This document shows, one piece after another, positions 1 to 64,000 of a DNA stretch of 64,000 nt (positions are counted from its first letter, which is position 1; every line of letters begins with the position of its first letter). The stretch is taken from IMG/VR virus record IMGVR_UViG_3300033146_005641, positions 119,352 through 183,351 of that record, one strand, 5' to 3'. This DNA comes from a virus. Its lineage: Duplodnaviria > Heunggongvirae > Uroviricota > Caudoviricetes. The notes under the pieces are model-generated. The model had not been told where the DNA came from, made no database searches, and was given only the letters and a program-made list of their open reading frames with translations. The position numbers were made by a program, and so were the translations under genes.

Positions 1-1905
1 TTCGCCTGCTTTTGGACCGTTTGTTGGAGTTCCTATCATTCCGTATCTACCACCAACTGTTTGTGAATCAGTGTTTCCGTCGGTTATTATAGTTCCTTCA
101 ATTTTAGCAGTATTAGAATCTGTATTAGCATCTACCTCATTAATTGCTGAAACTAAATCGCTCTGAGAAGTAGTAGTTAGGTTTCCTAGTACTCCTATAC
201 TAGAAGTATTAGTAGAAATGCTAGAATTAATATTTGAATTGTTTATCCAATTAATTCCATCATACACTAGAACATCAAGATTAGTAGGAGATGAAATTGA
301 AGTATCTGTTAATCCCGATAAAGTAGATGAAGATACGCTTGTATTAAGTTCATCTATAGCACCCTGAACATCCGTAGAAGCTAATCCTGAAGTACCATTA
401 TCATAAGGAAGATTAGATGCCGTATCGATTTCATAAGACTGAGTAACGTATCCGTCGTTATGATCTATTACAGTAAATTTAACTACTAGCTTATCTCCAT
501 CATTCGTAGTATCAGGTACAGCATCTAAAGTATTTAGATTATCTATTAAAATATAAGTACTTTTATTGATTCCCCAAAAATAAGGATCTGAAGATAATTC
601 AAACGAATTTCCTGATATAGGATCTGTCGTAGAACCACCATCATTTAATAAATTTAATTCATTTCTTTGTAAATATGAATACTCTACCCGAGTACCAGCA
701 CCATTAACTTTTAAATATTTATTTGTATCGTTAACAGAATCGAAAGCTAAAACATCTGTTAGATCTCCGATACCCATACTAACACTTGTAGATCCGATAG
801 TTTTCCATGCCCATGTTCTAGTTACTGGATCAACAACAGTTAAAACTTTATCCGTGGCAGCAGCAGTAGGTAGAAGTGGTTCTTTAGTACTTATAGCACT
901 AGTATTAGCGCTTAACTGATTTCTTTCATCCTGTGTAAACCATAATCTATCTACACCCCCCTGTTCATCAATATCTGCGACAGTTAAAACAACATTTCCG
1001 GAGTAAGTATTAACTGTTTTAACAAGATTAGAATAGCTTTCTAAATAGCCTAAAGTTATAACGTCGTATGAATTTTGAATATTACCAACAACATTCAATT
1101 TAGGAAGTGTCAAAACACCGGTATTTGAATTTAATTCTAATACATTGCTTCTATTAGTATCTGAAGTTCCATCGCCAATCATGAAAGACATATTAGATTT
1201 AGGATCGTTAAATTTACCTATAGCAATATTTCCATCTACGTTATTAGTTTTAAGGTTATATCCTATAGCATAACTATTATTTAATAAAATAGAGTTATCG
1301 GTACCTATAGCAACCGCATTATTATAAGGTATATTATTACTCGAACCAATAGCTGAAGACCCGTCACCTGCAATATAGTTATTAGAGCCTAGTGAAAATG
1401 AGCCTATAGTACCTGTACTTCCTCCAATTTGAGAATTATTACCTATACTAAAAGAAAGATTTTTTAATACCTCAACGTTATTACCTATTGCAAAAGAACT
1501 ATTTCCAACTACATAAGCATCTCTACCTATAGCCACACTATCAGAACCCTTAGCGGTAGCATCAATACCTACCGTAAACGATCCTGTACCGTGTGCTCCT
1601 ATAGAAGCACTACCAGGATTAGAGCCTGAAGAATATGTTAAGTCTGTAGCATCGGTACCAAGTGGTAAAAAGTCTGCTAAGTCTGTAGAGTTTATATATC
1701 TATGACCCGAATGGATGCCTCCCGTAGGAGTAGGAGTTTCAAGACCCGTATTAATATTGTCGGCTCCTATCTCTATAATTGTACCTTCAGGTGTCTTGGT
1801 ATATAATTTACCGTCCTTGGTATTGACAGCTAGTTCTCTTTCTTCGATTTCGTTAATAGCAGGAGCTACTTTAGAAATATGAGAACCTTTTAATTGTATA
1901 GACAT
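1..1905 (-). CDS. tail fibre protein, partial (N-terminal ~630 codons in window; 3' end lies left of window)
   Basis: ATG at 1903-1905 on the minus strand, preceded by an AAAGGAAATAAAAT RBS-like run. The frame stays open to position 1, so it is absent from the ORF track. Translation is Gly/Ser/Asn-rich with xSxAxG-type fibre repeats (e.g. SIGAHGTGSFTVGIDATAKGSDSVAIGRD). Confidence 0.55.
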   Translation of the reverse strand, partial: MSIQLKGSHISKVAPAINEIEERELAVNTKDGKLYTKTPEGTIIEIGADNINTGLETPTPTGGIHSGHRYINSTDLADFLPLGTDATDLTYSSGSNPGSASIGAHGTGSFTVGIDATAKGSDSVAIGRDAYVVGNSSFAIGNNVEVLKNLSFSIGNNSQIGGSTGTIGSFSLGSNNYIAGDGSSAIGSSNNIPYNNAVAIGTDNSILLNNSYAIGYNLKTNNVDGNIAIGKFNDPKSNMSFMIGDGTSDTNRSNVLELNSNTGVLTLPKLNVVGNIQNSYDVITLGYLESYSNLVKTVNTYSGNVVLTVADIDEQGGVDRLWFTQDERNQLSANTSAISTKEPLLPTAAATDKVLTVVDPVTRTWAWKTIGSTSVSMGIGDLTDVLAFDSVNDTNKYLKVNGAGTRVEYSYLQRNELNLLNDGGSTTDPISGNSFELSSDPYFWGINKSTYILIDNLNTLDAVPDTTNDGDKLVVKFTVIDHNDGYVTQSYEIDTASNLPYDNGTSGLASTDVQGAIDELNTSVSSSTLSGLTDTSISSPTNLDVLVYDGINWINNSNINSSISTNTSSIGVLGNLTTTSQSDLVSAINEVDANTDSNTAKIEGTIITDGNTDSQTVGGRYGMIGTPTNGPKAGE

Positions 1906-1928
1906 ATTTTATTTCCTTTAAAATTTTA

Positions 1929-4283
1929 TTAAACAGTTATAGTAACTAAAGAACTACCAGAAATAGTAGAACCATTATATCTAGTAACAGAACTTGTAAT
2001 AACAGCATTACCTACACTAACAGAATTTACTAAACCTGATGTACTAACGGTAGCTACGTTAGTATTATTAGAACTCCATTCAGACGTATTAGTAATTGTG
2101 GTAGGAGAACCGTTCCAATTGTTATGAGTATACGTAGCTTCAGAAGCTAATTGGTATATATTATTAATTCCTGTAATAGTAAATTCTGAAGGTATAACAC
2201 TAATAGTTTCTATTACTGGCGTATTATCTATGCTAATATTAATACTTGCTTCTACCGTATTAGTTCCATCACTAAGAGTAGCTCTAACAGGTATATCGGT
2301 ATAAGAGCCACCTGTAGAAGGCTGAGTAACACATCTTATCAATCCGCCATTTAAACCATCAGAAACGGTATAAGCGTTTTCATCAGACGAAATCCAATCC
2401 ACCTCATCGGTTACATTAACTGTAGTTTCTGAAGCTGTTCCCTCTGTATCAATTACGGAATAAGTAGCATAACATTCTAATTGTCTAACCGCATTTTCTA
2501 ATTTATTATCTATAACACCACCTACAGTATCAATTATATTAATTCTTAATAGCGTAGCACCTGTACCGAAATAATATCCAAAATCAACTTTTAATTCGTT
2601 AGCCTCTACCCATCGTCTATTACCGTCGGCAGAACTAATTAACATCATTCCATCAACCGAAGGTAATCCTAGATTGTCTTCTTTAGTAATTACTTTTTGA
2701 TCTAATACTACACCCTGATATGCACTTAATGTGTTATCTCTTTTATACTCCTCCTCTTCGGGATTAGTAGGTGCTGTTAAATTATCTATAACATCTTTTA
2801 CTATATCGTCCGTAAGAGCATTATCTACCCATACTCTAGTTCCATCTTTTAAAGAACCTAAAACCATATTATTTTTAGAGGGAGCACCTAGATTATTTTC
2901 TTTTCCTGGAATAGTTCCATCGGGCGAACCATTTACATCCATCTCTAAAGATGATAATGATTGTAAGATAGAAGAATCTTGCTCTAAAAGATAGGTAACA
3001 TTAGCTAGGTTATTTTGAGTTAAAACAAAATTCTGTTGAATTCTATCATTTTGTTCAGTTTGTTCAGTTTGTAATAATTCAATATCTTGTTTATTGTTGA
3101 TAATATCTGTAATATTTCTATCTATTATTGTTCTATTAGTACTAATATCGTTTCTAATATCTAAATCTTCAGCGTCTAGTCTAATTATTTGACTTTCTAA
3201 ATTAGAAATATTTGTTTCATTAGTAGAAACTCTAGGCTCTAAAGAAGCCACATTAGTTTCTAGGGAAGCTGTTCTACTATCTAGGCTAGAAATATCTGAA
3301 GTATTAGTAGAAATTAAATTAGTATTATTAAATATATTAGTAGAGTTATTATTAACTTGAGTTTGAATATTTGTAATGTTTGAGTTTAGATTAGTAATAC
3401 CATCGGTATTTGATGTTATTCTGGAATCTAAAGAATCATAATTGCCTTCAACTACTGTTACTCTACTTTGAAGCGTGATAGAATTTACATCACCTATTTG
3501 AGTTTGAATATTAGAGATATCGTTCTCATTAGCTGTAATTCTAGAATCAAGATTAGATATATCAGAATCTAAAGAAATATCTTTATTTTGTAGGGAGAGT
3601 ATATCGTTTTCTGAATTTGTAGTTCTTTGTGTAATACCTACTAAATCTGAAGATAAATTGGAAATGCTTGTAGTATTTGAACTAATAGATGTTTCTAATT
3701 GAGTATCTTTATTTTTAAGATTTGGAATTTCATTATTAACTAATTCATCAATAGAAATTTGTACTCCTGTAATATCTGAAGTATTATTAGATGTTAATCC
3801 CTCATTAGTTGTTACTCTTTGAGTTAAATCTAATAAATCGGTATTTAATAAATTAATAGATGAATTATTAGTAGATATTCTTTCATTTAAAATTCTTCCT
3901 TGATTAGCAGAAAGTGCCAAAGAAGTACTAACAGAATCTAATTTATCATAAACATAAACCTGTTCTATATCTGGTAAATCTATCCAAACTTTATTTCCAT
4001 TTTCACCTGTAGCTAATACTTGGTGATATGAACCAACTCCGAGACTATTCTCTTTAGTATCTAAAATAGTTCTTAGCGAAGATATTTCTTCATCTAAAAC
4101 TCTACCTTGATTAGCTGAAAGAGGTACTTCTCTATCTGTAGATACCAGGTTGTCTTGTATATCTGTTTTATCTATTTTTTCGTCAAAAACAGAATTTACA
4201 AAAATTCTTAAATCTGCAGCAGTAATTTCATTATTTACGTTATCTGGAAATAAGCTTAATATGTATTCTTTTGAATTAGCCAT
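1929..4283 (-). CDS. tail fibre protein: long Ser/Thr/Asn-rich repetitive shaft with C-terminal Ig-like domains
   Basis: 784-aa ORF with low-complexity repeats (SxLDSRITxNENDISNIQTQI-like) and a C-terminal beta-rich module resembling bacterial Ig-like (Big_2-type) domains. Lies in an operon with other fibre genes. Confidence 0.55.
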   Translation of the reverse strand: MANSKEYILSLFPDNVNNEITAADLRIFVNSVFDEKIDKTDIQDNLVSTDREVPLSANQGRVLDEEISSLRTILDTKENSLGVGSYHQVLATGENGNKVWIDLPDIEQVYVYDKLDSVSTSLALSANQGRILNERISTNNSSINLLNTDLLDLTQRVTTNEGLTSNNTSDITGVQISIDELVNNEIPNLKNKDTQLETSISSNTTSISNLSSDLVGITQRTTNSENDILSLQNKDISLDSDISNLDSRITANENDISNIQTQIGDVNSITLQSRVTVVEGNYDSLDSRITSNTDGITNLNSNITNIQTQVNNNSTNIFNNTNLISTNTSDISSLDSRTASLETNVASLEPRVSTNETNISNLESQIIRLDAEDLDIRNDISTNRTIIDRNITDIINNKQDIELLQTEQTEQNDRIQQNFVLTQNNLANVTYLLEQDSSILQSLSSLEMDVNGSPDGTIPGKENNLGAPSKNNMVLGSLKDGTRVWVDNALTDDIVKDVIDNLTAPTNPEEEEYKRDNTLSAYQGVVLDQKVITKEDNLGLPSVDGMMLISSADGNRRWVEANELKVDFGYYFGTGATLLRINIIDTVGGVIDNKLENAVRQLECYATYSVIDTEGTASETTVNVTDEVDWISSDENAYTVSDGLNGGLIRCVTQPSTGGSYTDIPVRATLSDGTNTVEASINISIDNTPVIETISVIPSEFTITGINNIYQLASEATYTHNNWNGSPTTITNTSEWSSNNTNVATVSTSGLVNSVSVGNAVITSSVTRYNGSTISGSSLVTITV

Positions 4284-4370
4284 AAACTTCCTTATAAATG
4301 TTCTTTAATTATTTATAAGGAAGCATAAATTATATCTCGTCATTTTTACAACGAATTACAAACTCTACTT

Positions 4371-5534
4371 TTATATTTGAATCCAGAAACAATCAGAATT
4401 TGATGAAGGTGTTTCAGAATTTGAAACACAAATATTTACACTACCACTATCTATAGCATAACATATAGTTTTAAAATAACCTAAAGAAGCAGCAGGTAGA
4501 GTTGAAAGAACTGTTATATTAGATTGAGTACTTAAATACTCTCTAGTAACTAAACATCTACCGTCTGTTATTTGATTAGTATGTAGAGAGGGAGCATGAA
4601 TTCGTCCATCACTATAAATTTCAAGAGCATTAGAACGTGTAGAATCACTACCATTTCCTACTTCGAATAGAGTATCTGATTTATTCTCATTATATTTACC
4701 TATAGCCGTCTGACTATCATATCCTGCTACCGTATGCTTTCCTCCAGCATGAGAGCAATTATGTGAAGCTACCGTATAATATCCTTCAGCATGAGAAAAG
4801 TATCCAGAAGCAGTAACATTATATCCCTCGGCGTGAGAACTAAGTCCAGAAGCAACAGTACGAAACCCCTCGACATGAGAATATAATCCAGAAGCAGTAG
4901 CTTCATGTCCTTCAGCGTGAGAATGCTCACCTGTAGCAGTAGTTTCACGTCCTTCGGCGTGAGAATCATGTCCGGAAGCAACAGCGCGATACCCTTCCGC
5001 ATGAGAATAGTATCCAGAAGCAGTAGTGTAATATCCTTCGGCGTGAGAATCATGTCCAGAAGCGTGAGTTTCACGCCCTTCCGCATGAGAACGATATCCA
5101 GAAGCAGTAACATTATATCCTTCGGCGTGAGAATATCTGCCTGTAGCACTACCTCCAAAACTTAAATTAACGGCACCTTCACCCAGAACATCTGAACTAC
5201 GATCCTTTATTCTATATCCGTCTCCATCTTTAACAAAATTTAAATCTTGCCAATTAACATCTCTATCTATATCTGAGAGCTTCGTTAGTACTTGTCCGGT
5301 ATCTCCACCAATCGGTACTCCATCAGTCGGTGCTCCGCTTCCTATATCTTCTACAGAAACCCATTTTAAATTTCCTGAAGCGTCTAAGAATCCGAATTCT
5401 TTAGTATCTGTAGCAAAAACAATCTCGCCATATATAACAGGTCCTGACCAGTCTCCTCCAGAACCTGTTGAAGGCTGTCCTGCGATTAATGCTGATTTAA
5501 TATCTCTTCTCTGTATTAAGCCTGTAGTCGCCAT
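4371..5534 (-). CDS. tail fibre or receptor-binding protein with ~14-aa SHAEG/ASG repeats (YadA-head-like)
   Basis: Tandem protein repeats SHAEGYNVTASGYR / SHAEGRETHASGHD and similar run through the middle of the protein. The spurious overlapping ORFs 4769..5158 and 4905..5165 arise from the same DNA periodicity. Confidence 0.55.
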   Translation of the reverse strand: MATTGLIQRRDIKSALIAGQPSTGSGGDWSGPVIYGEIVFATDTKEFGFLDASGNLKWVSVEDIGSGAPTDGVPIGGDTGQVLTKLSDIDRDVNWQDLNFVKDGDGYRIKDRSSDVLGEGAVNLSFGGSATGRYSHAEGYNVTASGYRSHAEGRETHASGHDSHAEGYYTTASGYYSHAEGYRAVASGHDSHAEGRETTATGEHSHAEGHEATASGLYSHVEGFRTVASGLSSHAEGYNVTASGYFSHAEGYYTVASHNCSHAGGKHTVAGYDSQTAIGKYNENKSDTLFEVGNGSDSTRSNALEIYSDGRIHAPSLHTNQITDGRCLVTREYLSTQSNITVLSTLPAASLGYFKTICYAIDSGSVNICVSNSETPSSNSDCFWIQI

Positions 5535-5535
5535 C

Positions 5536-6321
5536 TTATTCCTTTATAATTTGTATATTAGATTTACTCTCGTAAATTTTTATAGATTCGTTTTCAATCT
5601 TTCCATCAGAAACATCCCAGTTATACTCTGTAGCTAATTTAGATTCTTTTCTATTGTTTTTATCTATTAAATAATAAAACATTTTTACTACCTCTATAGG
5701 TGCTATTAAACTTATAGGTAGATATAAATTACCTCTCAGCGTTAAATCGAAAGAAATATTGATAATGTTTATATCCTCTTCTTCAAACTCTTCTAAAATT
5801 TCAAAGGCCGGGTCTGAAATTAATAGTTGAGTTTTTGTTGTTTCTTCAAACAGAGGAGATTCTTTCACCTCTATAGGTAAAGAAGGTCTAAAATTAGGTA
5901 AAATTTGTTCTACTATTTGAAATGCTTCGTTCATACCTCTGGATTGAATTAAAAGTTTAAATTGAAAGTCATAAGGAACACTATTTAAAGAATATCTTAA
6001 CGTGTCTTTTCCATCAATATTTACCTTGAAAGATAATTTATGATATTTATTTACGGTTCTATCTGCTGCCTTATTCATTCCCTCAAAACTTAATATCATT
6101 CTTGGCACTACATTCCAGTTAGAAAAATCTTTATCGCCTATATCCTCTAGGGCTATACTTTTTTCGTAATTACCAAATTGAATAGGTATTATTTCTTCGC
6201 CCAGGTCTCCATTATCTTTTTTTACATAGCTTTTGATTTTACCAAAAGCATTTAATACCGATAAGGTATAGGTTCTAGAACTATTAAAAAATAGAGTTCC
6301 TTCGACTTCCTCGTATTTCAT
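5536..6321 (-). CDS. hypothetical protein (virion or baseplate-associated by position only)
   Basis: 261-aa ORF in the same minus-strand operon as the fibre genes. No motif recognised. Confidence 0.3.
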   Translation of the reverse strand: MKYEEVEGTLFFNSSRTYTLSVLNAFGKIKSYVKKDNGDLGEEIIPIQFGNYEKSIALEDIGDKDFSNWNVVPRMILSFEGMNKAADRTVNKYHKLSFKVNIDGKDTLRYSLNSVPYDFQFKLLIQSRGMNEAFQIVEQILPNFRPSLPIEVKESPLFEETTKTQLLISDPAFEILEEFEEEDINIINISFDLTLRGNLYLPISLIAPIEVVKMFYYLIDKNNRKESKLATEYNWDVSDGKIENESIKIYESKSNIQIIKE

Positions 6322-6324
6322 TTA

Positions 6325-6657
6325 TTATGCTCCAAAGATATTAGCGAATGGTGAGAATTCTTTAGACTCTTGTAGTTTTTTCTTTCTTAGGAGTTGACAT
6401 TTTCCACATTCGCAATCTTCTTTTCCTGTGCAATCGGCAAAGAGGTTGGTCTGTGTAGTAGCTATATCACCTACTACTGTAGCTTCTAGTTCTAGCTCTA
6501 GTCTCTCCAATTCCGATTCTAGTTTTAAAATTTTCTTCTCGAGAACTTTATAATCGCCTGCAGTGAGTTCGGATTCGTCTAGAGATTCTTTTAAAATTTT
6601 TAATTCTAGTTCAATCTCAGATTTATTTTTTTTATTTTTAAATGAAGAAAATCCCAT
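6325..6657 (-). CDS. small coiled-coil protein with C-terminal Cys cluster
   Basis: ELELKILKESLDESEL... heptad-like charged repeats followed by CTGKEDCECGKC. Confidence 0.35.
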   Translation of the reverse strand: MGFSSFKNKKNKSEIELELKILKESLDESELTAGDYKVLEKKILKLESELERLELELEATVVGDIATTQTNLFADCTGKEDCECGKCQLLRKKKLQESKEFSPFANIFGA

Positions 6658-6687
6658 AGAATTCCTTTTTTATTTTATTTATATTAT

Positions 6688-6715
6688 TTTAAGACTTTTA
6701 TACTATAATTAAATT
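6688..6715 (+). promoter_or_regulatory. promoter-like element TTTTAAGACTTTTATACTATAAT, same family as the junction-cassette promoters
   Basis: Near-identical to the TTTTAAGTCTTATTATACTATAAT core found upstream of the LRR-repeat genes. Sits in a divergent intergenic region. Confidence 0.4.
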
Positions 6716-7039
6716 ATGAAAAAAGAATATTCTCAATGGGGATTAAATTTTATATTAGGTTTAAATCCTGCAAAATATAATTATGTAACTAATATAGGTG
6801 ATTTGGTAGATTTTAAAGGTGATAGTTCTAAGATGTATTTCGGAGTTATGGCTCAAGATATCGAAGACTATATAGAAAAACAAGGACATAATTCAAGAAA
6901 TTATAATATTCTTAACTATTCAGAAGATTATATGAGTGTTAACTACTATGAACTAATAGGTCCTATGATTAAATCTATTCAAGAACTAGAAGAAAAAGTT
7001 ACAAAGCTAGAACAAAAACTAAAGGATAAAGATGAATAA
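6716..7039 (+). CDS. hypothetical protein
   Basis: 107-aa ORF. ATG preceded by an A/T-rich leader. Confidence 0.4.
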   Translation: MKKEYSQWGLNFILGLNPAKYNYVTNIGDLVDFKGDSSKMYFGVMAQDIEDYIEKQGHNSRNYNILNYSEDYMSVNYYELIGPMIKSIQELEEKVTKLEQKLKDKDE

Positions 7040-7601
7040 ATATTATGAAGTTTCAAGATATGAGGATACGATAACTATCCTAAAACCAATAACTCCAAAA
7101 GAGGCAGAAGAACTAAACACTGTTAACGTATTAAAAATAGACGATGAGAAACTTAATAAATTTATTAATCTAAATGTTGACGAAAAAACAATAACTATTA
7201 ATAAAAACGGCGAAGTAGAATTAGGCGAAAACACCTACTATGGTATATCTCTTAGAGATGAAAATAAAGTAAAAATAGCTAAAAGGGCTAGACAAAAGCT
7301 AGATGGTATCGTTCACACTTCCGACCTAGTGTATTATATAGAATTTATTGAAACTAATAACATTCTAAATTCTAGAGGTTTTTTTATCACCGAGGATAAT
7401 AAAGAAGAGAAATATTTAGAAATTTTAGAGGCAGGTGATGAAGATCTTATAAACACCTTAGAAAGATTTTTAAATTCGCGAGATAAACTAGGAAAGGTTA
7501 AATCTGCTAAAACAGAATTTGATAATATTATTGAAAGTTTAAAATACGCTGATGAAAATAACAAGGAAGAATTAGAACAAATTGAAAGAAAAATCACGTA
7601 A
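7032..7601 (+). CDS. hypothetical protein
   Basis: 189-aa ORF. Overlaps the upstream stop (ATGA-type coupling). Confidence 0.4.
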   Translation: MNKYYEVSRYEDTITILKPITPKEAEELNTVNVLKIDDEKLNKFINLNVDEKTITINKNGEVELGENTYYGISLRDENKVKIAKRARQKLDGIVHTSDLVYYIEFIETNNILNSRGFFITEDNKEEKYLEILEAGDEDLINTLERFLNSRDKLGKVKSAKTEFDNIIESLKYADENNKEELEQIERKIT

Positions 7602-8385
7602 TATATCAATCTACTATTATTTTATAAGAGATAAGAGAGTAAATGGTACTCTCTTTTATTGTTTTGAATATTTTGAATTTTTAAATAGATTTAATAATGC
7701 TTATTTCTATATTTATGATATTAGTGAGAAGGATTTAGAGTTTGTAAAAAACATCTTTAGAAAAAGATATAATTTTAAAGATGAAATATTAGAAAAGATT
7801 ATTCCTATTAATTCTTTGATAGGGGTTTATAATTCTCAATCACAAAAAAACCTTATATTAGATACTCGTACTTTTAATAAACTTTTTCCTCTAATTAAGG
7901 AGGATATATATGTTTTTATGAGTGGCGGAAATAATCATTACGACGAAAAGAAAATCCTTAATATGCCTAAATCAAAAATTAAAAACATATATTATTATGG
8001 AAGTTACGAATATCAGAATTATGAAATTTTTGAATATTTAAAGTTTAACTTTGAGATTTTTAAGAAATTTAAGAACCCTAAAAACGGAAAAATTTTTACT
8101 AGCTCCAGACTAATGAAAGAAAAGAAAGATGCTAAAGATCCTAATAAATTCTTTAATATTTTTGAGGAATATGAAAAATTTAAATATATTCATAATCTAA
8201 GAGATGTTAACAATAGATTTATACCGGAGTGTTTTTTTTATGAAAGAGAATTAGAGTTCGTAAATGAAATAAAAGAAATAGACTCGGCGGTTTTAAGATA
8301 TGAAGATTGTTTGAACAGAAATTTAGAAAAATATAAATTGACTAAAGATGATAAAATAATTCAAGGCATTCTAAATGATAATTAA
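7582..8385 (+). CDS. hypothetical protein, paralog of 8375..9193
   Basis: Shares the N-terminal pattern NGTLFYCFEYFEFLN with HGVSGHLFECIEYYYILKN of the next ORF. Confidence 0.4.
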   Translation: MKEKSRNISIYYYFIRDKRVNGTLFYCFEYFEFLNRFNNAYFYIYDISEKDLEFVKNIFRKRYNFKDEILEKIIPINSLIGVYNSQSQKNLILDTRTFNKLFPLIKEDIYVFMSGGNNHYDEKKILNMPKSKIKNIYYYGSYEYQNYEIFEYLKFNFEIFKKFKNPKNGKIFTSSRLMKEKKDAKDPNKFFNIFEEYEKFKYIHNLRDVNNRFIPECFFYERELEFVNEIKEIDSAVLRYEDCLNRNLEKYKLTKDDKIIQGILNDN

Positions 8386-9193
8386 TGATGATAGTGATAT
8401 TCTCTTAACGTTTTCTTGGGGTAATTTTACACACGGAGTTTCAGGACATCTTTTCGAATGTATAGAATATTATTATATTTTAAAAAATCAATTCAATGTA
8501 AAAATTCTTATTCCCGAGAATATTAAAAACTATAAAGAGACTATAGAATCTAAATATAATTTTGAAAAAGACGAAATAAGAGATATTTTAGAAAATACTA
8601 TTTTTTCAGTAAAACCGGCTTTAGTTAAAACTAATAATATATTTTTTGTGGATGGTTCCTGGAAAAATATTAAGAGATCTAATATATTATATAAGAAAAT
8701 CTTATGTTTCGCTTGTGGAGACCTTAGTATTTTAGAACAGGATGAATCTACGGTTCTATTAGATTATAGAGTATATGACAAAGTTCCTTCTAAATCTTTT
8801 AACTACAAGAAAAAACTATTATTAAAAAAATTAAAGAAACCTGTTAAATCTGAAAATAAAGTATTAATTTATGCTACCGAAAATTGTAGAGATACTGACT
8901 ATGATACAGAAAATTCCTTAAAAGTAAAAAAAGAAGACCTGCCTATTTTAAATATTTTTGAAAAATTTAATAAGTATGTTTATACTCCTGTATCCAGAAA
9001 ATTTGATTGTTCGCCTAGATTCCTAGTTGAGTGTAGATATTTTAATAAAGAAATAGAATTTTATAATATAGATTATTGGAAAGAAGATAGAGGGCTATAT
9101 TATAGATGGAGAGATATAGAAGAAGATTTTGAGTCTCTGATTTTAGAGGAGAATGATGAGATTATAGATATTTTAAAATCTATAATCCAATAA
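8375..9193 (+). CDS. hypothetical protein, paralog of 7582..8385
   Basis: See the previous feature. Tandem paralog pair with overlapping stop and start. Confidence 0.4.
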   Translation: MIINDDSDILLTFSWGNFTHGVSGHLFECIEYYYILKNQFNVKILIPENIKNYKETIESKYNFEKDEIRDILENTIFSVKPALVKTNNIFFVDGSWKNIKRSNILYKKILCFACGDLSILEQDESTVLLDYRVYDKVPSKSFNYKKKLLLKKLKKPVKSENKVLIYATENCRDTDYDTENSLKVKKEDLPILNIFEKFNKYVYTPVSRKFDCSPRFLVECRYFNKEIEFYNIDYWKEDRGLYYRWRDIEEDFESLILEENDEIIDILKSIIQ

Positions 9194-10061
9194 TTCTCTC
9201 AATTTCATTCCTAAATCTTTCAGAAGATACTTTTTTCTGAGCATCTTCAAAATTTCTTCTAACTTCTTTTAAGGATCTTTTATCAGGAGTAAATTTCGTT
9301 TTACTGATAAATCTATAAAACCTAATAACTCTAAGATAGTCTTCCTGAATTCTATCTTCTGGATTACCAATAAATTTAAGAACTTTATTTTCGATATCAA
9401 AAATGCCCTCTAAATTAGGATCTATGACTTCTTTACTTAATAAATTATAATAGATAGCATTAATAGTAAAATCTCTTCTTTTAGCATCATCAAAAATAGT
9501 TCCAATTTCTACCGATTCGGGTCTTCTACCGTCTTTATAGGTGCCGTCTTTTCTAAAATTTGCAATCTCATAATCCATACCATTTTTAGAGACGATAACT
9601 ACTAAAAACTGTTTCCCTACTTCTTTAACCTGAAAGTCATGTTCTTTAAAAATATTTTTAATCCTATCATAATTTATATCTGTCACGAAATCAAAATCTT
9701 TTGGTTTCTTTTTTAGTATAATATCTCTAACAGATCCTCCGACCATAGAACTATTTTTAGAGAAAGATGATAGAATACTCATAACCTCTAAAGTAGTTTT
9801 ATCGAGCGTATAATTTTTAATTCTTCTAGAAAATTCTTTTTTAAGGTATTGAAATTTAACTCCAAGTCTTGAAAATCTTGGTTCTTTATTTTCTTCTATT
9901 AAAAGAAAATCTCTTATTAAATCATACTCCTCTGAAGGTTCCTCATCTAATGCGTATCTAGCTCTTAATGCTTTTTGATAACAATCGATAGGTAAAAAAT
10001 TTAATTTATTATGTTTATTATATAAAATATTATTAATTTCTTTTTTAATTCTTTCTTTCAT
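9180..10061 (-). CDS. tRNA nucleotidyltransferase (CCA-adding) / poly(A) polymerase family protein
   Basis: Head-domain motifs GGSVRDIILKKKPKDFDFVTD (GGxVRD...DxD) and RRDFTINAIYYN (RRDFTINA) are diagnostic of the class II CCA/PcnB nucleotidyltransferase family. Confidence 0.75.
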   Translation of the reverse strand: MKERIKKEINNILYNKHNKLNFLPIDCYQKALRARYALDEEPSEEYDLIRDFLLIEENKEPRFSRLGVKFQYLKKEFSRRIKNYTLDKTTLEVMSILSSFSKNSSMVGGSVRDIILKKKPKDFDFVTDINYDRIKNIFKEHDFQVKEVGKQFLVVIVSKNGMDYEIANFRKDGTYKDGRRPESVEIGTIFDDAKRRDFTINAIYYNLLSKEVIDPNLEGIFDIENKVLKFIGNPEDRIQEDYLRVIRFYRFISKTKFTPDKRSLKEVRRNFEDAQKKVSSERFRNEIERIIGL

Positions 10062-10120
10062 TTGCTCTCCTTTATATAATATATTATATAATAATAGTCC
10101 TTAATAACATATTAATCATA

Positions 10121-10175
10121 CTTTAAGTCTCTTTATTCTATAATATGTTTTATATAAAGAGAGAAGGATAGAAAG
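10121..10175 (+). promoter_or_regulatory. junction-cassette promoter copy (no upstream FI-tail ORF)
   Basis: CTTTAAGTCTCTTTATTCTATAATATGTTTTATATAAAGAGAGAAGGATAGAAAGATG. Contains TATAAT, then TATATAAAG (T4 late-promoter-like), then the AAGGA RBS. Confidence 0.5.
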
Positions 10176-10802
10176 ATGAGGTTTAGAGACACTAAATATG
10201 GTGATTTAACAGGACAAACCTATGAAGGTAATATTAGTGTAGAGGATTTAAGTCTAACTTCTCTAGAAGGCGCTCCAGAGGTAGTTAATGGTAATTTTGA
10301 TTGTTATAATAATCAATTAACTTCTCTAAAAGGAGCTCCAGAGGTAGTTAGAGGAAATTTTAATTGTTCTAACAACAATTTAGCCTCTCTAGAGAGAGCT
10401 CCTAAGGTAGTCGATGGTAATTTTTATTGCTCTTACAACAATTTAACCTCTCTAGAGGGGGCTCCGGAGATAATTAATGGTAATTTTTATTGTCATTTTA
10501 ATAATCTAACCTCTCTAGAGGGTTCTCCTAAGGCAGTTAATGGTATTTTTTATTGTTATAATAATAAACTTACTTCTCTAGAAGGAGCTCCAGAGGCAGT
10601 TAGAGGAGATTTTAGTTGCTCAGATAACAATTTAACTTCTCTAGAAGGAGCTCCTAAGGTAGTCGATGGTAATTTTTATTGCTTTAATAATCGACTAGTT
10701 TCTCTAGAAGGTCTACCATACTCTAAAAATGTTAGTTCAGATTTTAGTAAATTAGAAGTTGATGAGTATATGAAGGATGTATTTCCTTATCATTTTATCT
10801 GA
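10176..10802 (+). CDS. LTSLEGAP 21-aa repeat protein (leucine-rich-type repeats), paralog family member
   Basis: N-terminus MRFRDTKYGDLTGQTYEG, then tandem 21-aa units NxLTSLEGAPxxVxGxFxCxx, then C-terminal ...DVFPYHFI. Confidence 0.7.
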   Translation: MRFRDTKYGDLTGQTYEGNISVEDLSLTSLEGAPEVVNGNFDCYNNQLTSLKGAPEVVRGNFNCSNNNLASLERAPKVVDGNFYCSYNNLTSLEGAPEIINGNFYCHFNNLTSLEGSPKAVNGIFYCYNNKLTSLEGAPEAVRGDFSCSDNNLTSLEGAPKVVDGNFYCFNNRLVSLEGLPYSKNVSSDFSKLEVDEYMKDVFPYHFI

Positions 10803-10854
10803 TTTTAAGTCTTATTACACTATAATATATTATATAAAGAGAGAAGGATAGAAA
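10785..10854 (+). promoter_or_regulatory. junction cassette (encodes ...PYHFI stop, promoter, RBS, ATG)
   Basis: CCTTATCATTTTATCTGATTTTAAGTCTTATTACACTATAATATATTATATAAAGAGAGAAGGATAGAAAATG. Confidence 0.55.
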
Positions 10855-11862
10855 ATGAATTTAGAAAAAATTAGAGAAATTGAAAAACAATATAATATTA
10901 AGATTATCTATATTACAGTGAGCGGTTCTAAATTATATGGTACAGATAATGAAAACTCAGATACCGATTATAAAGGAATTTTTATTCCTTCTGTAGAAGA
11001 CGTTTTACTAAAAAGAGATAAATCCTCTATAGATCTTAGCACAAATAAAACAAACATTAAAAATTCTAAAGAGGATGTAGATATTACTTTACATAGTATT
11101 CATAGTTATTTTAATCAGCTATCTAAATTCGAAACAGGTGCTGCAGATGTTCTTTTTAGTATGTTTAGAAAAGACACTATCATTTACGAAACACCCGAAT
11201 CTAAAACTATTAAAGATAATTATAAATTATTTTTAAATAAAAATATGAAATCTTTTATCGGATATGCTTTAGGTCAAACTAAAAAATTCGGAATTAAGGG
11301 AGCTAGATATAATGAATTAGATAATTTTGTTAAATGGCTAAATTCAGTTGACAAAGATAAATCTATTAAATTAGAAAATTTATTTGATGATATTAAAAAT
11401 TATATTAAAGAAAACAACACAAAATATATCAAATTTGTTAAAACACAAGGATCTAACAATGAAATTTGGGATTATATTTCTATTCTTGGTAAATTATTTC
11501 ACGGTAGTGTGACTCTAGAATATTTTATAACAAGAATTAATCAACTATATAATCAGTTTGGTAATAGAACAAAAACTATTGCTAGTACAGATTCTAAAAC
11601 GGACTTTAAAGCATTATCTCACGCATATCGCGTAGCTTATGAGGTCGAAGAACTTTTAGAAACTAGTTTTATTAGATTTCCTTTAAATAGTAAAAAATTT
11701 ATTAAATCTATTAAAGAAGGTAAACAAAGTTATGAGGGTGTTGTAGAAATAGTTCAACAAATTTTAGAACGTGTAGACCTTTTATTATTAGAATCTAAGC
11801 TGCCCGAAGAAGCGAATAGAAAAGAAATTGATAAAATCTTACTAAATTACTATAAATACTAA
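10855..11862 (+). CDS. Pol-beta-type nucleotidyltransferase-fold protein, unknown substrate
   Basis: hG[GS]x9-13DhD signature: ITVSGSKLYGTDNENSDTDYKGIF. The C-terminal two thirds are predicted helical. Confidence 0.5.
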   Translation: MNLEKIREIEKQYNIKIIYITVSGSKLYGTDNENSDTDYKGIFIPSVEDVLLKRDKSSIDLSTNKTNIKNSKEDVDITLHSIHSYFNQLSKFETGAADVLFSMFRKDTIIYETPESKTIKDNYKLFLNKNMKSFIGYALGQTKKFGIKGARYNELDNFVKWLNSVDKDKSIKLENLFDDIKNYIKENNTKYIKFVKTQGSNNEIWDYISILGKLFHGSVTLEYFITRINQLYNQFGNRTKTIASTDSKTDFKALSHAYRVAYEVEELLETSFIRFPLNSKKFIKSIKEGKQSYEGVVEIVQQILERVDLLLLESKLPEEANRKEIDKILLNYYKY

Positions 11863-11873
11863 AATGGAGAACC

Positions 11874-12875
11874 ATGAACTACAATAAGTTTTCAAAACCT
11901 AACCTAATACTAGATATACAATACAATTTAAGAGCTAAGCTCGATACAGGATTGAGATGTAATTATAATTGTTTCTTTTGTTATTATAAAAATAATCTTA
12001 GAGATCCTGAACTTTCTTTAGAAGAAATTAAAAAAAGAGCACAAATCTTAAAAGAATCAGGAATGAAGGAGGTAGACCTCTCAGGAGGAGAATCTACTAT
12101 TCATTCGAAATGGTTCGAAATTTTAGAATATTGTAATGAGAATTTTGAGAAAGTGTCTTGTCTAAGCAATGGTTCAAAACTAAAATCAAAAGATTTTGCT
12201 AAAAAATCCTTAGAAAAAGGATTAAAAGAGGTATTATTTTCTTTACACGGCTATGATGAAAAATCTCACGATGAGATAGTCGGTCATAAAGGTGCTTTTA
12301 AAAACATCATAAACGCTATCAGAATATGTCAAGAGATTGGTATTGATGTTAGGATTAATTGTACAGTAACCTCTAAAAATATGAAAAATTTAGAAACGTA
12401 TTCTAATCTAATAAAAGATTTAAACCCTTCTCAATTAAACTATCTACCCCTTAATTACTGGGATGATGCTAAAGACTCTAAACCTGAAAAATATGGAGAA
12501 TTATCAACATATATTAAACAATCTATAGATATTTTAGAAAACTCAAATATAGAAATTAATGTAAGATATATTCCTTATTGTTTTATGGAGAGATATGAAA
12601 AATATGTTTGCGATACGTATCAACATATTTTCGATTTAAAAGATTGGAATATTTTAGTCTATGATTTAAAAGAACCTAAAAATTTCACCCTAGAAGAAGC
12701 TTTTAATGAAGCTTTTAATAAAAGAAATTATACTTATTATAAACCAAAAAAATGTTTCGAATGTAAGTTTTTTAAAATTTGTGATGGAGTAGAAAATAAT
12801 ATTAAAGATACTCAGGATGTTTATCCTATAAGAGGAAAGAAAATCGAGAATGTAGTGGAATTTAGAGTTAATTAG
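11874..12875 (+). CDS. radical SAM enzyme, viperin-like
   Basis: CNYNCFFCYY (CxxxCxxC) and LSLEEIKKRAQILKESGMKEVDLSGGEST. Compare viperin CNYKCGFCFH and [29 protein letters not shown] as recalled from memory. Downstream LSNGSKL, SLHGYDEKSHDEI and NCTVTSKN also echo viperin segments. Confidence 0.65.
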   Translation: MNYNKFSKPNLILDIQYNLRAKLDTGLRCNYNCFFCYYKNNLRDPELSLEEIKKRAQILKESGMKEVDLSGGESTIHSKWFEILEYCNENFEKVSCLSNGSKLKSKDFAKKSLEKGLKEVLFSLHGYDEKSHDEIVGHKGAFKNIINAIRICQEIGIDVRINCTVTSKNMKNLETYSNLIKDLNPSQLNYLPLNYWDDAKDSKPEKYGELSTYIKQSIDILENSNIEINVRYIPYCFMERYEKYVCDTYQHIFDLKDWNILVYDLKEPKNFTLEEAFNEAFNKRNYTYYKPKKCFECKFFKICDGVENNIKDTQDVYPIRGKKIENVVEFRVN

Positions 12876-12921
12876 TTTTTAAGCTATATTATTATATAAT
12901 ATAATAACTGAAAGGAAGAAC

Positions 12922-13113
12922 ATGATAATTTATTTTATTGGTATGAGTATTTTATTAATTTTGGGATTAGCAAGTTTAGTAATTTCTAAAGACGATGAAT
13001 GTAATATATGCGTTTTACCTTGCGTTATAAGCGCATTAGTTTTTAGTCTTACTTCTTGGGTAGGTATTATTTTAATACTTTTAAGGAATATTAGGAGAAT
13101 TTGGTTTGAATAA
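12922..13113 (+). CDS. small hydrophobic protein
   Basis: 63 aa, two predicted transmembrane-like segments. Confidence 0.3.
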   Translation: MIIYFIGMSILLILGLASLVISKDDECNICVLPCVISALVFSLTSWVGIILILLRNIRRIWFE

Positions 13114-13288
13114 TAAAATATTTACAAATATTAAGAATAATATTATTTTAAAGTATGAGGTGATGCTTTGGTGGTTTCATAAGCCTGATGAATATTGGTT
13201 AGAAGTAGTAAAATTTTTAATATTTTTACTAGCTATTACTTTATTATTTTCATCATCTTATTACATTACACATAATATTTTATTTTAA
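13106..13288 (+). CDS. small hydrophobic protein
   Basis: 60 aa, hydrophobic core LEVVKFLIFLLAITLLF. Confidence 0.3.
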   Translation: MNNKIFTNIKNNIILKYEVMLWWFHKPDEYWLEVVKFLIFLLAITLLFSSSYYITHNILF

Positions 13289-13298
13289 AGGAAGAAAA

Positions 13299-13451
13299 AT
13301 GAGTTTTGACGATATTGCAAAACGGCTAGGTATGAGAAAATCAGAAGCTGTTAAAATTTACGAGAGAGCTATGAGGAAACTAAAAATGCCTTCAAAAGAT
13401 AATCAAAAATTCTGGGAATATGTACATATAAATGAACATAGGGATAATTAG
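13299..13451 (+). CDS. 50-aa stand-alone sigma-70 region 4.2-like HTH protein
   Basis: Below the ORF-track size cutoff. AAAGGAAGAAAAATG RBS. MSFDDIAKRLGMRKSEAVKIYERAMRKLKMPSKD aligns residue-by-residue with E. coli sigma-70 [33 protein letters not shown] (recalled). Confidence 0.5.
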   Translation: MSFDDIAKRLGMRKSEAVKIYERAMRKLKMPSKDNQKFWEYVHINEHRDN

Positions 13452-13572
13452 TGGATGAAGATTTATTCGAATTAATGGACAGGCAAATTAGAAAACAAGG
13501 TCTGGATGACATATACGAAAATATCATGAATGAAATAAAGAGATTATGGGTGTCTTTTAATAGTTATTTTTT

Positions 13573-13851
13573 ATGAAAGATTTAAAAATATATATTAAAC
13601 AAGATGGAATGTATAATACCCTAGAAATAGTATTATCTAATATTCCCGTAGAAGATGTTAAAGACTGGTATAGTTTCGGTAGTCATAAAGAGTTTTCAAA
13701 TCTTATGGAAGCCCTATTATATATTAATAGTGTCTTTTTATCTGACACAGATTCTGCAGACTGTGTTAGAATTATAGATAGAAAAATTTCCGACGAGATT
13801 ACAATAACTAAAAAACAAATAAGAGAAATGTATCCTCAACATTTTATATAA
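13573..13851 (+). CDS. hypothetical protein ending ...YPQHFI
   Basis: 92-aa ORF with a C-terminal tail of the PQYFI family. Confidence 0.45.
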   Translation: MKDLKIYIKQDGMYNTLEIVLSNIPVEDVKDWYSFGSHKEFSNLMEALLYINSVFLSDTDSADCVRIIDRKISDEITITKKQIREMYPQHFI

Positions 13852-13860
13852 AGGTAAATA

Positions 13861-15354
13861 TTGGATAAAATAACAGCTATTAGAGAGTTAGAAAATCATA
13901 TAGAAATCCTTACAAACAAGAGCGAAGATATTAAGAATCTGGACAGACTATTATCCGCACTTAGACCTGGACACGAGTATGAACCTAGATTTCAATCAGG
14001 AGCATCTGACGGTAGAACCAGATTCTATCAAACTCAAAAAATGGAAAGAGGTGTTCTTTTTATAATACCCAGAGGGTTTAAAAAGAGATTATTAGATAAT
14101 ATTTCTTTTGATTCATCATCTCTTCTACCTCCTGATAAAATTTCAGAAGAGGATAAAGAGATATTAAAGTCTATAATAAACACCTTACCCTTTAAGCCTA
14201 GAAAATATCAATTAAAATCTGTGATTCAGTTTATAGAAAATCATAATTATTTAGCTAGTATGTGTACAGGTTCTGGTAAATCTCTAGTAGCATATCTAAC
14301 TATGAGATTTTTTTACGAAAGAGGTATGAAAGGTATTCTTTTAGTTCCAACTATTTCTCTTACTATGCAAATGTATGGAGATTTTAAGGATTATAATGCT
14401 CCTGAATCTTTTTTAGAGAATATAAAACTAGTCGGCGGTGAGAATAATGATAAAGAACTAAATAAACCTCTTATTATAGGAACGTATCAAAGTCTCGTTA
14501 AAGTTAGGGAAAATATGAAAAGCTATAATTTCATTTTAACAGATGAAGTACATTTAGCTTCTGCCGAAAGTATGCAACTAATCCTAGAACAACCTTTTAA
14601 AGTTAAACTAGGGATGACAGGTAGCGTTCCTATTGTTACTGTAGATAGAATGGCGATTGAACAGATATTCGGCGAACCGGATTTTATAGTAACCGCTAGA
14701 GAATTGATGGATCTAGGATTATTAACGGATAGTACTATAACACCTGTGTTCTTAAATTATGAAAGAAGACAGGATGGTCTTCGAGCAGGATTAAAATATC
14801 AGGATGAGGTAAAATTTATCAAGCAATCGGAATCACGAATGAGGTTTATTAAAACTTTTTTAGATAAGTTACCCGGTCTTACTGTTTGTTTATATGCTCA
14901 CAATGAACACGGTGAAAACACATTTAGATCTCTTACCGGAATAGATATAAAACCTAATGATATCGAAACAATGAAAAAATATAATGTTTTCTTAATCAAC
15001 GGAAAAACTAAAGGTAGGATTAGAGAAGAGATACGATTATACACTGAAAACATAGAAAAAGGTGTTATAATAGCTAACTATAAAGTATTTAGTACAGGAA
15101 TAAATCTTCCTAACTTAACAAATATCATATTATTAAGTAGTACTAAAAGCTATGTTACTATTCTACAAAGCTTAGGTAGAGTTTTTAGAAAAAAACAAGG
15201 TAAAATTAAAGCTAGAATTTTTGATGTTGTGGATAATTTTCCATATGCGAAAGAATCCTATTCTATGAAGCATTTCTGGGAGAGATTATCAGCCTATAAT
15301 CAAGAGAATCACACTATTATTGAAAAAGAGATAGATATGAGGAGATATAAGTGA
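13861..15354 (+). CDS. SF2 DNA helicase (UvsW-like), apparent TTG start
   Basis: Motif I CTGSGKS, Ia LLVPT, II TDEVH, III MTGS, VI QSLGRVFRKKQGK. AAAGG RBS sits 6 nt before TTG. Confidence 0.65.
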   Translation: MDKITAIRELENHIEILTNKSEDIKNLDRLLSALRPGHEYEPRFQSGASDGRTRFYQTQKMERGVLFIIPRGFKKRLLDNISFDSSSLLPPDKISEEDKEILKSIINTLPFKPRKYQLKSVIQFIENHNYLASMCTGSGKSLVAYLTMRFFYERGMKGILLVPTISLTMQMYGDFKDYNAPESFLENIKLVGGENNDKELNKPLIIGTYQSLVKVRENMKSYNFILTDEVHLASAESMQLILEQPFKVKLGMTGSVPIVTVDRMAIEQIFGEPDFIVTARELMDLGLLTDSTITPVFLNYERRQDGLRAGLKYQDEVKFIKQSESRMRFIKTFLDKLPGLTVCLYAHNEHGENTFRSLTGIDIKPNDIETMKKYNVFLINGKTKGRIREEIRLYTENIEKGVIIANYKVFSTGINLPNLTNIILLSSTKSYVTILQSLGRVFRKKQGKIKARIFDVVDNFPYAKESYSMKHFWERLSAYNQENHTIIEKEIDMRRYK

Positions 15355-15474
15355 AAAGTATAATTAAAAGGGTGCGGAGCTTGAAAATGATTTTCTAATA
15401 TGTACTAAAATTATTAAATAAAGAAAAAATTAAGAATAATTACATATAATAATATTACTTACGAGGAGAATAAA

Positions 15475-16164
15475 TTGTTAAATAAAGAAACTTTACAAAT
15501 TTTACAGAGTATAACAGGAATTACTAATTCAGCTATTATTACGTATCCTATTACTACTATTCAAAATTATAATAAAAATGTAATAGGTATTATCGATTTT
15601 AGCGTAAATGAAGATGGTGGTTGGGAAGAATTTGGAATTTTTGATCTTTCTAATTTTTTAAATGCTTTAACTGTATTAAATGATCCTAAGATTATTTTAG
15701 AAAATAGTACTATAATTGCTAAAGATGAAGACAGTGAAATTCAGTTTGTAACCAGCTATCCAGATGCTTTACAGGATTTTACTACTAGTCCGAACAAAGT
15801 AGAAACTACTCTAGCCGTTGATTCTGTTGTCGAGGTAGATGTTTCCGTAGATACCATTAATAGAATTAGAAAAGGTGCCAACGTCTTTAAAACTCTTAAA
15901 GATTTATTTTTAGTAAAAGAGGGTTCAGAGTTTTATATTAGAACAGGAAATAAAAACAAATTTAATTCTAAAGAAAATTCATATTCTATTAAGTTGGAGC
16001 CCGAGTTGATTAAGGGTGATGATTTTGAGATTGCTATTCCTATTGACAATTTCTTAACTCTTCCTCAAATTGATTTTAAATTAATGATAAAAGAGAAAAA
16101 CGGACAATATAGAGTTACTCTGACTAATAAAATATTTAAGTTTGTTTTAAGTACGGTTATATAA
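15475..16164 (+). CDS. 45: DNA polymerase sliding clamp (T4 gp45 homolog), apparent TTG start
   Basis: MLNKETLQILQSITGITNSAI... and IFDLSNFLNALTVLNDPKII match T4 gp45 MKLSKDTTALLKNFATINSGI... and IYDLNGFLGILSLVNDDAEI. Length is ~229 aa versus 228 aa. GAGGAG RBS lies upstream. Confidence 0.8.
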   Translation: MLNKETLQILQSITGITNSAIITYPITTIQNYNKNVIGIIDFSVNEDGGWEEFGIFDLSNFLNALTVLNDPKIILENSTIIAKDEDSEIQFVTSYPDALQDFTTSPNKVETTLAVDSVVEVDVSVDTINRIRKGANVFKTLKDLFLVKEGSEFYIRTGNKNKFNSKENSYSIKLEPELIKGDDFEIAIPIDNFLTLPQIDFKLMIKEKNGQYRVTLTNKIFKFVLSTVI

Positions 16165-16217
16165 AATATAACTGGCATTAGTGATTATCTCTATGTAAGG
16201 CCAATAAAAAACGAGTC

Positions 16218-16266
16218 AAAGCTAGTTAGCTTTTAAAGAACCGGTAGGTTAGAGGAAGTCTCCTCA
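16218..16266 (+). promoter_or_regulatory. two hairpins in the gp32 5' leader (possible terminator and translational operator)
   Basis: AAAGCTAGTTAGCTTT (16218-16233) then TTTT, and GAGGAAGTCTCCTC (16253-16266), ~25 nt upstream of the gp32 RBS. Confidence 0.35.
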
Positions 16267-16289
16267 CAAGTAAAATTAAAGGAACTTAA

Positions 16290-17213
16290 ATGGATTTTTC
16301 ATGGGAATCAATGCAAGCAAAACTAAAACCAGTATTCGAAGAGAAATCGGGTTTTAAAAAGAAAGAGGTAGATACGCGTTTCTGGACACTATCTAAAGAC
16401 GAGAATGGTAATGGAGCAGCTATAATTAGATTTTTACCTGATCCTAACGAAGAACTATTTGTAGAAATGTCGCGAATTAATGCTCAAAGAAAACAAAAAG
16501 GTTTTTTCGTAAGTGAGTGGTCTCCTATTACTATCGGTTTACCCGATCCGTTTAATGAAAGGTTTTTAGAATTATGGCAGAAGGGTGAAAAGGAAAAAGC
16601 TAAGCTTTTAGGAAGATCTGATCGATATATTACTAACATTAAGATTATTAAAGATCCAGCTAATCCTGAAAATGAAGGTAAAATCTTTTTATTCGATATG
16701 TCTAAGACTATGTTAAATATGTTAAAAGAGGTAATGGTTGAAACAGATCAGATGAGGGCTCTAGGAGAAAAACCTATTCCTGTATTTAATCCTTTTGAAG
16801 GACATAACTTCTTAATTAAGTCTAAAATAGGCGAAAATAAAATCATTACATATTCTAACTCTAAATTTGCAGACTCTCCTTCAGCAATTTATGATTCTGT
16901 AGAGGCGGCAGAGAAAGATATTATAGAAAATGCACATAAACTCTCAGAGTTTAGAGATCCTTCATTCTTTTTATCATATGACGAACTTAAAGATCTTTTA
17001 GATAGATTTCTAAAAGAGGGTAAATATGCATCAGATGATAATAATCAACCTAAAAAATCAGATGAAAAAACATCAGAAAATATTGAATCTACAACAGGCC
17101 TATCTCTTAAAGAAAACAATTCGGATACAGAGGTATCTAAAGATGATGAACCTAAGCAAGAATCAAAATCCGAAGACGCAGATCTCGACGATCTCTTAGC
17201 AGATTTAGGATAA
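16290..17213 (+). CDS. 32: ssDNA-binding protein (T4 gp32 homolog), Cys-free
   Basis: NGNGAAIIRFLP versus T4 AGNGQAVIRFLP; DPANPENEGKIFLF versus DPENPENEGKVFKY; acidic C-terminus DADLDDLLADLG versus DDDLASLLNSL. No cysteine anywhere, so the Zn subdomain ligands are absent. Confidence 0.85.
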   Translation: MDFSWESMQAKLKPVFEEKSGFKKKEVDTRFWTLSKDENGNGAAIIRFLPDPNEELFVEMSRINAQRKQKGFFVSEWSPITIGLPDPFNERFLELWQKGEKEKAKLLGRSDRYITNIKIIKDPANPENEGKIFLFDMSKTMLNMLKEVMVETDQMRALGEKPIPVFNPFEGHNFLIKSKIGENKIITYSNSKFADSPSAIYDSVEAAEKDIIENAHKLSEFRDPSFFLSYDELKDLLDRFLKEGKYASDDNNQPKKSDEKTSENIESTTGLSLKENNSDTEVSKDDEPKQESKSEDADLDDLLADLG

Positions 17214-17219
17214 TTTTAA

Positions 17220-17240
17220 GTCGGAGAATATTTCTCCGAC
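17220..17240 (+). terminator. perfect 9-bp stem hairpin after gp32 (GTCGGAGAA TAT TTCTCCGAC)
   Basis: Inverted repeat seen directly. No strong T-run follows, so it could be an RNA-stability or processing element rather than an intrinsic terminator. Confidence 0.4.
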
Positions 17241-17258
17241 TAACGATAAAAGAGAAAT

Positions 17259-18287
17259 ATGAAAAAAACAAGTTTAATAGTTGATGCTAGTCCTGTTTTT
17301 TATCGTTTCGCTTACTCTAGCGTCTCCTACGCAAAAAACAAACTAAAACTCAAACCTAGTGAGGATGGTATATATCCTTTCAATGAATATAAAGATATTT
17401 TTATATATTCGGTAATCAATACTATTTCTACTATGAAACAAAAATTCTTTGCTGATGAAATAGTGTTAGCCATAGATACTAAACCCTATTGGAGAACCGA
17501 TTTATGGAAGGGATATAAACACGGTAGAAAGTCTAATGATAGGTCCGGAATAGACTGGAGTGCTTTAGGCGACACTATCCGAGAGATTTTAGATATATTA
17601 GACGAAAGCTCTAATATAAGAGTTATACGAATTCCTGGTATTGAGGGTGATGACATTCTATTTGTTTTGAGTGAGGAATTAAGTAAAAGAGGAAACGATG
17701 TAATAGTAAAATCTATAGATCACGATATTTATTATTGTCTAGCCTATGAAAATGTAAAATACTGGCAAGTTAAACATAGTGTAAAAGATAAAAAATGTGG
17801 ATTCGTTCAATTTAATGAATCCGAACTAACTAAAATGAAGTTCGAACATGTCTTCTTCGGAGACCCTGGAGATAGTATTTTTCCTGTAACAGCATTTACT
17901 CAATTTTCTAAAAAGTTTAGAGAAATATATCCTGAAATGACTGAGCTAAAAGTATGGCCTAAAAGATTTGAAATAGATCAAGCATTTATCCAAAAATATG
18001 GAGAATCAGCATATAAACATCCTAGATTTGGTGCTAAATCCTATTATAAAAAAAGAGATAAGGAAGGATTTACTGATGAAGATTTTCTAAATAGAAATCC
18101 TATTCATAAATTAAATTTAGAACTAAATAAAAAAATATCTCTTCCTGAATATATTCCTAATAAAATAAAAAAAGAAATTATATCTGAATATGATAAAGAA
18201 CATCCTGAAAAAGATGCAAAAAGACTAAATGAATATTTCCTTCAAAATAATCTATTTAATCTGATAGGTAAGATACCTCAACTTTAA
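17259..18287 (+). CDS. rnh: RNase H / 5'-3' flap exonuclease (T4 rnh homolog)
   Basis: IVLAIDTKPYWRTDLWKGYKHGRK versus T4 IVLCIDNAKSGYWRRDFAYYYKKNR; IEGDDILFVL versus YEADDHIAVL; FFGDPGDSIFPV versus ILKGDKKDNVASV. Confidence 0.8.
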   Translation: MKKTSLIVDASPVFYRFAYSSVSYAKNKLKLKPSEDGIYPFNEYKDIFIYSVINTISTMKQKFFADEIVLAIDTKPYWRTDLWKGYKHGRKSNDRSGIDWSALGDTIREILDILDESSNIRVIRIPGIEGDDILFVLSEELSKRGNDVIVKSIDHDIYYCLAYENVKYWQVKHSVKDKKCGFVQFNESELTKMKFEHVFFGDPGDSIFPVTAFTQFSKKFREIYPEMTELKVWPKRFEIDQAFIQKYGESAYKHPRFGAKSYYKKRDKEGFTDEDFLNRNPIHKLNLELNKKISLPEYIPNKIKKEIISEYDKEHPEKDAKRLNEYFLQNNLFNLIGKIPQL

Positions 18288-18305
18288 TAGCTTTTTAAGT
18301 TGAGG
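18276..18305 (+). terminator. hairpin CCTCAACTT..(12 nt)..AAGTTGAGG overlapping rnh stop
   Basis: 9-bp inverted repeat followed by TATAATATAATATAATATATAAAATATG (promoter-like) before the next gene. Confidence 0.4.
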
Positions 18306-18345
18306 TATAATATAATATAATATATAAAATATGATAAGGAATGTC

Positions 18346-18612
18346 ATGAAATATATTGTCGAATGCGGAAAAGAGGATGATGAGTTTGTTACAGTTATTC
18401 CAGATTTAAATTATACTTCTACATATGGTAAGGATGAAAAAGAATCACTAGAAAATATTAAAGAAGCAGCTCTTTTATATCTAGAAGGCTTAGAAGAACT
18501 ACCCTCTACAGAATTTATTTCAAATAAAAAAGAAGAAAATATAAGGGTTATTGAGATAATAAAGGATAACGATGAATTTAAGATTACAAAAATTTCTAAA
18601 CTTTCTAATTGA
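18346..18612 (+). CDS. HicB-like (UPF0150 family) protein, orphan
   Basis: MKYIVECGKEDDEFVTVIPDLNYTSTYGKDEKESLENIKEAALLYLEG fits the HicB N-terminal pattern MKY..ie.e..g.y.a.vPdL.gc.t.G.T.eEAl.n.keAl.l.le. Start moved to 18346 (AAGGAA RBS); the ORF track gives 18331. No HicA-like ORF is adjacent. Confidence 0.5.
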   Translation: MKYIVECGKEDDEFVTVIPDLNYTSTYGKDEKESLENIKEAALLYLEGLEELPSTEFISNKKEENIRVIEIIKDNDEFKITKISKLSN

Positions 18613-18715
18613 ATTATTTAATAGGAAGGATAAAATAGAAAAAACAGAAGATGAGCACGAAAATATGTTTAATAATGAAGTTATAGTATCTGATAGAAAA
18701 TTGTAGGAGAAAAAA

Positions 18716-18895
18716 ATGAAGTATATTTACAGATGTAATAATAGTAAATGTGAAGATTTTGAAAAAGAGATTGAAATTAATAAACCTATAGCAGATTTTT
18801 CTAGAGAAGAGTTTTGTGAAAAGTGTAAAGAAGAGATGTCTAGAGTCTTTAAACCTTTCGGATTAAAAACAGCCGGTGACAGATATAAGATCTAA
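18716..18895 (+). CDS. 59-aa zinc-ribbon protein (FmdB-like CxxC...CxxC)
   Basis: MKYIYRCNNSKCEDFEKEIEI...EEFCEKCKEEMSRVF. AGGAG RBS. Below the ORF-track cutoff. Confidence 0.4.
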   Translation: MKYIYRCNNSKCEDFEKEIEINKPIADFSREEFCEKCKEEMSRVFKPFGLKTAGDRYKI

Positions 18896-18960
18896 GATCT
18901 CAACATTAAAAGAGAGTTTATTTATTATATAATATAAATCTTACTACAAAAAGAGGTTAA

Positions 18961-20778
18961 ATGAAACAGGAAATTAAACAATTATCACAAATAGAACACG
19001 TACTTCACAGACCGTCGATGTATGTAGGCAGTATCGTTAAAGAGAAAAAAGAAGAATTTATATTAAATGATAATAAATTTGAATTAGGCGAAAGAGAGTA
19101 TGTTCCTGCTCTTATAAAAATCTTTAATGAAATTATAGATAATTCTATAGATGAATACGTGAGAACAAGCGGCGAATATTCCGATAAAATTTCTATTAAA
19201 ATGACAGATAAGACTTTCGAGTGTTCAGATAATGGTAGGGGTATTCCTAACACTAAGATGAAGACTCTTCAAGGTAAAGAAAAATATCAGGCTGAAGTAG
19301 CATTTACTGAAATGTTATCAGGAGCAAATTATGATAATGATGATGAGGCTACGATTGGTACTAACGGATTAGGTTCAAAGGCTGCTAGTATTTTTAGTAA
19401 AAAATCGGTTATTAAAAATGATGACGGGAATGAACATATTGTTATTACCACTAAAAATAATCTTAGTGATGTAGGTGTATCTGAAAGAGAGACTATAAGA
19501 AGTGGCGTTGATACAAAAATCTGGCCTGATTTAGAATATTTTGGATTAGATGAAATTGACGATATTCATCAACAAGTTATCAAAGAACGTCTATATCATT
19601 TAAGTATATCATATCCTAATATTTCCTTTAAATTTAATGGTATATCTATCAAGTTGAACGATAAAAAATACTTTGAAATGTTTAATGCTGTTGAATTTAT
19701 TAAAGTAAGTGATAATGTTTCTATAGCTGTTTCACATTCGCCTTCAGATCAATTTGAACACTTTTCATTAGTAAATGGGCTGGTTACTAAATCGGGAGGA
19801 ACTCATATTAATGTTATTTCAAGAGAAATCGTTAATCCTATCAGAGAGAAACTCGTTAAAAAATTTAAAACTATTAAGCCAGGAGATATTAAGCAGAAAT
19901 TAAGACTTATCGTTATTTTTAAAGAATTTAAAAATGCTAGATATACATCCCAAACTAAAGAAGAAATCACAAATTCTGAATCTGAAATTAAAAAATACTT
20001 GGGAGAATATTCTAAAGAACTAGATAAATTCGTTAAGAAAATTTTAAGAAATGATGATATCATGCTTCCGATAACAGAATTATTTCTTTTAAAAGAAGAG
20101 GCTAAAAGAAACGCAGAACTTAAAAAACTTTCTAAAAGTAAAAAGAAAATTAAATCAGAAAAATATTATCCGGCGACAGCTAAAAGAAAATACTTAATGA
20201 TTGTAGAAGGTGAATCAGCTTTTGGCGGATTAAGTCCTGTTCTTGGTAGAGCAGAGATAGGATATTTTTGTCTTAAGGGTAAACCGTTAAATGCTTATAG
20301 CGCCTCCCAAACTAAATTTACTCAGAATAAAGAATTATCAGATTTATATCAAATTATAGTAAATGAGGGATATGAGAAAATTATTATGGGTACAGATCAG
20401 GATCTTGACGGTTTTCATATTCGAGCTTTGCTTTTAGGATTTATTGAAAGATATTTACCCGAATATAAAGGAAGAGTTGGGGTTATTAATACGCCTGTTA
20501 AGGCTGCTATTAAAAATGATAAGATGGTAAGATGGGTTTATGGATTACAAGATGACTTAAATCTTAGAAGTGGCGAGACTCTAAAATATTTTAAAGGCCT
20601 TGGTACTCATACTAAAAAGACCCTTGGAGTAGTAGTAGAAAAAGACGGTTTAGAAAAAATGATAGATATTTTTGAATGGGATGATTTAGAAATGCTTGAT
20701 AATTGGCTAAATGATAAAAAAGCAGATATTAGAAAAGACTATATTATGAATAATGAGTTTAGTATTGCGAAACTTTAA
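18961..20778 (+). CDS. 39: DNA topoisomerase II large subunit (T4 gp39 homolog; GyrB-like ATPase plus Toprim)
   Basis: MKQEIKQLSQIEHVLHRPSMYVGS versus T4 MIKNEIKILSDIEHIKKRSGMYIGS; DNSIDE, GLGSKA and Toprim EGESAFGG motifs. Confidence 0.9.
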   Translation: MKQEIKQLSQIEHVLHRPSMYVGSIVKEKKEEFILNDNKFELGEREYVPALIKIFNEIIDNSIDEYVRTSGEYSDKISIKMTDKTFECSDNGRGIPNTKMKTLQGKEKYQAEVAFTEMLSGANYDNDDEATIGTNGLGSKAASIFSKKSVIKNDDGNEHIVITTKNNLSDVGVSERETIRSGVDTKIWPDLEYFGLDEIDDIHQQVIKERLYHLSISYPNISFKFNGISIKLNDKKYFEMFNAVEFIKVSDNVSIAVSHSPSDQFEHFSLVNGLVTKSGGTHINVISREIVNPIREKLVKKFKTIKPGDIKQKLRLIVIFKEFKNARYTSQTKEEITNSESEIKKYLGEYSKELDKFVKKILRNDDIMLPITELFLLKEEAKRNAELKKLSKSKKKIKSEKYYPATAKRKYLMIVEGESAFGGLSPVLGRAEIGYFCLKGKPLNAYSASQTKFTQNKELSDLYQIIVNEGYEKIIMGTDQDLDGFHIRALLLGFIERYLPEYKGRVGVINTPVKAAIKNDKMVRWVYGLQDDLNLRSGETLKYFKGLGTHTKKTLGVVVEKDGLEKMIDIFEWDDLEMLDNWLNDKKADIRKDYIMNNEFSIAKL

Positions 20779-20783
20779 TCAAT

Positions 20784-20829
20784 CTTTAAGTCTCTTTATT
20801 ATATAATATAGAATATAAAGGAGAGAAAG
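20784..20829 (+). promoter_or_regulatory. junction-type promoter variant upstream of 20830
   Basis: TCTTTAAGTCTCTTTATTATATAATATAGAATATAAAGGAGAGAAAGATG. Confidence 0.45.
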
Positions 20830-21045
20830 ATGTTTAAAGATAAATCAATAAAAGATCAATTTATAGAGGAAGTATATTATACATTAAATGGAGATTATGG
20901 ATATTCTCTTAAAAATGAAGAACTTCCAAAAGAATATATAAAAGTTATAGAATCTTGGATTAAAAGAGCTGAAAAATATAATCACATAGAGAACGATGAA
21001 GTAGAAGATGCTTGTGATGCTATTGTAAAATTCGATAAAAAATAG
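20830..21045 (+). CDS. hypothetical protein
   Basis: 71-aa ORF downstream of a junction-type promoter. Confidence 0.4.
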   Translation: MFKDKSIKDQFIEEVYYTLNGDYGYSLKNEELPKEYIKVIESWIKRAEKYNHIENDEVEDACDAIVKFDKK

Positions 21046-21054
21046 GAGAGAAAA

Positions 21055-21495
21055 ATGGATGATAATATTGTAGACGTTTATTTAGAAAACTACCCATATA
21101 TTAATACATGGAAGGAATTTGATAAATTCATTGAAGTAGAATTTAAGGATCGCTACGAAGATTTAAAAAATATTGATAAATTTAGATTAATTCTGAATAC
21201 CTGTGATGGTCGAACATACCTTTTAAGAGAAGAATCTCAGGAAGAGGCCTTAAAAATTTGGAATGAGTTATATTCTGATGAATCGCAATGCGAGAGAATT
21301 TATCATCCTACGTACTCGAAGGCTATGATTCATATATCTGTTCTAGAATCGATTATCAATAATATTAAAAAAGATATCAAATACTATAAATTAGATGATA
21401 GATTTAAAAAAGATTTAGAAGAATCTAGCATAGAATCTATTAATTATCTTAGTGAAATGATTAAAGAGATTCAAAAAACTTATAAGATGGACTAA
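21055..21495 (+). CDS. hypothetical protein
   Basis: 146-aa ORF. AGGAGAGAAAAATG RBS. Confidence 0.45.
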   Translation: MDDNIVDVYLENYPYINTWKEFDKFIEVEFKDRYEDLKNIDKFRLILNTCDGRTYLLREESQEEALKIWNELYSDESQCERIYHPTYSKAMIHISVLESIINNIKKDIKYYKLDDRFKKDLEESSIESINYLSEMIKEIQKTYKMD

Positions 21496-21596
21496 AATAG
21501 GCTCTATAGATTATGGACTATATAAACGAAAAATAATAATATATTATCAAATATTAGTGACGACACTATTTGGCTAGAAATAAAATAGGAGAAATA

Positions 21597-22934
21597 ATGA
21601 AAATATCAAAATTTTTAAGTGAAGACTTGGCAGACTATGCGAGCTATTCTACATTAAGAATGATTGCTAGTTGTATAGATGGTCAAAAGAATTCGGGTCG
21701 TAAAGTTTTATTTACAATTTTTGATAAAAATATTAAAAAAGATAAAGAATCTAGAGTATCTCAATTAGCAGCAAAAGTATCTGAGCATGCGGAATATCTT
21801 CACGGTGAAGTTTCATTACAGGGTGTCATCTCGAATATGGCTGCGGACTATACAGGATCTAATAATGTAAATCTTTTAGAGCCTAAAGGTAACTTCGGAA
21901 CCAGATTCACACCAGAACCTTCGGCACCTAGGTATATTTACACCTTTGGTAATGAGTCTGCTTGGAATTTTTTTAATCAAGATGATAATGCTATTCTCCT
22001 CCATCAAAACTTTGAAGGTCATAATATTGAGCCTAGATTTTATCTACCTATTCTTCCTATTTTAGTTGTTAATGGTGCTGAAGGTATGGCTACAGGATTC
22101 GCTCAAAAAATATTACCAAGAGATCCTAAGAAGGTTAGAAAATATATCGAAGATTCTTTAAAAGGTACCCTAAGAGCTAATAAACATAACTCTCTTCATC
22201 CTCACTATGAAGGATTTAAAGGTACTATTATAGAAGGTGAAAGTTCTAATCAATTTGAAATTTGTGGTGTGATAGAACGTCTAACAAAAACAAAAATCAA
22301 AATTACTGAGATACCTATCGGATATTCTTTAAAGGGATATATTAAATATCTCGATAAATTGGAGGACGAAGGATTTATTCAAGATTATCAAGACCTTTCA
22401 GAAGATGATAATTTTGAATTTATACTAACCTTCAAAAAAGACATTTTAGAGAAATATGATGATGATAAACTTTTAGATAAACTTAAATTAATTAAGAGAA
22501 TCTCAGAAAATTACACTGCTATCGATGAGGAAAATAAAGTAAGGACTTTTAGTGGAGTCAAGGAAATTATAGATTATTATATAGATATTAAAAAAGAGTA
22601 TTTAGGATTAAGAAAAAGTCACCTAATTAGAAAGTTATCTAGGGATATTAGAGTATTAGTGTCTAAATATCTTTTTATTAAAGCTGTCGTTGAAGATGAA
22701 CTAAAAATTAATAAAAGAAAGAAAAAAGATATCGAAAAAGATTTAGAGCGTTTTGATAAAATAGTCAAAGTTGAAGATAAATATGACTATCTTTTAAATA
22801 TGAATATTATGTCACTTACTGAAGAAAGAATGCAAAAACTTTTAAACGATATTAAAGAGATGAAAAAAGAATTAGATAGGATTAAAGAAATTTCAATAGA
22901 AAATATGTGGCTAGAAGATCTAAAGGGTATTTAG
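21597..22934 (+). CDS. 52: DNA topoisomerase II medium subunit (T4 gp52 homolog; GyrA-like)
   Basis: NVNLLEPKGNFGTRFTPEPSAPRYIYTF versus T4 NFPLLDGQGNFGSRTVQKAAASRYIFAR; PRFYLPILPILVVNGAEGMATGFAQKILP versus PAFYLPIIPTVLLNGVSGIATGYATYILP. Start set to the ATG at 21597 (AGGAG RBS) rather than the TTG at 21570 in the ORF track. Confidence 0.85.
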   Translation: MKISKFLSEDLADYASYSTLRMIASCIDGQKNSGRKVLFTIFDKNIKKDKESRVSQLAAKVSEHAEYLHGEVSLQGVISNMAADYTGSNNVNLLEPKGNFGTRFTPEPSAPRYIYTFGNESAWNFFNQDDNAILLHQNFEGHNIEPRFYLPILPILVVNGAEGMATGFAQKILPRDPKKVRKYIEDSLKGTLRANKHNSLHPHYEGFKGTIIEGESSNQFEICGVIERLTKTKIKITEIPIGYSLKGYIKYLDKLEDEGFIQDYQDLSEDDNFEFILTFKKDILEKYDDDKLLDKLKLIKRISENYTAIDEENKVRTFSGVKEIIDYYIDIKKEYLGLRKSHLIRKLSRDIRVLVSKYLFIKAVVEDELKINKRKKKDIEKDLERFDKIVKVEDKYDYLLNMNIMSLTEERMQKLLNDIKEMKKELDRIKEISIENMWLEDLKGI

Positions 22935-23168
22935 ATGTCTTCTTACGCTTTTAGATTAAAATCACTAGACTGGTTTTTAAAAAATGCTTTAAAAAAAGAT
23001 GATTCTTTCTATCCGATGCATGAAAAAGGATTTTCTATACGCATTCAAGCGGTATTGTTAGGTAGACTATTATATATTAATAATTTAAATAAAAAGAAAT
23101 TAAAAGAGTATTCTTGGGGTATCGAGGAGATTTATTATCCTGATACCCATCCTCAATATTTTATATAG
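22935..23168 (+). CDS. hypothetical protein ending ...HPQYFI
   Basis: 77-aa ORF with a PQYFI-family tail. ATG overlaps the gp52 stop. Confidence 0.4.
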   Translation: MSSYAFRLKSLDWFLKNALKKDDSFYPMHEKGFSIRIQAVLLGRLLYINNLNKKKLKEYSWGIEEIYYPDTHPQYFI

Positions 23169-23208
23169 CTTTAAGTCTTATTATACTATAATATATTATA
23201 TGAAAAAG
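23151..23208 (+). promoter_or_regulatory. junction cassette
   Basis: CCTCAATATTTTATATAGCTTTAAGTCTTATTATACTATAATATATTATATGAAAAAGATG. Confidence 0.5.
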
Positions 23209-23467
23209 ATGAGTAAAGTTATGAATAAACAAGAAGCATTGAAATTTTTTGAAGGTATTAGTTTAAATTTTAACTCTTATTATAAGTATGAATTTAATTA
23301 TTCAGGTGAAAAAGACGGTAAGAAGGTTTCGGTTTATTTCGGTGGTACTGAAGATATATAGAGAGGAATATACATCCGTAGAGATTTTTAGAGACATATG
23401 TTTTGAGCATTTTAGTGTTATGGAAAATAAAAACAATGATATAGTTTATATTTTCTCTGAGAACTAA
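23209..23467 (+). pseudogene. small ORF apparently split by a frameshift (51 codons to TAG at 23359, continuing in +1 frame to 23467)
   Basis: MSKVMNKQ...GGTEDI stop, then ..EEYTSVEIFRDICFEHFSVMENKNNDIVYIFSEN in the next frame. Could equally be two tiny ORFs or a sequencing error. Confidence 0.2.
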
Positions 23468-23516
23468 TAAAGATAATTTTAAGATTATTAATATATAATT
23501 TAACAAAGGGGTAACT

Positions 23517-23921
23517 ATGAGTATATTAGAAATCATAACACTAGGATATGCTGTAAATGTAGTAGCAATAATTATGGTCTTTTTATTAATCATCATACAG
23601 TCTTTTACTAAAATGAGTTTTTTAAATCATGTAGATAAGATGAAAGTTATTACGTATCAGCAATCTATTTGGAATAAATATTTATCAGCTAAAGAAAGAA
23701 TGAAAACCTTTAAGTTAAATTTTTTAGAGTCTAGAGATTTTAGTTTCTTATTTCCTTTTGCTTATATTTTAGAATTTTTAGTAGTCTTTTGGCACTTTTT
23801 AAAATTTGATTTAGATGTTTTTATTTTTGAAAGAATTAAAAGTAAGACACAAAGAATGGAAGATAAAATAACAAAATATAGTGATAATGAAGAAAAAAAT
23901 GATATTAATAACAGGCTCTAA
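23517..23921 (+). CDS. predicted membrane protein
   Basis: N-terminal hydrophobic segment ILEIITLGYAVNVVAIIMVFLLIIIQSF and a second one around FLFPFAYILEFLVVFW. Confidence 0.4.
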   Translation: MSILEIITLGYAVNVVAIIMVFLLIIIQSFTKMSFLNHVDKMKVITYQQSIWNKYLSAKERMKTFKLNFLESRDFSFLFPFAYILEFLVVFWHFLKFDLDVFIFERIKSKTQRMEDKITKYSDNEEKNDINNRL

Positions 23922-24516
23922 AGGCTTTATAGGAGGAAGATTAATTAAACTTCCTAATTTTATTTCTTATGAAAAATATATCGATAATCCTTCTAATTAT
24001 AAATTGTCTAAAATAGTTCATTTAGCTAGTGTTAGTGAAAGTAGGGAATTCTTAAATTTAAATAAAACCTCCACCGTTATGATAGATTTTACTATAGATA
24101 TAATAAACCTATCTAAGAATCTTGATATAGAGTTAATTTTTTCTTCTTCTATGGCTGTAGAATATTTAGGTGGAGAAAAAGATATTTATGGAGTATATAA
24201 AAAATTTGCCGAATATTACATTAAAAGTAATTTACCTAAATGGAAGATTTTAAGAATTCCTAGAATTTATGGTAAAGACAGAAAGAAAGGATTAATGAGA
24301 ACTTTAAGAGAGGGTACTTTTAAAGGAAATTTATCAGATGAGGTCGAATATGTGGACATAGATGTTTTTATTAATTTCTTTACCGATTATATTAATAACG
24401 GAAGATTAAACGTTATAGAATACGTTCCCGAAAGACTAAAAGAAAAAGATACTGTTTTAAATATTGGAAAAAAATATGAATGTTTACATATTGACTATAA
24501 TAATACTAACTCATAA
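23881..24516 (+). CDS. NAD-dependent epimerase/dehydratase-like protein, short
   Basis: N-terminal Rossmann signature ILITGSKGFIGGRLI (GxxGxxG). Only 211 aa. Confidence 0.5.
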   Translation: MIMKKKMILITGSKGFIGGRLIKLPNFISYEKYIDNPSNYKLSKIVHLASVSESREFLNLNKTSTVMIDFTIDIINLSKNLDIELIFSSSMAVEYLGGEKDIYGVYKKFAEYYIKSNLPKWKILRIPRIYGKDRKKGLMRTLREGTFKGNLSDEVEYVDIDVFINFFTDYINNGRLNVIEYVPERLKEKDTVLNIGKKYECLHIDYNNTNS

Positions 24517-25081
24517 TAGACCGAAAGGTTTTGAAAGACTAATGAACAGTATAAAATCATTCAATCTTTCTAATATTAAAATAATTATTAATTGTGATAA
24601 TGAATTTACATATCTATACGCTAAAAAAATTGTTAAAACATTAAATATAAAATCTACAATTTTTAATCACACAGAAGAAGTAAATGAATTATACAGGATT
24701 ATGTATGAAAAAACTAATACGAAATATGTATGGTTTTTGGAAGATGATGATGAGATTTTATATATTCCTGATATAGAGAAAATGGAAGAAGATCTGATAA
24801 TAGGTTTATATAAACCTATTAGGTTTGACAGATCTCATAAAATAATTAAAGATAACATAAAAATAGATGAAGATAATATTCCCGAATTTTTTCAATTATC
24901 TCAAATAATATTTAAAAGAAATAAACTAGGTTTAGAGGATTTCCCTAAAGAATACAATAATGAAAATGATGAAGTTATTTTAAAATCTATTTTAAAAAAT
25001 TCAAAAAATATTAAAAAAATCTCAAAATCTTTTTTTAAACAAGGAAGCTACGGAGATAATTTATCTCTAGAATATCTTTAA
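24464..25081 (+). CDS. family-2-type glycosyltransferase (GT-A fold)
   Basis: YILTIIILTHNRPKGFERLMNSIKSF resembles the GT2 N-terminus. DxD-type acidic motif FLEDDDEI. Confidence 0.6.
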   Translation: MEKNMNVYILTIIILTHNRPKGFERLMNSIKSFNLSNIKIIINCDNEFTYLYAKKIVKTLNIKSTIFNHTEEVNELYRIMYEKTNTKYVWFLEDDDEILYIPDIEKMEEDLIIGLYKPIRFDRSHKIIKDNIKIDEDNIPEFFQLSQIIFKRNKLGLEDFPKEYNNENDEVILKSILKNSKNIKKISKSFFKQGSYGDNLSLEYL

Positions 25082-25089
25082 GGAAGTCA

Positions 25090-25938
25090 ATGAAAATATC
25101 TCATGTAAACACAATTAAAAATTCTATAAATCTATTTGTAGATATTAATACTATTTGTAATTTAAATTGTCCTTATTGTTTTGCTAGAAAAGAAAAGGAG
25201 TGGAATAAAGAAATAGAAATCGGGAAAGTAAAATTTATTTCTCAATCTTTAAAGTTTAGTAAATATTCTTTCAATATAATTTTATTTGGAGGAGAACCTC
25301 TTCTCCATCCAAAAATTAAAAATATAGTAAATATATTTAATAATAATCCTAAAGTTAATAAAACTATAATATTAACTAATGGCACTTTAAAAGGCGTACC
25401 ATATGATTTAGATTCAGAATATGTATTTACTCTTCATGAATTATCTGAAAAAGAATTCAATAATTTTATGAAGAATATAGCTAAACCTGAGAAGAGTATA
25501 GTTAATTTTGTAATTAAACAAGACAAAACTTCTATTGAGCGATATAGGAAAATATTAAAAATGAAAGATGTTCTCTTAGATATAGAACACTCTCAAATAT
25601 ATGATGATAATATATACATTATAGAAGACTTAAGTCATTTAAATTTCCTAGAACTTCGCAAAGAATTTGTAATTGATAATAAAACCTTTAATTATAGAGA
25701 TTTTTTAAAATTTCATAAGACTTTAAATCCTAAAGAATTTATTTGTGAGATACAAGAGTTAAATATAGATTTAGAAGGAAACATATCTAACGATTGTTCA
25801 GGAATAAGGGATAATATTTACGATAATCCTCTTTTTTTTAAAAAATATGTTAAAGAATATGAATGTTTAAGAAATAGATGTTTAGAATGTACAGGAACTA
25901 TTAGAACTACTAAAATATCAAAGGAACTTAATGAATGA
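25090..25938 (+). CDS. radical SAM enzyme with C-terminal SPASM/twitch-like Cys cluster
   Basis: CNLNCPYCFA (CxxxCxxC), GGEPLL, C-terminal CLRNRCLECTG. Confidence 0.75.
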   Translation: MKISHVNTIKNSINLFVDINTICNLNCPYCFARKEKEWNKEIEIGKVKFISQSLKFSKYSFNIILFGGEPLLHPKIKNIVNIFNNNPKVNKTIILTNGTLKGVPYDLDSEYVFTLHELSEKEFNNFMKNIAKPEKSIVNFVIKQDKTSIERYRKILKMKDVLLDIEHSQIYDDNIYIIEDLSHLNFLELRKEFVIDNKTFNYRDFLKFHKTLNPKEFICEIQELNIDLEGNISNDCSGIRDNIYDNPLFFKKYVKEYECLRNRCLECTGTIRTTKISKELNE

Positions 25939-26962
25939 ATTCAATAAATTAAAAAAGGTTATTATAGGTTCAGAGCTACAAACCTCACTAAACATGTTGG
26001 AAAATAATATATTAAATGAATTAAAATCTTTTAATTATTTTTTTAAATCAGATTTTGATAAAAACGATATTAGAGAACTAATCAATAATATGAATATTAA
26101 GATTAAAGATAGACAAAATTCTATTTCTAACTTCATTAAAACTATAAAAAAAGAAAAAATAGATGTATATAATATAGAAGATTCTGATCTCTACGTTAGT
26201 TCTAATCCTAGAGATATTTTTTCTATTTTAGATGATGTAGTTTTAGTTACTAATTCATTATTAAAATATAGACGAAGAGAATTTGATGTATATATTAAAA
26301 ATTTTCCTGAATTATTCAGGGATAAAAAAATTCTGGATTTAAGAGAAATTTTTAAGAAATATGAAATTTTAGAATACGATTATACTCACTATAATCTTTT
26401 AAGTTTAAATAAATTATCTAAAAACTATGAGAAATATAGACCAAATTTTGAAGCTGCAAATATTTTAAAATGTGGAGATAAAATAATAATGAACGTGAGT
26501 AATAAGAGCGAATATCATGCCTATATTTTGTTAGAAAAATTATTAGGAGTAGAAATAACTCCAATTTTTATAGACTATCATCATATAGACGGAGCTCTTA
26601 ATATTATTAATAATGAAATATGTTTATTATGTTTTGACTCTAATATAGTTTCTAAAAACTCTATTTTAAATCATCTTCCTGAGTTTATAAAAAATATGGA
26701 TATTATTTTTGTAGATAAAAATCCTAAATCTCATGAAAAAATTAAATATAAGGTGTTGGCTAGTATTGGCGGAATGTTTATTAATTCTCTTAGTATTGAT
26801 GAGAATACGGTCATAGTAAATAAAGAGGCATTGTATGTTATAGATGAGTTAGAGAGAAGAGGCATTAAAGTTTTAAAATTAAATTCTAAAAATTCTGAAC
26901 TTTTTGGTGGAGGATTTCATTGTATGAGTGTAGATGTAGAAAGATATAAAGATGGAAAATAG
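25931..26962 (+). CDS. amidinotransferase-fold enzyme (guanidino-group-modifying enzyme superfamily)
   Basis: The C-terminal SELFGGGFHCMSVDVER matches the catalytic-Cys signature GGGFHCxT of L-arginine:glycine and inosamine-phosphate amidinotransferases (recalled: GGGFHCWTCDVRR). HH and acidic motifs upstream (DYHHIDGALN). Confidence 0.65.
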   Translation: MNEFNKLKKVIIGSELQTSLNMLENNILNELKSFNYFFKSDFDKNDIRELINNMNIKIKDRQNSISNFIKTIKKEKIDVYNIEDSDLYVSSNPRDIFSILDDVVLVTNSLLKYRRREFDVYIKNFPELFRDKKILDLREIFKKYEILEYDYTHYNLLSLNKLSKNYEKYRPNFEAANILKCGDKIIMNVSNKSEYHAYILLEKLLGVEITPIFIDYHHIDGALNIINNEICLLCFDSNIVSKNSILNHLPEFIKNMDIIFVDKNPKSHEKIKYKVLASIGGMFINSLSIDENTVIVNKEALYVIDELERRGIKVLKLNSKNSELFGGGFHCMSVDVERYKDGK

Positions 26963-27752
26963 ATTTCAGTTTAATTTTTATATTAATACTATGTGTAATC
27001 AGAAATGTTCCTATTGTTATGCTAGAGCAGGCATGAAATGGAATACTATTTCTCCGTATGAAGAAATAATAAAAAACATCAATCTATTAATAAATAGACC
27101 TAAATGTATAATAAGTTTGATAGGTGGAGAGCCTACGCTTCATCCTAAATTTGAAAATATTTTAAGAAGCATAAAGGATCTTAATCATAACCTTCATATA
27201 TATACTAACGGAACCTCGTCTTTTTTTAATAATTTAAATTATGATTTATATAGAAAGTTCTTATGGACGTTTAGCTATCACGGAAAGTTTACGAATAACG
27301 AGGAGTTTAAGAGAAATATTTTAAAATTTATAAACAATAATATTAATATAGAATTGACGGTTCCAGCACAAAACTTTAATAAGGATATTTTAAGATTTAT
27401 TCAATATAATAAAATAAAGACAGTTATAACTTTTATACACGATAATTCTAAAACTCAATCTAAAGAAAATATAAAAAAATGGGTTTTAGAATTAGAAGAT
27501 GATAATATAAAAAATATGTCTAAATATTTTTATGAAGATGCCTACTATAAAGGATATACTTGTTATTACAATGAGATAGATGTTATAAATTCGAAAATGA
27601 GGACTAATGATTGTAATCATAATTTGAATCTTTTTATAGATGATAAAAATTTAGATTATATATTTTCTCTACCCTTAACGGTATGTAAAAGAGAGAAATG
27701 TAAAAGAGATTGTGCTTTTTTACTACCTAGGAAGCAAAATGATATTTTCTAA
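26952..27752 (+). CDS. radical SAM enzyme with SPASM-like C-terminus
   Basis: CNQKCSYCYA, GGEPTL, C-terminal CKREKCKRDCAF. Confidence 0.75.
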   Translation: MENRFQFNFYINTMCNQKCSYCYARAGMKWNTISPYEEIIKNINLLINRPKCIISLIGGEPTLHPKFENILRSIKDLNHNLHIYTNGTSSFFNNLNYDLYRKFLWTFSYHGKFTNNEEFKRNILKFINNNINIELTVPAQNFNKDILRFIQYNKIKTVITFIHDNSKTQSKENIKKWVLELEDDNIKNMSKYFYEDAYYKGYTCYYNEIDVINSKMRTNDCNHNLNLFIDDKNLDYIFSLPLTVCKREKCKRDCAFLLPRKQNDIF

Positions 27753-28626
27753 TAAAAACTCTATTAAAAATCACGATTTTTTTATTTTTGAATTGTTGAT
27801 CATAGAATTATGTAATTTTAAATGCAGTTATTGTTATATGAGAAATGAATCTCCTACATGGGGTAGCTTTAGTACGAAGAAAGAAATATTTAAAGTGATT
27901 AAAAAGCTAGAAGAATTAAATAATAAAGTCTCAATATGTTTGAGTGGAGGTGAAGCTAGTCTTCATCCTAATTTTTTAGAGTTTGTAGACTATATTACAA
28001 ATAGTGAGAAGATACATAGTCTTCATATTAATACTAATCTACAATTATCTGAAGAAAAAATAGAAAAGATACTAAAAATAGATTCAGACGTAAAATTTCA
28101 TATATCTTTTCATGCAGGACAATCCGATAAAGATTTTAAAATAAAATTAAAGAAAATTCCAAAAAAGAATCAGGAATTAAATATCATGATACACCCAGCA
28201 AAAAAATATAAAAAAGATATAGATGATATTGTGAAATTTTGTGATACTAATAATATATTATATAATATAAAGCCTATATTTATCAATAGTAAATTTAAAC
28301 CATCACAATACGTTATTGAGTCTATGAATTATAAAAACTCTAATAAAGAATATACTGATGGTAATAGAGATTATAATGATTATGATTTGTATAAAGAGGG
28401 TTTATTACCTATGAATACTCTCGGATGGGAGTGTTATTATATATTTTATACTATAGATTGCAAACAGGGAAATATTAAACAGATGTGTAGACTATATGAT
28501 GATTTAAATATTTTTAAAAATTTTGATTTTTTTAATAATTATGATTTATCTAAACCTATAATATGTTCTTTTAAGAATTCTTGTTTATGGGCTAGTTCGT
28601 TAGATCACTATAAGGTAAAAAAATGA
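27739..28626 (+). CDS. radical SAM enzyme
   Basis: CNFKCSYCYM, SGGEASL, C-terminal CSFKNSCLWAS. Start moved to the ATG at 27739 (AGGAAGCAAAATG) from the GTG at 27712 in the ORF track. Confidence 0.7.
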   Translation: MIFSNKNSIKNHDFFIFELLIIELCNFKCSYCYMRNESPTWGSFSTKKEIFKVIKKLEELNNKVSICLSGGEASLHPNFLEFVDYITNSEKIHSLHINTNLQLSEEKIEKILKIDSDVKFHISFHAGQSDKDFKIKLKKIPKKNQELNIMIHPAKKYKKDIDDIVKFCDTNNILYNIKPIFINSKFKPSQYVIESMNYKNSNKEYTDGNRDYNDYDLYKEGLLPMNTLGWECYYIFYTIDCKQGNIKQMCRLYDDLNIFKNFDFFNNYDLSKPIICSFKNSCLWASSLDHYKVKK

Positions 28627-29615
28627 GTCTAAGTGTTGAAAATATATCTCCGTACAGAGAGTATAAACTAATAGATCCTATAAAATCTATGGTTGGGATA
28701 ATGTTACATCCTGTATGTAATATGAAATGTTCTTACTGTTATCAGAAAGATATAATGAGCGTGTCTCAAAAGCAAAAAGATATATATTTAAGCTTTGTAG
28801 AAAAAGCATCAGAGTTTATAAATTTTCTATCTATTAATGGAGAAGACGGAATAGTTGTTTCTATAGAAGGAGGTGAGCCCTTTGTTATGATTGAAGTTTT
28901 AGAAAAGTTTTTAGAAAAATTATCTAATAATAATAAAGATCAAAACACATACCATAAAGAAATAATTATAGTTACTAATATGACTCAATTAGATAGTATG
29001 ATTTATATTTTAGATAAATTTAAAAATTTAAATATAACTCTCAACCCTAGTATTCACTATCATGAAATAGATAAAAAACAATTATATGATACTATTTCTA
29101 ATATATTAAAATTAAAAAAATATATTAAATATGTTAGGGCTATTTTAAAATTAGGCACCGATAGTGTACCTAAAACTCTCAGACCCCTATTAAGAATTCT
29201 AGAAGATAATAATATAGAAGTAGATATAGCCTCTATAATGTTTACTGGTCAAAAAAACGAACTGAATAAGCTATTTAAACTTCCCTCTTTAGAAAAAATG
29301 TCTATAAAAAATCAATTTAAAAATGGTATCTATAATAGTAACGAATTTTTTAATCCTTTAAACACGACTTTAGGTATAAAATGTACATCCTATTGCTGGT
29401 TTATATATTCTAATGGAGATGTAATAATGCACGAATGTAAAAACAGAGGAAAACCGAAAAATATATATACAGACCCTTTCGAAAATATACAAAACATGCC
29501 TAATACAGTAATATGCGGTAGTATGAATTGTGATCAATGTGATTTTTATGATAAATGGGATTCTTGGGAGCAGTGGGGTTGTGAATGGAATCCTAATGAG
29601 GACTATAATAAATGA
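28623..29615 (+). CDS. radical SAM enzyme with SPASM-like C-terminus
   Basis: CNMKCSYCYQ, EGGEPFV, C-terminal CGSMNCDQCDFYD. Confidence 0.75.
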   Translation: MSLSVENISPYREYKLIDPIKSMVGIMLHPVCNMKCSYCYQKDIMSVSQKQKDIYLSFVEKASEFINFLSINGEDGIVVSIEGGEPFVMIEVLEKFLEKLSNNNKDQNTYHKEIIIVTNMTQLDSMIYILDKFKNLNITLNPSIHYHEIDKKQLYDTISNILKLKKYIKYVRAILKLGTDSVPKTLRPLLRILEDNNIEVDIASIMFTGQKNELNKLFKLPSLEKMSIKNQFKNGIYNSNEFFNPLNTTLGIKCTSYCWFIYSNGDVIMHECKNRGKPKNIYTDPFENIQNMPNTVICGSMNCDQCDFYDKWDSWEQWGCEWNPNEDYNK

Positions 29616-30547
29616 TTATAATTTTTCCAATAGAGAACATGCCTAATATAACTTCTCAGTTAGTTGTAGCTATCGAATCTATAATAGACAACTTTAAAAA
29701 TACTAAATACGAGATCATAGTAGTAAATCATAACCACTCTAAACTACCTAAAACTATTTTAAAATATATAGAGTCTAAGAAAGAGGTTAGAATAATACAT
29801 AAAAAATTAACGAATAATAAGTTTTATTATAAGACCGAGAGTCATTTTATGGTAATGCCTGAGGTATTTAATTATGTAGTCGATCATTTTAGAGATGAGA
29901 GTTATTTGTTTTTAGATCCTGATGTGTATGTTAATAAAGACCTACCTCCTATAAATGAAAATGAAACATATGTTTTCAAACAACCTTTAAATTTTGGAGG
30001 CGAGGCTCTAAATTATTGGAATTGTAAAATATTAAATGAAATATATCCTCATCACTATGATACCTTCTTTATATATACTTCTGATAAAGACTTCGCCAAA
30101 AAATGGTTAGGAGAAAGCACTAGAATAGCTAAGATGGGTATTAATCATAAAGATAGAGTAGTAGGAAACAGACTTCAGCATTTTTGCGAAGAGTGTTCTA
30201 TACAAACTCTAATTAATAAAGGATATTCAATAAAAGATGCTAAAGAATTCTTCTTAGCTAATGCATATCTTAACAAAGAAATACAATGGAAAGGGTATAG
30301 TGTTTATCATTATGATTATTCTAAAATCCTAAATATGATGGATATAAATCCTAAATATAAAACTCTATATAGAGTTGTTGGAGGAAGATTAGACGAGGAA
30401 TCTGAAAAGAATTTGACTTTTGATGATAAACTATTAGAATTAGTAAAAAGAGAAATAGATAATTATTTAGAGAAAAATATTAAGCCGTCATTAAAAGAAA
30501 CTCTTTTTATAATGAGATTTGGAAAAGATTATGACTTCTCTGACTAA
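29612..30547 (+). CDS. hypothetical protein, possibly GT-A-like transferase
   Basis: 311 aa. FLDPDVYV acidic motif. No firm family recognised. Confidence 0.35.
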   Translation: MIIIFPIENMPNITSQLVVAIESIIDNFKNTKYEIIVVNHNHSKLPKTILKYIESKKEVRIIHKKLTNNKFYYKTESHFMVMPEVFNYVVDHFRDESYLFLDPDVYVNKDLPPINENETYVFKQPLNFGGEALNYWNCKILNEIYPHHYDTFFIYTSDKDFAKKWLGESTRIAKMGINHKDRVVGNRLQHFCEECSIQTLINKGYSIKDAKEFFLANAYLNKEIQWKGYSVYHYDYSKILNMMDINPKYKTLYRVVGGRLDEESEKNLTFDDKLLELVKREIDNYLEKNIKPSLKETLFIMRFGKDYDFSD

Positions 30548-31244
30548 AAAATCAAAACTAAGAAAAAAAATTATAGAATATAGTATAGAAAATAACCTAG
30601 GACATATTCCTAGTGCATTAAGTATGTTTAATTACTTGTTTTATTTAATCGGAGAGATAGATTTAAGGAAAGCTAATGTAATTATAGGAAAACCTTTCGG
30701 TTCTCAATCTTACTATTTGTTATGGAACTATTTTTATAGTCTAGATATAGATAATTTAAGCTACGGTGTAAAACATGATGAGATATCTTTTATAGATTAT
30801 TCAGAAGAAACTCTAGGAAATGCTTTAGGAGTTGCTGCAGGATATGCTATATCGTCAAATAGAATGACATGGTGTAATATTTCTGATGGAGCTCTTCAAA
30901 TGGGGTCCACCCTAGAAGCTATTCAATTTATAGGAAACAGAAAGTTAAATATTCTACTAACTATAGATTATAATGAAACTCAACTAACAGGAAGGATTGA
31001 AGAAATAATAGGTATGAACGTGAATAATATTTCAGAGTATTTTAAAAGTTTTGGGTGGGATTCTCAAATTATAGATTCTAAAAATATAAGAGAGGGTTTT
31101 TTTAAAAGAATTGCGGAAAACGAAGGTCCTAAAGTAGTTTTTATAAGAACTACGAAGGGTGATGGTATAGAAGAAATGGAGAAGAATCCTAGAGAATGGC
31201 ACTATAAAAAATTAAAGGATATCAATGAGGTTACATTTAAGTAA
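30519..31244 (+). CDS. transketolase N-terminal (TPP-binding) subunit, compact
   Basis: GHIPSALSMFNYLFY (GHxxSxLS) and DGALQMGSTLEAIQFIGNRKLNILLTIDYNETQLTG (GDG...N TPP-binding region). Confidence 0.65.
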   Translation: MEKIMTSLTKKSKLRKKIIEYSIENNLGHIPSALSMFNYLFYLIGEIDLRKANVIIGKPFGSQSYYLLWNYFYSLDIDNLSYGVKHDEISFIDYSEETLGNALGVAAGYAISSNRMTWCNISDGALQMGSTLEAIQFIGNRKLNILLTIDYNETQLTGRIEEIIGMNVNNISEYFKSFGWDSQIIDSKNIREGFFKRIAENEGPKVVFIRTTKGDGIEEMEKNPREWHYKKLKDINEVTFK

Positions 31245-31689
31245 AACTATAGAAAATTGTTATTTTATACACTCTGATATGTGGAACGTAAAAAATTTTC
31301 CTTTTAAAGGTTCTGTAAAGGTTATAAATTGTGGATTAGGAGAAAGTAACTCTCTAAATGTCGCAGGAGGAATAGCTAGAAACAGTAATGATGTTTTTGT
31401 TTATGGTGTAGCAGGGTTTATAATACATAGACTAGAGCAACTAAAATTTAGCTGCAAACATTTTGGAGCTGAAAGAGGAAAAATAATATTAGTAAATGCT
31501 GGGAAAGTAGGATACGAATCTTTCGGTATAGGTCATAGACTAGATGATGATGAAGAAATATGTAATATATTAGGAATAAAATTCTTTGATCCTGAAGATA
31601 TAGATGATTTTGATAATATACTAAAATTTATTAAAAAAGAAAAAAGAGGTATATATTATATAAGATTAGGAAAAGATTATGAAAAATAA
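31225..31689 (+). CDS. transketolase C-terminal (pyrimidine-binding) section, compact
   Basis: Overlaps the N-terminal subunit by 20 nt. GESNSLNVAGGIARNSNDVFVYGVAGFI resembles the transketolase Pyr domain. Only 154 aa. Confidence 0.5.
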   Translation: MRLHLSKTIENCYFIHSDMWNVKNFPFKGSVKVINCGLGESNSLNVAGGIARNSNDVFVYGVAGFIIHRLEQLKFSCKHFGAERGKIILVNAGKVGYESFGIGHRLDDDEEICNILGIKFFDPEDIDDFDNILKFIKKEKRGIYYIRLGKDYEK

Positions 31690-32293
31690 TGATGAATTTT
31701 TAGAAATTTTTGAAAAGAGACTTTCAGAATTTACTGGAGCCCCTTATGTGGTGCTTACTGATAGGTGTACTAATGCTATATTGTTATCTTTAATAGCTAC
31801 AGATGTTAAAGAAGTAAGAATTCCTAATAATACATATTTAAGCGTACCTATGACTTTAATAAACTATGGAATAGATGTTTTTTTTGAAAATTATTATTGG
31901 GAAGAAGAATATTTATTATCGGGTAGTAGAGTGTTTGATTCCGCAGTAGGATTTAAAGAAAATATGTATAATCATCATCAGGACTCCATTCAATGTGTTA
32001 GTTTTCAACAGAAAAAAAGATTAAATATTGGAAGAGGAGGTGCTATATTATTAGATGATTATGAATTGTACTTAAAGCTCCAGAGAATGGTTCACGACGG
32101 AAGAAGAAGAGGAATATCTTCTAAACTTGAAGTAGAGAATTTTCCTGATGATATTATGTTAGGCTATCATATGAATATGATTCCTGATGAGGCTGCTAGA
32201 GGCATATTAATATTAAATCAATTAACAGAATATAAAAAACAATCATATAAAAATTATCCAGATATAAGCAAATTAAAATGCTTTAAGAAATAA
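31679..32293 (+). CDS. DegT/DnrJ/EryC1-like PLP-dependent sugar aminotransferase or dehydratase, compact
   Basis: FEKRLSEFTGAPYVVLTDRCTNAILLSL (compare FEeeFAeylGvkhavavsSGTaALhLAL) and SFQQKKRLNIGRGGAIL (compare SFHatKnittGEGGai, the PLP-Lys region). Only 204 aa versus ~370 typical. Confidence 0.5.
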   Translation: MKNNDEFLEIFEKRLSEFTGAPYVVLTDRCTNAILLSLIATDVKEVRIPNNTYLSVPMTLINYGIDVFFENYYWEEEYLLSGSRVFDSAVGFKENMYNHHQDSIQCVSFQQKKRLNIGRGGAILLDDYELYLKLQRMVHDGRRRGISSKLEVENFPDDIMLGYHMNMIPDEAARGILILNQLTEYKKQSYKNYPDISKLKCFKK

Positions 32294-32334
32294 TTTATAA
32301 AATTATTATATAATAAGGTATAAAAAGGAAATAG

Positions 32335-32982
32335 ATGTCTAGAATAATGATAATTGTATCACATATTGATGACGAAATCTTTTCGATGGGTGGAACTATT
32401 CATAAACTTTCAAAAAACAATGAAATTGAAATTCTATTTGTTTGTGAGGGGTCTCCAAAACTTATGTCTATAAAAAATTTTATTAAAAGAAAAAAAGTCA
32501 CTAAAAAATATAAAAAACATAATATAGAATTTTTAAACCTGGAGTACGAAGATACTACTTTAGACATTTTTTCATTATCTGAAATTATAAAAAGAATTCA
32601 ATATGTATATGATGAATTTAGTCCTGACATAGTTTTTACCCACTCTGAAGATATACATCCTGATCATTGTATAGTTTCTAAAGTGGTGTCGATAATCACT
32701 CGTCCTAAAAATAACAGTATCAAGAAACTATATCATTTTTCTATTCCTGGTAATAATGAATGGAACGGATATAGTTTTAAACCTAATACTTATGTTGAGT
32801 TGGGAGAAGATGATATAAAATTCAAACATAAATTTATAAACTATTATAATAATATTTTAGGGTATAAAAATCCACACCCTCTAAGTTCAGAAAAGATAAA
32901 AGCTAAAGATGAATACACGGGAAGTATAATTAATACGGAATATGCAGAAGCGTTTGAATTAAAATTTGATAGGAGCTTATAA
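32335..32982 (+). CDS. LmbE/PIG-L family N-acetylglucosaminyl deacetylase
   Basis: MIIVSHIDDEIFSMGGTIHKL (the [AH]HPDDE zinc motif region) and HPDH later. Confidence 0.65.
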   Translation: MSRIMIIVSHIDDEIFSMGGTIHKLSKNNEIEILFVCEGSPKLMSIKNFIKRKKVTKKYKKHNIEFLNLEYEDTTLDIFSLSEIIKRIQYVYDEFSPDIVFTHSEDIHPDHCIVSKVVSIITRPKNNSIKKLYHFSIPGNNEWNGYSFKPNTYVELGEDDIKFKHKFINYYNNILGYKNPHPLSSEKIKAKDEYTGSIINTEYAEAFELKFDRSL

Positions 32983-33846
32983 TTGAATATATGTATTACT
33001 GGAGGAGAGGGTTTTATAGGTAAGGCTCTCAAAAAACAATTAGAAAAAAATCATAAAGTTTTTACGGTAGATATTAAAGGTGAGCCTAGTATTAGGTTTG
33101 ATTTATCTGAAGATAAAGAGAATTTTTCTACTCATCTTATACATTTATTAAAACACTGCGATGTATTATATCATTTCGCTTCGAGTATCGGCGTAGAATA
33201 TATAGAGAAGGATAAAGATTCCTTTAAAAATTCTATTAAGATAAATGAAAATATACTAGAATTTATTAATCCTGAAGCAAAAATTATCTTTGCTAGTACT
33301 TCAGAGGTTTATGGTTCTGCTTATCACGAGTTTGATGAGAGAGATGATTTAAAGATATTAAGTCCTACTAAAGGAATTAGAGGATCTTATGCAACGCAAA
33401 AAATTCTTGGTGAATTTATGTTTATGAATTCAGGAAATCCATATACTATTGTTAGGTTTTTTAACGTAATTGGAAAAGATCAAAATCCCGATATTGGAAT
33501 GGTATATCCTAGATTCTTAAAAGCTGCTAAGGAGAATAAACCTTTAGAAGTATTCGGAACAGGCAATGAGATGAGATCATATTGTAGTATTAAAGATGCT
33601 GTAAATGTTTTAGAACTTTTATTAAATGAGATGGATAATGAAATTTTAAATATAGGTGCGGAAAATGTCTATAGTACGGCTTCTTTAACTAGAACTATCA
33701 TAGATGTAACTAATAGTTCTTCCGTTATAGTTTATAAAGATTCTAGATGTCAAGAGATTAAATCCAGAAGACCTAAGCTAGATAAAATGTATTCTATATA
33801 TAGGCCTAAATATTCATTAACAGATATTATCAAGGAAGAACATTGA
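32983..33846 (+). CDS. NAD-dependent epimerase/dehydratase (extended SDR), apparent TTG start
   Basis: ICITGGEGFIGKAL Rossmann motif. Catalytic YxxxK as SYATQKILGE. ASTSEVYG resembles the conserved S-x-x-VYG. Confidence 0.7.
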   Translation: MNICITGGEGFIGKALKKQLEKNHKVFTVDIKGEPSIRFDLSEDKENFSTHLIHLLKHCDVLYHFASSIGVEYIEKDKDSFKNSIKINENILEFINPEAKIIFASTSEVYGSAYHEFDERDDLKILSPTKGIRGSYATQKILGEFMFMNSGNPYTIVRFFNVIGKDQNPDIGMVYPRFLKAAKENKPLEVFGTGNEMRSYCSIKDAVNVLELLLNEMDNEILNIGAENVYSTASLTRTIIDVTNSSSVIVYKDSRCQEIKSRRPKLDKMYSIYRPKYSLTDIIKEEH

Positions 33847-34400
33847 AAAAAGTTATAGAAATACATGAGGTGAATTTAGACATTATTAAAAAAATTATTA
33901 AATTAGATTTAAAAAATTGTGTGTTAACGTTTGATGATGGGTTAGCATCCCAATGGCATTTTATAAATGATTTAATAGCTTTAGATGTACCTAAAATATT
34001 TTTTATTAGTACAGATATTATATGTACCAGAATCGATAATCAATCTAAAGAATTTATAACGTGTTCAGAAGCACATAAAAAGGCCTTTAAGGGCAATAAA
34101 GAAAATTATATGACATGGGGTCAAATAAAAACAATATCTAAACTACCTAATTGCTATATTGGAGGACATTCTCATAAACATCAGGCGTACTCTGTAACGC
34201 CTCTAAAAGATTTATACATCAGTCTATCAGACGATTCTGAAAATATGTTAGAGGAGTTTAAAAATAAAAATATTAAAATAGATAAATTTTGTTTTCCCTA
34301 CAATGAAGACTATGACGGAATATATAGAATCCTTTTATCTAAATTAGGTATAGAGAAGTTTTACGGTAAAGGAAGAATTAGTATAGAAGATATAGAATGA
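33843..34400 (+). CDS. polysaccharide deacetylase (NodB-homology) domain protein, apparent TTG start
   Basis: CVLTFDDG motif 1, later GGHSHKH (His-rich metal motif). Confidence 0.55.
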   Translation: MKKVIEIHEVNLDIIKKIIKLDLKNCVLTFDDGLASQWHFINDLIALDVPKIFFISTDIICTRIDNQSKEFITCSEAHKKAFKGNKENYMTWGQIKTISKLPNCYIGGHSHKHQAYSVTPLKDLYISLSDDSENMLEEFKNKNIKIDKFCFPYNEDYDGIYRILLSKLGIEKFYGKGRISIEDIE

Positions 34401-34523
34401 AAAAAGAATTATTATATTTAATAATATTTACAAGGATTAGAACAATGTGCAGAAAACCTGATGATAAAATCACTAGAATTATATGAGTAAAATATATATA
34501 ACGACTATTAGAAGAGGAAGAAA

Positions 34524-35261
34524 ATGATAGGAATTGTAGGATTAGGATATGTAGGAAGTGCCGTTTATTCATCTATTAGAAGTAAAGATGATGTTTTAAT
34601 TTATGACGTAAAAGACGATATTAAAACTCACTCTTTAGTAGAACTAAAAAATAATTGTAAAGCAATTTTTGTATGTGTACCAACACCCTCTAAAGACTCA
34701 GGAGAGATTGAGGATAGTATAGTTTTAAATTTATTAGGAGAATTAAAAGATTATGCTAAGAATAATTTAGTTATTCTAAAGAGTACTATTCTATCGAATA
34801 GAATCCCTCGTATTAGAGGTCTTGTTTATAATCCTGAATTTCTTAACGAAAGAACACATATAGAAGATTTTAGGAATCAGGATTATATAGTTCTAGGAGG
34901 TAATATACAAGATACATCTAGAGCTCAAATGATATATGAGGATTATTTTGAATTAGACGATGTTAAATATGAACACTGTTCTATAGAAGAAGCTAGCTTT
35001 TTAAAATATTTTAATAATATATATGGTGCTTATAAAATATTATTCTGGGAGTTTGTACACGATATTACAAGAGATTCTAGAAAGATTAGTCAAATGATGA
35101 GAAATCTTCCAGAACCTAGAATGGATATTGTAGGTTTAGATGGACAGAGAGGATTCGGAGGAGCATGTTTTCCAAAAGATGTAAAAGCTTTTAATTATGA
35201 TTTTGAACATGTTCTAACTAAGTTTATGTTAGAGTACAACTCAAAAATCTCCTCTATTTAG
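34524..35261 (+). CDS. UDP-glucose/GDP-mannose dehydrogenase-family protein, compact
   Basis: IGIVGLGYVGSAV NAD-binding N-terminus, IFVCVPTPS (ICVPTP motif), and catalytic-Cys signature GGACFPKD (compare GGSCFPKD). 245 aa versus ~400 typical. Confidence 0.65.
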   Translation: MIGIVGLGYVGSAVYSSIRSKDDVLIYDVKDDIKTHSLVELKNNCKAIFVCVPTPSKDSGEIEDSIVLNLLGELKDYAKNNLVILKSTILSNRIPRIRGLVYNPEFLNERTHIEDFRNQDYIVLGGNIQDTSRAQMIYEDYFELDDVKYEHCSIEEASFLKYFNNIYGAYKILFWEFVHDITRDSRKISQMMRNLPEPRMDIVGLDGQRGFGGACFPKDVKAFNYDFEHVLTKFMLEYNSKISSI

Positions 35262-37148
35262 TCTATCTATATAGTTCATCTTATCATCCCAATCATTAGA
35301 ATTTCTTATAGCTTCTATGAGGGATGATTTATCATAATAACTATCTTCGCTACCATCATCAAATCCACCAGTACCCTCTAACATAGAATAAAAATCTTCT
35401 ACAGTTACGCCCTCTTCATCATCTTCTAAATCTAATCTCAAAGATCTTAAAAATAAACTTAAATCATCATAAGCTTTTAGATGTAAAAAAGGAGCAAAAG
35501 ATATAGCTAAAGCCATTACCATATCGTCATGATATCCCTCATCTGCTTCAAATTTTTTACCCGATTTATTAATAAAATTATAAAATTCTTTTATGGTATC
35601 TTCATCATTAATAATTAACTTATTTTCTTCTATGAATACTCTCATCATGTTTATAATTGAGGGACGAGATTTAGTAGTAGTTCTAAAGCCCGGATATTTC
35701 TTGTATTTTTTATCTTGAGGATCTCTGTCTCTATATAAATTTTCGTATTCATATTCTCCATACATCATATCGGCTATTGATTGACCCGCTCCTTCATTAT
35801 TTTCTATAATCATAAAAGCTTCATTATAATAATTACCTAATTCATTTAGACTTTCAGGCATCATTAAATAATCTACGTCTAACTTTGCTGACGCTGCTTG
35901 AACAAATGGAAATTTAGTAATATTAATAACTTGAATAGCAAAAGAATCTAATCCGTCTTTTGCAGGATCGACAGCAACTATATAGTGATTTTTTGGTTTT
36001 GGTTCTTCATAAATTTTAATACCGTTTAATACAGTATTTTCTTTAATAGGATTTTTAGCTTCTAATCTTTTTAACGTATCTGAACTTAATAGGGTATCAG
36101 CAGACCCTAAAAATTCATTTTCTTCAGTTTGAGCAAAGAATTTTTCTCCAAATCTTTTAATAGTAATTTCTTTATATTTATCCGGATCTAGAGGATTTCC
36201 TTTTTTATCATAGTGAGGAACCTCCTCCCAGTTATTAGATATTAGTCTATAACCATTATTACCATTTCTAGCACCATCTACAATTTGCTTCCAGTGATTC
36301 ATACCATTAGCAGTACTCGTTAATATAGTTTGTTTAAAGGCTAGTGAGTTCATGGTCGGAAAGATAGAATCTGTAAATTCTTCCCAGTCGTTAAGAGGAA
36401 TATAGGCTGCCTCATCCACATACACAACATTAACAGTAAATCCACGAAAAGCATCGCCCGAAGGTACATCTGTTAATACTCTATTCCTAGATTCAGATTC
36501 TATTTGAGTCTTATTCCATACTTCGATATTAGGCGTCATCCAAATTGGAAGCTCTAATAAAATCTTCTTAAGCTTACCTATAACTTCTTTTGATCCTGAT
36601 GCTTTATTAGCAACAATACCTATCGTAGTAGGGTTATCTCTAAAAGCAAATAACCATAAAAGGTATGTAGAAGTGGAAATGGTTTTTCCAGATTGACGCG
36701 AAAACAGAATAACTAGATCTTCACCATCTTTTAAAGCCTCTTCAAGATCTTTTTGATAGCTTCTTGATTCGGGTCTAGCTAGACCCTCCTTAGTCATAAT
36801 AAAACAGTAATTATATCTAAAATATAAGAAATCTTTCTCACATTTTTCATATTCTATTTTATGGAGAGGTGTCATCTTCATTTCGGTTTTAGGTTTCTTT
36901 AAGGACCTATTTCCATTATATGAAACTGCTCTTCCATATTTATCAACATAATAACCCACTTCGTTTTTAGGAGAGTCTAAAAGATTAAGAAGGCCATCGT
37001 GTTCTTCGTGAGTAAAGGTATAGGTAGATTTTAGAAATTTTTGAAATTTTTCATCTTCGGATAAAATTTCTTGAAGATCTAGGAGAGCCTCTTTATCTTC
37101 TATTTTAGAAAGTTTAGTTAATAATTTTTTATATTTTTTAACATTCAT
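35241..37148 (-). CDS. 17: terminase large subunit (T4 gp17 homolog)
   Basis: Walker A SRQSGKT (T4: SRQLGKT), Walker B YVDEAAYI, nuclease-domain acidic motifs VAVDPAKDGLD. Confidence 0.9.
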   Translation of the reverse strand: MNVKKYKKLLTKLSKIEDKEALLDLQEILSEDEKFQKFLKSTYTFTHEEHDGLLNLLDSPKNEVGYYVDKYGRAVSYNGNRSLKKPKTEMKMTPLHKIEYEKCEKDFLYFRYNYCFIMTKEGLARPESRSYQKDLEEALKDGEDLVILFSRQSGKTISTSTYLLWLFAFRDNPTTIGIVANKASGSKEVIGKLKKILLELPIWMTPNIEVWNKTQIESESRNRVLTDVPSGDAFRGFTVNVVYVDEAAYIPLNDWEEFTDSIFPTMNSLAFKQTILTSTANGMNHWKQIVDGARNGNNGYRLISNNWEEVPHYDKKGNPLDPDKYKEITIKRFGEKFFAQTEENEFLGSADTLLSSDTLKRLEAKNPIKENTVLNGIKIYEEPKPKNHYIVAVDPAKDGLDSFAIQVINITKFPFVQAASAKLDVDYLMMPESLNELGNYYNEAFMIIENNEGAGQSIADMMYGEYEYENLYRDRDPQDKKYKKYPGFRTTTKSRPSIINMMRVFIEENKLIINDEDTIKEFYNFINKSGKKFEADEGYHDDMVMALAISFAPFLHLKAYDDLSLFLRSLRLDLEDDEEGVTVEDFYSMLEGTGGFDDGSEDSYYDKSSLIEAIRNSNDWDDKMNYIDRLNRGDF

Positions 37149-37160
37149 ACAATATTTATA

Positions 37161-37949
37161 TTAATACTGATTTAGGCTAACTCTCGAAAATTCATCTTTT
37201 GATATATGTCCTAGATATTTGTATCCTGCTTTTTCAGTATAGTATCGAGCCATAGAATAGTCATATTGAAATTTATTAGCTTCTATTGAATAAACTCCTA
37301 AAATTTTAAATCTATTCATTACTATTTCATCATGTTTATAATCGGTTTTATTATTCTCTAAAAATTCCTTTATAATATCTATATAAATTTTATTTTGTAA
37401 AAGAGATTCTACGTGTTTTATATAAAAATCTTTAGCTTGTTTCTTTTCTTTAGGTTTTAGTTTTGACCAATAATCACAGATAAATTTCTCATCTATATCT
37501 TCTTGAGTCATCTCGAGATTAAAAGTATTGTTCATATAATTAGCTAGTTTTTTAGAAAAAGCATCCCAAATAAAATTATATTTTTTTCTATTGTTTTGTA
37601 TTGTTTCTAAATTAATCCATCTCATTCCAGATTTATCTAAATGAGTAAAAGCATCCTTTTCCGAATTTAAAACAACATTACCTTCTAATTTTACTAAAAC
37701 ATCCGGTTTTATATTTACATTTTGAATTACCGAACCCATTCCTTTAGAAAACGTACTGATAGATTTTAGACCTTTAATTTTTTTAAGACCTGGAAGATAT
37801 TCTAAAGAAGTAAGATGAAAAGATTCCTGATTTCTTCCTCCTCCAAGAAGCTTAGAAACTGTAGAGGTTAGAGGTAGGAAAGCGTATTCTAAAAGATTAC
37901 AATCTTCTTTATAATGACTTGCTCTCTCAGTAAACAATTCTCTAAACAT
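37161..37949 (-). CDS. hypothetical protein at the position where a terminase small subunit is expected; N-terminus MFRELFTE
   Basis: Immediately upstream of TerL in the same orientation. No TerS motif recognised. Shares the MxFKxLFxE N-terminal family motif. Confidence 0.3.
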   Translation of the reverse strand: MFRELFTERASHYKEDCNLLEYAFLPLTSTVSKLLGGGRNQESFHLTSLEYLPGLKKIKGLKSISTFSKGMGSVIQNVNIKPDVLVKLEGNVVLNSEKDAFTHLDKSGMRWINLETIQNNRKKYNFIWDAFSKKLANYMNNTFNLEMTQEDIDEKFICDYWSKLKPKEKKQAKDFYIKHVESLLQNKIYIDIIKEFLENNKTDYKHDEIVMNRFKILGVYSIEANKFQYDYSMARYYTEKAGYKYLGHISKDEFSRVSLNQY

Positions 37950-37970
37950 CTTTTTCCTTTTGTTTAATTA

Positions 37971-38201
37971 CTATATCCATTCGTAATTATATACAGGACG
38001 CGAATAAGATTTAGTATCTATGTATACTCTCATTTTACCTGCTTTACCTTTAGTCTCATAGGTAAACTCTGGTTCGAAGTCGTCGTCAATATGAATCGGT
38101 AATTTTTTAAGATTATATTTTTTTTTAATCTCTTTCATAAGTTTAATCTCATCAGTCATATCGTCAGATTCAGTAAACAATTTTTTAAAACTTAGCTGCA
38201 T
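37971..38201 (-). CDS. small protein with FKKLFTE N-terminal motif
   Basis: MQLSFKKLFTESDDMTDEIKL... Confidence 0.4.
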   Translation of the reverse strand: MQLSFKKLFTESDDMTDEIKLMKEIKKKYNLKKLPIHIDDDFEPEFTYETKGKAGKMRVYIDTKSYSRPVYNYEWI

Positions 38202-38265
38202 TTTAACCTCTTATATACTTTATTTTATTTATAAATATATTAAATAAATTTAAATAGGCGTAGAA

Positions 38266-38547
38266 ATGAAATTTAAAGAAATGTTTTTAGAAGCTTCTAG
38301 AAAAGGACAAAAATTCCATCCGGTTGATGTATTTCAAGAAAGATGGGTGGTTACAGATGGAGAGGTAATTTTAGGATCTAACGGTGAAATAAAAGACCTA
38401 GCTCAATATAAAAAAGACATGAAAAGTATTAAAAGACATGATCAATATGATGATATTTATTTTCCTACAGAAAAAATGGCTAAAAAATTCTTAAATACTC
38501 TTGCAGACCCTGATGAACTTCACGTAGAGAAATTAAGCTATTATTAG
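38266..38547 (+). CDS. small protein with MKFKEMFLE N-terminal motif
   Basis: 93 aa. Divergent promoter region upstream. Confidence 0.4.
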   Translation: MKFKEMFLEASRKGQKFHPVDVFQERWVVTDGEVILGSNGEIKDLAQYKKDMKSIKRHDQYDDIYFPTEKMAKKFLNTLADPDELHVEKLSYY

Positions 38548-38768
38548 AAATACTGATAGATTCTTTGGAATTAGCGGACAGTCACAAGCTATTGATCCTA
38601 CAGGTCTTCAAAAAGATGTTAGTATTAAAATGTCAGCATATGAGAAAATACTCAAAGAATGGAAGGTAAAAGAATATAAATATATAGATTTATATATTAA
38701 AAGAGTCTTCAAAAAATAATTTGTTTTTAATACGAGTTATTATATAAGAAATATATAAAAGGATAAAA

Positions 38769-39128
38769 ATGTTTAAAAAATTATTTACGGCAGAAAGACT
38801 AGAAAAGTGGATTAGTAGTAATATTAAAAAGTTTCTTATGAAAAATAGTAAAAGAATTGCTAAATTCTTTTTAGATTATGATAAAAAATACGGACAAAAA
38901 ATTCCGGTAGATGTAGAAACAGTGAAGGTATTTAATGGTACTTTAGTTAGTGGATACACTACAGCTATAGTGAAAATATCTAAAGAAAAGGACGAGATTG
39001 TAGGTATTTTCGAGGACGATGATGATATGGATGACGGATTTAGAGCATACTCTAAAATAGAAGAACTTTCAGGCAATATTCCAGTATATTATTTTACTCT
39101 TAGAAAAAGGATAAGAAATGAATTTTAA
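38769..39128 (+). CDS. small protein with MFKKLFTAE N-terminal motif
   Basis: 119 aa. TATATAAAAGGATAAAAATG leader. Confidence 0.4.
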   Translation: MFKKLFTAERLEKWISSNIKKFLMKNSKRIAKFFLDYDKKYGQKIPVDVETVKVFNGTLVSGYTTAIVKISKEKDEIVGIFEDDDDMDDGFRAYSKIEELSGNIPVYYFTLRKRIRNEF

Positions 39129-39342
39129 AGAGCTTTTTTATGAAAACACATCTAAATCTTCAGAATTTAAATTGATTTTAGATAGTGGTGATATTATTAC
39201 ATATTATGATAATGGTAAAGATTGGATGAGATCTTACGGAGACGAGAAACCTCTACAAGCTTTTGATTCTAAAATGTGGAATAAAGAAAAAATTATAAAA
39301 CGAGAATCGAAATATTATAAAATTAAAAAAATCGTAGATTAA
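39118..39342 (+). CDS. small protein with MNFKELFYE N-terminal motif
   Basis: 74 aa. Overlaps the upstream stop. Confidence 0.4.
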   Translation: MNFKELFYENTSKSSEFKLILDSGDIITYYDNGKDWMRSYGDEKPLQAFDSKMWNKEKIIKRESKYYKIKKIVD

Positions 39343-39356
39343 TTCTACGATTTTTA
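39331..39356 (+). terminator. intrinsic terminator: ATCGTAGA TTAAT TCTACGAT followed by TTTTT
   Basis: 8-bp perfect stem, 5-nt loop and T-run, overlapping the stop of 39118..39342. Sits between convergent genes. Confidence 0.6.
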
Positions 39357-39445
39357 ATGAACTTTTAAATATATGCTACTTTCTTTACTTTGCTTTTTTT
39401 TTGTGTAGTTCTAAAATATCAGGTTTAGATAATTTAGGATCCTGC

Positions 39446-39982
39446 TTAAATTTCTAAAAATAACGCTTCTTCAAAGAGAGAAGAATCTCTCCATTGTTCT
39501 AAAACTATACTAGTTCTACCATCTATGTACTCGAAACTTTTTATCAATCCGTCATTAATAGACTCTAGATCTTCTGAATTTTCTATAATTCGGTTATCGT
39601 ATTTTAATTTTATATATCCTGTATTTAAAGCCTTCTTAATAGCTTTTATGTTATATTTATTCATTTGAAAGTCTTCTACTACTCTAAAATTTAACTTTAA
39701 TAGAGTATAGATGATTTTGCCTAATAAATGTTTTTCATTAGACAGATTTTCTCTAGTCATCAATATGAAGAGTTTCTTTCTTTTATTAAACTGGACTAAT
39801 ATATAAAATAATAATTTATTGTTTCTATATAATAAGAGAAAATATTCATTATTTATTTTAGATAAATGGAGTTCTAATCCATTTTTCTTATATAATAACT
39901 TATCTTTTTTAAATGGTAAACCTCTTAAAGAATTTATTTCTTTATTATTAAAGACGACTTCGGTAAAAATATTTTTAAACAT
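39446..39982 (-). CDS. protein with MFKNIFTE N-terminal motif
   Basis: 178-aa ORF, minus strand, convergent with the 39118 gene. Confidence 0.4.
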   Translation of the reverse strand: MFKNIFTEVVFNNKEINSLRGLPFKKDKLLYKKNGLELHLSKINNEYFLLLYRNNKLLFYILVQFNKRKKLFILMTRENLSNEKHLLGKIIYTLLKLNFRVVEDFQMNKYNIKAIKKALNTGYIKLKYDNRIIENSEDLESINDGLIKSFEYIDGRTSIVLEQWRDSSLFEEALFLEI

Positions 39983-40054
39983 ATTATTTTATACTATTAT
40001 ATATTAAATCATCAAAATATTTTTTGATTTCTTTAAATATCTCCTTAAACGTTT

Positions 40055-41557
40055 CTATCTTTTATAAGCTTCTAGATAATCGTTATAAAACTTCCATACA
40101 CATTTCGGAGTGTTTTTTTTGAAATATTCATAATCTTCGAGATTCTCAATTATTTTAGTAGCTGAAATATCATCTGTTCTAGGAATTTCATATACATCCA
40201 TTCCATAATTTTTCTCAAGCATTTTCCTATAACCATCAACTCTATCAGAGCTCGTTATAATAGTAGTAATCTCATTTTTAGATTTTCTCATTATAGTAAA
40301 TATATTTCCTGTACTAGAATTGAGTATCTCAATCTCAGGAAAACAGCCTCCCATAATATTATTTCTAAGGACTTTTGTTCCTTTAGTTTCTTTAGAACTT
40401 ACTATATTAACGGTTACAGTATCGTATTTAGCAACTGCTTCTCTAATCATATCATAGTGAGCTTTTGTAAGTATTTTAAATTTTCCTAAAATTAGAGCAC
40501 CACTAGCAACATCTTTAGATAGTCTCATTCTAAATGCTAATGCTATATCGTCTTTTATTTGTTCTTTAGATTTTTTAATATGTTCAATATCTATTTTAGC
40601 TTTCTTAAGCTTTTTATTGAATTCTATAACAGCATCGGCAAAATTAGATTTATCTATTCCTTTTTGGAAAGTATCGATAAGCTTGTTGATTTTTTTATAA
40701 TACTCATCTTCATAAGCCTGATCTCCTCTAAACTGAGCTTTAATTTTATCGCGAGCTATTTGGTCGGTTTGATATGATTGTTGAAGCTTAATTAGTTTAT
40801 CATTAAACTTTATTACAACGCCTTCTTCTTTTCCTCCGTACTTTGACTCTACATCTAAAAACATCTGGGATATTTTTTCGATGATATCTTCTTTAGAATC
40901 CCAATTAATATCTACTCCGCGGTAAATTTTTTTAAGCTCGTCGTCTTGAATTCCGACATTAAAATCTTTTCTATTACCTAGAACACCCCTAAATAAAATT
41001 GCAGGAACATCTAATCTCATTTCATTAGCATATTCTTTTCTTTTTTCTGTGAAAAATCCTGAAGGTTTAGTAAATAATTTACCGTTTTTTTCGGTCCAAG
41101 TACTCTTAGAATATCCTATTAAAACCATTCCATGTTTTTTAGTATAATTAGAAGATAGAGTAGGTTTTCTCATAAGAAACTCAACAAATAATTCAGTACC
41201 TTTAGGAATAGAGTTCTTCCTTAGTTTTCTTAAATGATCCCAGACAAACGCAAATTGAGAATTTCCTATACTTTTAGATTTTATTTTAGCTTTAGAGAGA
41301 TAATCAAATTCGTTAGGATATATTATATCGCTTTTATAGGCGACAATATAGTCTTTTTCCGCCACTCCAGAATTATCCTTCTTAACGATAGTAACCTTTA
41401 CTCCATCAGTCTTATGTTCTACCGTTACTTGAGAAGTAAGAAATTCTTCTTTTTTAGTATCATTAGTAAGGAACTTTTTAGCATTTTGAATACTAATATC
41501 TAATTGGTTCTTTCCTTCTAAGAGATACTTCTTAAAACCCTTTGTCATACCTAACAT
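40055..41557 (-). CDS. two-domain protein: N-terminal ligase-like KxDG nucleotidyltransferase module plus C-terminal HxGH/ISST-type (NMNAT/cytidylyltransferase-like) module
   Basis: N-terminal VEHKTDGVKV (compare Rnl1 motif I KEDGSL). C-terminal GKFKILTKAHYDMI (variant of the GxFxxxHxGH motif) and DDISATKII (the ISSTxIR motif). Confidence 0.35.
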   Translation of the reverse strand: MLGMTKGFKKYLLEGKNQLDISIQNAKKFLTNDTKKEEFLTSQVTVEHKTDGVKVTIVKKDNSGVAEKDYIVAYKSDIIYPNEFDYLSKAKIKSKSIGNSQFAFVWDHLRKLRKNSIPKGTELFVEFLMRKPTLSSNYTKKHGMVLIGYSKSTWTEKNGKLFTKPSGFFTEKRKEYANEMRLDVPAILFRGVLGNRKDFNVGIQDDELKKIYRGVDINWDSKEDIIEKISQMFLDVESKYGGKEEGVVIKFNDKLIKLQQSYQTDQIARDKIKAQFRGDQAYEDEYYKKINKLIDTFQKGIDKSNFADAVIEFNKKLKKAKIDIEHIKKSKEQIKDDIALAFRMRLSKDVASGALILGKFKILTKAHYDMIREAVAKYDTVTVNIVSSKETKGTKVLRNNIMGGCFPEIEILNSSTGNIFTIMRKSKNEITTIITSSDRVDGYRKMLEKNYGMDVYEIPRTDDISATKIIENLEDYEYFKKNTPKCVWKFYNDYLEAYKR

Positions 41558-41880
41558 TAAATTTTGTCCTTCTCTTCTTCCGGTTTCTCTTCTGGTTCTG
41601 CACGAGCAGGTAATACGTCAAAACCTAGAGTATCTAGTTCATCGCCTCCTGAGCTATCAAACTTCTTCAAGTTGAGAGTATAGGCGTTATCTCCTACAGT
41701 AATATCGTACGTTTTTACTATATCTCCCTCCATATTCATGTTTTCTATATGTTTGAAGCTATATAAATCTTTTCCGTATTTATTTTCCATCCATTTTAGA
41801 GCATCTTTTACTGCTTTATCTAAATTGAATTCTTCTGTTATTTTTTTTCTAAAAGAGGAAAATTTTATCATCTTGTTCAC
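41557..41880 (-). CDS. hypothetical acidic protein
   Basis: 107 aa. C-terminus PARAEPEEKPEEEKDKI. Confidence 0.35.
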   Translation of the reverse strand: MNKMIKFSSFRKKITEEFNLDKAVKDALKWMENKYGKDLYSFKHIENMNMEGDIVKTYDITVGDNAYTLNLKKFDSSGGDELDTLGFDVLPARAEPEEKPEEEKDKI

Positions 41881-41938
41881 CCTATAAGGTTTATTTTGTT
41901 AAATTATTTATATAACTTCAAACTCCGAGGAGTTTGAA

Positions 41939-42277
41939 TTATGAGGTTCTAACGTCTTTTACACGAATTCCGTCGATTCTATCAGCAGTAGTCATCAAAT
42001 AATAGTCACCGTTTTCCTCTTTTTTAACCATTCCTAAATCAAAAGAGTTTTGAGGCGGAAAATAAACGATATTTCCAATTTCTACCCCCTCTGCTTCGGG
42101 ACCTCTAGAAACAACTTCTCCATAATATGGTCTATCTGCTACACCTCCTTGCTTTACAGCTAATACAATACCGGAATCAGACATTAATTTTGTTTCGTCT
42201 ACTGGCGAAACCCTTATTACGATAATATTAGATTGTGGTGCAAACTCCCACCAATTTATCCATCCATTATTTTCCAT
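41939..42277 (-). CDS. GroES-like co-chaperonin (T4 gp31 analog)
   Basis: IVIRVSPVDETKLMSDSGIVLAVKQ...GEVVSRGPEA...VEIGNIVYF...DYYLMTTADRIDGI parallels GroES [61 protein letters not shown]. Confidence 0.55.
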   Translation of the reverse strand: MENNGWINWWEFAPQSNIIVIRVSPVDETKLMSDSGIVLAVKQGGVADRPYYGEVVSRGPEAEGVEIGNIVYFPPQNSFDLGMVKKEENGDYYLMTTADRIDGIRVKDVRTS

Positions 42278-42362
42278 TAATTGCCTTTATTTTAATTTAA
42301 ACATATTATATTATAATTAACTTAAAACATTATAAATAACCTATAATAAAAAAAGGAAGAAA

Positions 42363-43013
42363 ATGGCAGTAAGATTTTCAATAAGAAACGGTCAAGCAAC
42401 ACCTTCAGTAAGCGACTTAGAGCTTTTAGAGCTAGGTGCTGATGTAACAGATGCTAATAACCCTAGAATATATACTAAGACCTCGTCAGGAATTCATCCT
42501 ATTGGTGTAGGAGACGCCCTATCTTTAGGAGAGGTGTTACCTGAAAATTATGCTAGAACAGACATTAATGAGACGTTTGAACAAAATGTAACAGTTAACG
42601 GAACTCTTGATGCTACAGCCGAAAGAGCAAAATATGCCGATATTGCCGAGTACTACGAATGTGATAAAGAATACGAAGCCGGCGATATTTTAATGGTTGG
42701 TGAAGAAACAGAGGCTATTTTAGCTGATGGTTCTAAGATGATTATGGGGGTATGTTCTACAGCTCCTGCATATTTAATGAATACTAAAATTCAAGAAGAT
42801 GAAGAAGTAGAACATTATGCGCCTCTAGCTCTTAAAGGAAGAATTCCGGTTAAAATTACAGGTTCTGCAAAAAGAGGTGATTATATTATCCTAGATGTTA
42901 AAAATCCAGGAAAAGGAAGAGCCGTCAAAACGTATCCTAAAACTGAGGCTGAAAAATTATTTATTGGTGTTTGTGTAACGCCTGGTAAAAAGACTTGTGA
43001 AGTGAGGGTTTAA
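42363..43013 (+). CDS. hypothetical protein
   Basis: 216 aa. Divergently transcribed from the GroES-like gene. Confidence 0.4.
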   Translation: MAVRFSIRNGQATPSVSDLELLELGADVTDANNPRIYTKTSSGIHPIGVGDALSLGEVLPENYARTDINETFEQNVTVNGTLDATAERAKYADIAEYYECDKEYEAGDILMVGEETEAILADGSKMIMGVCSTAPAYLMNTKIQEDEEVEHYAPLALKGRIPVKITGSAKRGDYIILDVKNPGKGRAVKTYPKTEAEKLFIGVCVTPGKKTCEVRV

Positions 43014-43016
43014 AAA

Positions 43017-43472
43017 ATGTTTAAAAAATTGTTTATAGAAGACACAAAAAAGAAAAAAATTAACAGCAAATCTCTTAGTACCATGATGAAAAAATATAAA
43101 TTCTCACATAAAACGGTTACTGTATGGAGAAGAACTAATTTTGGATATACTAATATAGCTATAGCTCTCAATAAAGATGTATGGTTATATTATAGAGGTT
43201 CTAAAAATTCTATATCTATCGAATATAATAGTGAAAAATATTTAGTAGATGAGTCTAAACCTGATTTCAAAATGGCTGAATATCCTCACAGCGTAGGTCA
43301 TACAGAAGGATGGAAAGGTTTTAAAGTATCGCCAAGATCTTCTTTTTGGAGCTCTTTAATGAATTTTATAAACGATATTTTAGAAAATAACATTTCAGGT
43401 CCGCATTATATAGACAATAAGTTACAAAACGGATACGAACAATCGTCTAAATATCCTGATATGAGTTTTTAA
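43017..43472 (+). CDS. protein with MFKKLFIE N-terminal motif
   Basis: 151 aa. Confidence 0.4.
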   Translation: MFKKLFIEDTKKKKINSKSLSTMMKKYKFSHKTVTVWRRTNFGYTNIAIALNKDVWLYYRGSKNSISIEYNSEKYLVDESKPDFKMAEYPHSVGHTEGWKGFKVSPRSSFWSSLMNFINDILENNISGPHYIDNKLQNGYEQSSKYPDMSF

Positions 43473-43518
43473 TATTATATTAATATAATTATTATATAAT
43501 AAAAACAAAAGGAGACAT

Positions 43519-44649
43519 ATGTCTCAATGTCAGAATACTCGTAATGACGACTCGATTCACGTAGACATTAATACTACATCGATATGTAATATAGCGTGTA
43601 CATATTGTTCAGAAGGTAATGAGTGCGGTCTAAGTTCTTTATATCTTAAAAATACTCAAATAAAAGTAGAAGATTTAATTAATAAACTTAATAAAGATCC
43701 TGCAAAAGGTAAAACTATTAATTTTTGGGGCGGAGAACCTTTCATCAATTTCGACTTTTGTAGGACTATTATAGAGGAATTTAAAAAAGACCCCTCATTT
43801 TCTTTTTTCTTCTATACTAACGGAATTTTAGTTCCACAATATATAAAAATCTTAAAACAATGGAATGAGGAATTCGGAAAAGAAAAGGGATATGACGGGC
43901 AGCCCAGACTAATCATTCAGATTTCTTATGATGGAAAATGGTTAACAGATAACATTAGAATTGATAAAACAGGTAAGGGTACGTCCGAAAGAGTAGAAAA
44001 GGCTTTTAAACTATTAAAAGAAAATAATATAGAAACATCTCTAAAATCTGTTATATCTTCTGACGGATTTTCACATCTTTTTGAAAGTTATAGAGATTGT
44101 ATGGAGCTACAAGAGTTTTATAATCCTACTCCCGATTTATGGTCAGATAGAACAGAAGAAGAATTTGCCGAAGATTTAAAAATACTTGAAAAAGAATTAG
44201 AAAGGATTGCTTCATATATTGTCGCTAATAATTTAAAACCTGACTCTTTTTCTTGGTTTGGAATGTCTCGAGCTATTTGTTCAGTGGGTTCTAATATGAT
44301 TTCTGTAGATTTAGACGGAAAACTATATCCTTGTCACGCAGGAATGTATGGAGAAAGGATTGAACATGTTATGGGTCATATAGATAATTTTACAGAAGTA
44401 AAAGAGAGAGCTATGGAGGCGTTTAGAAAAATTAATTCTCATTTACCTGAAGAATGTCAAAAATGTGATGTTAATTTTTGTATGAAGTGTCAAATGGCTA
44501 ATTTTTCAAAATCAGCAGAACTAGATTACGCTAAAAAATTTACGGACTATCAAGCTAATTGGCAGGTGTGTAGATTATTTAAAGTAAATGACAAGTATAA
44601 TAAAATTGTTCAATTTATGAGTCAGAATCCGGAAGAGTTAAATATATGA
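43519..44649 (+). CDS. radical SAM enzyme with SPASM domain
   Basis: CNIACTYCSE, GGEPFI, C-terminal multi-Cys CQKCDVNFCMKCQMANF plus upstream CSVGS...C...CHAG. Confidence 0.75.
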   Translation: MSQCQNTRNDDSIHVDINTTSICNIACTYCSEGNECGLSSLYLKNTQIKVEDLINKLNKDPAKGKTINFWGGEPFINFDFCRTIIEEFKKDPSFSFFFYTNGILVPQYIKILKQWNEEFGKEKGYDGQPRLIIQISYDGKWLTDNIRIDKTGKGTSERVEKAFKLLKENNIETSLKSVISSDGFSHLFESYRDCMELQEFYNPTPDLWSDRTEEEFAEDLKILEKELERIASYIVANNLKPDSFSWFGMSRAICSVGSNMISVDLDGKLYPCHAGMYGERIEHVMGHIDNFTEVKERAMEAFRKINSHLPEECQKCDVNFCMKCQMANFSKSAELDYAKKFTDYQANWQVCRLFKVNDKYNKIVQFMSQNPEELNI

Positions 44650-44684
44650 GATATCTTCCATAAAGAAGCAAAGGTGGAAATTTA

Positions 44685-45791
44685 ATGGCTGTTTTTGATA
44701 CGTTTACGTTAGAATTAAAAATTTCAGATCAATGTTCTATGAGATGTCCGTATTGTTATGAAACTTTTACAGATACATATATGACTAAAGAAACTTTTGA
44801 TAGGTCTCTAGTAAAAGTAATAGATATGATGGGGAGATCAGAAACTAAAAAACTTAATTTAAGTTTTTTTGGTGGAGAACCTATGATGAATTGGGAGCTA
44901 ATAGAACATGCTACAAAAGTTCTTAGAAAGCTACCCATAGAGGTTACTTTAGTAGTTATATCTAATATGACTCTTATAGATGAATATAAAGTTAAATGGT
45001 TAAAAGAGAATAATGTGGGGGTATCTTGGTCATTCGATGGAATATCTTCTAATGAAACCAGACCTCTAGCTACCCAATTTATAAATCCAAAAGCAGACGG
45101 AACATCTTATAAAAGTACCCTAGATTTATATAAAGATAAGATAGATCTAATATTGTCTCTTACGAATGGGTGTAAGGTTATGGTGTGGCCAGGTAATTCT
45201 AAACAAATGACAGAGAATTTAGAATTTTTTGTAGATAGTGGAATTATAGCACCCGATTTTTCTTTGATAAGAGATGATGTATGGTCTAAAGAAGATATTA
45301 TTAATTTTAGAGATGATATTAGAAGATTAGGTGATAGATATATTAAATATATAAAAGACGAGGTTTACGTAAATGTTGGTTTCTTTACACTTTGTATTCT
45401 TGATAATATATTTGGATTAACCTTTCAAAAAAGATCTTTCGGGTGTTTTGCAGGTACTACAGGTGCAGTAATGACGACAGATGGAAAATTTTATCCTTGT
45501 GCTAGATTTTCAGATAAAAAAGTTATGGAAATTACACCAGAATATTCTTTTACCTACTGGCAAGAAAAGTTTAAGCCTGAAAACTATGATAAGTGTCAGT
45601 CTTGTGATTTATATGATGTTTGTAATGCAGGGTGTTTATATTCTCAAATTAGAAATAATAATAAACCTTTAGATAGTATATGTGAGCTATATCATATTAT
45701 ACAAGAGGAAACGCAAAGAGTGGTTCACGAATTAAAAGACGAACCAACGTTTCATCAAGTAATAAATAACATTTTTAAAAATATAGGATAG
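44685..45791 (+). CDS. radical SAM enzyme with SPASM domain (anSME-like)
   Basis: CSMRCPYCYE, FGGEPMM, C-terminal CQSCDLYDVCNAGC. Overall layout like anaerobic sulfatase-maturating enzymes. Confidence 0.75.
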   Translation: MAVFDTFTLELKISDQCSMRCPYCYETFTDTYMTKETFDRSLVKVIDMMGRSETKKLNLSFFGGEPMMNWELIEHATKVLRKLPIEVTLVVISNMTLIDEYKVKWLKENNVGVSWSFDGISSNETRPLATQFINPKADGTSYKSTLDLYKDKIDLILSLTNGCKVMVWPGNSKQMTENLEFFVDSGIIAPDFSLIRDDVWSKEDIINFRDDIRRLGDRYIKYIKDEVYVNVGFFTLCILDNIFGLTFQKRSFGCFAGTTGAVMTTDGKFYPCARFSDKKVMEITPEYSFTYWQEKFKPENYDKCQSCDLYDVCNAGCLYSQIRNNNKPLDSICELYHIIQEETQRVVHELKDEPTFHQVINNIFKNIG

Positions 45792-45795
45792 AAAT

Positions 45796-46020
45796 ATGAG
45801 TTGTGAAATAGGATATGAAAATATAAGTATAGAAGAGTTAGAGAAACAATTAGACGATGCTAAGAAATCTTTAGTAGATAAAAAATATAAAAATTATGAT
45901 TCTCCAGAACATCTATTTAATTATAATATAAATTTCGATAGGTTTTTAGTAGATATGTCTTATATATTAGAGAAAGCTAAAAATGTGGAGAGCATTGATG
46001 ATAGATATAGAATGGCTTAA
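45796..46020 (+). CDS. small acidic protein
   Basis: 74 aa. Overlaps the next ORF. Confidence 0.3.
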   Translation: MSCEIGYENISIEELEKQLDDAKKSLVDKKYKNYDSPEHLFNYNINFDRFLVDMSYILEKAKNVESIDDRYRMA

Positions 46021-46768
46021 AAAATTATTTAGAAATATTTTACGGATTGAAGGTGATATATCTGGAGAGTGGATGTTTGTTATTTTTAATGATTTTTATA
46101 TGAGACATTTATGGTATAATAAATTCAAAAAAATAGATAGATGTTTTAGAAGATGGAAAAAAGTTTGTAAAGATCCTAAGCTAGAAACAGAATGGAATAA
46201 ACCCGAAATTAACGAAGCTTTAGAAGCGGTTCAAAAGTCTTATGATGAGGGTATAGGCTATTTGTATAAATTCGATGAGGAGGATTTAGCTGAATTTATC
46301 TATCCTAAAGCCAAGAGAGATCTTTTGGTAAATGCAAAACTGGTATATTTCTCAAAACAAGATTCTAGGGATATAGAATTCTTAAAAGAAAATATAATAG
46401 AGATTTATAACGAAAAAAATAAATATTTAAGTAGAATAACTTTATTGTATAACTATATAATTAGAATAAAAGATGAACTGTACGGAGACATATATAATGA
46501 GGTGATTAATTCTAATACTAGGTTTACCTTTCAATTAATATGGCTAACACAGAAAACTCTACATCCTCAAGACTATAAGAGAATATTAAAGAAGGTTTTT
46601 AAAAACACCTCTCAGTCCGAACAAAAATTAATAAAAATGTTTTTAGAGTCCAGAATAGGTAAATATAAAGATAATCCTAGATTTTTAAAGGCTAGAGATC
46701 TTGATTCAGAGAAAAGAGAAATAGCTAAAGAATTAATAGAAGAAATTTGGACTAAGCATGGAAGATAA
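45998..46768 (+). CDS. hypothetical protein
   Basis: Start placed at the ATG at 45998, 5 nt after GGAGAG. The ORF track starts at 45983. Confidence 0.4.
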   Translation: MIDIEWLKKLFRNILRIEGDISGEWMFVIFNDFYMRHLWYNKFKKIDRCFRRWKKVCKDPKLETEWNKPEINEALEAVQKSYDEGIGYLYKFDEEDLAEFIYPKAKRDLLVNAKLVYFSKQDSRDIEFLKENIIEIYNEKNKYLSRITLLYNYIIRIKDELYGDIYNEVINSNTRFTFQLIWLTQKTLHPQDYKRILKKVFKNTSQSEQKLIKMFLESRIGKYKDNPRFLKARDLDSEKREIAKELIEEIWTKHGR

Positions 46769-47606
46769 CCTTAGAACTAATGTAGTATTTTTTACTACTA
46801 CGTGTAATTTAGCCTGTACATATTGTTATCAACACGTAAAAGACTATCCTCATAAAGAAACTTCTAAAGAAGAACTTATAGAAATAGTAGACAGAACAGT
46901 AGAAAGAGAGGGGACTGATTCTCAAACTCTATTCATTCTGTTTGGAGGAGAGCCTACTACAAGATGGGAAAATGTAGAGTTTTTTATGGATTATGCATAT
47001 TTTATTAAGGAAAATGTACAGTTTAATATAGTTACTAATGGAATAAAGTTTAAAGATGACAGATTCTTGAAAAAATTTATATCTAATACTCACTATAAGG
47101 AGGGTAGACTTAAGCTAGAAATAAGTTTTGACGGTATCGAAGGAAATTCTGAAAGAATATATCCGAATGGTAAAGATTCTACAAAAGATGTAGTAGAAGT
47201 ATTATTTAAATTAAAAGAGACAAATACTAAATATAGAATAAGATATACAGTACATAAGAAAAATGTTAAAAACTTTGAAAACGATATTCTAAAGATAATG
47301 AAATACTTTAAACCTGAAAGATTAATTTTAAGCGAGTACGAAGATGATCTATCTTCAGATGAGTTAAAATATGTAGAGAATATTAAGAATATCTTAATCA
47401 AAAAATATTATAATAATGAAATAAACATACCAATATGTATGAAATATGATGAAATGTGTGCTGTGTGTGGTAAATGCGGAAATAAACATATTGAGGATTT
47501 TTCTGTAAATTTAGGAAGTAGTTTTTCAGTACAGAAAAAAATAACATTCGATACGTTCGACATGTTTAATAAATTAGCAAAAAATAAGGATAAAAATGAA
47601 AAATAA
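46758..47606 (+). CDS. radical SAM enzyme with C-terminal Cys cluster
   Basis: CNLACTYCYQ, FGGEPTT, C-terminal CMKYDEMCAVCGKCGN. Confidence 0.75.
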   Translation: MEDNLRTNVVFFTTTCNLACTYCYQHVKDYPHKETSKEELIEIVDRTVEREGTDSQTLFILFGGEPTTRWENVEFFMDYAYFIKENVQFNIVTNGIKFKDDRFLKKFISNTHYKEGRLKLEISFDGIEGNSERIYPNGKDSTKDVVEVLFKLKETNTKYRIRYTVHKKNVKNFENDILKIMKYFKPERLILSEYEDDLSSDELKYVENIKNILIKKYYNNEINIPICMKYDEMCAVCGKCGNKHIEDFSVNLGSSFSVQKKITFDTFDMFNKLAKNKDKNEK

Positions 47607-47982
47607 AATGTCAGAGGATAGAAAAAAATTAAGTTTAGAAGAAAGATCTAAAAAATTTTTAGACATTACTTTAAGAATAAATGAAATTAGTGAAGAATAT
47701 AATGAAATAGATCCCATAGTAGGATATAGATTTCAAGGAATGTTCAGAACTTTTATCTCTCTTATGAAAAGAGCAGAAGAAAAAGATATGACTAATTTAG
47801 AATCTCAAATTAAAGTATTTGAAGAAATGTTTGATTTTAGTTTTGAAGAAGAAGTTGAAAAAAGAGTTAAAGAGGTATTAGGTGACGAATATCACAGAAA
47901 TGTTCAAGAAGATATAAATAAAATAGATGATGAGGTTCTAGCTAATATTAAAAAGAACATTTCAGAATATTTAAAGGAATAG
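47596..47982 (+). CDS. hypothetical protein
   Basis: 128 aa, charged helical. Confidence 0.4.
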   Translation: MKNKMSEDRKKLSLEERSKKFLDITLRINEISEEYNEIDPIVGYRFQGMFRTFISLMKRAEEKDMTNLESQIKVFEEMFDFSFEEEVEKRVKEVLGDEYHRNVQEDINKIDDEVLANIKKNISEYLKE

Positions 47983-47984
47983 AA

Positions 47985-48551
47985 TTGGCTTACGAAACAG
48001 AAATAGATCCTTTCGGAAGTACGGCGTGGGATAATATAGTTTATGATATTAATGATACGCCCGTAGGAGAAATAATAGACGAAGGCGACTGGATAGAATT
48101 GCAAAATATATTTAATCAAGAAATCTCTAGAAGAAGAAACGAAAATCCTAATTTTGGTACGGCAGCATCAACAGGAACTATTATAGATGATGTTCATTAT
48201 AATGATTTCGCCGATGCCATGAATAGCCTTAATGCTTATTATACGGGATCTCCGGGGGGTGCTTGGGCGGGTATTTGTAGCTCTAATAATCCTGTTGGTG
48301 GAATATGGCACTGTAATAAAAAAGAAGGATACGTACCTGTTGTACCTCACGTGTCTCCTGGTCAACTAATCACAGCGACTCAAATTAACAAAATTAAAGA
48401 CGAGATAAAAAAAGCAGGTAACTCATGTTTCTGTAACTGTAACTACTGTGCGTGTAATTGTAACTTTTGTACTTGTAATTGTAATTTTTCTTGTCCTTGT
48501 AATTGTCACTATTCAGATGAAAGACTTAAAACTAATATCTTATATCTATAA
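47985..48551 (+). CDS. protein with extreme Cys-Asn repeat C-terminus (candidate radical SAM substrate or metal-binding tail)
   Basis: C-terminal NSCFCNCNYCACNCNFCTCNCNFSCPCNCHY, 11 Cys in 27 residues. Confidence 0.5.
   Translation: MAYETEIDPFGSTAWDNIVYDINDTPVGEIIDEGDWIELQNIFNQEISRRRNENPNFGTAASTGTIIDDVHYNDFADAMNSLNAYYTGSPGGAWAGICSSNNPVGGIWHCNKKEGYVPVVPHVSPGQLITATQINKIKDEIKKAGNSCFCNCNYCACNCNFCTCNCNFSCPCNCHYSDERLKTNILYL
48426..48509 (+). repeat. coding hexanucleotide microsatellite (TGTAAY/TGTRMY)n encoding the CN repeats
   Basis: TGTTTCTGTAACTGTAACTACTGTGCGTGTAATTGTAACTTTTGTACTTGTAATTGTAATTTTTCTTGTCCTTGTAATTGTCAC. Confidence 0.7.
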
Positions 48552-48597
48552 CACTCATAAATAATCTCACCTTAAGTTTCTTATACTATAATATGGT

Positions 48598-50028
48598 ATG
48601 AGAAACTATAAAAATTCAAACGACCTAATAACATATCTTTGTATAGACTACCTAGAATCTAAAGGCTATAAATTTTTAGAGAATAGAGGATATACTATTT
48701 CTGTGGAAAAAGATGCCGATAAAAATTTTTATTGGACATCTGATTCACCTTTTAAAATATTTCATCCTGTAGAACATAAGACTCACAACTATTTTAAAGA
48801 AATTTCTAAGTTGAGAGAATTTAAAAAATTATGGGGTGAGAAATGTGATGAAGACCTCAATGAAATATTTCAAGAAGAGGATATAAACTCCTATAAAATA
48901 AAAACTAATGTACAAGATCTGGATAATTTTAAAGATGATGTTAGTAATTTTTTAGAGAATTATAAATTTTTAAAGATTTCCTCGCCTATGGCTACTAGAA
49001 AAAGTATTATAATTGAGGAGACACTTAAGCAATCCTTAAGAAAGAGGTTAAGAGTTTTATTTATTACTCCTAGAGTTTCTTTATCCTATGATATCCATAA
49101 AAAATATTTTCCTCACTTATCTCACTATAAACATAGTAATTATACTCTAGGAGATAGTCTAGTAGTTCAATTTGATAGTTTACATAAGTTTGACATGGAT
49201 TATTTTGATATAGTAATATTAGATGAGGTTACCAGTTTAATGTTATATATGAGCGATACGTATGAGGGAAAGGCTGAAAGATATAGAAAAAATCTTCAGA
49301 AATTTTATTCTCTAAAAGATAAAAAATTCTTATTATTAGATGCTTTTCTTTTAAAGTTTCCGCTAGAATCTGAAGACGATAGATCTCTCGGTATATTAAA
49401 TAATTTTAGAGAAGATATAAAAATAACTGAATATGTTAATAAAAACAATTTTACAGGAAGAATAATTAGAGAAGCTAAAAAGAATCCTATATCGGTTTCA
49501 AGTAATGAAAAAAGATTTTTAGTAAAAATTAAAGAAAAACTAGAAAAAAGAGGATTAAGATGTTTGATGCTTAATTCCGAAACCGTAGATAAAGATAGTG
49601 TATATGAAGAGTTTGCAAAAAAAGAAACGGATTATGATGTTATATTATATTCACCTACGTTAACAGTCGGAGTAAGTATTTTTTCTAATATTAAAAATCA
49701 TTTTCATTACGATTTATCCGGAACTATTGACGTTATCAGTTCTATTCAGATGATAAGAAGAGTTAGAAACGCTAAACACATTCATTATTATATTCAGGGT
49801 AGAAGAAGTTTTCTTCCAACGGAGGAAAAAATTATTCAAAGACATTTAGAGGATAGTTTTAAAATTATTAACGAATTTGGAGAATCTTTCGGTATTAATA
49901 AAATAGGTGAAATGTTGAGTAAAATAAAAAGAATAAAAAACGTTTTATTAAATTCTCACAAATATGCTTTTAGAGATTTATTAAAAAGACAATTTAAAGA
50001 AGTAGAATTTAATAAATTGGAGATATGA
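48598..50028 (+). CDS. P-loop NTPase, helicase-like (divergent Walker A SPMATRKS, Walker B ILDEVTSL)
   Basis: 476 aa. The motifs are degenerate and the family is not recognised. Confidence 0.35.
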   Translation: MRNYKNSNDLITYLCIDYLESKGYKFLENRGYTISVEKDADKNFYWTSDSPFKIFHPVEHKTHNYFKEISKLREFKKLWGEKCDEDLNEIFQEEDINSYKIKTNVQDLDNFKDDVSNFLENYKFLKISSPMATRKSIIIEETLKQSLRKRLRVLFITPRVSLSYDIHKKYFPHLSHYKHSNYTLGDSLVVQFDSLHKFDMDYFDIVILDEVTSLMLYMSDTYEGKAERYRKNLQKFYSLKDKKFLLLDAFLLKFPLESEDDRSLGILNNFREDIKITEYVNKNNFTGRIIREAKKNPISVSSNEKRFLVKIKEKLEKRGLRCLMLNSETVDKDSVYEEFAKKETDYDVILYSPTLTVGVSIFSNIKNHFHYDLSGTIDVISSIQMIRRVRNAKHIHYYIQGRRSFLPTEEKIIQRHLEDSFKIINEFGESFGINKIGEMLSKIKRIKNVLLNSHKYAFRDLLKRQFKEVEFNKLEI

Positions 50029-50237
50029 TGGAATTTTATTTTAAAAAGACGCTGTTTGGAATGGTTTTAATGGTAAAAGATAGAAAACCAGGAAATTGGC
50101 CTGGAGAGTGGAAGTATTTTTGGAGAAGAGCATCTCAATTAGAAGCGTCTAATTTTACTACTGAAACAGGAATAGCTAAAAAAGAAGTGGAGAGTTATAG
50201 AGAATTTAAGGATAAGTTCCCTCAATATTTTATCTGA
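50025..50237 (+). CDS. small protein ending ...KFPQYFI
   Basis: 70 aa. Start ATGATGG overlaps the upstream stop. Confidence 0.4.
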   Translation: MMEFYFKKTLFGMVLMVKDRKPGNWPGEWKYFWRRASQLEASNFTTETGIAKKEVESYREFKDKFPQYFI

Positions 50238-50290
50238 TTTTAAGTTTTAATATGTTATAATATATTATACAAAGAGAGAAGGATAGAAAG
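50216..50290 (+). promoter_or_regulatory. junction cassette
   Basis: TTCCCTCAATATTTTATCTGATTTTAAGTTTTAATATGTTATAATATATTATACAAAGAGAGAAGGATAGAAAGATG. Confidence 0.55.
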
Positions 50291-50980
50291 ATGAGGTTTA
50301 GAGACACTAAATATGGCGATTTAACAGGACAAACCTATGAAGGAGATATTGATGTAAGTGGTTTAAACTTAACATCTCTAGAGGGTGCTCCAGAGGTAGT
50401 TAAAGAAGGATTTTACTGTAATGATAATCAATTAACTTCTCTAGAGGGTGCTCCTAAGGTAGTCGACGGTAGTTTTTATTGCTATGATAATCAATTAACC
50501 TCTCTAGAGGGTGCTCCTAAGGTAGTTAGAGGAGATTTTGATTGTTATAATAATAAACTAACTTCTCTAGAAGGGGCTCCTGAGGTAGTTAAAGAAGGAT
50601 TTTACTGTAATGAAAACAGTCTAACTTCTCTAGAGGGTGCTCCTGAGGTAATCGGTGGTAATTTTAATTGCACTTACAACAATTTAACTACTCTAGAAGG
50701 AGCTCCAGAGACAGTTGGTGGTAGTTTTAATTGCTCTAAAAATAATCTAACTTCTCTAGAAGGTGCTCCAGAGGTAGTTAATGGTAATTTTAATTGTTAT
50801 AATAATAAACTTACTTCTCTAGAAGGCGCTCCTGAGAGAGTTAGAAGAGATTTTGATTGTTCAGAAAACGATCTAACTTCTCTAGAGGGATTACCTTTTT
50901 CTAGAGAAATAAGGTCCGATTTTGATGAAAGAGAGATTAATGATTATATTAAAGATAGATTTCCCTATCGTTTTATATGA
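50291..50980 (+). CDS. LTSLEGAP 21-aa repeat protein (paralog)
   Basis: MRFRDTKYGDLTGQTYEGDIDVSGLNLTSLEGAPE..., C-terminal ...RFPYRFI. Confidence 0.7.
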   Translation: MRFRDTKYGDLTGQTYEGDIDVSGLNLTSLEGAPEVVKEGFYCNDNQLTSLEGAPKVVDGSFYCYDNQLTSLEGAPKVVRGDFDCYNNKLTSLEGAPEVVKEGFYCNENSLTSLEGAPEVIGGNFNCTYNNLTTLEGAPETVGGSFNCSKNNLTSLEGAPEVVNGNFNCYNNKLTSLEGAPERVRRDFDCSENDLTSLEGLPFSREIRSDFDEREINDYIKDRFPYRFI

Positions 50981-51033
50981 TTTTAAGTCTTATTATACTA
51001 TAATATCTTATATAAAGAGAAAAGGATAGAAAG
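50963..51033 (+). promoter_or_regulatory. junction cassette
   Basis: CCCTATCGTTTTATATGATTTTAAGTCTTATTATACTATAATATCTTATATAAAGAGAAAAGGATAGAAAGATG. Confidence 0.55.
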
Positions 51034-51912
51034 ATGAAGTTTAGAGATACTAAATATGGCGATTTAACAGGACAACCTTATGAAGGTGATGTTGATGTAA
51101 GTGGTTTAAACTTAACATCTCTAGAGGGTGCTCCTGAGGCGGTCGATGGAGATTTTAATTGTTCTAGTAACAATCTAACCTCTCTAGAGGGTACTCCTAA
51201 GGTAGTTGAAGGAGATTTTTACTGCTCTCACAACAATTTAACTTCTCTAGAAGGAGCTCCTGAGATAGTTAATGGTAATTTTAATTGCACTTACAACAAT
51301 TTAGCCTCTCTAGAAGGGGCTCCGGAGGTAATAGATGGTAGTTTTTACTGCTATGATAATCAATTAACTTCTCTAGAAGGGGCTCCTAAGGCAGTTAAAG
51401 GAGATTTTGATTGTTATAATAATAAACTTACTTCTCTAGAAGGTGCTCCAGAGGTAGTTAAAGAAGGATTTTACTGTAATGAAAACGGTCTAACCTCTTT
51501 AGAAGGAGCTCCAGAGATAGTTGATGGTAGTTTTTACTGCTATGATAATCGATTAACCTCTCTAGAAGGAGCTCCTGAGGTAGTCGGTGGTAATTTTAAT
51601 TGCTCTAAAAACAATCTAGCTTCTCTAGAAGGAGCTCCTAAGGTAGTTAATAATAATTTTGATTGCTCTAAAAATAATCTAGTCTCTCTAGAAGGATCTC
51701 CTGAGGTAGTCGGTGGTAGTTTTTACTGCTATGATAATCGATTATCTTCTCTAGAAGGTGCTCCTAAGATAGTTAAAGAAGGGTTTCACTGTAATAAAAA
51801 CAATCTAACTTCTCTAGAGGGAATACCCTATTCTAAAGGAATAATAGCTGATTTTAGTAAACTAGAAGTTAATGATTACCTAAAATCTAAATTTCCTTAT
51901 CATTTTATCTGA
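51034..51912 (+). CDS. LTSLEGAP 21-aa repeat protein (paralog)
   Basis: MKFRDTKYGDLTGQPYEGDVDVSGLNLTSLEGAPE..., C-terminal ...KFPYHFI. Confidence 0.7.
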   Translation: MKFRDTKYGDLTGQPYEGDVDVSGLNLTSLEGAPEAVDGDFNCSSNNLTSLEGTPKVVEGDFYCSHNNLTSLEGAPEIVNGNFNCTYNNLASLEGAPEVIDGSFYCYDNQLTSLEGAPKAVKGDFDCYNNKLTSLEGAPEVVKEGFYCNENGLTSLEGAPEIVDGSFYCYDNRLTSLEGAPEVVGGNFNCSKNNLASLEGAPKVVNNNFDCSKNNLVSLEGSPEVVGGSFYCYDNRLSSLEGAPKIVKEGFHCNKNNLTSLEGIPYSKGIIADFSKLEVNDYLKSKFPYHFI

Positions 51913-51961
51913 TTTTAGGTCTCTTTATTCTATAATATATTATATAAAGAAGGATAGAAAG
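51895..51961 (+). promoter_or_regulatory. junction cassette
   Basis: CCTTATCATTTTATCTGATTTTAGGTCTCTTTATTCTATAATATATTATATAAAGAAGGATAGAAAGATG. Confidence 0.55.
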
Positions 51962-53029
51962 ATGACGTTTAAAGATACTAAGTATGGTGATTTAACAGGA
52001 CAAACCTATAAAGGTGATATTAATGTATGTGGTTTAGATTTAACCTCTCTAGAAGGGGCTCCAGAGGTAGTTGATGGTAGTTTTTACTGCTATGATAATC
52101 AACTAACCTCTCTAGAAGGATCTCCTGAGGTAGTCGATGGTAATTTTTACTGTTATGATAATCAATTAACTTCTCTAGAAGGGGCTCCAGAGGTAGTTGA
52201 TGGTAATTTTTATTGTCATAATAATCAATTGACTTCTCTAGAAGGATCTCCGGAGGTAGTCAGCGGTATTTTTTATTGTTATAATAATAGACTTACTTCT
52301 CTAGAGGGGTCTCCTAAGATAGTTAAAGGAGATTTTTATTGCTCTTACAACAATTTAACTTCTCTAGAGGGGGTTCCGGAGGTAGTTGATGGTAGTTTTT
52401 ATTGCTATGATAATCGATTATCCTCTCTAGAAGGAGCTCCTAGGATAATCGATGGTAATTTTTATTGTTATAATAATCGACTAATTTCTCTAGAAGGTGC
52501 TCCAGAGGCAGTTGATGGTAATTTTTATTGTTATAATAATCGATTAACTTCTCTAGAAGGCTCTCCAGAGGTAGTCGACGATAATTTTGATTGTTCAGAA
52601 AATGATCTAGCTTCTCTAGAAGGGTCTCCTAGAGTAGTTAATAATAATTTTGATTGCTCTAAAAATAATCTAGTCTCTCTAGAAGGATCTCCTGAGGTAG
52701 TTAGAGGATATTTTGATTGTTCAAACAATCAACTAACTTCTCTAGAGGGAGCTCCAGAGATAGTTAAAGAAGGCTTTTACTGTAATAAAAACGATCTAGT
52801 TTCCCTAGAGGGGGCTCCTGAGGTAGTCGATGGTAATTTTAATTGTGCTAAAAATAATCTAACTACGCTAGAAGGGGCTCCTAAGGTAGTTGATGGTAAT
52901 TTTTACTGCTATGATAATCGATTAACTTCTCTAGAGGGATTACCTTTTTCTAGAGAAATAAGGTCTGATTTTAGTAAACTAGAAGTTAATGATTACTTAA
53001 AATCTAAATTCCCTTATCATTTTATCTGA
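51962..53029 (+). CDS. LTSLEGAP 21-aa repeat protein (paralog, longest)
   Basis: MTFKDTKYGDLTGQTYKGDINVCGLDLTSLEGAPE..., C-terminal ...KFPYHFI. Confidence 0.7.
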   Translation: MTFKDTKYGDLTGQTYKGDINVCGLDLTSLEGAPEVVDGSFYCYDNQLTSLEGSPEVVDGNFYCYDNQLTSLEGAPEVVDGNFYCHNNQLTSLEGSPEVVSGIFYCYNNRLTSLEGSPKIVKGDFYCSYNNLTSLEGVPEVVDGSFYCYDNRLSSLEGAPRIIDGNFYCYNNRLISLEGAPEAVDGNFYCYNNRLTSLEGSPEVVDDNFDCSENDLASLEGSPRVVNNNFDCSKNNLVSLEGSPEVVRGYFDCSNNQLTSLEGAPEIVKEGFYCNKNDLVSLEGAPEVVDGNFNCAKNNLTTLEGAPKVVDGNFYCYDNRLTSLEGLPFSREIRSDFSKLEVNDYLKSKFPYHFI

Positions 53030-53082
53030 TTTTAAGTCTTATTACACTATAATATATTATATAAAGAAAGAAGAATAGAAAG
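53012..53082 (+). promoter_or_regulatory. junction cassette
   Basis: CCTTATCATTTTATCTGATTTTAAGTCTTATTACACTATAATATATTATATAAAGAAAGAAGAATAGAAAGATG. Confidence 0.55.
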
Positions 53083-53415
53083 ATGAGAAAGCTTACAAAA
53101 TCAGAACTTAATTTATATAAGGATTATATTTCAGGATATGTATCATTATTATCACCTGAAGAAATGTCTGAAGAAATGGAAATCGAAATTGAAGATACCG
53201 AAACAGGAAAAATAATAACTTCAGGTACCTTTAATCCTTCTTATTTTGTAGAATCTGCTTCAGCAGTAAAAACAGAAGAAATAAATGAACTAAAAAATAT
53301 AATTGAAAGATATGAAAAATTTCTTAATAGAATGTCAATAAAAACAGAATATTATGATATAGATGATATGATAGATGGTCTAGAAGACTATGATGTAGTA
53401 ACTCAAAAAGGATAA
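53083..53415 (+). CDS. hypothetical acidic protein
   Basis: 110 aa. Follows a junction cassette. Confidence 0.4.
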   Translation: MRKLTKSELNLYKDYISGYVSLLSPEEMSEEMEIEIEDTETGKIITSGTFNPSYFVESASAVKTEEINELKNIIERYEKFLNRMSIKTEYYDIDDMIDGLEDYDVVTQKG

Positions 53416-53511
53416 TGATAATACAGAAACTTATAGGTACAATATTACTGATTATAGTGTGTATGAAAAATAACCTACTAGTAAATAATTTAATCTTATA
53501 AAGGAGGAGAA

Positions 53512-53823
53512 ATGGAAATAATGTTTTCGTGGTTTTGGATATTTAGCCTATTCAAATTAATCACAATAGTCGGGTTTACATATTTTATTGTAAAATATAC
53601 AGAATCTAAAAAACTAATATATGCTATTTTAGCTGGATTTTTGCTTATAGCGATAATGGTATTTAGTTCTATTAAAATCAATTCTACAGATTCGAAGAAT
53701 TTTAATAGTTTACAAAATAGTGCTATTGAATCTATTAAAACAACACCAGAAAAGATTAGAGATGATTCTTTTAAAATAGAATCTAATAAAGATATTAGAA
53801 TTAAAAAATCTGATTTAAAATAA
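53512..53823 (+). CDS. small membrane protein
   Basis: Two hydrophobic segments (FSWFWIFSLFKLITIVGFTYFIV; LIYAILAGFLLIAIMVF). AAAGGAGGAGAAATG RBS. Confidence 0.45.
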   Translation: MEIMFSWFWIFSLFKLITIVGFTYFIVKYTESKKLIYAILAGFLLIAIMVFSSIKINSTDSKNFNSLQNSAIESIKTTPEKIRDDSFKIESNKDIRIKKSDLK

Positions 53824-53832
53824 GGAGAAAAA

Positions 53833-54201
53833 ATGAAGAAAATCGGAATGTTATTGTTATTAGGAATTATTACTGTTGTAGTTGCTAAAGGTGTAGGTGC
53901 TAGAGGTGTAGATTATATGTGTAAGCCTGTTGCTTATAGAAATATAAACAAGCCAGACAAGACGATAATGTTTACAATGGATGAACAAAATAGAAGAGGT
54001 CTTTTAAAAATTAGAGTAGATGAGGGAAGAGATATTAGAGATGATGATGGCGTGGTTTTAAAACACACTAGTGGTAACGTTTATAAGGGCGAGGGTATGG
54101 TAAGCGAATTCGAGGATTTCGAAGATAAAAAAGTCTTTTCACTTACAGGCGTTTCGGCGTATCCGCGTATAAATATTTACATTTGTTATAAATCTAATTA
54201 G
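53833..54201 (+). CDS. secreted or membrane-anchored small protein with signal peptide
   Basis: MKKIGMLLLLGIITVVVAKG signal-like N-terminus. AAGGAGAAAAAATG RBS. Confidence 0.45.
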   Translation: MKKIGMLLLLGIITVVVAKGVGARGVDYMCKPVAYRNINKPDKTIMFTMDEQNRRGLLKIRVDEGRDIRDDDGVVLKHTSGNVYKGEGMVSEFEDFEDKKVFSLTGVSAYPRINIYICYKSN

Positions 54202-54256
54202 GAGGAAAAAATGAAGAAACTTGGAATGCTATTAGCTACTTTTAGTAGCGATTTTT

Positions 54257-55084
54257 ATGTTATCTGGATGTAATGAACAAGTGCCTGCAGGAACGGTTGG
54301 AAAGATTATGGGTAAGAATGGGTGGCAGCCAGAAATTTATCCACCATCTAGGGTTTGGATAAAAACCGCTTTTACGATGACACCCGAGAAACTATTTTTA
54401 GTACAAACTACTACTCAAAAATTTGTACAACCTATCAGGGTTCTTTTAAAAGATAAATTGACTTTAAATGCTGAGATTGTTTTTAGAGGAAGAGTTTCTA
54501 CTAATCCTAAAATTCTTAATTCATTATTTAATGATATGCCTATGAATGACAATATCATTACGGTTTCTGAAGTGTATAATACTTATGGAAAGATGATTGT
54601 TCTTAATACGGCGAGAGAGGTAATTTCAAAATATAATGTAGATGAGGTTAATAAAAATTATGCAAGAATTACTATAGAATTGTATAATGCTATTAAACCA
54701 AAACTTAAAAATCTACCTATTTCTATTAGCGATGTAACTATTGGAAATATTGAATATCCTAAAATTGTAACAGAGGCTATTGAAAAAGCTAAACAAAGAA
54801 GAATGGCTATTGAACAAGAACAGGCTCAAGTTCAGATTGAACTAACTAGAGCTAAAGGTAGAGAGGCGGTAGCAAAAGCAGAATATAGAATTAAAATGCT
54901 TGAAGCTAAAAGAATTAGAGATTATAATAGAATGATTGAACAAGGTGTTACTCCAAATCTTTTAAAACTTAGAAGATTAGAGGTGCAAGAGAAAATGATT
55001 GACGCTATTAAGAATAATAAAAATGTCATTTATATGCCTTTAGATATGATGAATAATAGCTCAAATATGAGAATTATTAAGTAG
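54257..55084 (+). CDS. SPFH/band-7 (HflK/C-prohibitin-like) domain protein, probable lipoprotein whose signal peptide lies in an upstream frame (54211..54256)
   Basis: C-terminal AIEKAKQRRMAIEQEQAQVQIELTRAKGREAVAKAEYRIKMLEAK is typical of SPFH coiled-coil regions. ATG at 54211 with an AGGAGGAAAAAATG RBS encodes MKKLGMLLATFSSDF. It is out of frame by one nt at a T5 run (54252-54256) with the MLSGC (lipobox LSGC) start of the long ORF. Confidence 0.55.
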   Translation: MLSGCNEQVPAGTVGKIMGKNGWQPEIYPPSRVWIKTAFTMTPEKLFLVQTTTQKFVQPIRVLLKDKLTLNAEIVFRGRVSTNPKILNSLFNDMPMNDNIITVSEVYNTYGKMIVLNTAREVISKYNVDEVNKNYARITIELYNAIKPKLKNLPISISDVTIGNIEYPKIVTEAIEKAKQRRMAIEQEQAQVQIELTRAKGREAVAKAEYRIKMLEAKRIRDYNRMIEQGVTPNLLKLRRLEVQEKMIDAIKNNKNVIYMPLDMMNNSSNMRIIK

Positions 55085-55137
55085 TTTTAATTCGGGTTCC
55101 TTCGGGAGCTCTTTTTAAAATTATAGAAGGAGAAAAA

Positions 55138-55548
55138 GTGGAAAAATCAGATAGAATTATAATTCATTCGAGTGATGTTATATACATTAGTAAAAATGTA
55201 GATATATTAAAAAGAGATGGTAGAGTTCTAAATACTCCCGAACACATATCATATTCTGCAGACTCTGTATCTTTAAAAGTATCTAATTTACAAAATATAA
55301 ATGAAATAATATTCGTTAAAGATTTTAAAGCTTTTAATAATGCAACTCTACAATATGATCAGAAAGCTGAATATCATATACCTGTATCGTTTTATGAAGA
55401 AGATGAATTATATGTTATGCGTTATGACGTTACGATTATGGTTAAAGAAAAAAAATTAGCTAGAAATATTTTCCATTTTTTTAATGAGTTAGTCTCTGAT
55501 AATATTAGCAATATTGATAATCTAATAACAGATAATTATAAAATTTAA
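55138..55548 (+). CDS. hypothetical protein
   Basis: 136 aa. GTG-adjacent ATG with GGAGAAAAAGTGG leader. Confidence 0.4.
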   Translation: MEKSDRIIIHSSDVIYISKNVDILKRDGRVLNTPEHISYSADSVSLKVSNLQNINEIIFVKDFKAFNNATLQYDQKAEYHIPVSFYEEDELYVMRYDVTIMVKEKKLARNIFHFFNELVSDNISNIDNLITDNYKI

Positions 55549-55559
55549 AAGGGTAAAAT

Positions 55560-56477
55560 ATGAATGATTATAAGCTAGAGGGTTTTCCTGATATTATAAG
55601 AGAATCTATAAAGGAAACACCGCCTATAAGATCTAGAAATGAAATTATAAAAATTTTAGAAAACATCATAGATTTAGAGGGTCTTCACTTTTATGTTTTT
55701 GGAGGATCTCAACATCTTTTAGATATTAGTAATGAATTTACGAATAATTCCGATATAGATTTTTTCTTTCCTACAGAAGAGGATTATAAAGAAATGTTAA
55801 AGAGGATGAGAAATAGCAAGAAATGCTATTTCTCCTCTTCTAAATTTTCAGACCATACATCTTTAAATGATTTTACACTTCAGCTAATAAATTATAAATT
55901 TGGCGACCATCACTATCATTTTGACGAGTTTGATCTTAATAAATCTAAAATCGGATTTGAATATATAGACGGAAAACTAATAGATAGAAGAGGAGATGAC
56001 TATGAAGATGATCTTTATATAATTTACGAGAAATTTAATGTTCAAACCGCAAATAGATATATAAAATATTTTTATAGATGCTATGATAAGAATCATCTTG
56101 AAGATTTATCTCATCCGGTCTCTTATAGCTTTTTAAAAGACATAGAACATATATCATCCTACCTAATATCTAATGAAAATATAAAATATGATTCATATAA
56201 TAATAATTTCAAAATAGGATATCAAATTCTTGAATCATTAGTAAGAATATTAGTGGATAATGGTGAAATATCCTCTAAATGCATAGATATCATCTTAGAG
56301 GAAATGAAAAAGAAATGGAACACTAGTAAAGTTATTAGTTTTTGGAAGATTTTTTACGAAGGTGTAATCAATAACTATAACTCTATGCATAGAGATGAAA
56401 TATATTCTGCTCACTCTTCTCTACATTCTAAAGTATCGGTCGAATTTAAAAATAAATTTCCTCAATATTTTATCTAG
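55560..56477 (+). CDS. Pol-beta-type nucleotidyltransferase-fold protein ending ...KFPQYFI
   Basis: FGGSQHLLDISNEFTNNSDIDFFF (GGS x12 DID signature). Confidence 0.45.
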   Translation: MNDYKLEGFPDIIRESIKETPPIRSRNEIIKILENIIDLEGLHFYVFGGSQHLLDISNEFTNNSDIDFFFPTEEDYKEMLKRMRNSKKCYFSSSKFSDHTSLNDFTLQLINYKFGDHHYHFDEFDLNKSKIGFEYIDGKLIDRRGDDYEDDLYIIYEKFNVQTANRYIKYFYRCYDKNHLEDLSHPVSYSFLKDIEHISSYLISNENIKYDSYNNNFKIGYQILESLVRILVDNGEISSKCIDIILEEMKKKWNTSKVISFWKIFYEGVINNYNSMHRDEIYSAHSSLHSKVSVEFKNKFPQYFI

Positions 56478-56529
56478 CTTTAAGTCTCTTTATTCTATAA
56501 TATGTTAATATAAAGAGAAAAGGAAAGAG
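56460..56529 (+). promoter_or_regulatory. junction cassette
   Basis: CCTCAATATTTTATCTAGCTTTAAGTCTCTTTATTCTATAATATGTTAATATAAAGAGAAAAGGAAAGAGATG. Confidence 0.55.
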
Positions 56530-56760
56530 ATGAAAGCTTACGAAAGCTCTATAACTAATAAATTATATAAAAATATAGAAGATCTTAAAAAAGATGAAAG
56601 AGATTTTATAAAATCATATTTATATAATAACCTAGAATGGATGGAATATAAAGGAGATCTTATAGAACTAGATTTACTCTTCGATGCTTTTGATAGATTT
56701 GGAAAAGATATAGCTTTAGATATTTTAGATAAATTAAGAACAGAGAACGGTAATGATTAG
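56530..56760 (+). CDS. hypothetical protein
   Basis: 76 aa. Confidence 0.4.
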   Translation: MKAYESSITNKLYKNIEDLKKDERDFIKSYLYNNLEWMEYKGDLIELDLLFDAFDRFGKDIALDILDKLRTENGND

Positions 56761-57862
56761 AACTACACCAGATAAATTATTTGAAAATCTAATGACTTTA
56801 ACAAATACTAACGAAGCCTTTTATTTTTCTGATCAAGACATAACTATTAATGAAAAAAAATATATTATAAGATCATTCTCCTATCGTCTTGCTTCATATA
56901 CAGACTTTACTGATAATGTACATTTGTCTGCAAGAGAGGCAAGAGGAACCGCATTTTATACTGAAAAAGGTAGAGAAGATTGGAAACTCTTTTGTCGTGC
57001 ATATCCTAAATTCTGGAATCTCGGTGAGGGTGTTGACCAAAACACTTTCATCAATGAACACAACCCCTATACATCTTTTGAAAAAATAGATGGTTCATTA
57101 ATGCTTTTTGGTAAAATCGGTGATAAAGTTACTGCTAAATCGAAAACATCTATAAATTCTGATCAAGCACAAATGGCTCAAAAAATTTATGATGATGATA
57201 AAACAATTCAAAAAACAGTTGAATATCTAATCGACCATAATTATACACCTGTATTTGAGTTGATAGGTCCTGATAATGTTGTTGTTCTTCGCTATCCTAA
57301 AAATGAACTAGTACTTCTTGGATACATTGAAAATGATACTGGTAGGGTGGTTCCGGCGGGTAGGTTTGAAAGAAATAAATTTGGTATTAAAACACCTAAA
57401 GTTTATAAACATGCTTGGAATGAACTCTTACATATTAAAGAAAGTTCAACTGATAATATTGAGGGTTTTGTTGTGATTACAGACAAAGATGAGTTTGTTA
57501 AGGTTAAAACTCAATTCTATGTAAATAAACATCATCTTAAAGACAACATCAATAACATTAAATCTTTAACAGAACTAATACTTGATGATAACGTTGATGA
57601 TATTATTTCAGAGTTTCAGGGTGATCAAGAAACAATCAATTATATTGTTGAAATGCAGTCAAAAATCGGTCATAAATTCAACCATTTAGTAGCAACAGTT
57701 GAATCATACGTAAACGAGAATAAAGACCTAGATAGAAAAGAGTTTGCTATCAAAACTAAAAAAGACTTTCAAGAACGTTTTGGATTAGCAATGAATATAT
57801 ATTTAGATAAATCACCAAACTATAAAGAATATTTTATGAAAAATAGGATGTATAATGAGTGA
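56753..57862 (+). CDS. rnlA: RNA ligase 1 (T4 RnlA / gp63 homolog)
   Basis: LFENLMTLTNTNEAFYFSDQDITINEKKYIIRSFSYRLASYTDF versus T4 [43 protein letters not shown]. Motif I FEKIDGSLM (T4 LTKEDGSLV). Confidence 0.85.
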   Translation: MIRTTPDKLFENLMTLTNTNEAFYFSDQDITINEKKYIIRSFSYRLASYTDFTDNVHLSAREARGTAFYTEKGREDWKLFCRAYPKFWNLGEGVDQNTFINEHNPYTSFEKIDGSLMLFGKIGDKVTAKSKTSINSDQAQMAQKIYDDDKTIQKTVEYLIDHNYTPVFELIGPDNVVVLRYPKNELVLLGYIENDTGRVVPAGRFERNKFGIKTPKVYKHAWNELLHIKESSTDNIEGFVVITDKDEFVKVKTQFYVNKHHLKDNINNIKSLTELILDDNVDDIISEFQGDQETINYIVEMQSKIGHKFNHLVATVESYVNENKDLDRKEFAIKTKKDFQERFGLAMNIYLDKSPNYKEYFMKNRMYNE

Positions 57863-58208
57863 AATACAAGAAATAAAAAAAGATATAAAGAGTTATGAAA
57901 TCTGTAAGAATTATAAAGACGGATTTTTATTATTAAAATCTGAAAATACTATGATGTCTGGTAACAAAATTACAATTCATAAACATACCTTTCATATTGT
58001 GAATGAAACGGAAGATTCTTATGAGGTAGTACAGGGTCCTATTATTAAAATACCTAAAAGCGATTTAATATTAGATGAGGTTGAGGCTACCTATAAAACT
58101 ATACTATATAGATTACAAGAAGGTTTAGGTATAAGTAGATCTCATCAAAATAAATATCCTGAACTGATAGAAAAGGTTAAAATAGAATATCCTCAATATT
58201 TTATCTGA
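57855..58208 (+). CDS. hypothetical protein ending ...EYPQYFI
   Basis: 117 aa. Confidence 0.4.
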   Translation: MSEIQEIKKDIKSYEICKNYKDGFLLLKSENTMMSGNKITIHKHTFHIVNETEDSYEVVQGPIIKIPKSDLILDEVEATYKTILYRLQEGLGISRSHQNKYPELIEKVKIEYPQYFI

Positions 58209-58261
58209 TTTTAAGTTAGCTTATATTATAATATACTACATAAAGAGAAAAGGATAGAAGG
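58191..58261 (+). promoter_or_regulatory. junction cassette
   Basis: CCTCAATATTTTATCTGATTTTAAGTTAGCTTATATTATAATATACTACATAAAGAGAAAAGGATAGAAGGATG. Confidence 0.5.
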
Positions 58262-58443
58262 ATGGATATTAGTGATTTTGTTTTTGAAGATAATGAGAGT
58301 TTTGTTTATGTTGCGAAACACCTTTAACTGAAGTTGAAGACGAGGATGAACTTTATTGTGATGAGTGTGAAGAGTCTATTCCTGATGATGAGGTAGATAC
58401 TATGCACATCTCTTATATTGCCGATGAGGATAAATGTCTGTAG
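58262..58443 (+). pseudogene. short acidic Cys-containing ORF interrupted by a frameshift (21 codons, then ~40 codons in +1 frame)
   Basis: MDISDFVFEDNESFVYVAKHL stop; the next frame reads TPLTEVEDEDELYCDECEESIPDDEVDTMHISYIADEDKCL. Confidence 0.2.
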
Positions 58444-58472
58444 AGGTATAAACAAATTCTAGGAAGTAAAAA

Positions 58473-58889
58473 ATGAAAAAACCAAAAAATTATTACGGAT
58501 TTGCTTTTGGTAATTGCAAAAAAGAATATAGTAAAAAATATCTTAAGTCAAAAGAAGGTAAAAAAGAACTTAAAAAATGTAAAAAGAGATTTAAAAAATA
58601 TCGTAAACATTATAAAAAACATGGATGGGATCCTACTGAAACTTGGAACCTAGATCAAACCCTTGCTAATTTTGTTTTCCCTAGATTAGTTTATTTTAGA
58701 AAAAATTTACACGGATATCCTGGAAATTTGACGAAAAAAGAGTGGAAAGAGATTTTAGATAAAATAATAAAATCTATGAAATCTGCTTCTAAAGGATATG
58801 AAGATGTAGATTATGACGAAAAAGAATGGAAAAGAATTCAAGAAGGTTTTAAATTATTTGGTAAATATTTTTCAAACTTGTGGGATTGA
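58473..58889 (+). CDS. small basic protein
   Basis: 138 aa. KKYRKHYKKHGW Lys-rich N-terminus. Confidence 0.4.
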   Translation: MKKPKNYYGFAFGNCKKEYSKKYLKSKEGKKELKKCKKRFKKYRKHYKKHGWDPTETWNLDQTLANFVFPRLVYFRKNLHGYPGNLTKKEWKEILDKIIKSMKSASKGYEDVDYDEKEWKRIQEGFKLFGKYFSNLWD

Positions 58890-58911
58890 TAATAAATTTA
58901 AGGAGAAAGAA

Positions 58912-59421
58912 GTGAAGAATTTAATAAGAGCTAAAAATAATTGGATACTAAAAATATTTATAGAACATCCTACATCTCTACTTGTTGGACTAATTTTAGT
59001 ATCTATGACTGTTTTTATACCTTTTGAAGTTGTAACGGTAATATTAGTATTATTATTCTATATTATATGGGGATCTGTATATGTTAGTCATTTTGATAAT
59101 GATAATCTAATAGAATTTGGATTTTTAACTTCTTTTATAATTATTTTAATTATTTTAGGATTTACTTGGAATTATTTTGATTATAAACCTGTTAATAGCG
59201 TTGTAGAAGAATATAAAAATCTAAAATACGTATGGGATGAAAATAAACACGGGATTTCGTATAAATTTTATAATCCCGAAACTAGAGAAATCATATTTGA
59301 TAAAAATATAAAAAATCCTAACTTTATAAAGAAAGAATCATACAACGTTAAAAAATTAAATTATAACTATCAATGGTTTCAAATTGCCAGGACTAAATAC
59401 GTAATTGAAGGATTAGAATAA
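58912..59421 (+). CDS. membrane protein, probable GTG start
   Basis: AAGGAGAAAGAA then GTG at 58912. Hydrophobic segments LLVGLILVSMTVFIPFEVVTVILVLLFYIIWG and FLTSFIIILIILGFTW. The ORF track's 58813 start overlaps the upstream gene. Confidence 0.4.
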   Translation: MKNLIRAKNNWILKIFIEHPTSLLVGLILVSMTVFIPFEVVTVILVLLFYIIWGSVYVSHFDNDNLIEFGFLTSFIIILIILGFTWNYFDYKPVNSVVEEYKNLKYVWDENKHGISYKFYNPETREIIFDKNIKNPNFIKKESYNVKKLNYNYQWFQIARTKYVIEGLE

Positions 59422-59669
59422 TGGAGAGATATGGTAGATATAATAAGTTAGGATTTTTTAAATTTGATTCTATACATCCTGAGGATTTACCAAAAGTAAT
59501 CAAAATAATAGAAACCGGAGATCTTACTCTTAAAAGCTATACAAAAGATTTCTTTAATTTTGCTCTTATACCGGCTTTTATTTTTTATCCTTTTTTTCTA
59601 GGATATTGGGGTATAGAAAGATTTAGATTTTATCTATTTCTTAAAAAACATCCTCAATATAGAATCTAA
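59421..59669 (+). CDS. small membrane protein ending ...HPQYRI (variant tail)
   Basis: 82 aa. FALIPAFIFYPFFLGYWGI hydrophobic segment. Confidence 0.4.
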   Translation: MERYGRYNKLGFFKFDSIHPEDLPKVIKIIETGDLTLKSYTKDFFNFALIPAFIFYPFFLGYWGIERFRFYLFLKKHPQYRI

Positions 59670-59724
59670 TCTGATTTTAAGTCTTATAATACAATATATT
59701 ATATAAAGAGAGAAGGATAGAAAG
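59652..59724 (+). promoter_or_regulatory. junction cassette (deletion variant in tail-coding part)
   Basis: CCTCAATATAGAATCTAATCTGATTTTAAGTCTTATAATACAATATATTATATAAAGAGAGAAGGATAGAAAGATG. Confidence 0.5.
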
Positions 59725-59970
59725 ATGATAGTTTTATATCAAAATAGAAACGAGAATGATGAATTATATTACGCTGAACTTTTGACAGATCCTCATCTTA
59801 TTGAGGAAGGTATATCATATATAAGTGTAGGTACTAATCATAGACTGAATTCACCTCATATATCTGATTGGAAAAAATTATATATAAACTCGGTAAATTT
59901 GAAAGATGTTGTGTGTCTTTATAGAGATATGGATTCATTAAAATGGCATCAAGCGGCTTATTTTATATGA
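59725..59970 (+). CDS. hypothetical protein ending ...AAYFI
   Basis: 81 aa. Confidence 0.4.
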   Translation: MIVLYQNRNENDELYYAELLTDPHLIEEGISYISVGTNHRLNSPHISDWKKLYINSVNLKDVVCLYRDMDSLKWHQAAYFI

Positions 59971-59979
59971 GGATTAGGA

Positions 59980-60234
59980 ATGTATAATAGAGATTTATAT
60001 TTTGATAAAGGAGAATATTTTTTATATTCTTTTAATGACGAACCAGATATAATAGAGATAGTATTAAAACTTTATTCTAAGAAAAGAAATTATACTAATG
60101 TATTAACATTAATAGGCTCGTATACCAACAAATATAATATTTACAGATTCACTCCAGATTTCATAGTTCGAGAATTAGGTCACTTTGAAAGTTTTGATGA
60201 GTTAAAAAGAGCATATCCACAATATTTTATATAA
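59980..60234 (+). CDS. hypothetical protein ending ...AYPQYFI
   Basis: 84 aa. Confidence 0.4.
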   Translation: MYNRDLYFDKGEYFLYSFNDEPDIIEIVLKLYSKKRNYTNVLTLIGSYTNKYNIYRFTPDFIVRELGHFESFDELKRAYPQYFI

Positions 60235-60244
60235 GGAGAGAAAA

Positions 60245-60454
60245 ATGAAAGCATTGATTATTTATCAGGGAGAGTTAAGAACAGGAACATATTATCCTCC
60301 TACGAGATGGAAAGATCTTAAAAAAGAATTAAAGAGAGGTAAATATATTTCTTTAGATAGGGGGTCAATAAAGTTAGTTAAAAATAAAGACATCATATGC
60401 TCGAGAGAGACTGAGGAAGATATTAAAAGAGATTTTCCACAATATTTTATTTAA
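60245..60454 (+). CDS. hypothetical protein ending ...DFPQYFI
   Basis: 69 aa. AAGGAGAGAAAAATG RBS. Confidence 0.4.
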   Translation: MKALIIYQGELRTGTYYPPTRWKDLKKELKRGKYISLDRGSIKLVKNKDIICSRETEEDIKRDFPQYFI

Positions 60455-60501
60455 TTTTAAGAATATTATAGTATAATTATAATACAAAAGAGGAGAGAGA
60501 A

Positions 60502-61116
60502 ATGAAAGAAAAACTTTTAGAAAAGACTGAGATGACCGTTTCAGAAGGATTAGCAAAGCTTAAGTTGCTTGATAAACGTATTCGTAAAGCTATGACTTCA
60601 AAATATGTTGGATATAAAATAGGTAGCAAAGTTCAAGAAAATTTTGAAAGTGAAAAGGCTAAATCAAACTATCAATCTTTAAATGATCTGATAAAATACC
60701 GTTCAAACCTTAAAATGGCTATTAATGAGTCAAACCTTAAAACTAAAGTTAAAGTTGCAGGTAAGAAAATGACAGCTCTTGAGGCTATCGAATATAAAAC
60801 TACTATCCAGTATAAAAAAGAATTCTTAGAAAGTATTAGAAAAAACTACATACGTGTTCAGCAAAGAATTGAGTATATAAATGAAGAAATTCAAGAACGT
60901 CTAGATTCTCAAGTAAAAAGTGCTTTTGAAAAAGCCAGTAAAAAAGAGATCGAAGATTTTACTCAAACTTTTCTAAAAAATAATGGTGTTTCGTTAGAAG
61001 ATCCTTTAAGGATTGAGAATCTTATCGAGTCTCTTGATAGAGAAATTGACGAATTCGAGAGTGAGGTAGACTTTGTTTTATCTACTTCTAATGCAACAAC
61101 AGTGATTAAGGTTTAA
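60502..61116 (+). CDS. hypothetical coiled-coil protein
   Basis: 204 aa. AGAGGAGAGAGAAATG RBS. Confidence 0.45.
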   Translation: MKEKLLEKTEMTVSEGLAKLKLLDKRIRKAMTSKYVGYKIGSKVQENFESEKAKSNYQSLNDLIKYRSNLKMAINESNLKTKVKVAGKKMTALEAIEYKTTIQYKKEFLESIRKNYIRVQQRIEYINEEIQERLDSQVKSAFEKASKKEIEDFTQTFLKNNGVSLEDPLRIENLIESLDREIDEFESEVDFVLSTSNATTVIKV

Positions 61117-61430
61117 TACCTTTTTCACCGTTGATCTTTTATAGAAATTCATCGAAAAGGTCAAAATCACTCTGCCTTCTAATTGCAGTGAAATTAGAGC
61201 TTTAATAATAAAAGAAGCTAATACGTATAATTTGGTTCGATTCCAAAGTAAAGCTAAAAGTAAAGCTCAAAGATTAGAGGTAAGAGTTCAAGGCTTAAAG
61301 TTTAAATTTTTATAAGTTTAACACTTAAAGAATAAAGGTTGATTAAACCCCGGAGTAACGGAGTAAGATAGTGATATCGGACCATCCGCCGGGCTGATGA
61401 GTTTCTATAAGAGATTTCGAAGGAGTAAAA
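61117..61430 (+). other. ORF-free, GC-richer intergenic segment with a tRNA T-arm-like element and several hairpins; possible structured RNA or tRNA remnant
   Basis: TTTGG TTCGATT CCAAA (61231-61247) is a canonical T-stem-loop, followed by GTAAAGC, which pairs with GCTTTAA at 61199-61205. No room for full D and anticodon arms. Downstream GC stem CCCGG..(35 nt)..CCGGG (61349-61393). Confidence 0.3.
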
Positions 61431-61850
61431 ATGAGATACGTATTTTCTTTACCTCAGGTTTCATCTAAACTAGTTAGAGTGTATGCTGCATCTATAGAAG
61501 TATTAACCTATGATGATGAGAGTAAACTAATTAAAGCGGAAAGGTGGGTAGACGGAGAATTAAAAGAGTTTAACCATAATAAGCGTAGATTTTACGTACA
61601 AAAAGCAGATGTTAAAAATATTATATCTCAATGTAAAGATAATAAAAATCCTCAAGTATTATTTAGAGGCGAAATTAAATCATATTATACTGACAATAAA
61701 CAGGAAGCCATACTAATACAACTGTATTATGCTAGCTATATTAAAGAATTGATGGAGAAAAAAAAGAATAGATTAGAGAAAATTATTGATACTCTTCCTA
61801 AGGAAGATGAGGATTTTATCAAGAATAATTTTCCACATTATTTTATTTAA
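61431..61850 (+). CDS. hypothetical protein ending ...NFPHYFI
   Basis: 139 aa. AAGGAGTAAAAATG RBS. Confidence 0.45.
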   Translation: MRYVFSLPQVSSKLVRVYAASIEVLTYDDESKLIKAERWVDGELKEFNHNKRRFYVQKADVKNIISQCKDNKNPQVLFRGEIKSYYTDNKQEAILIQLYYASYIKELMEKKKNRLEKIIDTLPKEDEDFIKNNFPHYFI

Positions 61851-61879
61851 TTTAAAATCATATGATATAAGAGGAAAAG

Positions 61880-62176
61880 ATGATAGAATGGAAAGATTTA
61901 GAGGTTGGGGATGTATTTATCTATAGGTTTGAAAAAGATTCTTATTTTTTAGCATATGTTTTACGGGCTAATAAAGATGTAAGTATCGAGATTCAAGATA
62001 TAAAGAATATTTCAAGAGGTGTGTCGAAAGGTATGTCCATAGAAGTAGATTCTTTTAATATATTTTTTAGTGATAAATATGATATGAGTACTTTTAAATT
62101 AGTAAAATATTTAGGTAATTTGAAAGGTGGAAGAGTAGAAGAGTTTAGTGTTAAGTTTCCTCAATATTTTATATAG
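61880..62176 (+). CDS. 98-aa protein, tandem paralog 1, ending ...VKFPQYFI
   Basis: MIEWKDLEVGDVFIYRFEKDSYFLAYVL... Confidence 0.5.
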   Translation: MIEWKDLEVGDVFIYRFEKDSYFLAYVLRANKDVSIEIQDIKNISRGVSKGMSIEVDSFNIFFSDKYDMSTFKLVKYLGNLKGGRVEEFSVKFPQYFI

Positions 62177-62229
62177 CTTTAAGATATATTACAATATAAT
62201 ATATTATATAAAGAGAAAAGGATAGAAAG
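62159..62229 (+). promoter_or_regulatory. junction cassette
   Basis: CCTCAATATTTTATATAGCTTTAAGATATATTACAATATAATATATTATATAAAGAGAAAAGGATAGAAAGATG. Confidence 0.5.
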
Positions 62230-62526
62230 ATGAGAGAATGGAAAGATTTAGAAGTTGGGGATGTATTTATCTATAGGCTTGAAAAAGATTATTATTTTTT
62301 AGCATATGTTTTACAAGCTAACGAAGATGTAAGTATCGAGATTCAAGATATAAAGAATATTTCAAGCGGTATATTAAAAGATGCGCCTATAGAAGTAGAT
62401 TATTTTAATATATTTTTTAATGGTAAATATGATATGAACACTTTTAAATTAGTAAAATATTTAGGTAATTTGAAAGGTGGAAGAGTAGAAGAGTTTAGTG
62501 TTAAGTTTCCTCAATATTTTATCTAA
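62230..62526 (+). CDS. 98-aa protein, tandem paralog 2, ending ...VKFPQYFI
   Basis: MREWKDLEVGDVFIYRLEKDYYFLAYVL... Near-identical to 61880..62176 except for a central patch. Confidence 0.5.
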   Translation: MREWKDLEVGDVFIYRLEKDYYFLAYVLQANEDVSIEIQDIKNISSGILKDAPIEVDYFNIFFNGKYDMNTFKLVKYLGNLKGGRVEEFSVKFPQYFI

Positions 62527-62575
62527 TTTTAGGTTATTTTATTCTATAATATATTATATAAAGAAGGATATAAAG
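62509..62575 (+). promoter_or_regulatory. junction cassette
   Basis: CCTCAATATTTTATCTAATTTTAGGTTATTTTATTCTATAATATATTATATAAAGAAGGATATAAAGATG. Confidence 0.5.
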
Positions 62576-63391
62576 ATGAAGTTTAGAGACACTAAATACG
62601 GTGATTTAACAGGACAAACCTATGAAGATAATATTGATGTATGTGGTTTAGATTTAACCTCTCTAGAGGGTGCTCCTGAGATAGTTAATGGTAGTTTTTA
62701 CTGCTATGATAATCAACTAACTTCTCTAGAGGGTGCTCCTAAGACAATCGATGGTAGTTTTAATTGCTCTAGCAACAATCTAACTTCTCTAGAAGGAGCT
62801 CCAGGGGCAGGTAAAGACGGGTTTTACTGTAATAACAACAATCTATCTTCTCTAGAGGGTTCTCCTAGGATGGTCGATGGTAATTTTAATTGCTCTTACA
62901 ACAATTTAACTTCTCTAGAAGGAGCTCCAGGAGTAGTTAATGGTAGTTTTTACTGTTATGATAATCAACTAACCTCTCTAGAAGGAGCTCCGGAGGTAGT
63001 TAATAATAATTTTAATTGTTCAGATAATCAACTAACTTCTCTAGAAGGAGCTCCAGGAGTAGTTAATGGTAATTTTAATTGCTTTAGCAATCAATTAACT
63101 TCCCTAGAGGGGGCTCCGAAGGTAGTTAGTGGTAGTTTTGAATGTTCTTACAATAATCTAACTTCTCTAGAAGGAGCTCCGGAGGTAGTTAATAATAATT
63201 TTAATTGCTCTAAAAATAATCTAACCTCTCTAGAAGGAGCCCCTAAGGTAGTTAGTGGTAATTTTTACTGTTATGATAATCGATTAGCTTCATTAGGATA
63301 TCTACCCTACTCTAAAAATGTTAGTTCAGATTTTAATAAAAATGAAGTTAATGATTACTTAAAATCTAAATTCCCTCAACATTTTATCTGA
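62576..63391 (+). CDS. LTSLEGAP 21-aa repeat protein (paralog)
   Basis: Start at the ATG at 62576 (MKFRDTKYGDLTGQTYEDNIDVCGLDLTSLEGAPE). The ORF track's 62498 GTG start runs through the junction cassette. C-terminal ...KFPQHFI. Confidence 0.7.
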   Translation: MKFRDTKYGDLTGQTYEDNIDVCGLDLTSLEGAPEIVNGSFYCYDNQLTSLEGAPKTIDGSFNCSSNNLTSLEGAPGAGKDGFYCNNNNLSSLEGSPRMVDGNFNCSYNNLTSLEGAPGVVNGSFYCYDNQLTSLEGAPEVVNNNFNCSDNQLTSLEGAPGVVNGNFNCFSNQLTSLEGAPKVVSGSFECSYNNLTSLEGAPEVVNNNFNCSKNNLTSLEGAPKVVSGNFYCYDNRLASLGYLPYSKNVSSDFNKNEVNDYLKSKFPQHFI

Positions 63392-63402
63392 TTTTAAGTC
63401 TA
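63374..63402 (+). promoter_or_regulatory. truncated junction cassette (tail-coding part plus TGATTTTAAGTCT only; promoter, RBS and ATG missing)
   Basis: CCTCAACATTTTATCTGATTTTAAGTCT is followed immediately by mid-repeat coding sequence. Confidence 0.5.
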
Positions 63403-63990
63403 GAGGTAGTTAAAGGAAGTTTTTACAGCTTTAATAATCAATTAACCTCTCTAGAGGGTGCTCCAGAGGTAGTTAGAGGAAATTTTAATTGTTCTAACAA
63501 CAATTTAACCTCTCTAGAGGGTGCTCCTAAGGTAGTTAGAGGAGATTTTGATTGTTATAATAATAAACTAACTTCTCTAGAGGGTGCTCCTAAGGTAGTT
63601 AGAGGAGATTTTGATTGTTATAATAATAAACTAACCTCTCTAGAAGGGGCTCCTAGGGCAGTTAATGGTAATTTTAATTGCTCTAGCAACAATTTAGCTT
63701 CTCTAGAAGGAGCTCCTAAGACAGTTAAAGGAGATTTTTATTGTTCTTACAACGATCTAACTTCTCTAGAGGGAGTTCCGGAGGTAGTCGATGGTAGCTT
63801 TTACTGTAATGAAAACAATCTAACTACTCTAGAAGGAGCTCCTAAGGCAGTTAAAGGAGATTTTTACTGCTATGATAATCGATTAACTTCATTAGGATAT
63901 CTACCCTACTCTAAAAATGTTAGTTCAGATTTTAATAAAAATGAAGTTAATGATTACTTAAAATCTAAATTCCCTCAACATTTTATCTGA
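63403..63990 (+). pseudogene. 5'-truncated, start-less LTSLEGAP repeat-gene fragment (mosaic of paralog sequences) ending ...KFPQHFI
   Basis: In-frame repeat units (EVVKGSFYSFNNQLTSLEGAPEVVRGNFNCSNNNLTSLEGAPKVVRGDFDCYNNKLTSLEG...) begin directly after TGATTTTAAGTCT. No ATG, GTG or TTG lies in frame between the upstream stop (63352-63354) and the TGA at 63988-63990. Segments are identical to parts of the 10176 and 50291 genes. Confidence 0.6.
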
Positions 63991-64000
63991 TTTTAAGTCT
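63972..64000 (+). promoter_or_regulatory. next junction cassette (cut by window end)
   Basis: CCCTCAACATTTTATCTGATTTTAAGTCT at the window edge. Confidence 0.45.

Follow-up and report, generated by a model that had tools for sequence, protein, structure and literature searches.

The locus at 54211-55084 on the + strand of the window, by which we mean the whole stretch of 64,000 nucleotides of Caudoviricetes DNA that was analysed, is, as judged from its sequence, a gene for a phage SPFH/Band-7 lipoprotein of the phrog_200 family, of which it is a divergent new member. The gene is disrupted: a signal peptide and the SPFH domain that should follow it are read in different frames, and 290 aa are encoded once one T at 54240-54243 is removed. 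This T4 run (+ strand), which is T3 in four contigs of the closest relative, is almost certainly where the lesion lies, with the change from T3 to T4 falling in codon 11 of the predicted signal peptide. Further, the frameshift is very probably a single, recent, lineage-specific +1 insertion that is not programmed. All other features described below are also on the + strand.

The locus as written and the position of the lesion

As written, the locus contains two open reading frames. The first starts at ATG 54211, which is served by the Shine-Dalgarno site AGGAGG at 54200-54205, and it has only 20 codons (54211-54273, MKKLGMLLATFSSDFYVIWM, stop at 54271-54273). The signal peptide genuinely begins with its codons 1-10, and what follows them is out of frame. 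The second is the SPFH/Band-7 ORF of 275 aa (54257-55084), which has its ATG at 54257 and begins MLSGC, so that it starts three residues ahead of the lipobox Cys. The two are one frame apart and a one-base deletion joins them. A preliminary description of this DNA had noted the strong AGGAGG ribosome-binding site with the short ORF at ATG 54211, as well as a 275-aa SPFH ORF starting MLSGC; both are confirmed here, the latter also by a Pfam Band_7 match of 63.8 bits.

The ORF of 275 aa has neither a signal peptide nor the N-terminal membrane anchor that is a feature of the SPFH family. The anchor is present in almost all complete relatives, and here it is regained only on removing one T at 54240-54243. 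In the window, SD-like 4-mers are found ahead of 44 of the 76 ORFs of at least 90 aa, against a background of 13%. Most genes of the window thus have such a motif, but none is found in the 20 nt upstream of ATG 54257. The extra T puts the sequence out of frame, and as written, translation from the real start ends after 20 codons. The lipoprotein can therefore not be made from the gene as written, because of this early stop and because the 275-aa ORF has neither a ribosome-binding site nor a signal peptide.

The frame of the SPFH ORF is open back to 54236, where it reads LLLVAIFMLSGC (L-L-L-V-A-I-F-M-L-S-G-C). The zero and +1 frames overlap by 38 nt (54236-54273), with U-rich codons inside the overlap. 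As a predicted hydrophobic core, the L-L-L-V-A-I-F of the SPFH frame is far better than the A-T-F-S-S-D-F of the zero frame. Any single-base deletion within 54234-54273 fuses the two ORFs. It had been claimed that the removal of one T from the T5 run at 54252-54256 fuses them, which is true, but a deletion anywhere in this interval does likewise.

Two other ways of reading the start were tried and rejected. TTG 54221 is not a likely start codon, as the ribosome-binding site serves ATG 54211 instead. Recoding of the stop codon TAG at 54233-54235, which lies in the SPFH frame, is not needed, since the standard code already yields dense ORFs in this window of 28% GC. No tRNA genes were found in the window.

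The lesion was placed by DNA alignments with L001-L004, four contigs that carry an intact relative of 98% protein identity, and with the more distant L009, L011 and L006. The alignment with L001-L004 has a single gap, in the first T run, where the window reads ACTTTTAG and the four contigs read AC-TTTAG. In a five-way DNA alignment the ATG and the Cys codon are 57 nt apart in L001, L009 and L011, and the window has 58 nt here. Because the alignments gap there and because of this difference in spacing, we place the lesion at 54240-54243.

The T5 run at 54252-54256, in which the preliminary description had located the shift, is not the lesion. L001-L004 have TTTTC at this place, a run of equal length, and the difference is a synonymous change from TTC to TTT that leaves the length as it was. 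Further, the intact gene of L009 reads TTA-GTA-GC-ATT-TTT (L-V-A-I-F), with its T5 run in frame. According to the DNA alignments the true site is 12 nt upstream, at 54240-54243. The same alignments agree with the more general claim that a one-nucleotide shift in a T homopolymer separates the signal peptide from the mature SPFH part.

The position of the deletion also decides what signal peptide is obtained. A lipobox of the PROSITE PS00013/PS51257 type follows the pattern {DERK}(6)-[LIVMFWSTAG](2)-[LIVMFYSTAGCQ]-[AGS]-C, with the Cys at position 15-35 and a K or R among the first seven residues. This rule is matched by the product of repair in the T4 run, MKKLGMLLATLVAIFMLSGC, with the lipobox Cys at position 20, while the gene as written does not match it. 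The repair in the T5 run proposed earlier gives MKKLGMLLATFSSDFMLSGC (…ATFSSDFMLSGC), which puts Ser-Ser-Asp in the hydrophobic core and does not match because of the Asp. The fused peptide had been called a textbook lipoprotein signal, a description that suits the product of the T4 repair and not the one for which it was given.

In general the homologues follow the same rule: 105 of 119 pass it, and most of the failures have an Asn-containing lipobox (e.g. TNC) or are truncated. An acidic residue in the hydrophobic core was found in none of the 120 proteins listed, and Cys20 does not vary when 40 or 80 sequences are aligned.

Relatives and alternative routes to expression

A protein search found 245 homologues. 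Among the 120 listed, nearly all are 276-303 aa long and have a lipoprotein signal with the Cys at about position 20; the 275-aa product of the window stands apart from them. More than 130 relatives were examined, and almost all have an intact signal and none has the frameshift of the window. At the DNA level 13 relatives from IMG/VR were studied: in 12 a ribosome-binding site is followed by an intact gene, and the gene of the thirteenth is truncated where its contig ends. One very short homologue, P0119, might be taken for a parallel N-terminal truncation; this was rejected, since a run of 100 Ns in its scaffold accounts for the shortness.

The closest homologue, P0002, is 98% identical, has 290 aa and starts MKKIGMLLATLAAIFMLSGC. 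It is encoded on the four contigs L001-L004, which come from four samples, and the repaired product of the window aligns to it over the full length at 98% identity. These contigs share with the window the order 103-aa ORF, 117/122-aa ORF, SPFH gene, 136-aa ORF and 305-aa ORF. They differ in having T3 and an intact lipoprotein gene where the window has T4, and by about 9-13% nucleotide divergence over three collinear blocks. Further, L001 has an additional gene of 97 aa and what is left of a second SPFH copy, neither of which is present in the window. A second SPFH copy that could compensate for the broken one was not found in the window, the remnant being present in L001 and L002 only.

Closer relatives were also searched for. 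No near-identical DNA was found among the GenBank phages, and no exact match to P0001 or to three neighbouring proteins. For a contig of the same strain that covers the T run, a pattern scan of viral contigs found none and a scan of metagenomes returned only the contig of the relative. Bacterial relatives were not found in 185,579 species genomes; this comes from two scans with few peptide patterns and is weak as an indication of absence.

The preliminary description had also offered slippage as an on/off switch, in which the length of the T5 run at 54252-54256 would vary during replication, transcription or translation and so turn production of the lipoprotein on or off. The ORFs are indeed joined when one T is deleted there, and U-UUU-U would allow perfect re-pairing of tRNA-Phe after a +1 slip. 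However, the run equals the TTTTC of the relatives in length, the intact L009 reads a T5 run in frame, and the product, with Ser-Ser-Asp in its core, departs from the lipobox rule and has no counterpart among the 120 listed proteins, none of which is acidic there. Phase-variable contingency tracts are typically at least 7 nt long and length-polymorphic among close relatives. Runs of 4-5 nt are far below the known ones in length, and there is no length polymorphism across the four contigs of the closest relative. The window contains 183 T5 and 545 T4 runs.

The features of a contingency locus are not seen at the actual lesion either. The tract at 54240-54243 is 4 nt long, T3 is seen in each of the four independent contigs of the relative, and no break is found in 119 proteins and 13 viral contigs, which speaks against switching as it had been proposed. 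We regard switching at the T5 run as very improbable.

Programmed +1 ribosomal frameshifting would restore a full-length lipoprotein from the sequence as written. It would find room in the 38-nt overlap of the two frames with its U-rich codons, and a small hairpin is present at 54235-54249. On the other hand, the frameshift is missing from every relative examined (119 proteins, 4 + 3 contigs and 13 contigs from IMG/VR), and a conserved programmed frameshift is excluded because no other member of the family shows it. The shift site itself has no stop or rare codon and no upstream SD-like stimulator, the codon after U-UUU-U is UAU, and an Rfam search gave no match. Programmed frameshifting is accordingly the least probable of the readings considered here, and extremely so.

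The hairpin (GCTACT-TTT-AGTAGC, found in the terminator scan) has the extra T in its loop. In the window its folding energy is -6.6 kcal/mol (z = -2.7); in L001 the z is -0.55, and L006 has no such hairpin. It was rejected as a conserved attenuator or frameshift stimulator, as it is specific to the window and has no match in Rfam. Probably it is incidental.

A third route would be expression of the 275-aa ORF from ATG 54257 as a cytoplasmic SPFH protein that lacks a signal peptide and whose function is either new or retained. The ORF is intact, and termination-reinitiation is conceivable, as ATG 54257 is 14 nt upstream of the stop of the short ORF. Against this, 54257 has no Shine-Dalgarno motif, unlike most genes here, every complete member of the family has a lipoprotein signal with an invariant Cys20, and such a protein would not have the membrane tether that is common to every SPFH structure matched. 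A functional protein of this kind is highly unlikely. Trace expression from the T4 allele could occur, either by reinitiation at 54257 or by spontaneous +1 slippage on U-UUU-U at 54252-54256.

Age and nature of the break

When the repaired gene is compared with that of L001, there are 41 synonymous and 7 non-synonymous differences, which gives a dN/dS of 0.037. This is the tightest constraint among the neighbouring genes that were measured. The codons of the signal peptide, read in the repaired frame, have 5 synonymous and 2 conservative changes. No second lesion was found in the SPFH gene, and both the ribosome-binding site and the terminator are intact. Selection has thus maintained the gene as an intact lipoprotein through nearly all of the divergence, and therefore the break, if it is real at all, is very recent. 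Both possibilities had been raised in the preliminary description, as a recent pseudogenising slip and as a sequencing error, and both stay live.

A separate observation concerns the allele in the majority: that it should carry a frameshift is unexpected under such strong purifying selection, and this favours an artefact.

The alignment of about 15 kb to L001, with about 1,600 substitutions, gives an indication of the quality of the assembly. In this alignment the T insertion is the only ORF-breaking indel for which the frame is confirmed by a relative. The other non-triplet indels are intergenic, are located at the extreme end of an ORF or, at 58910, lie no more than about 100 nt from the doubtful upstream start of a mechanically called ORF. 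No other frameshift was found in the window, and split genes, which would be a signature of error, were found in none of five overlapping ORF pairs.

To polarise the changes in the mature protein two outgroups were used. Four non-synonymous and 12 synonymous changes fall on the lineage of the window, while the lineage of L001 has 0 and 13. This difference in replacements does not reach significance (Fisher p=0.11), and it is a hint of relaxed constraint.

We lean slightly towards the frameshift being a genuine, recent loss-of-function allele and not a consensus or assembly error, because the assembly is otherwise clean and because the replacements fall on the lineage of the window. It is quite possible, if not our preferred reading, that the phage truly has T3 at 54240-54243 with an intact gene for 290 aa, and that the extra T is a homopolymer consensus error. 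The site is a homopolymer and all other members of the family are intact. Further, the gene is perfect in all other respects, from its dN/dS to its ribosome-binding site and terminator, and a frameshift in so constrained a gene should meet counter-selection. What argues against an error is that T4 is a short run, that the absence of any further frame-breaking indel from the 15 kb aligned and from the five ORF pairs indicates an assembly that is not error-prone, and that replacements are slightly in excess on the lineage of the window.

Family, neighbourhood and proposed function

The assignment to the family is based on several searches. Pfam Band_7 (PF01145) matches residues 59-210, with the score given above against a gathering cutoff of 23.6, and the phrog_200 HMM, annotated 'lipoprotein', matches residues 1-284 (E=2.4e-39, 136.5 bits). 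A sequence search of the PDB gave prohibitin, with E=1.2e-5. The AlphaFold model of the 98%-identical P0002, made as a monomer, has a pLDDT of 81.9 and contains the SPFH alpha/beta core and helices at 184-243 and 248-267. With this model Foldseek found prohibitin, HflK/C, stomatin, erlin, flotillin and QmcA over nearly the whole length, at E-values of about 1e-9 to 3e-15.

With these cellular SPFH proteins, which form cages, the phage protein shares the predicted alpha/beta core and the two helices after it, the first of about 60 residues. However, its identity to them is only 14-19%, and they are anchored by a transmembrane helix or hairpin where the phage protein has a lipobox Cys. An NfeD partner, as in an operon of the QmcA-YbbJ type, was not detected, as none of the five flanking small ORFs had any Pfam match (E<=0.01).

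Among GenBank phages, tblastn gave matches in 133 records; the best-listed hits have 28-37% identity and are annotated as 'SPFH domain protein' or 'lipoprotein'. Many of these are jumbo phages of Pseudomonas, Vibrio, Aeromonas, Erwinia and Klebsiella. RisingSun gp131 (Erwinia), PS119XW gp317 (Pseudomonas) and Miami gp157 (Klebsiella) are about 288-290 aa long and have an N-terminal lipobox (LLSGC or VTGC), just as the repaired protein of the window. They differ in that the jumbo-phage proteins are at most 37% identical to it (about 34% for the cultured homologues with a lipobox), and in that the copy in the window is frameshifted. Metagenomic and viral contigs are the only known source of the clade to which the window belongs (at least 58% identity).

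The gene appears to belong to a small transcription unit. A cassette of about 75 nt at 53007-53082 (TTTTAAGTCT…CTATAATAT…AAAGAGAGAAGGATAGAAAGATG), with a TATAAT-like box and an AAGGA ribosome-binding site, is repeated ahead of at least 10 genes of the window. It is likely the start of the unit that holds the SPFH gene, acting as its putative promoter and leader. Downstream, at 55094-55111, there is a hairpin like that of an intrinsic terminator, GGGTTCC-TTCG-GGAGCTC followed by T5; the scan found 2 terminator-like sites, where 0.4 are expected from shuffled sequences. With the cassette upstream and this hairpin downstream as bounds, the arrangement suggests a unit of cassette, 110-aa ORF, 103-aa ORF, 122-aa ORF, SPFH gene and terminator.

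The first ORF after the cassette, of 110 aa (53083-53415), has no match in Pfam or PHROG; a gene of the same length, with 90% identical DNA, is at the matching position in L001. It is followed by a small membrane protein of 103 aa (53512-53823), with two hydrophobic segments and a hydrophilic tail of only about 45 aa. Homologues of this protein are encoded just upstream of the SPFH gene in L001 (87% identity), L006 (36%, E=5e-13) and L011 (36%, E=2.5e-12). In RisingSun, PS119XW and Miami, proteins of about 115 aa with two transmembrane segments and a similar architecture directly precede the SPFH gene and overlap its start. The arrangement differs in the clade of the window, where a variable small ORF stands between the two.

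In the window this variable slot is occupied by an ORF of 122 aa (53833-54201), which is 70% identical to a 117-aa ORF of L001 and has no family match in Pfam, PHROG or PADLOC. In L006, L009 and L011 the slot contains unrelated small ORFs. The preliminary description had pointed to the ORF at 53833 as a secreted small protein next to the SPFH gene. A signal- or anchor-like segment is indeed seen at its N-terminus, but its position is variable and the conserved neighbour is the 103-aa protein with two transmembrane segments.

In its intact form the lipoprotein would be translated from the strong ribosome-binding site at 54200-54205 and exported by means of the signal peptide MKKLGMLLATLVAIFM-LSGC. 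As judged from the features of the family, Cys20 would then receive a lipid, signal peptidase II would cleave the precursor, and the protein would be tethered at the extracytoplasmic face of the host membrane. The fold matches suggest that the SPFH domain and the long helices probably form a ring or cage like that of HflK/C, prohibitin or stomatin, and the small two-TM protein, which is conserved and encoded just upstream, is its probable partner.

The role of phage SPFH proteins has been termed 'poorly understood' (PMC7760394), and we found no functional study of phage SPFH lipoproteins in the literature. RisingSun gp131 has been found by mass spectrometry of crude lysate (PMC6034870). PADLOC gave no hit that would make the locus part of a defence system, and the membrane-modulating or superinfection-exclusion module suggested in the preliminary description is speculative. 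An unlikely but related pair of ideas is that the T4 allele is real and dominant since loss of the lipoprotein is conditionally advantageous, for example by escape from a host defence or receptor-level interaction that senses the protein, or that the conserved pair of two-TM protein and SPFH lipoprotein, which occurs in several lineages of jumbo phages, forms a cage like that of HflK/C on the extracytoplasmic side and with it remodels the envelope of the host during infection.

For annotation, the locus should be recorded as one lipoprotein gene of 290 aa with a frameshift at 54240-54243, and not as a cytoplasmic SPFH protein of 275 aa plus an orphan peptide. The frameshift itself is biologically ordinary. 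Should the broken allele turn out to be genuine and frequent, the role of the protein could be probed with it as a natural knockout. Of mild interest is the family, whose SPFH lipoproteins keep the lipobox Cys without exception and are under very strong purifying selection; they are widespread in large and jumbo phages and usually encoded beside a small two-TM protein. Only the role of this family and of its conserved two-TM partner is worth carrying forward.

The sequence around the frameshift

At 54235-54249, where the SPFH gene is frameshifted, the window contains a perfect hairpin, GCTACT-TTT-AGTAGC, followed by GATTTTTATG. This hairpin is specific to the window: at the same site the relatives have an imperfect version, GCCAC…GCGGC. 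Among the changes that separate the window from its relatives here, two seem compensatory, replacing a C-G pair by T-A, and another restores pairing where the relatives have an A·C mismatch. The loop is made larger by the extra T. The hairpin may be due to chance, or it may be the mutational footprint of a quasi-palindrome.

A resemblance is also seen between the SPFH gene and the 122-aa ORF directly upstream of it. The two start almost alike, with MKKIGMLLLL in the 122-aa ORF (53833-53860) and MKKLGMLL in the SPFH gene (54211-54236), and their DNA is similar too. This likeness may mean that both signal sequences go back to one ancestor, or it may stem from codon bias alone.

Repeated cassette and paralogous genes in the window

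At least 10 genes in the window, many of which are leucine-rich-repeat (LRR) paralogues, have a conserved cassette in the intergenic DNA 5' of them, about 75 nt long and with the pattern …ATTTTATCTGATTTTAAGTCT..TTATACTATAATATATTATATAAAGAGAGAAGGATAGAAAGATG. One copy lies at 53007-53082; the others are at about 10100-10175, 10775-10854, 50215-50290, 50960-51033, 51885-51961, 56445-56530, 58175-58260, 59660-59725 and 62150-62229. The cassette looks like a phage promoter together with a 5' leader and a ribosome-binding site common to the copies.

The LRR proteins form a multi-copy family with a repeat unit of about 21 aa (…NRLTSLEGAPEVVDGNFYCY…). Their genes are dispersed across the window (10176-10802, 50291-53029 and 62498-64000), and the copies share 70-80% DNA identity.

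Several radical-SAM paralogues are also present. The pair at 26952-27752 and 27712-28626 was considered as the halves of one split gene, a reading that was rejected as both are full-length paralogues. Two further ORFs, at 44685-45791 and 46758-47606, are probably radical-SAM genes, judging from collinear Pfam-annotated genes in L001, a contig of the closest relative. A homologue of T4 RNA ligase 1 is located at 56753-57862.

The SPFH region in related contigs

In L006, a more distantly related contig of jumbo-phage size (Ga0256836_1000002, 281 kb), the intact SPFH lipoprotein gene lies in region 3757-10757. Its neighbours there include the counter-defence-type genes Tad2-like, anti-Pycsar Apyc1 and NADAR, as well as a GGDEF protein and a ClpB-like ATPase.

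Gene content differs between the window and the closest relative. Most of a 97-aa gene of L001 (8984-9277) is missing from the window, a difference of 238 bp, and all that is left at this position is a 28-aa ORF (53415-53501). Further, in L001 and in L002, another contig of this relative, the remnant of a second SPFH copy is found 5' of the intact gene (8342-8577), with no counterpart in the window. It consists of a 106-nt internal SPFH fragment, matching window positions 54441-54546 at 95%, joined to the 3' end of the gene and its terminator. This remnant implies that the SPFH gene was once duplicated and that one copy then decayed.

Follow-up and report, generated by a model that had tools for sequence, protein, structure and literature searches.

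The right-hand end of the window, by which we mean the whole 64,000-nucleotide stretch analysed here, holds a full-length leucine-rich-repeat (LRR) gene and, directly downstream on the same strand, a further LRR copy that begins in the middle of a repeat unit and has no start codon (Table 1). Five full-length LRR paralogues are present in the window (genes 10176, 50291, 51034, 51962 and 62576), each with its own ATG and its own copy of an intergenic cassette that we call the junction. All five begin with the same cap, M[KRT]F[RK]DTKYGDLTGQ(T/P)Y, which the start-less copy lacks, and continue with 7 to 14 perfectly periodic 21-aa units of the form LTSLEGAPxxVxGxFxCxxNx and a tail some 30 aa long. 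No unit departs from the 21-aa period, the units of the start-less copy included. With regard to family membership, the start-less copy matched Pfam LRR_4 (CL0022) with 32.9 bits (E = 7e-8; cut-off 27), and the paralogues scored from 25 to 39.6 bits. The unit cores of the 64-kb window (61 of 61) all fall within the five genes and the start-less copy, and the window thus contains one start-less copy. This is a large family, with more than 7000 homologues in metagenomes, and its PHROG matches are to entries of unknown function. Homologues also form back-to-back arrays of 3–10 LRR genes in other viral contigs, each array with a specific N-terminal domain and tail, and Vibrio phage SRILMA has a single homologue that adjoins a DnaB-like helicase gene. 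The 50291 gene sits downstream of a helicase gene, matching the SRILMA arrangement.

Table 1. Features at the right-hand end of the window (positions are those of the window).
Feature	Position	Strand	Remarks
Full-length LRR gene, 271 aa	62576..63391	+	Cap MKFRDTKYGDLTGQTYED, ten 21-aa units, tail ...SLGYLPYSKNVSSDFNKNEVNDYLKSKFPQHFI; LRR_4 29.5 bits
114-nt perfect repeat, copy 1	63288..63401	+	3' tail of the 62576 gene, stop, 10 nt of junction; 104 nt within gene ranges
LRR frame open between two stops, 206 codons + TGA	63370..63990	+	-1 relative to the 62576 gene
Junction stub TGATTTTAAGTCT, 13 nt including stop	63389..63401	+	Junction cut after ...AAGTCT
Partial first unit (E)VVKGSFYSFNNQ	63402..63441	+	Begins right after the GCTCC position; Cys to Ser (AGC)
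Seven complete 63-nt LRR units	63442..63882	+	Unit-by-unit identity comparison
C-terminal tail LTSLGYLPYSKNVSSDFNKNEVNDYLKSKFPQHFI + TGA	63883..63990	+	Derived 'SLGYLP' form, otherwise only in the 62576 gene
114-nt perfect repeat, copy 2	63887..64000	+	Identical to copy 1

The window has a GC content of 28%. PHROG scans, which took in 17 of its proteins, recognised both topoisomerase II subunits, the large terminase, RnlA, several helicases and a radical-SAM protein. The nearest relatives of the large terminase, found in Vibrio phage phiKT1024 and its relatives and in the Campylobacter CP220/CPt10 group, are 41–43% identical, and these distant relatives together with the PHROG matches indicate that the window is part of an uncultured, distant T4-like myophage. 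A megablast of the window against 50,697 phage records gave no near-identical DNA, and an exact-protein look-up of three window proteins returned no record. For the locus at 60–64 kb, a search with a neighbouring protein found no closer relative and a two-sequence alignment search returned only a contig that was already known. A search of GTDB genomes for the LRR cap pattern gave no match.

The junction follows the stop codon of at least eight plus-strand genes. Its copies are near-identical, about 75 nt each, with the consensus stop-TGATTTTAAGTCT-tattayac-TATAATATATTATATAAAGA-garAAGGAtagaaag-ATG (where TGATTTTAAGTCT includes the stop), and the normal continuation after TGATTTTAAGTCT is TATTAYACTATAAT. 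About 15 copies of the -10 core lie on the plus strand of the window, and in these the TATAAT, AAGGA and ATG are kept perfectly. The -35 box is weak, and a two-hexamer promoter scan scored none of the junction copies in 59000–64000. Predicted folds of -6.3 and -4.8 kcal/mol were no better than those of shuffled sequences (z = +0.8 and +2.2), and no terminator-like site was found on the plus strand of 59000–64000. The conserved block also extends into the last six codons of the upstream gene ((F/Y)PQYFI); a literature search for the string 'PQYFI' gave no paper containing it.

Downstream of the 62576 gene the junction breaks off, and TGATTTTAAGTCT runs straight into AGAGGTAGTT, the middle of a 63-nt LRR unit, forming a novel joint at 63401/63402. 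The remaining stub is without the -10 TATAAT, the AAGGA and the ATG that are found in all other copies, which bears out the claim of an earlier note on this DNA that promoter, ribosome-binding site and start codon are missing. The sequence right of the joint is AGAGGTAGTTAAAGG (AGAGGTAGTTAAAGGAAG), and since the same string is preceded by GCTCC in intact units (GCT CCA GAG GTA GTT), the joint lies mid-unit. The note had also described the reading as continuing in frame across the joint. An open frame does lead into the middle of the unit, but it is in the -1 register relative to the 62576 gene, and hence there is no in-frame readthrough from that gene. The reported absence of ATG, GTG and TTG was likewise correct and applies to the whole LRR frame 63370–63990, the rare start candidates being limited to ATT 63370, CTG 63388 and ATT 63391. 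However, it should be underlined that internal start codons are rare in this family, the five full genes having 3 ATG, GTG or TTG in 1350 codons, so that the probability of finding none in 206 codons is about 0.63 and their absence from the interior is not an additional oddity.

The units of the start-less copy resemble different paralogues. Unit 1 is 94% identical to a unit of the 10176 gene, and the identity with that gene proposed earlier was found as an exact 48-mer at 10335 and 63460. Units 2 and 3, duplicated in tandem, show 100% and 97% identity to the 50291-gene unit at 50495; here the proposed identity appears as a 53-mer at 50510, 63520 and 63583, with a match that reaches 77 nt (50495 = 63505). 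For units 4 to 7 the best matches are 83–89% identical. Stretches specific to 63402–63880 include VVKGSFYSFNNQ and GVPEVVDGSFYCNENNLTTLEGAPK. The copy terminates, as had been noted, in the family C-terminus with KFPQHFI and a second junction: ...KSKFPQHFI is followed by TGA and TGATTTTAAGTCT at 63988–64000, so the copy ends ...KSKFPQHFI-TGA-TTTTAAGTCT at base 64000. The 114-nt repeat shared with the neighbouring gene lengthens to 141 nt when 2 mismatches are allowed, and the identity of the two 114-nt tails shows a recent exchange with the 62576 gene.

As no terminator-like site follows the 62576 gene, the start-less copy is probably transcribed as its 3' extension. It is probably not translated, to judge from the lack of any combination of ribosome site and start, and would then be a pseudogene fragment or scar. 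We nevertheless considered whether ribosomes could enter it by reinitiation at CTG 63388, the only conceivable reinitiation codon, or by a -1 slip near CAT TTT ATC TGA, with fusion to the 62576 protein as the result. The frame is open from 63370 in the -1 register, the CTG is in frame and overlaps the upstream TGA at 63389–63391 (CTGA), and the ORF is intact. In contrast, direct reading of the 22 nt between 63370 and 63391 reveals no X XXY YYZ heptamer, and the fold 3' of the joint is no stronger than that of shuffled controls (z = -0.46); a programmed -1 frameshift was rejected on these two grounds. Furthermore, ATCTGATTTT recurs at most other junctions and has therefore not evolved for frameshifting or reinitiation at this place, and a CTG initiates very weakly when no ribosome site precedes it. 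We accordingly see no plausible entry for translation in the predicted signals and regard expression of the copy by either route as very unlikely. A gene on the opposite strand was also rejected, as its frames contain 12–24 stops each.

The reading frame of the start-less copy is nevertheless intact, with 0 in-frame stops versus 12–40 in the other five frames, and 4.9% of the possible substitutions in the 196-codon ORF would create a stop. Compared with each paralogue, its body gave pN values of 0.17–0.21, pS values of 0.33–0.46 and dN/dS ratios of 0.29–0.47, the same range as for intact pairs, which shows that the body is an old, ordinary member of the family and not a fresh partial duplicate. 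Over its full length it matches the 3' 592 nt of the 62576 gene best, in register and at 81% identity. A recent tandem duplication of 62803–63401 was rejected, since only the last 114–141 nt are near-identical and the seven units are 75–86% identical in register (pS 0.39), and the 81% best match equally speaks against a collapsed-repeat copy of another paralogue. A truncation of recent date would account for the intact frame, and so would repeated conversion of patches by intact paralogues; maintenance by selection is equally compatible with it.

It is also evident that the mosaic patches are a property of the whole family and not peculiar to the start-less copy. The mean identity of best-matching units is 0.88–0.905 in all six loci (0.88–0.90 in the five genes, 0.905 in the start-less copy), and every family gene has units whose best match, at 81–100% identity, lies in another gene. 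Exact patches link other pairs as well: g51034 has 68 nt in common with g51962 and 43 nt with g50291.

The surroundings of the joint, and the corresponding regions of related contigs, bear further marks of rearrangement. Upstream, the tandem duplicate genes at 61880 and 62230 (98 aa each) are each bounded by junctions. Three relatives with 70–91% nucleotide identity to the window (L034, L035 and L039) differ from it in the number and order of junction-bounded genes, and the LRR genes of L034 have a doubled start, MKFKKMKF. The contig L017 holds an intact LRR ORF from which the RBS and ATG have been removed by an independent deletion of about 30 nt (...TATAATATATTATAAT joined to TAGTGATACAAAATATGG). 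In the syntenic relative L020/L039 there is one LRR gene, the start-less copy is absent at the corresponding site, and the window has none of the genes that follow downstream of this site.

The window closes on the final base of the second TGATTTTAAGTCT, exactly where the first junction breaks off, and the chance of an arbitrary cut falling at that base is roughly 1e-4. Moreover, 8 of the 12 related contigs with this LRR subfamily start or finish inside an LRR unit or a junction (L034 ends in ...TTTCCTCAATATT and L030 in ...CCCTATCATTT). The position of the window end at this 13-mer, combined with the breaking of the relatives' contigs in repeats, makes a contig end at a repeat branch the most likely explanation, and this is probably where the window stops. 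Metagenome assemblies of such phages thus stop exactly in these repeats.

These same features would be expected if the joint were an assembly artefact or a minority variant. The assembler would in that case have followed a read or amplification chimera, or a rare deletion variant, because the regular assembly path crosses the multi-copy junction and cap repeats. In the dominant genome the start-less copy would then form the 3' portion of an ordinary LRR gene with its own promoter, or its copy number would be mis-stated. The window stops exactly where two continuations would diverge, the joint lies 599 nt from the probable contig end in a repeat-rich region, and the 114-nt perfect repeat (141 nt with mismatches) is about the size of an assembler k-mer. 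Neither the source contig nor the joint was found in any collection searched, the exact joint plus tail having no match in IMG/VR, JGI metagenomes or GTDB genomes. However, the 2–10 nt of similarity available is insufficient for a de Bruijn or overlap assembler to invent such a joint, and k-mers spanning 63401/63402 must exist in reads; as the body of the copy can be entered only via the joint, the joint should be present in some molecules at least. Elsewhere this assembly crossed at least eight other junction copies correctly, and the L017 deletion, which removed a start in a different way, comes from an independent assembly. We consider an artefact or minority variant the main rival, though an unlikely one with a small but appreciable chance of being correct.

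The interpretation that we favour, with some reserve, is that 63402–63990 is probably a 5'-truncated sixth LRR paralogue, a recombination scar from an illegitimate join, situated at a contig end. It is homologous to intact genes and its expression signals are missing. The earlier note had named such a scar as one of two possible origins, and this proposal agrees well with the single truncated copy, the 2-nt imperfect microhomology at the join and the other junction-bounded duplications and rearrangements nearby. Only an imperfect TC(T/C) is shared at the joint, which indicates an illegitimate join at the level of microhomology rather than a homologous exchange. We infer that a single join may have linked junction position +13 (...AAGTCT) to the point after GCTCC in a unit (AGAGGTAGTT...), and it would thereby have removed the -10 box, the ribosome site, the ATG, the 27-residue N-terminal cap and at least the first unit. 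The junction cassettes of about 75 nt and the 63-nt units of this hyperplastic region would offer a substrate for unequal and patchy recombination. Against it stands the intact ORF of 196 codons, and the second, independently start-less but intact ORF in L017 could hint at silencing without destruction. The good state of the ORF might be explained if the truncation were recent relative to the age of the paralogues, or if patchy conversion from intact paralogues had been refreshing the sequence. A truncated paralogue is by itself of little importance; as a clean example, it illustrates how genes arise and are lost in the junction- and repeat-rich hyperplastic regions of T4-like phages.

The other origin proposed in the earlier note was a silent donor cassette of the pilS or vls type, in which the start-less copy would serve as a dedicated reservoir whose units are gene-converted into the expressed LRR genes, diversifying a host-interaction protein. 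The copy is indeed promoterless and without a 5' coding region, intact and bounded by shared sequence; it has exact patches of 48, 77 and 114 nt in common with three paralogues, its dN/dS shows no decay, L017 holds another start-less intact copy, and recombination is very active in T4-like phages. The proposed architecture was nevertheless not upheld. There is one silent copy versus five expressed, promoter-bearing genes in 64 kb, conservation of the locus does not extend to the syntenic relative L020/L039, and the first partial unit has Ser where all other units have an invariant Cys. Patch sharing is equally strong among the expressed genes, which makes donor and recipient indistinguishable. 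In 14 further viral arrays, which together comprise about 60 LRR ORFs, the sole start-less ORF is L009 3–293, which is cut at the locus edge; a frameshifted LRR gene in L027, from a separate scan, is the only internal exception to the rule that each gene has its own start. With regard to cis elements, there is no G4 motif near the copy (the window has a single G4-like motif, which lies 15 kb off at 48245), no inverted repeats flank it apart from weak 70%-complementary matches that derive from the palindromic unit core, and no specific repeat brackets it beyond the ordinary family tail and junction. A literature search for silent cassettes in phage genomes gave no paper describing such. We therefore judge a dedicated donor to be very unlikely, although the fragment may be used passively as a recombination partner.

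A related idea is that the start-less copy represents the first visible member of a silenced but intact LRR reserve, from which phage recombination splices segments into the promoter-bearing genes. Further copies may lie beyond 64000, the contig breaking where a tandem 599-bp cassette would create a branch, and the start-less intact LRR gene of L017 would be a second instance. A lytic phage would thereby have a gene-conversion route for varying a family of host-interaction proteins. The fragment would gain in importance if it were maintained, as conversion from a silent reserve into the five LRR genes would be a mode of diversification undescribed for lytic phages. We regard such a reserve as very unlikely.

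In layout and genomic role, the junction resembles the promoter-early stem-loops (PeSL), which are regulatory cassettes of hyperplastic regions in T4-type phages (Arbiol et al. 2010, PMC2839356; Comeau et al. 2014, PMC4122927). Like PeSL, it is a repeated intergenic cassette, and it leads from the upstream stop through an AT-rich stretch to a putative sigma-70-like -10 box, a Shine-Dalgarno sequence and an ATG. The junction copies cluster between small genes of unknown function, as PeSL do, and insertions, deletions and duplications bounded by junctions distinguish neighbouring regions in the related phages. In contrast to PeSL, the junction has neither a stable stem-loop nor a terminator component, its -35 box is weak, and its conserved block enters the final codons of the upstream gene. 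The event described here also differs in being an illegitimate break inside a cassette instead of an exchange from cassette to cassette.

The LRR arrays of other uncultured large phages contain the same repeat of 21–22 aa (LxSLEGAPxxVxGxFxCxxNx), but essentially every copy there has its own start, which makes the start-less state exceptional.

Silent cassettes that feed antigenic variation by gene conversion are known from pilE/pilS of Neisseria and vlsE/vls of Borrelia, with a G4 motif next to pilE and 17-bp direct repeats around the vls cassettes as cis elements. The start-less copy is similar to these in lacking promoter, ribosome site and 5' coding region (and here also the cap), in its conserved flanks and in the patches that it shares with expressed genes. 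In contrast to a single expression locus with a silent array, the window has a single silent copy beside five independently promoted genes, and it resides in a lytic phage and not in a cellular pathogen. Furthermore, neither the G4 motif nor the direct-repeat cis elements are present, and the shared patches carry no direction of transfer. Shufflon-type systems also contain start-less alternative 3' segments, which are bounded by inverted repeats and adjoin an invertase gene. An invertible or shufflon cassette, as in the Mu G segment, the P1 C segment or the R64 shufflon, was rejected for the present locus on account of the direct orientation of the copy and the absence of inverted repeats.

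Finally, the tail-fibre adhesin genes of T-even phages, which Tetart and colleagues are said to have described in 1998, are reportedly mosaics that exchange segments by recombination at short conserved motifs. The LRR family is comparable in that short motifs within the genes, here the 20-nt unit core TCTCTAGARGGNGCTCC, can be regarded as crossover points that give rise to patchwork genes. It differs from the adhesins in that its products are small LRR proteins, functionally uncharacterised and with early-type, promoter-like cassettes, and not the tips of tail fibres, and in that the exchange takes place between paralogues of one genome.

An intact LRR gene copy in a related phage (contig L017) has lost its ribosome site, ATG and first codons through a deletion of about 30 nt within the junction, and is a second, independent start-less member of the LRR family. 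A start-less LRR-plus-tail ORF also occurs in an unrelated viral LRR array (L027), where a frameshift in one gene has separated it from an N-terminal ORF. Coordinates are listed in the table.

Features located in the window and in other viral contigs
Feature	Coordinates	Location or context
G-quadruplex-like run	48245-48271	window, inside ORF 47985-48551
Tandem 98-aa paralogues	61880-62176 and 62230-62526	window, immediately 5' of the LRR gene at 62576
ORF ends with the C-terminal motif (examples)	13851, 23168, 50237, 56477, 58208, 60234, 60454, 61850, 62176, 62526	window, + strand
Intact LRR ORF, 188 codons, with cap and tail	L017:4780-5410	IMGVR_UViG_3300003873_000009, related phage
Frameshift-split LRR gene	L027:2409-3054	IMGVR_UViG_3300033156_001153, unrelated viral LRR array
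Single LRR homologue	L001:5950-6585	Vibrio phage VB_VaC_SRILMA, PP083314.1

The earlier note had likened the cassette to silent donor copies of the pilS and vls type, a reading that we tested by looking for a G-quadruplex motif and inverted repeats around it. The sole G-quadruplex-like run in the window is the GC-rich patch GGGATCTCCGGGGGGTGCTTGGGCGGG, in a genome of 28% GC. The weak inverted-repeat matches arise because the LRR unit cores hold the palindrome TCTAGA, which lies within TCTCTAGARGG and is present in most of the 61 cores (e.g. at 62660 and 63448).

With regard to the promoter-like junction, 17 + strand ORFs of unrelated families in the window end with a C-terminal motif, (F/Y/H)P(Q/Y/H)(Y/H/R)(F/R/I)(I/L)-stop, typically FPQYFI, which in most of these ORFs forms the junction's coding 5' edge. 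Since three of these ORFs (ends 13851, 60234 and 61850) carry the motif without a junction after it, it may also be a C-terminal motif of the proteins themselves; no paper containing the string PQYFI was found in the literature. The junction also bounds each of the two 98-aa genes, which are about 85% identical to each other.

The closest relative found, L034 (contig Ga0256837_1000497), shows 85–91% nucleotide identity to window 41909-56469. At the locus matching 50291-53029 it has three LRR genes, two of them with a doubled start, MKFKKMKF(S/R)DT... (L034:8950-9800), and the contig end falls within the FPQYFI-coding stretch of a junction. Overall, 8 of 12 related-phage contigs begin or end within an LRR unit or junction (contig ends of L016, L028, L030-L035 and L037); metagenome assemblies are systematically broken by these elements.

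In Vibrio phage SRILMA, the LRR homologue matches the 62576 protein over residues 59-271, tail included, at 55% identity. It adjoins the DnaB-like helicase gene, an arrangement resembling that of window 48598-50980, where a helicase gene is followed by an LRR gene.
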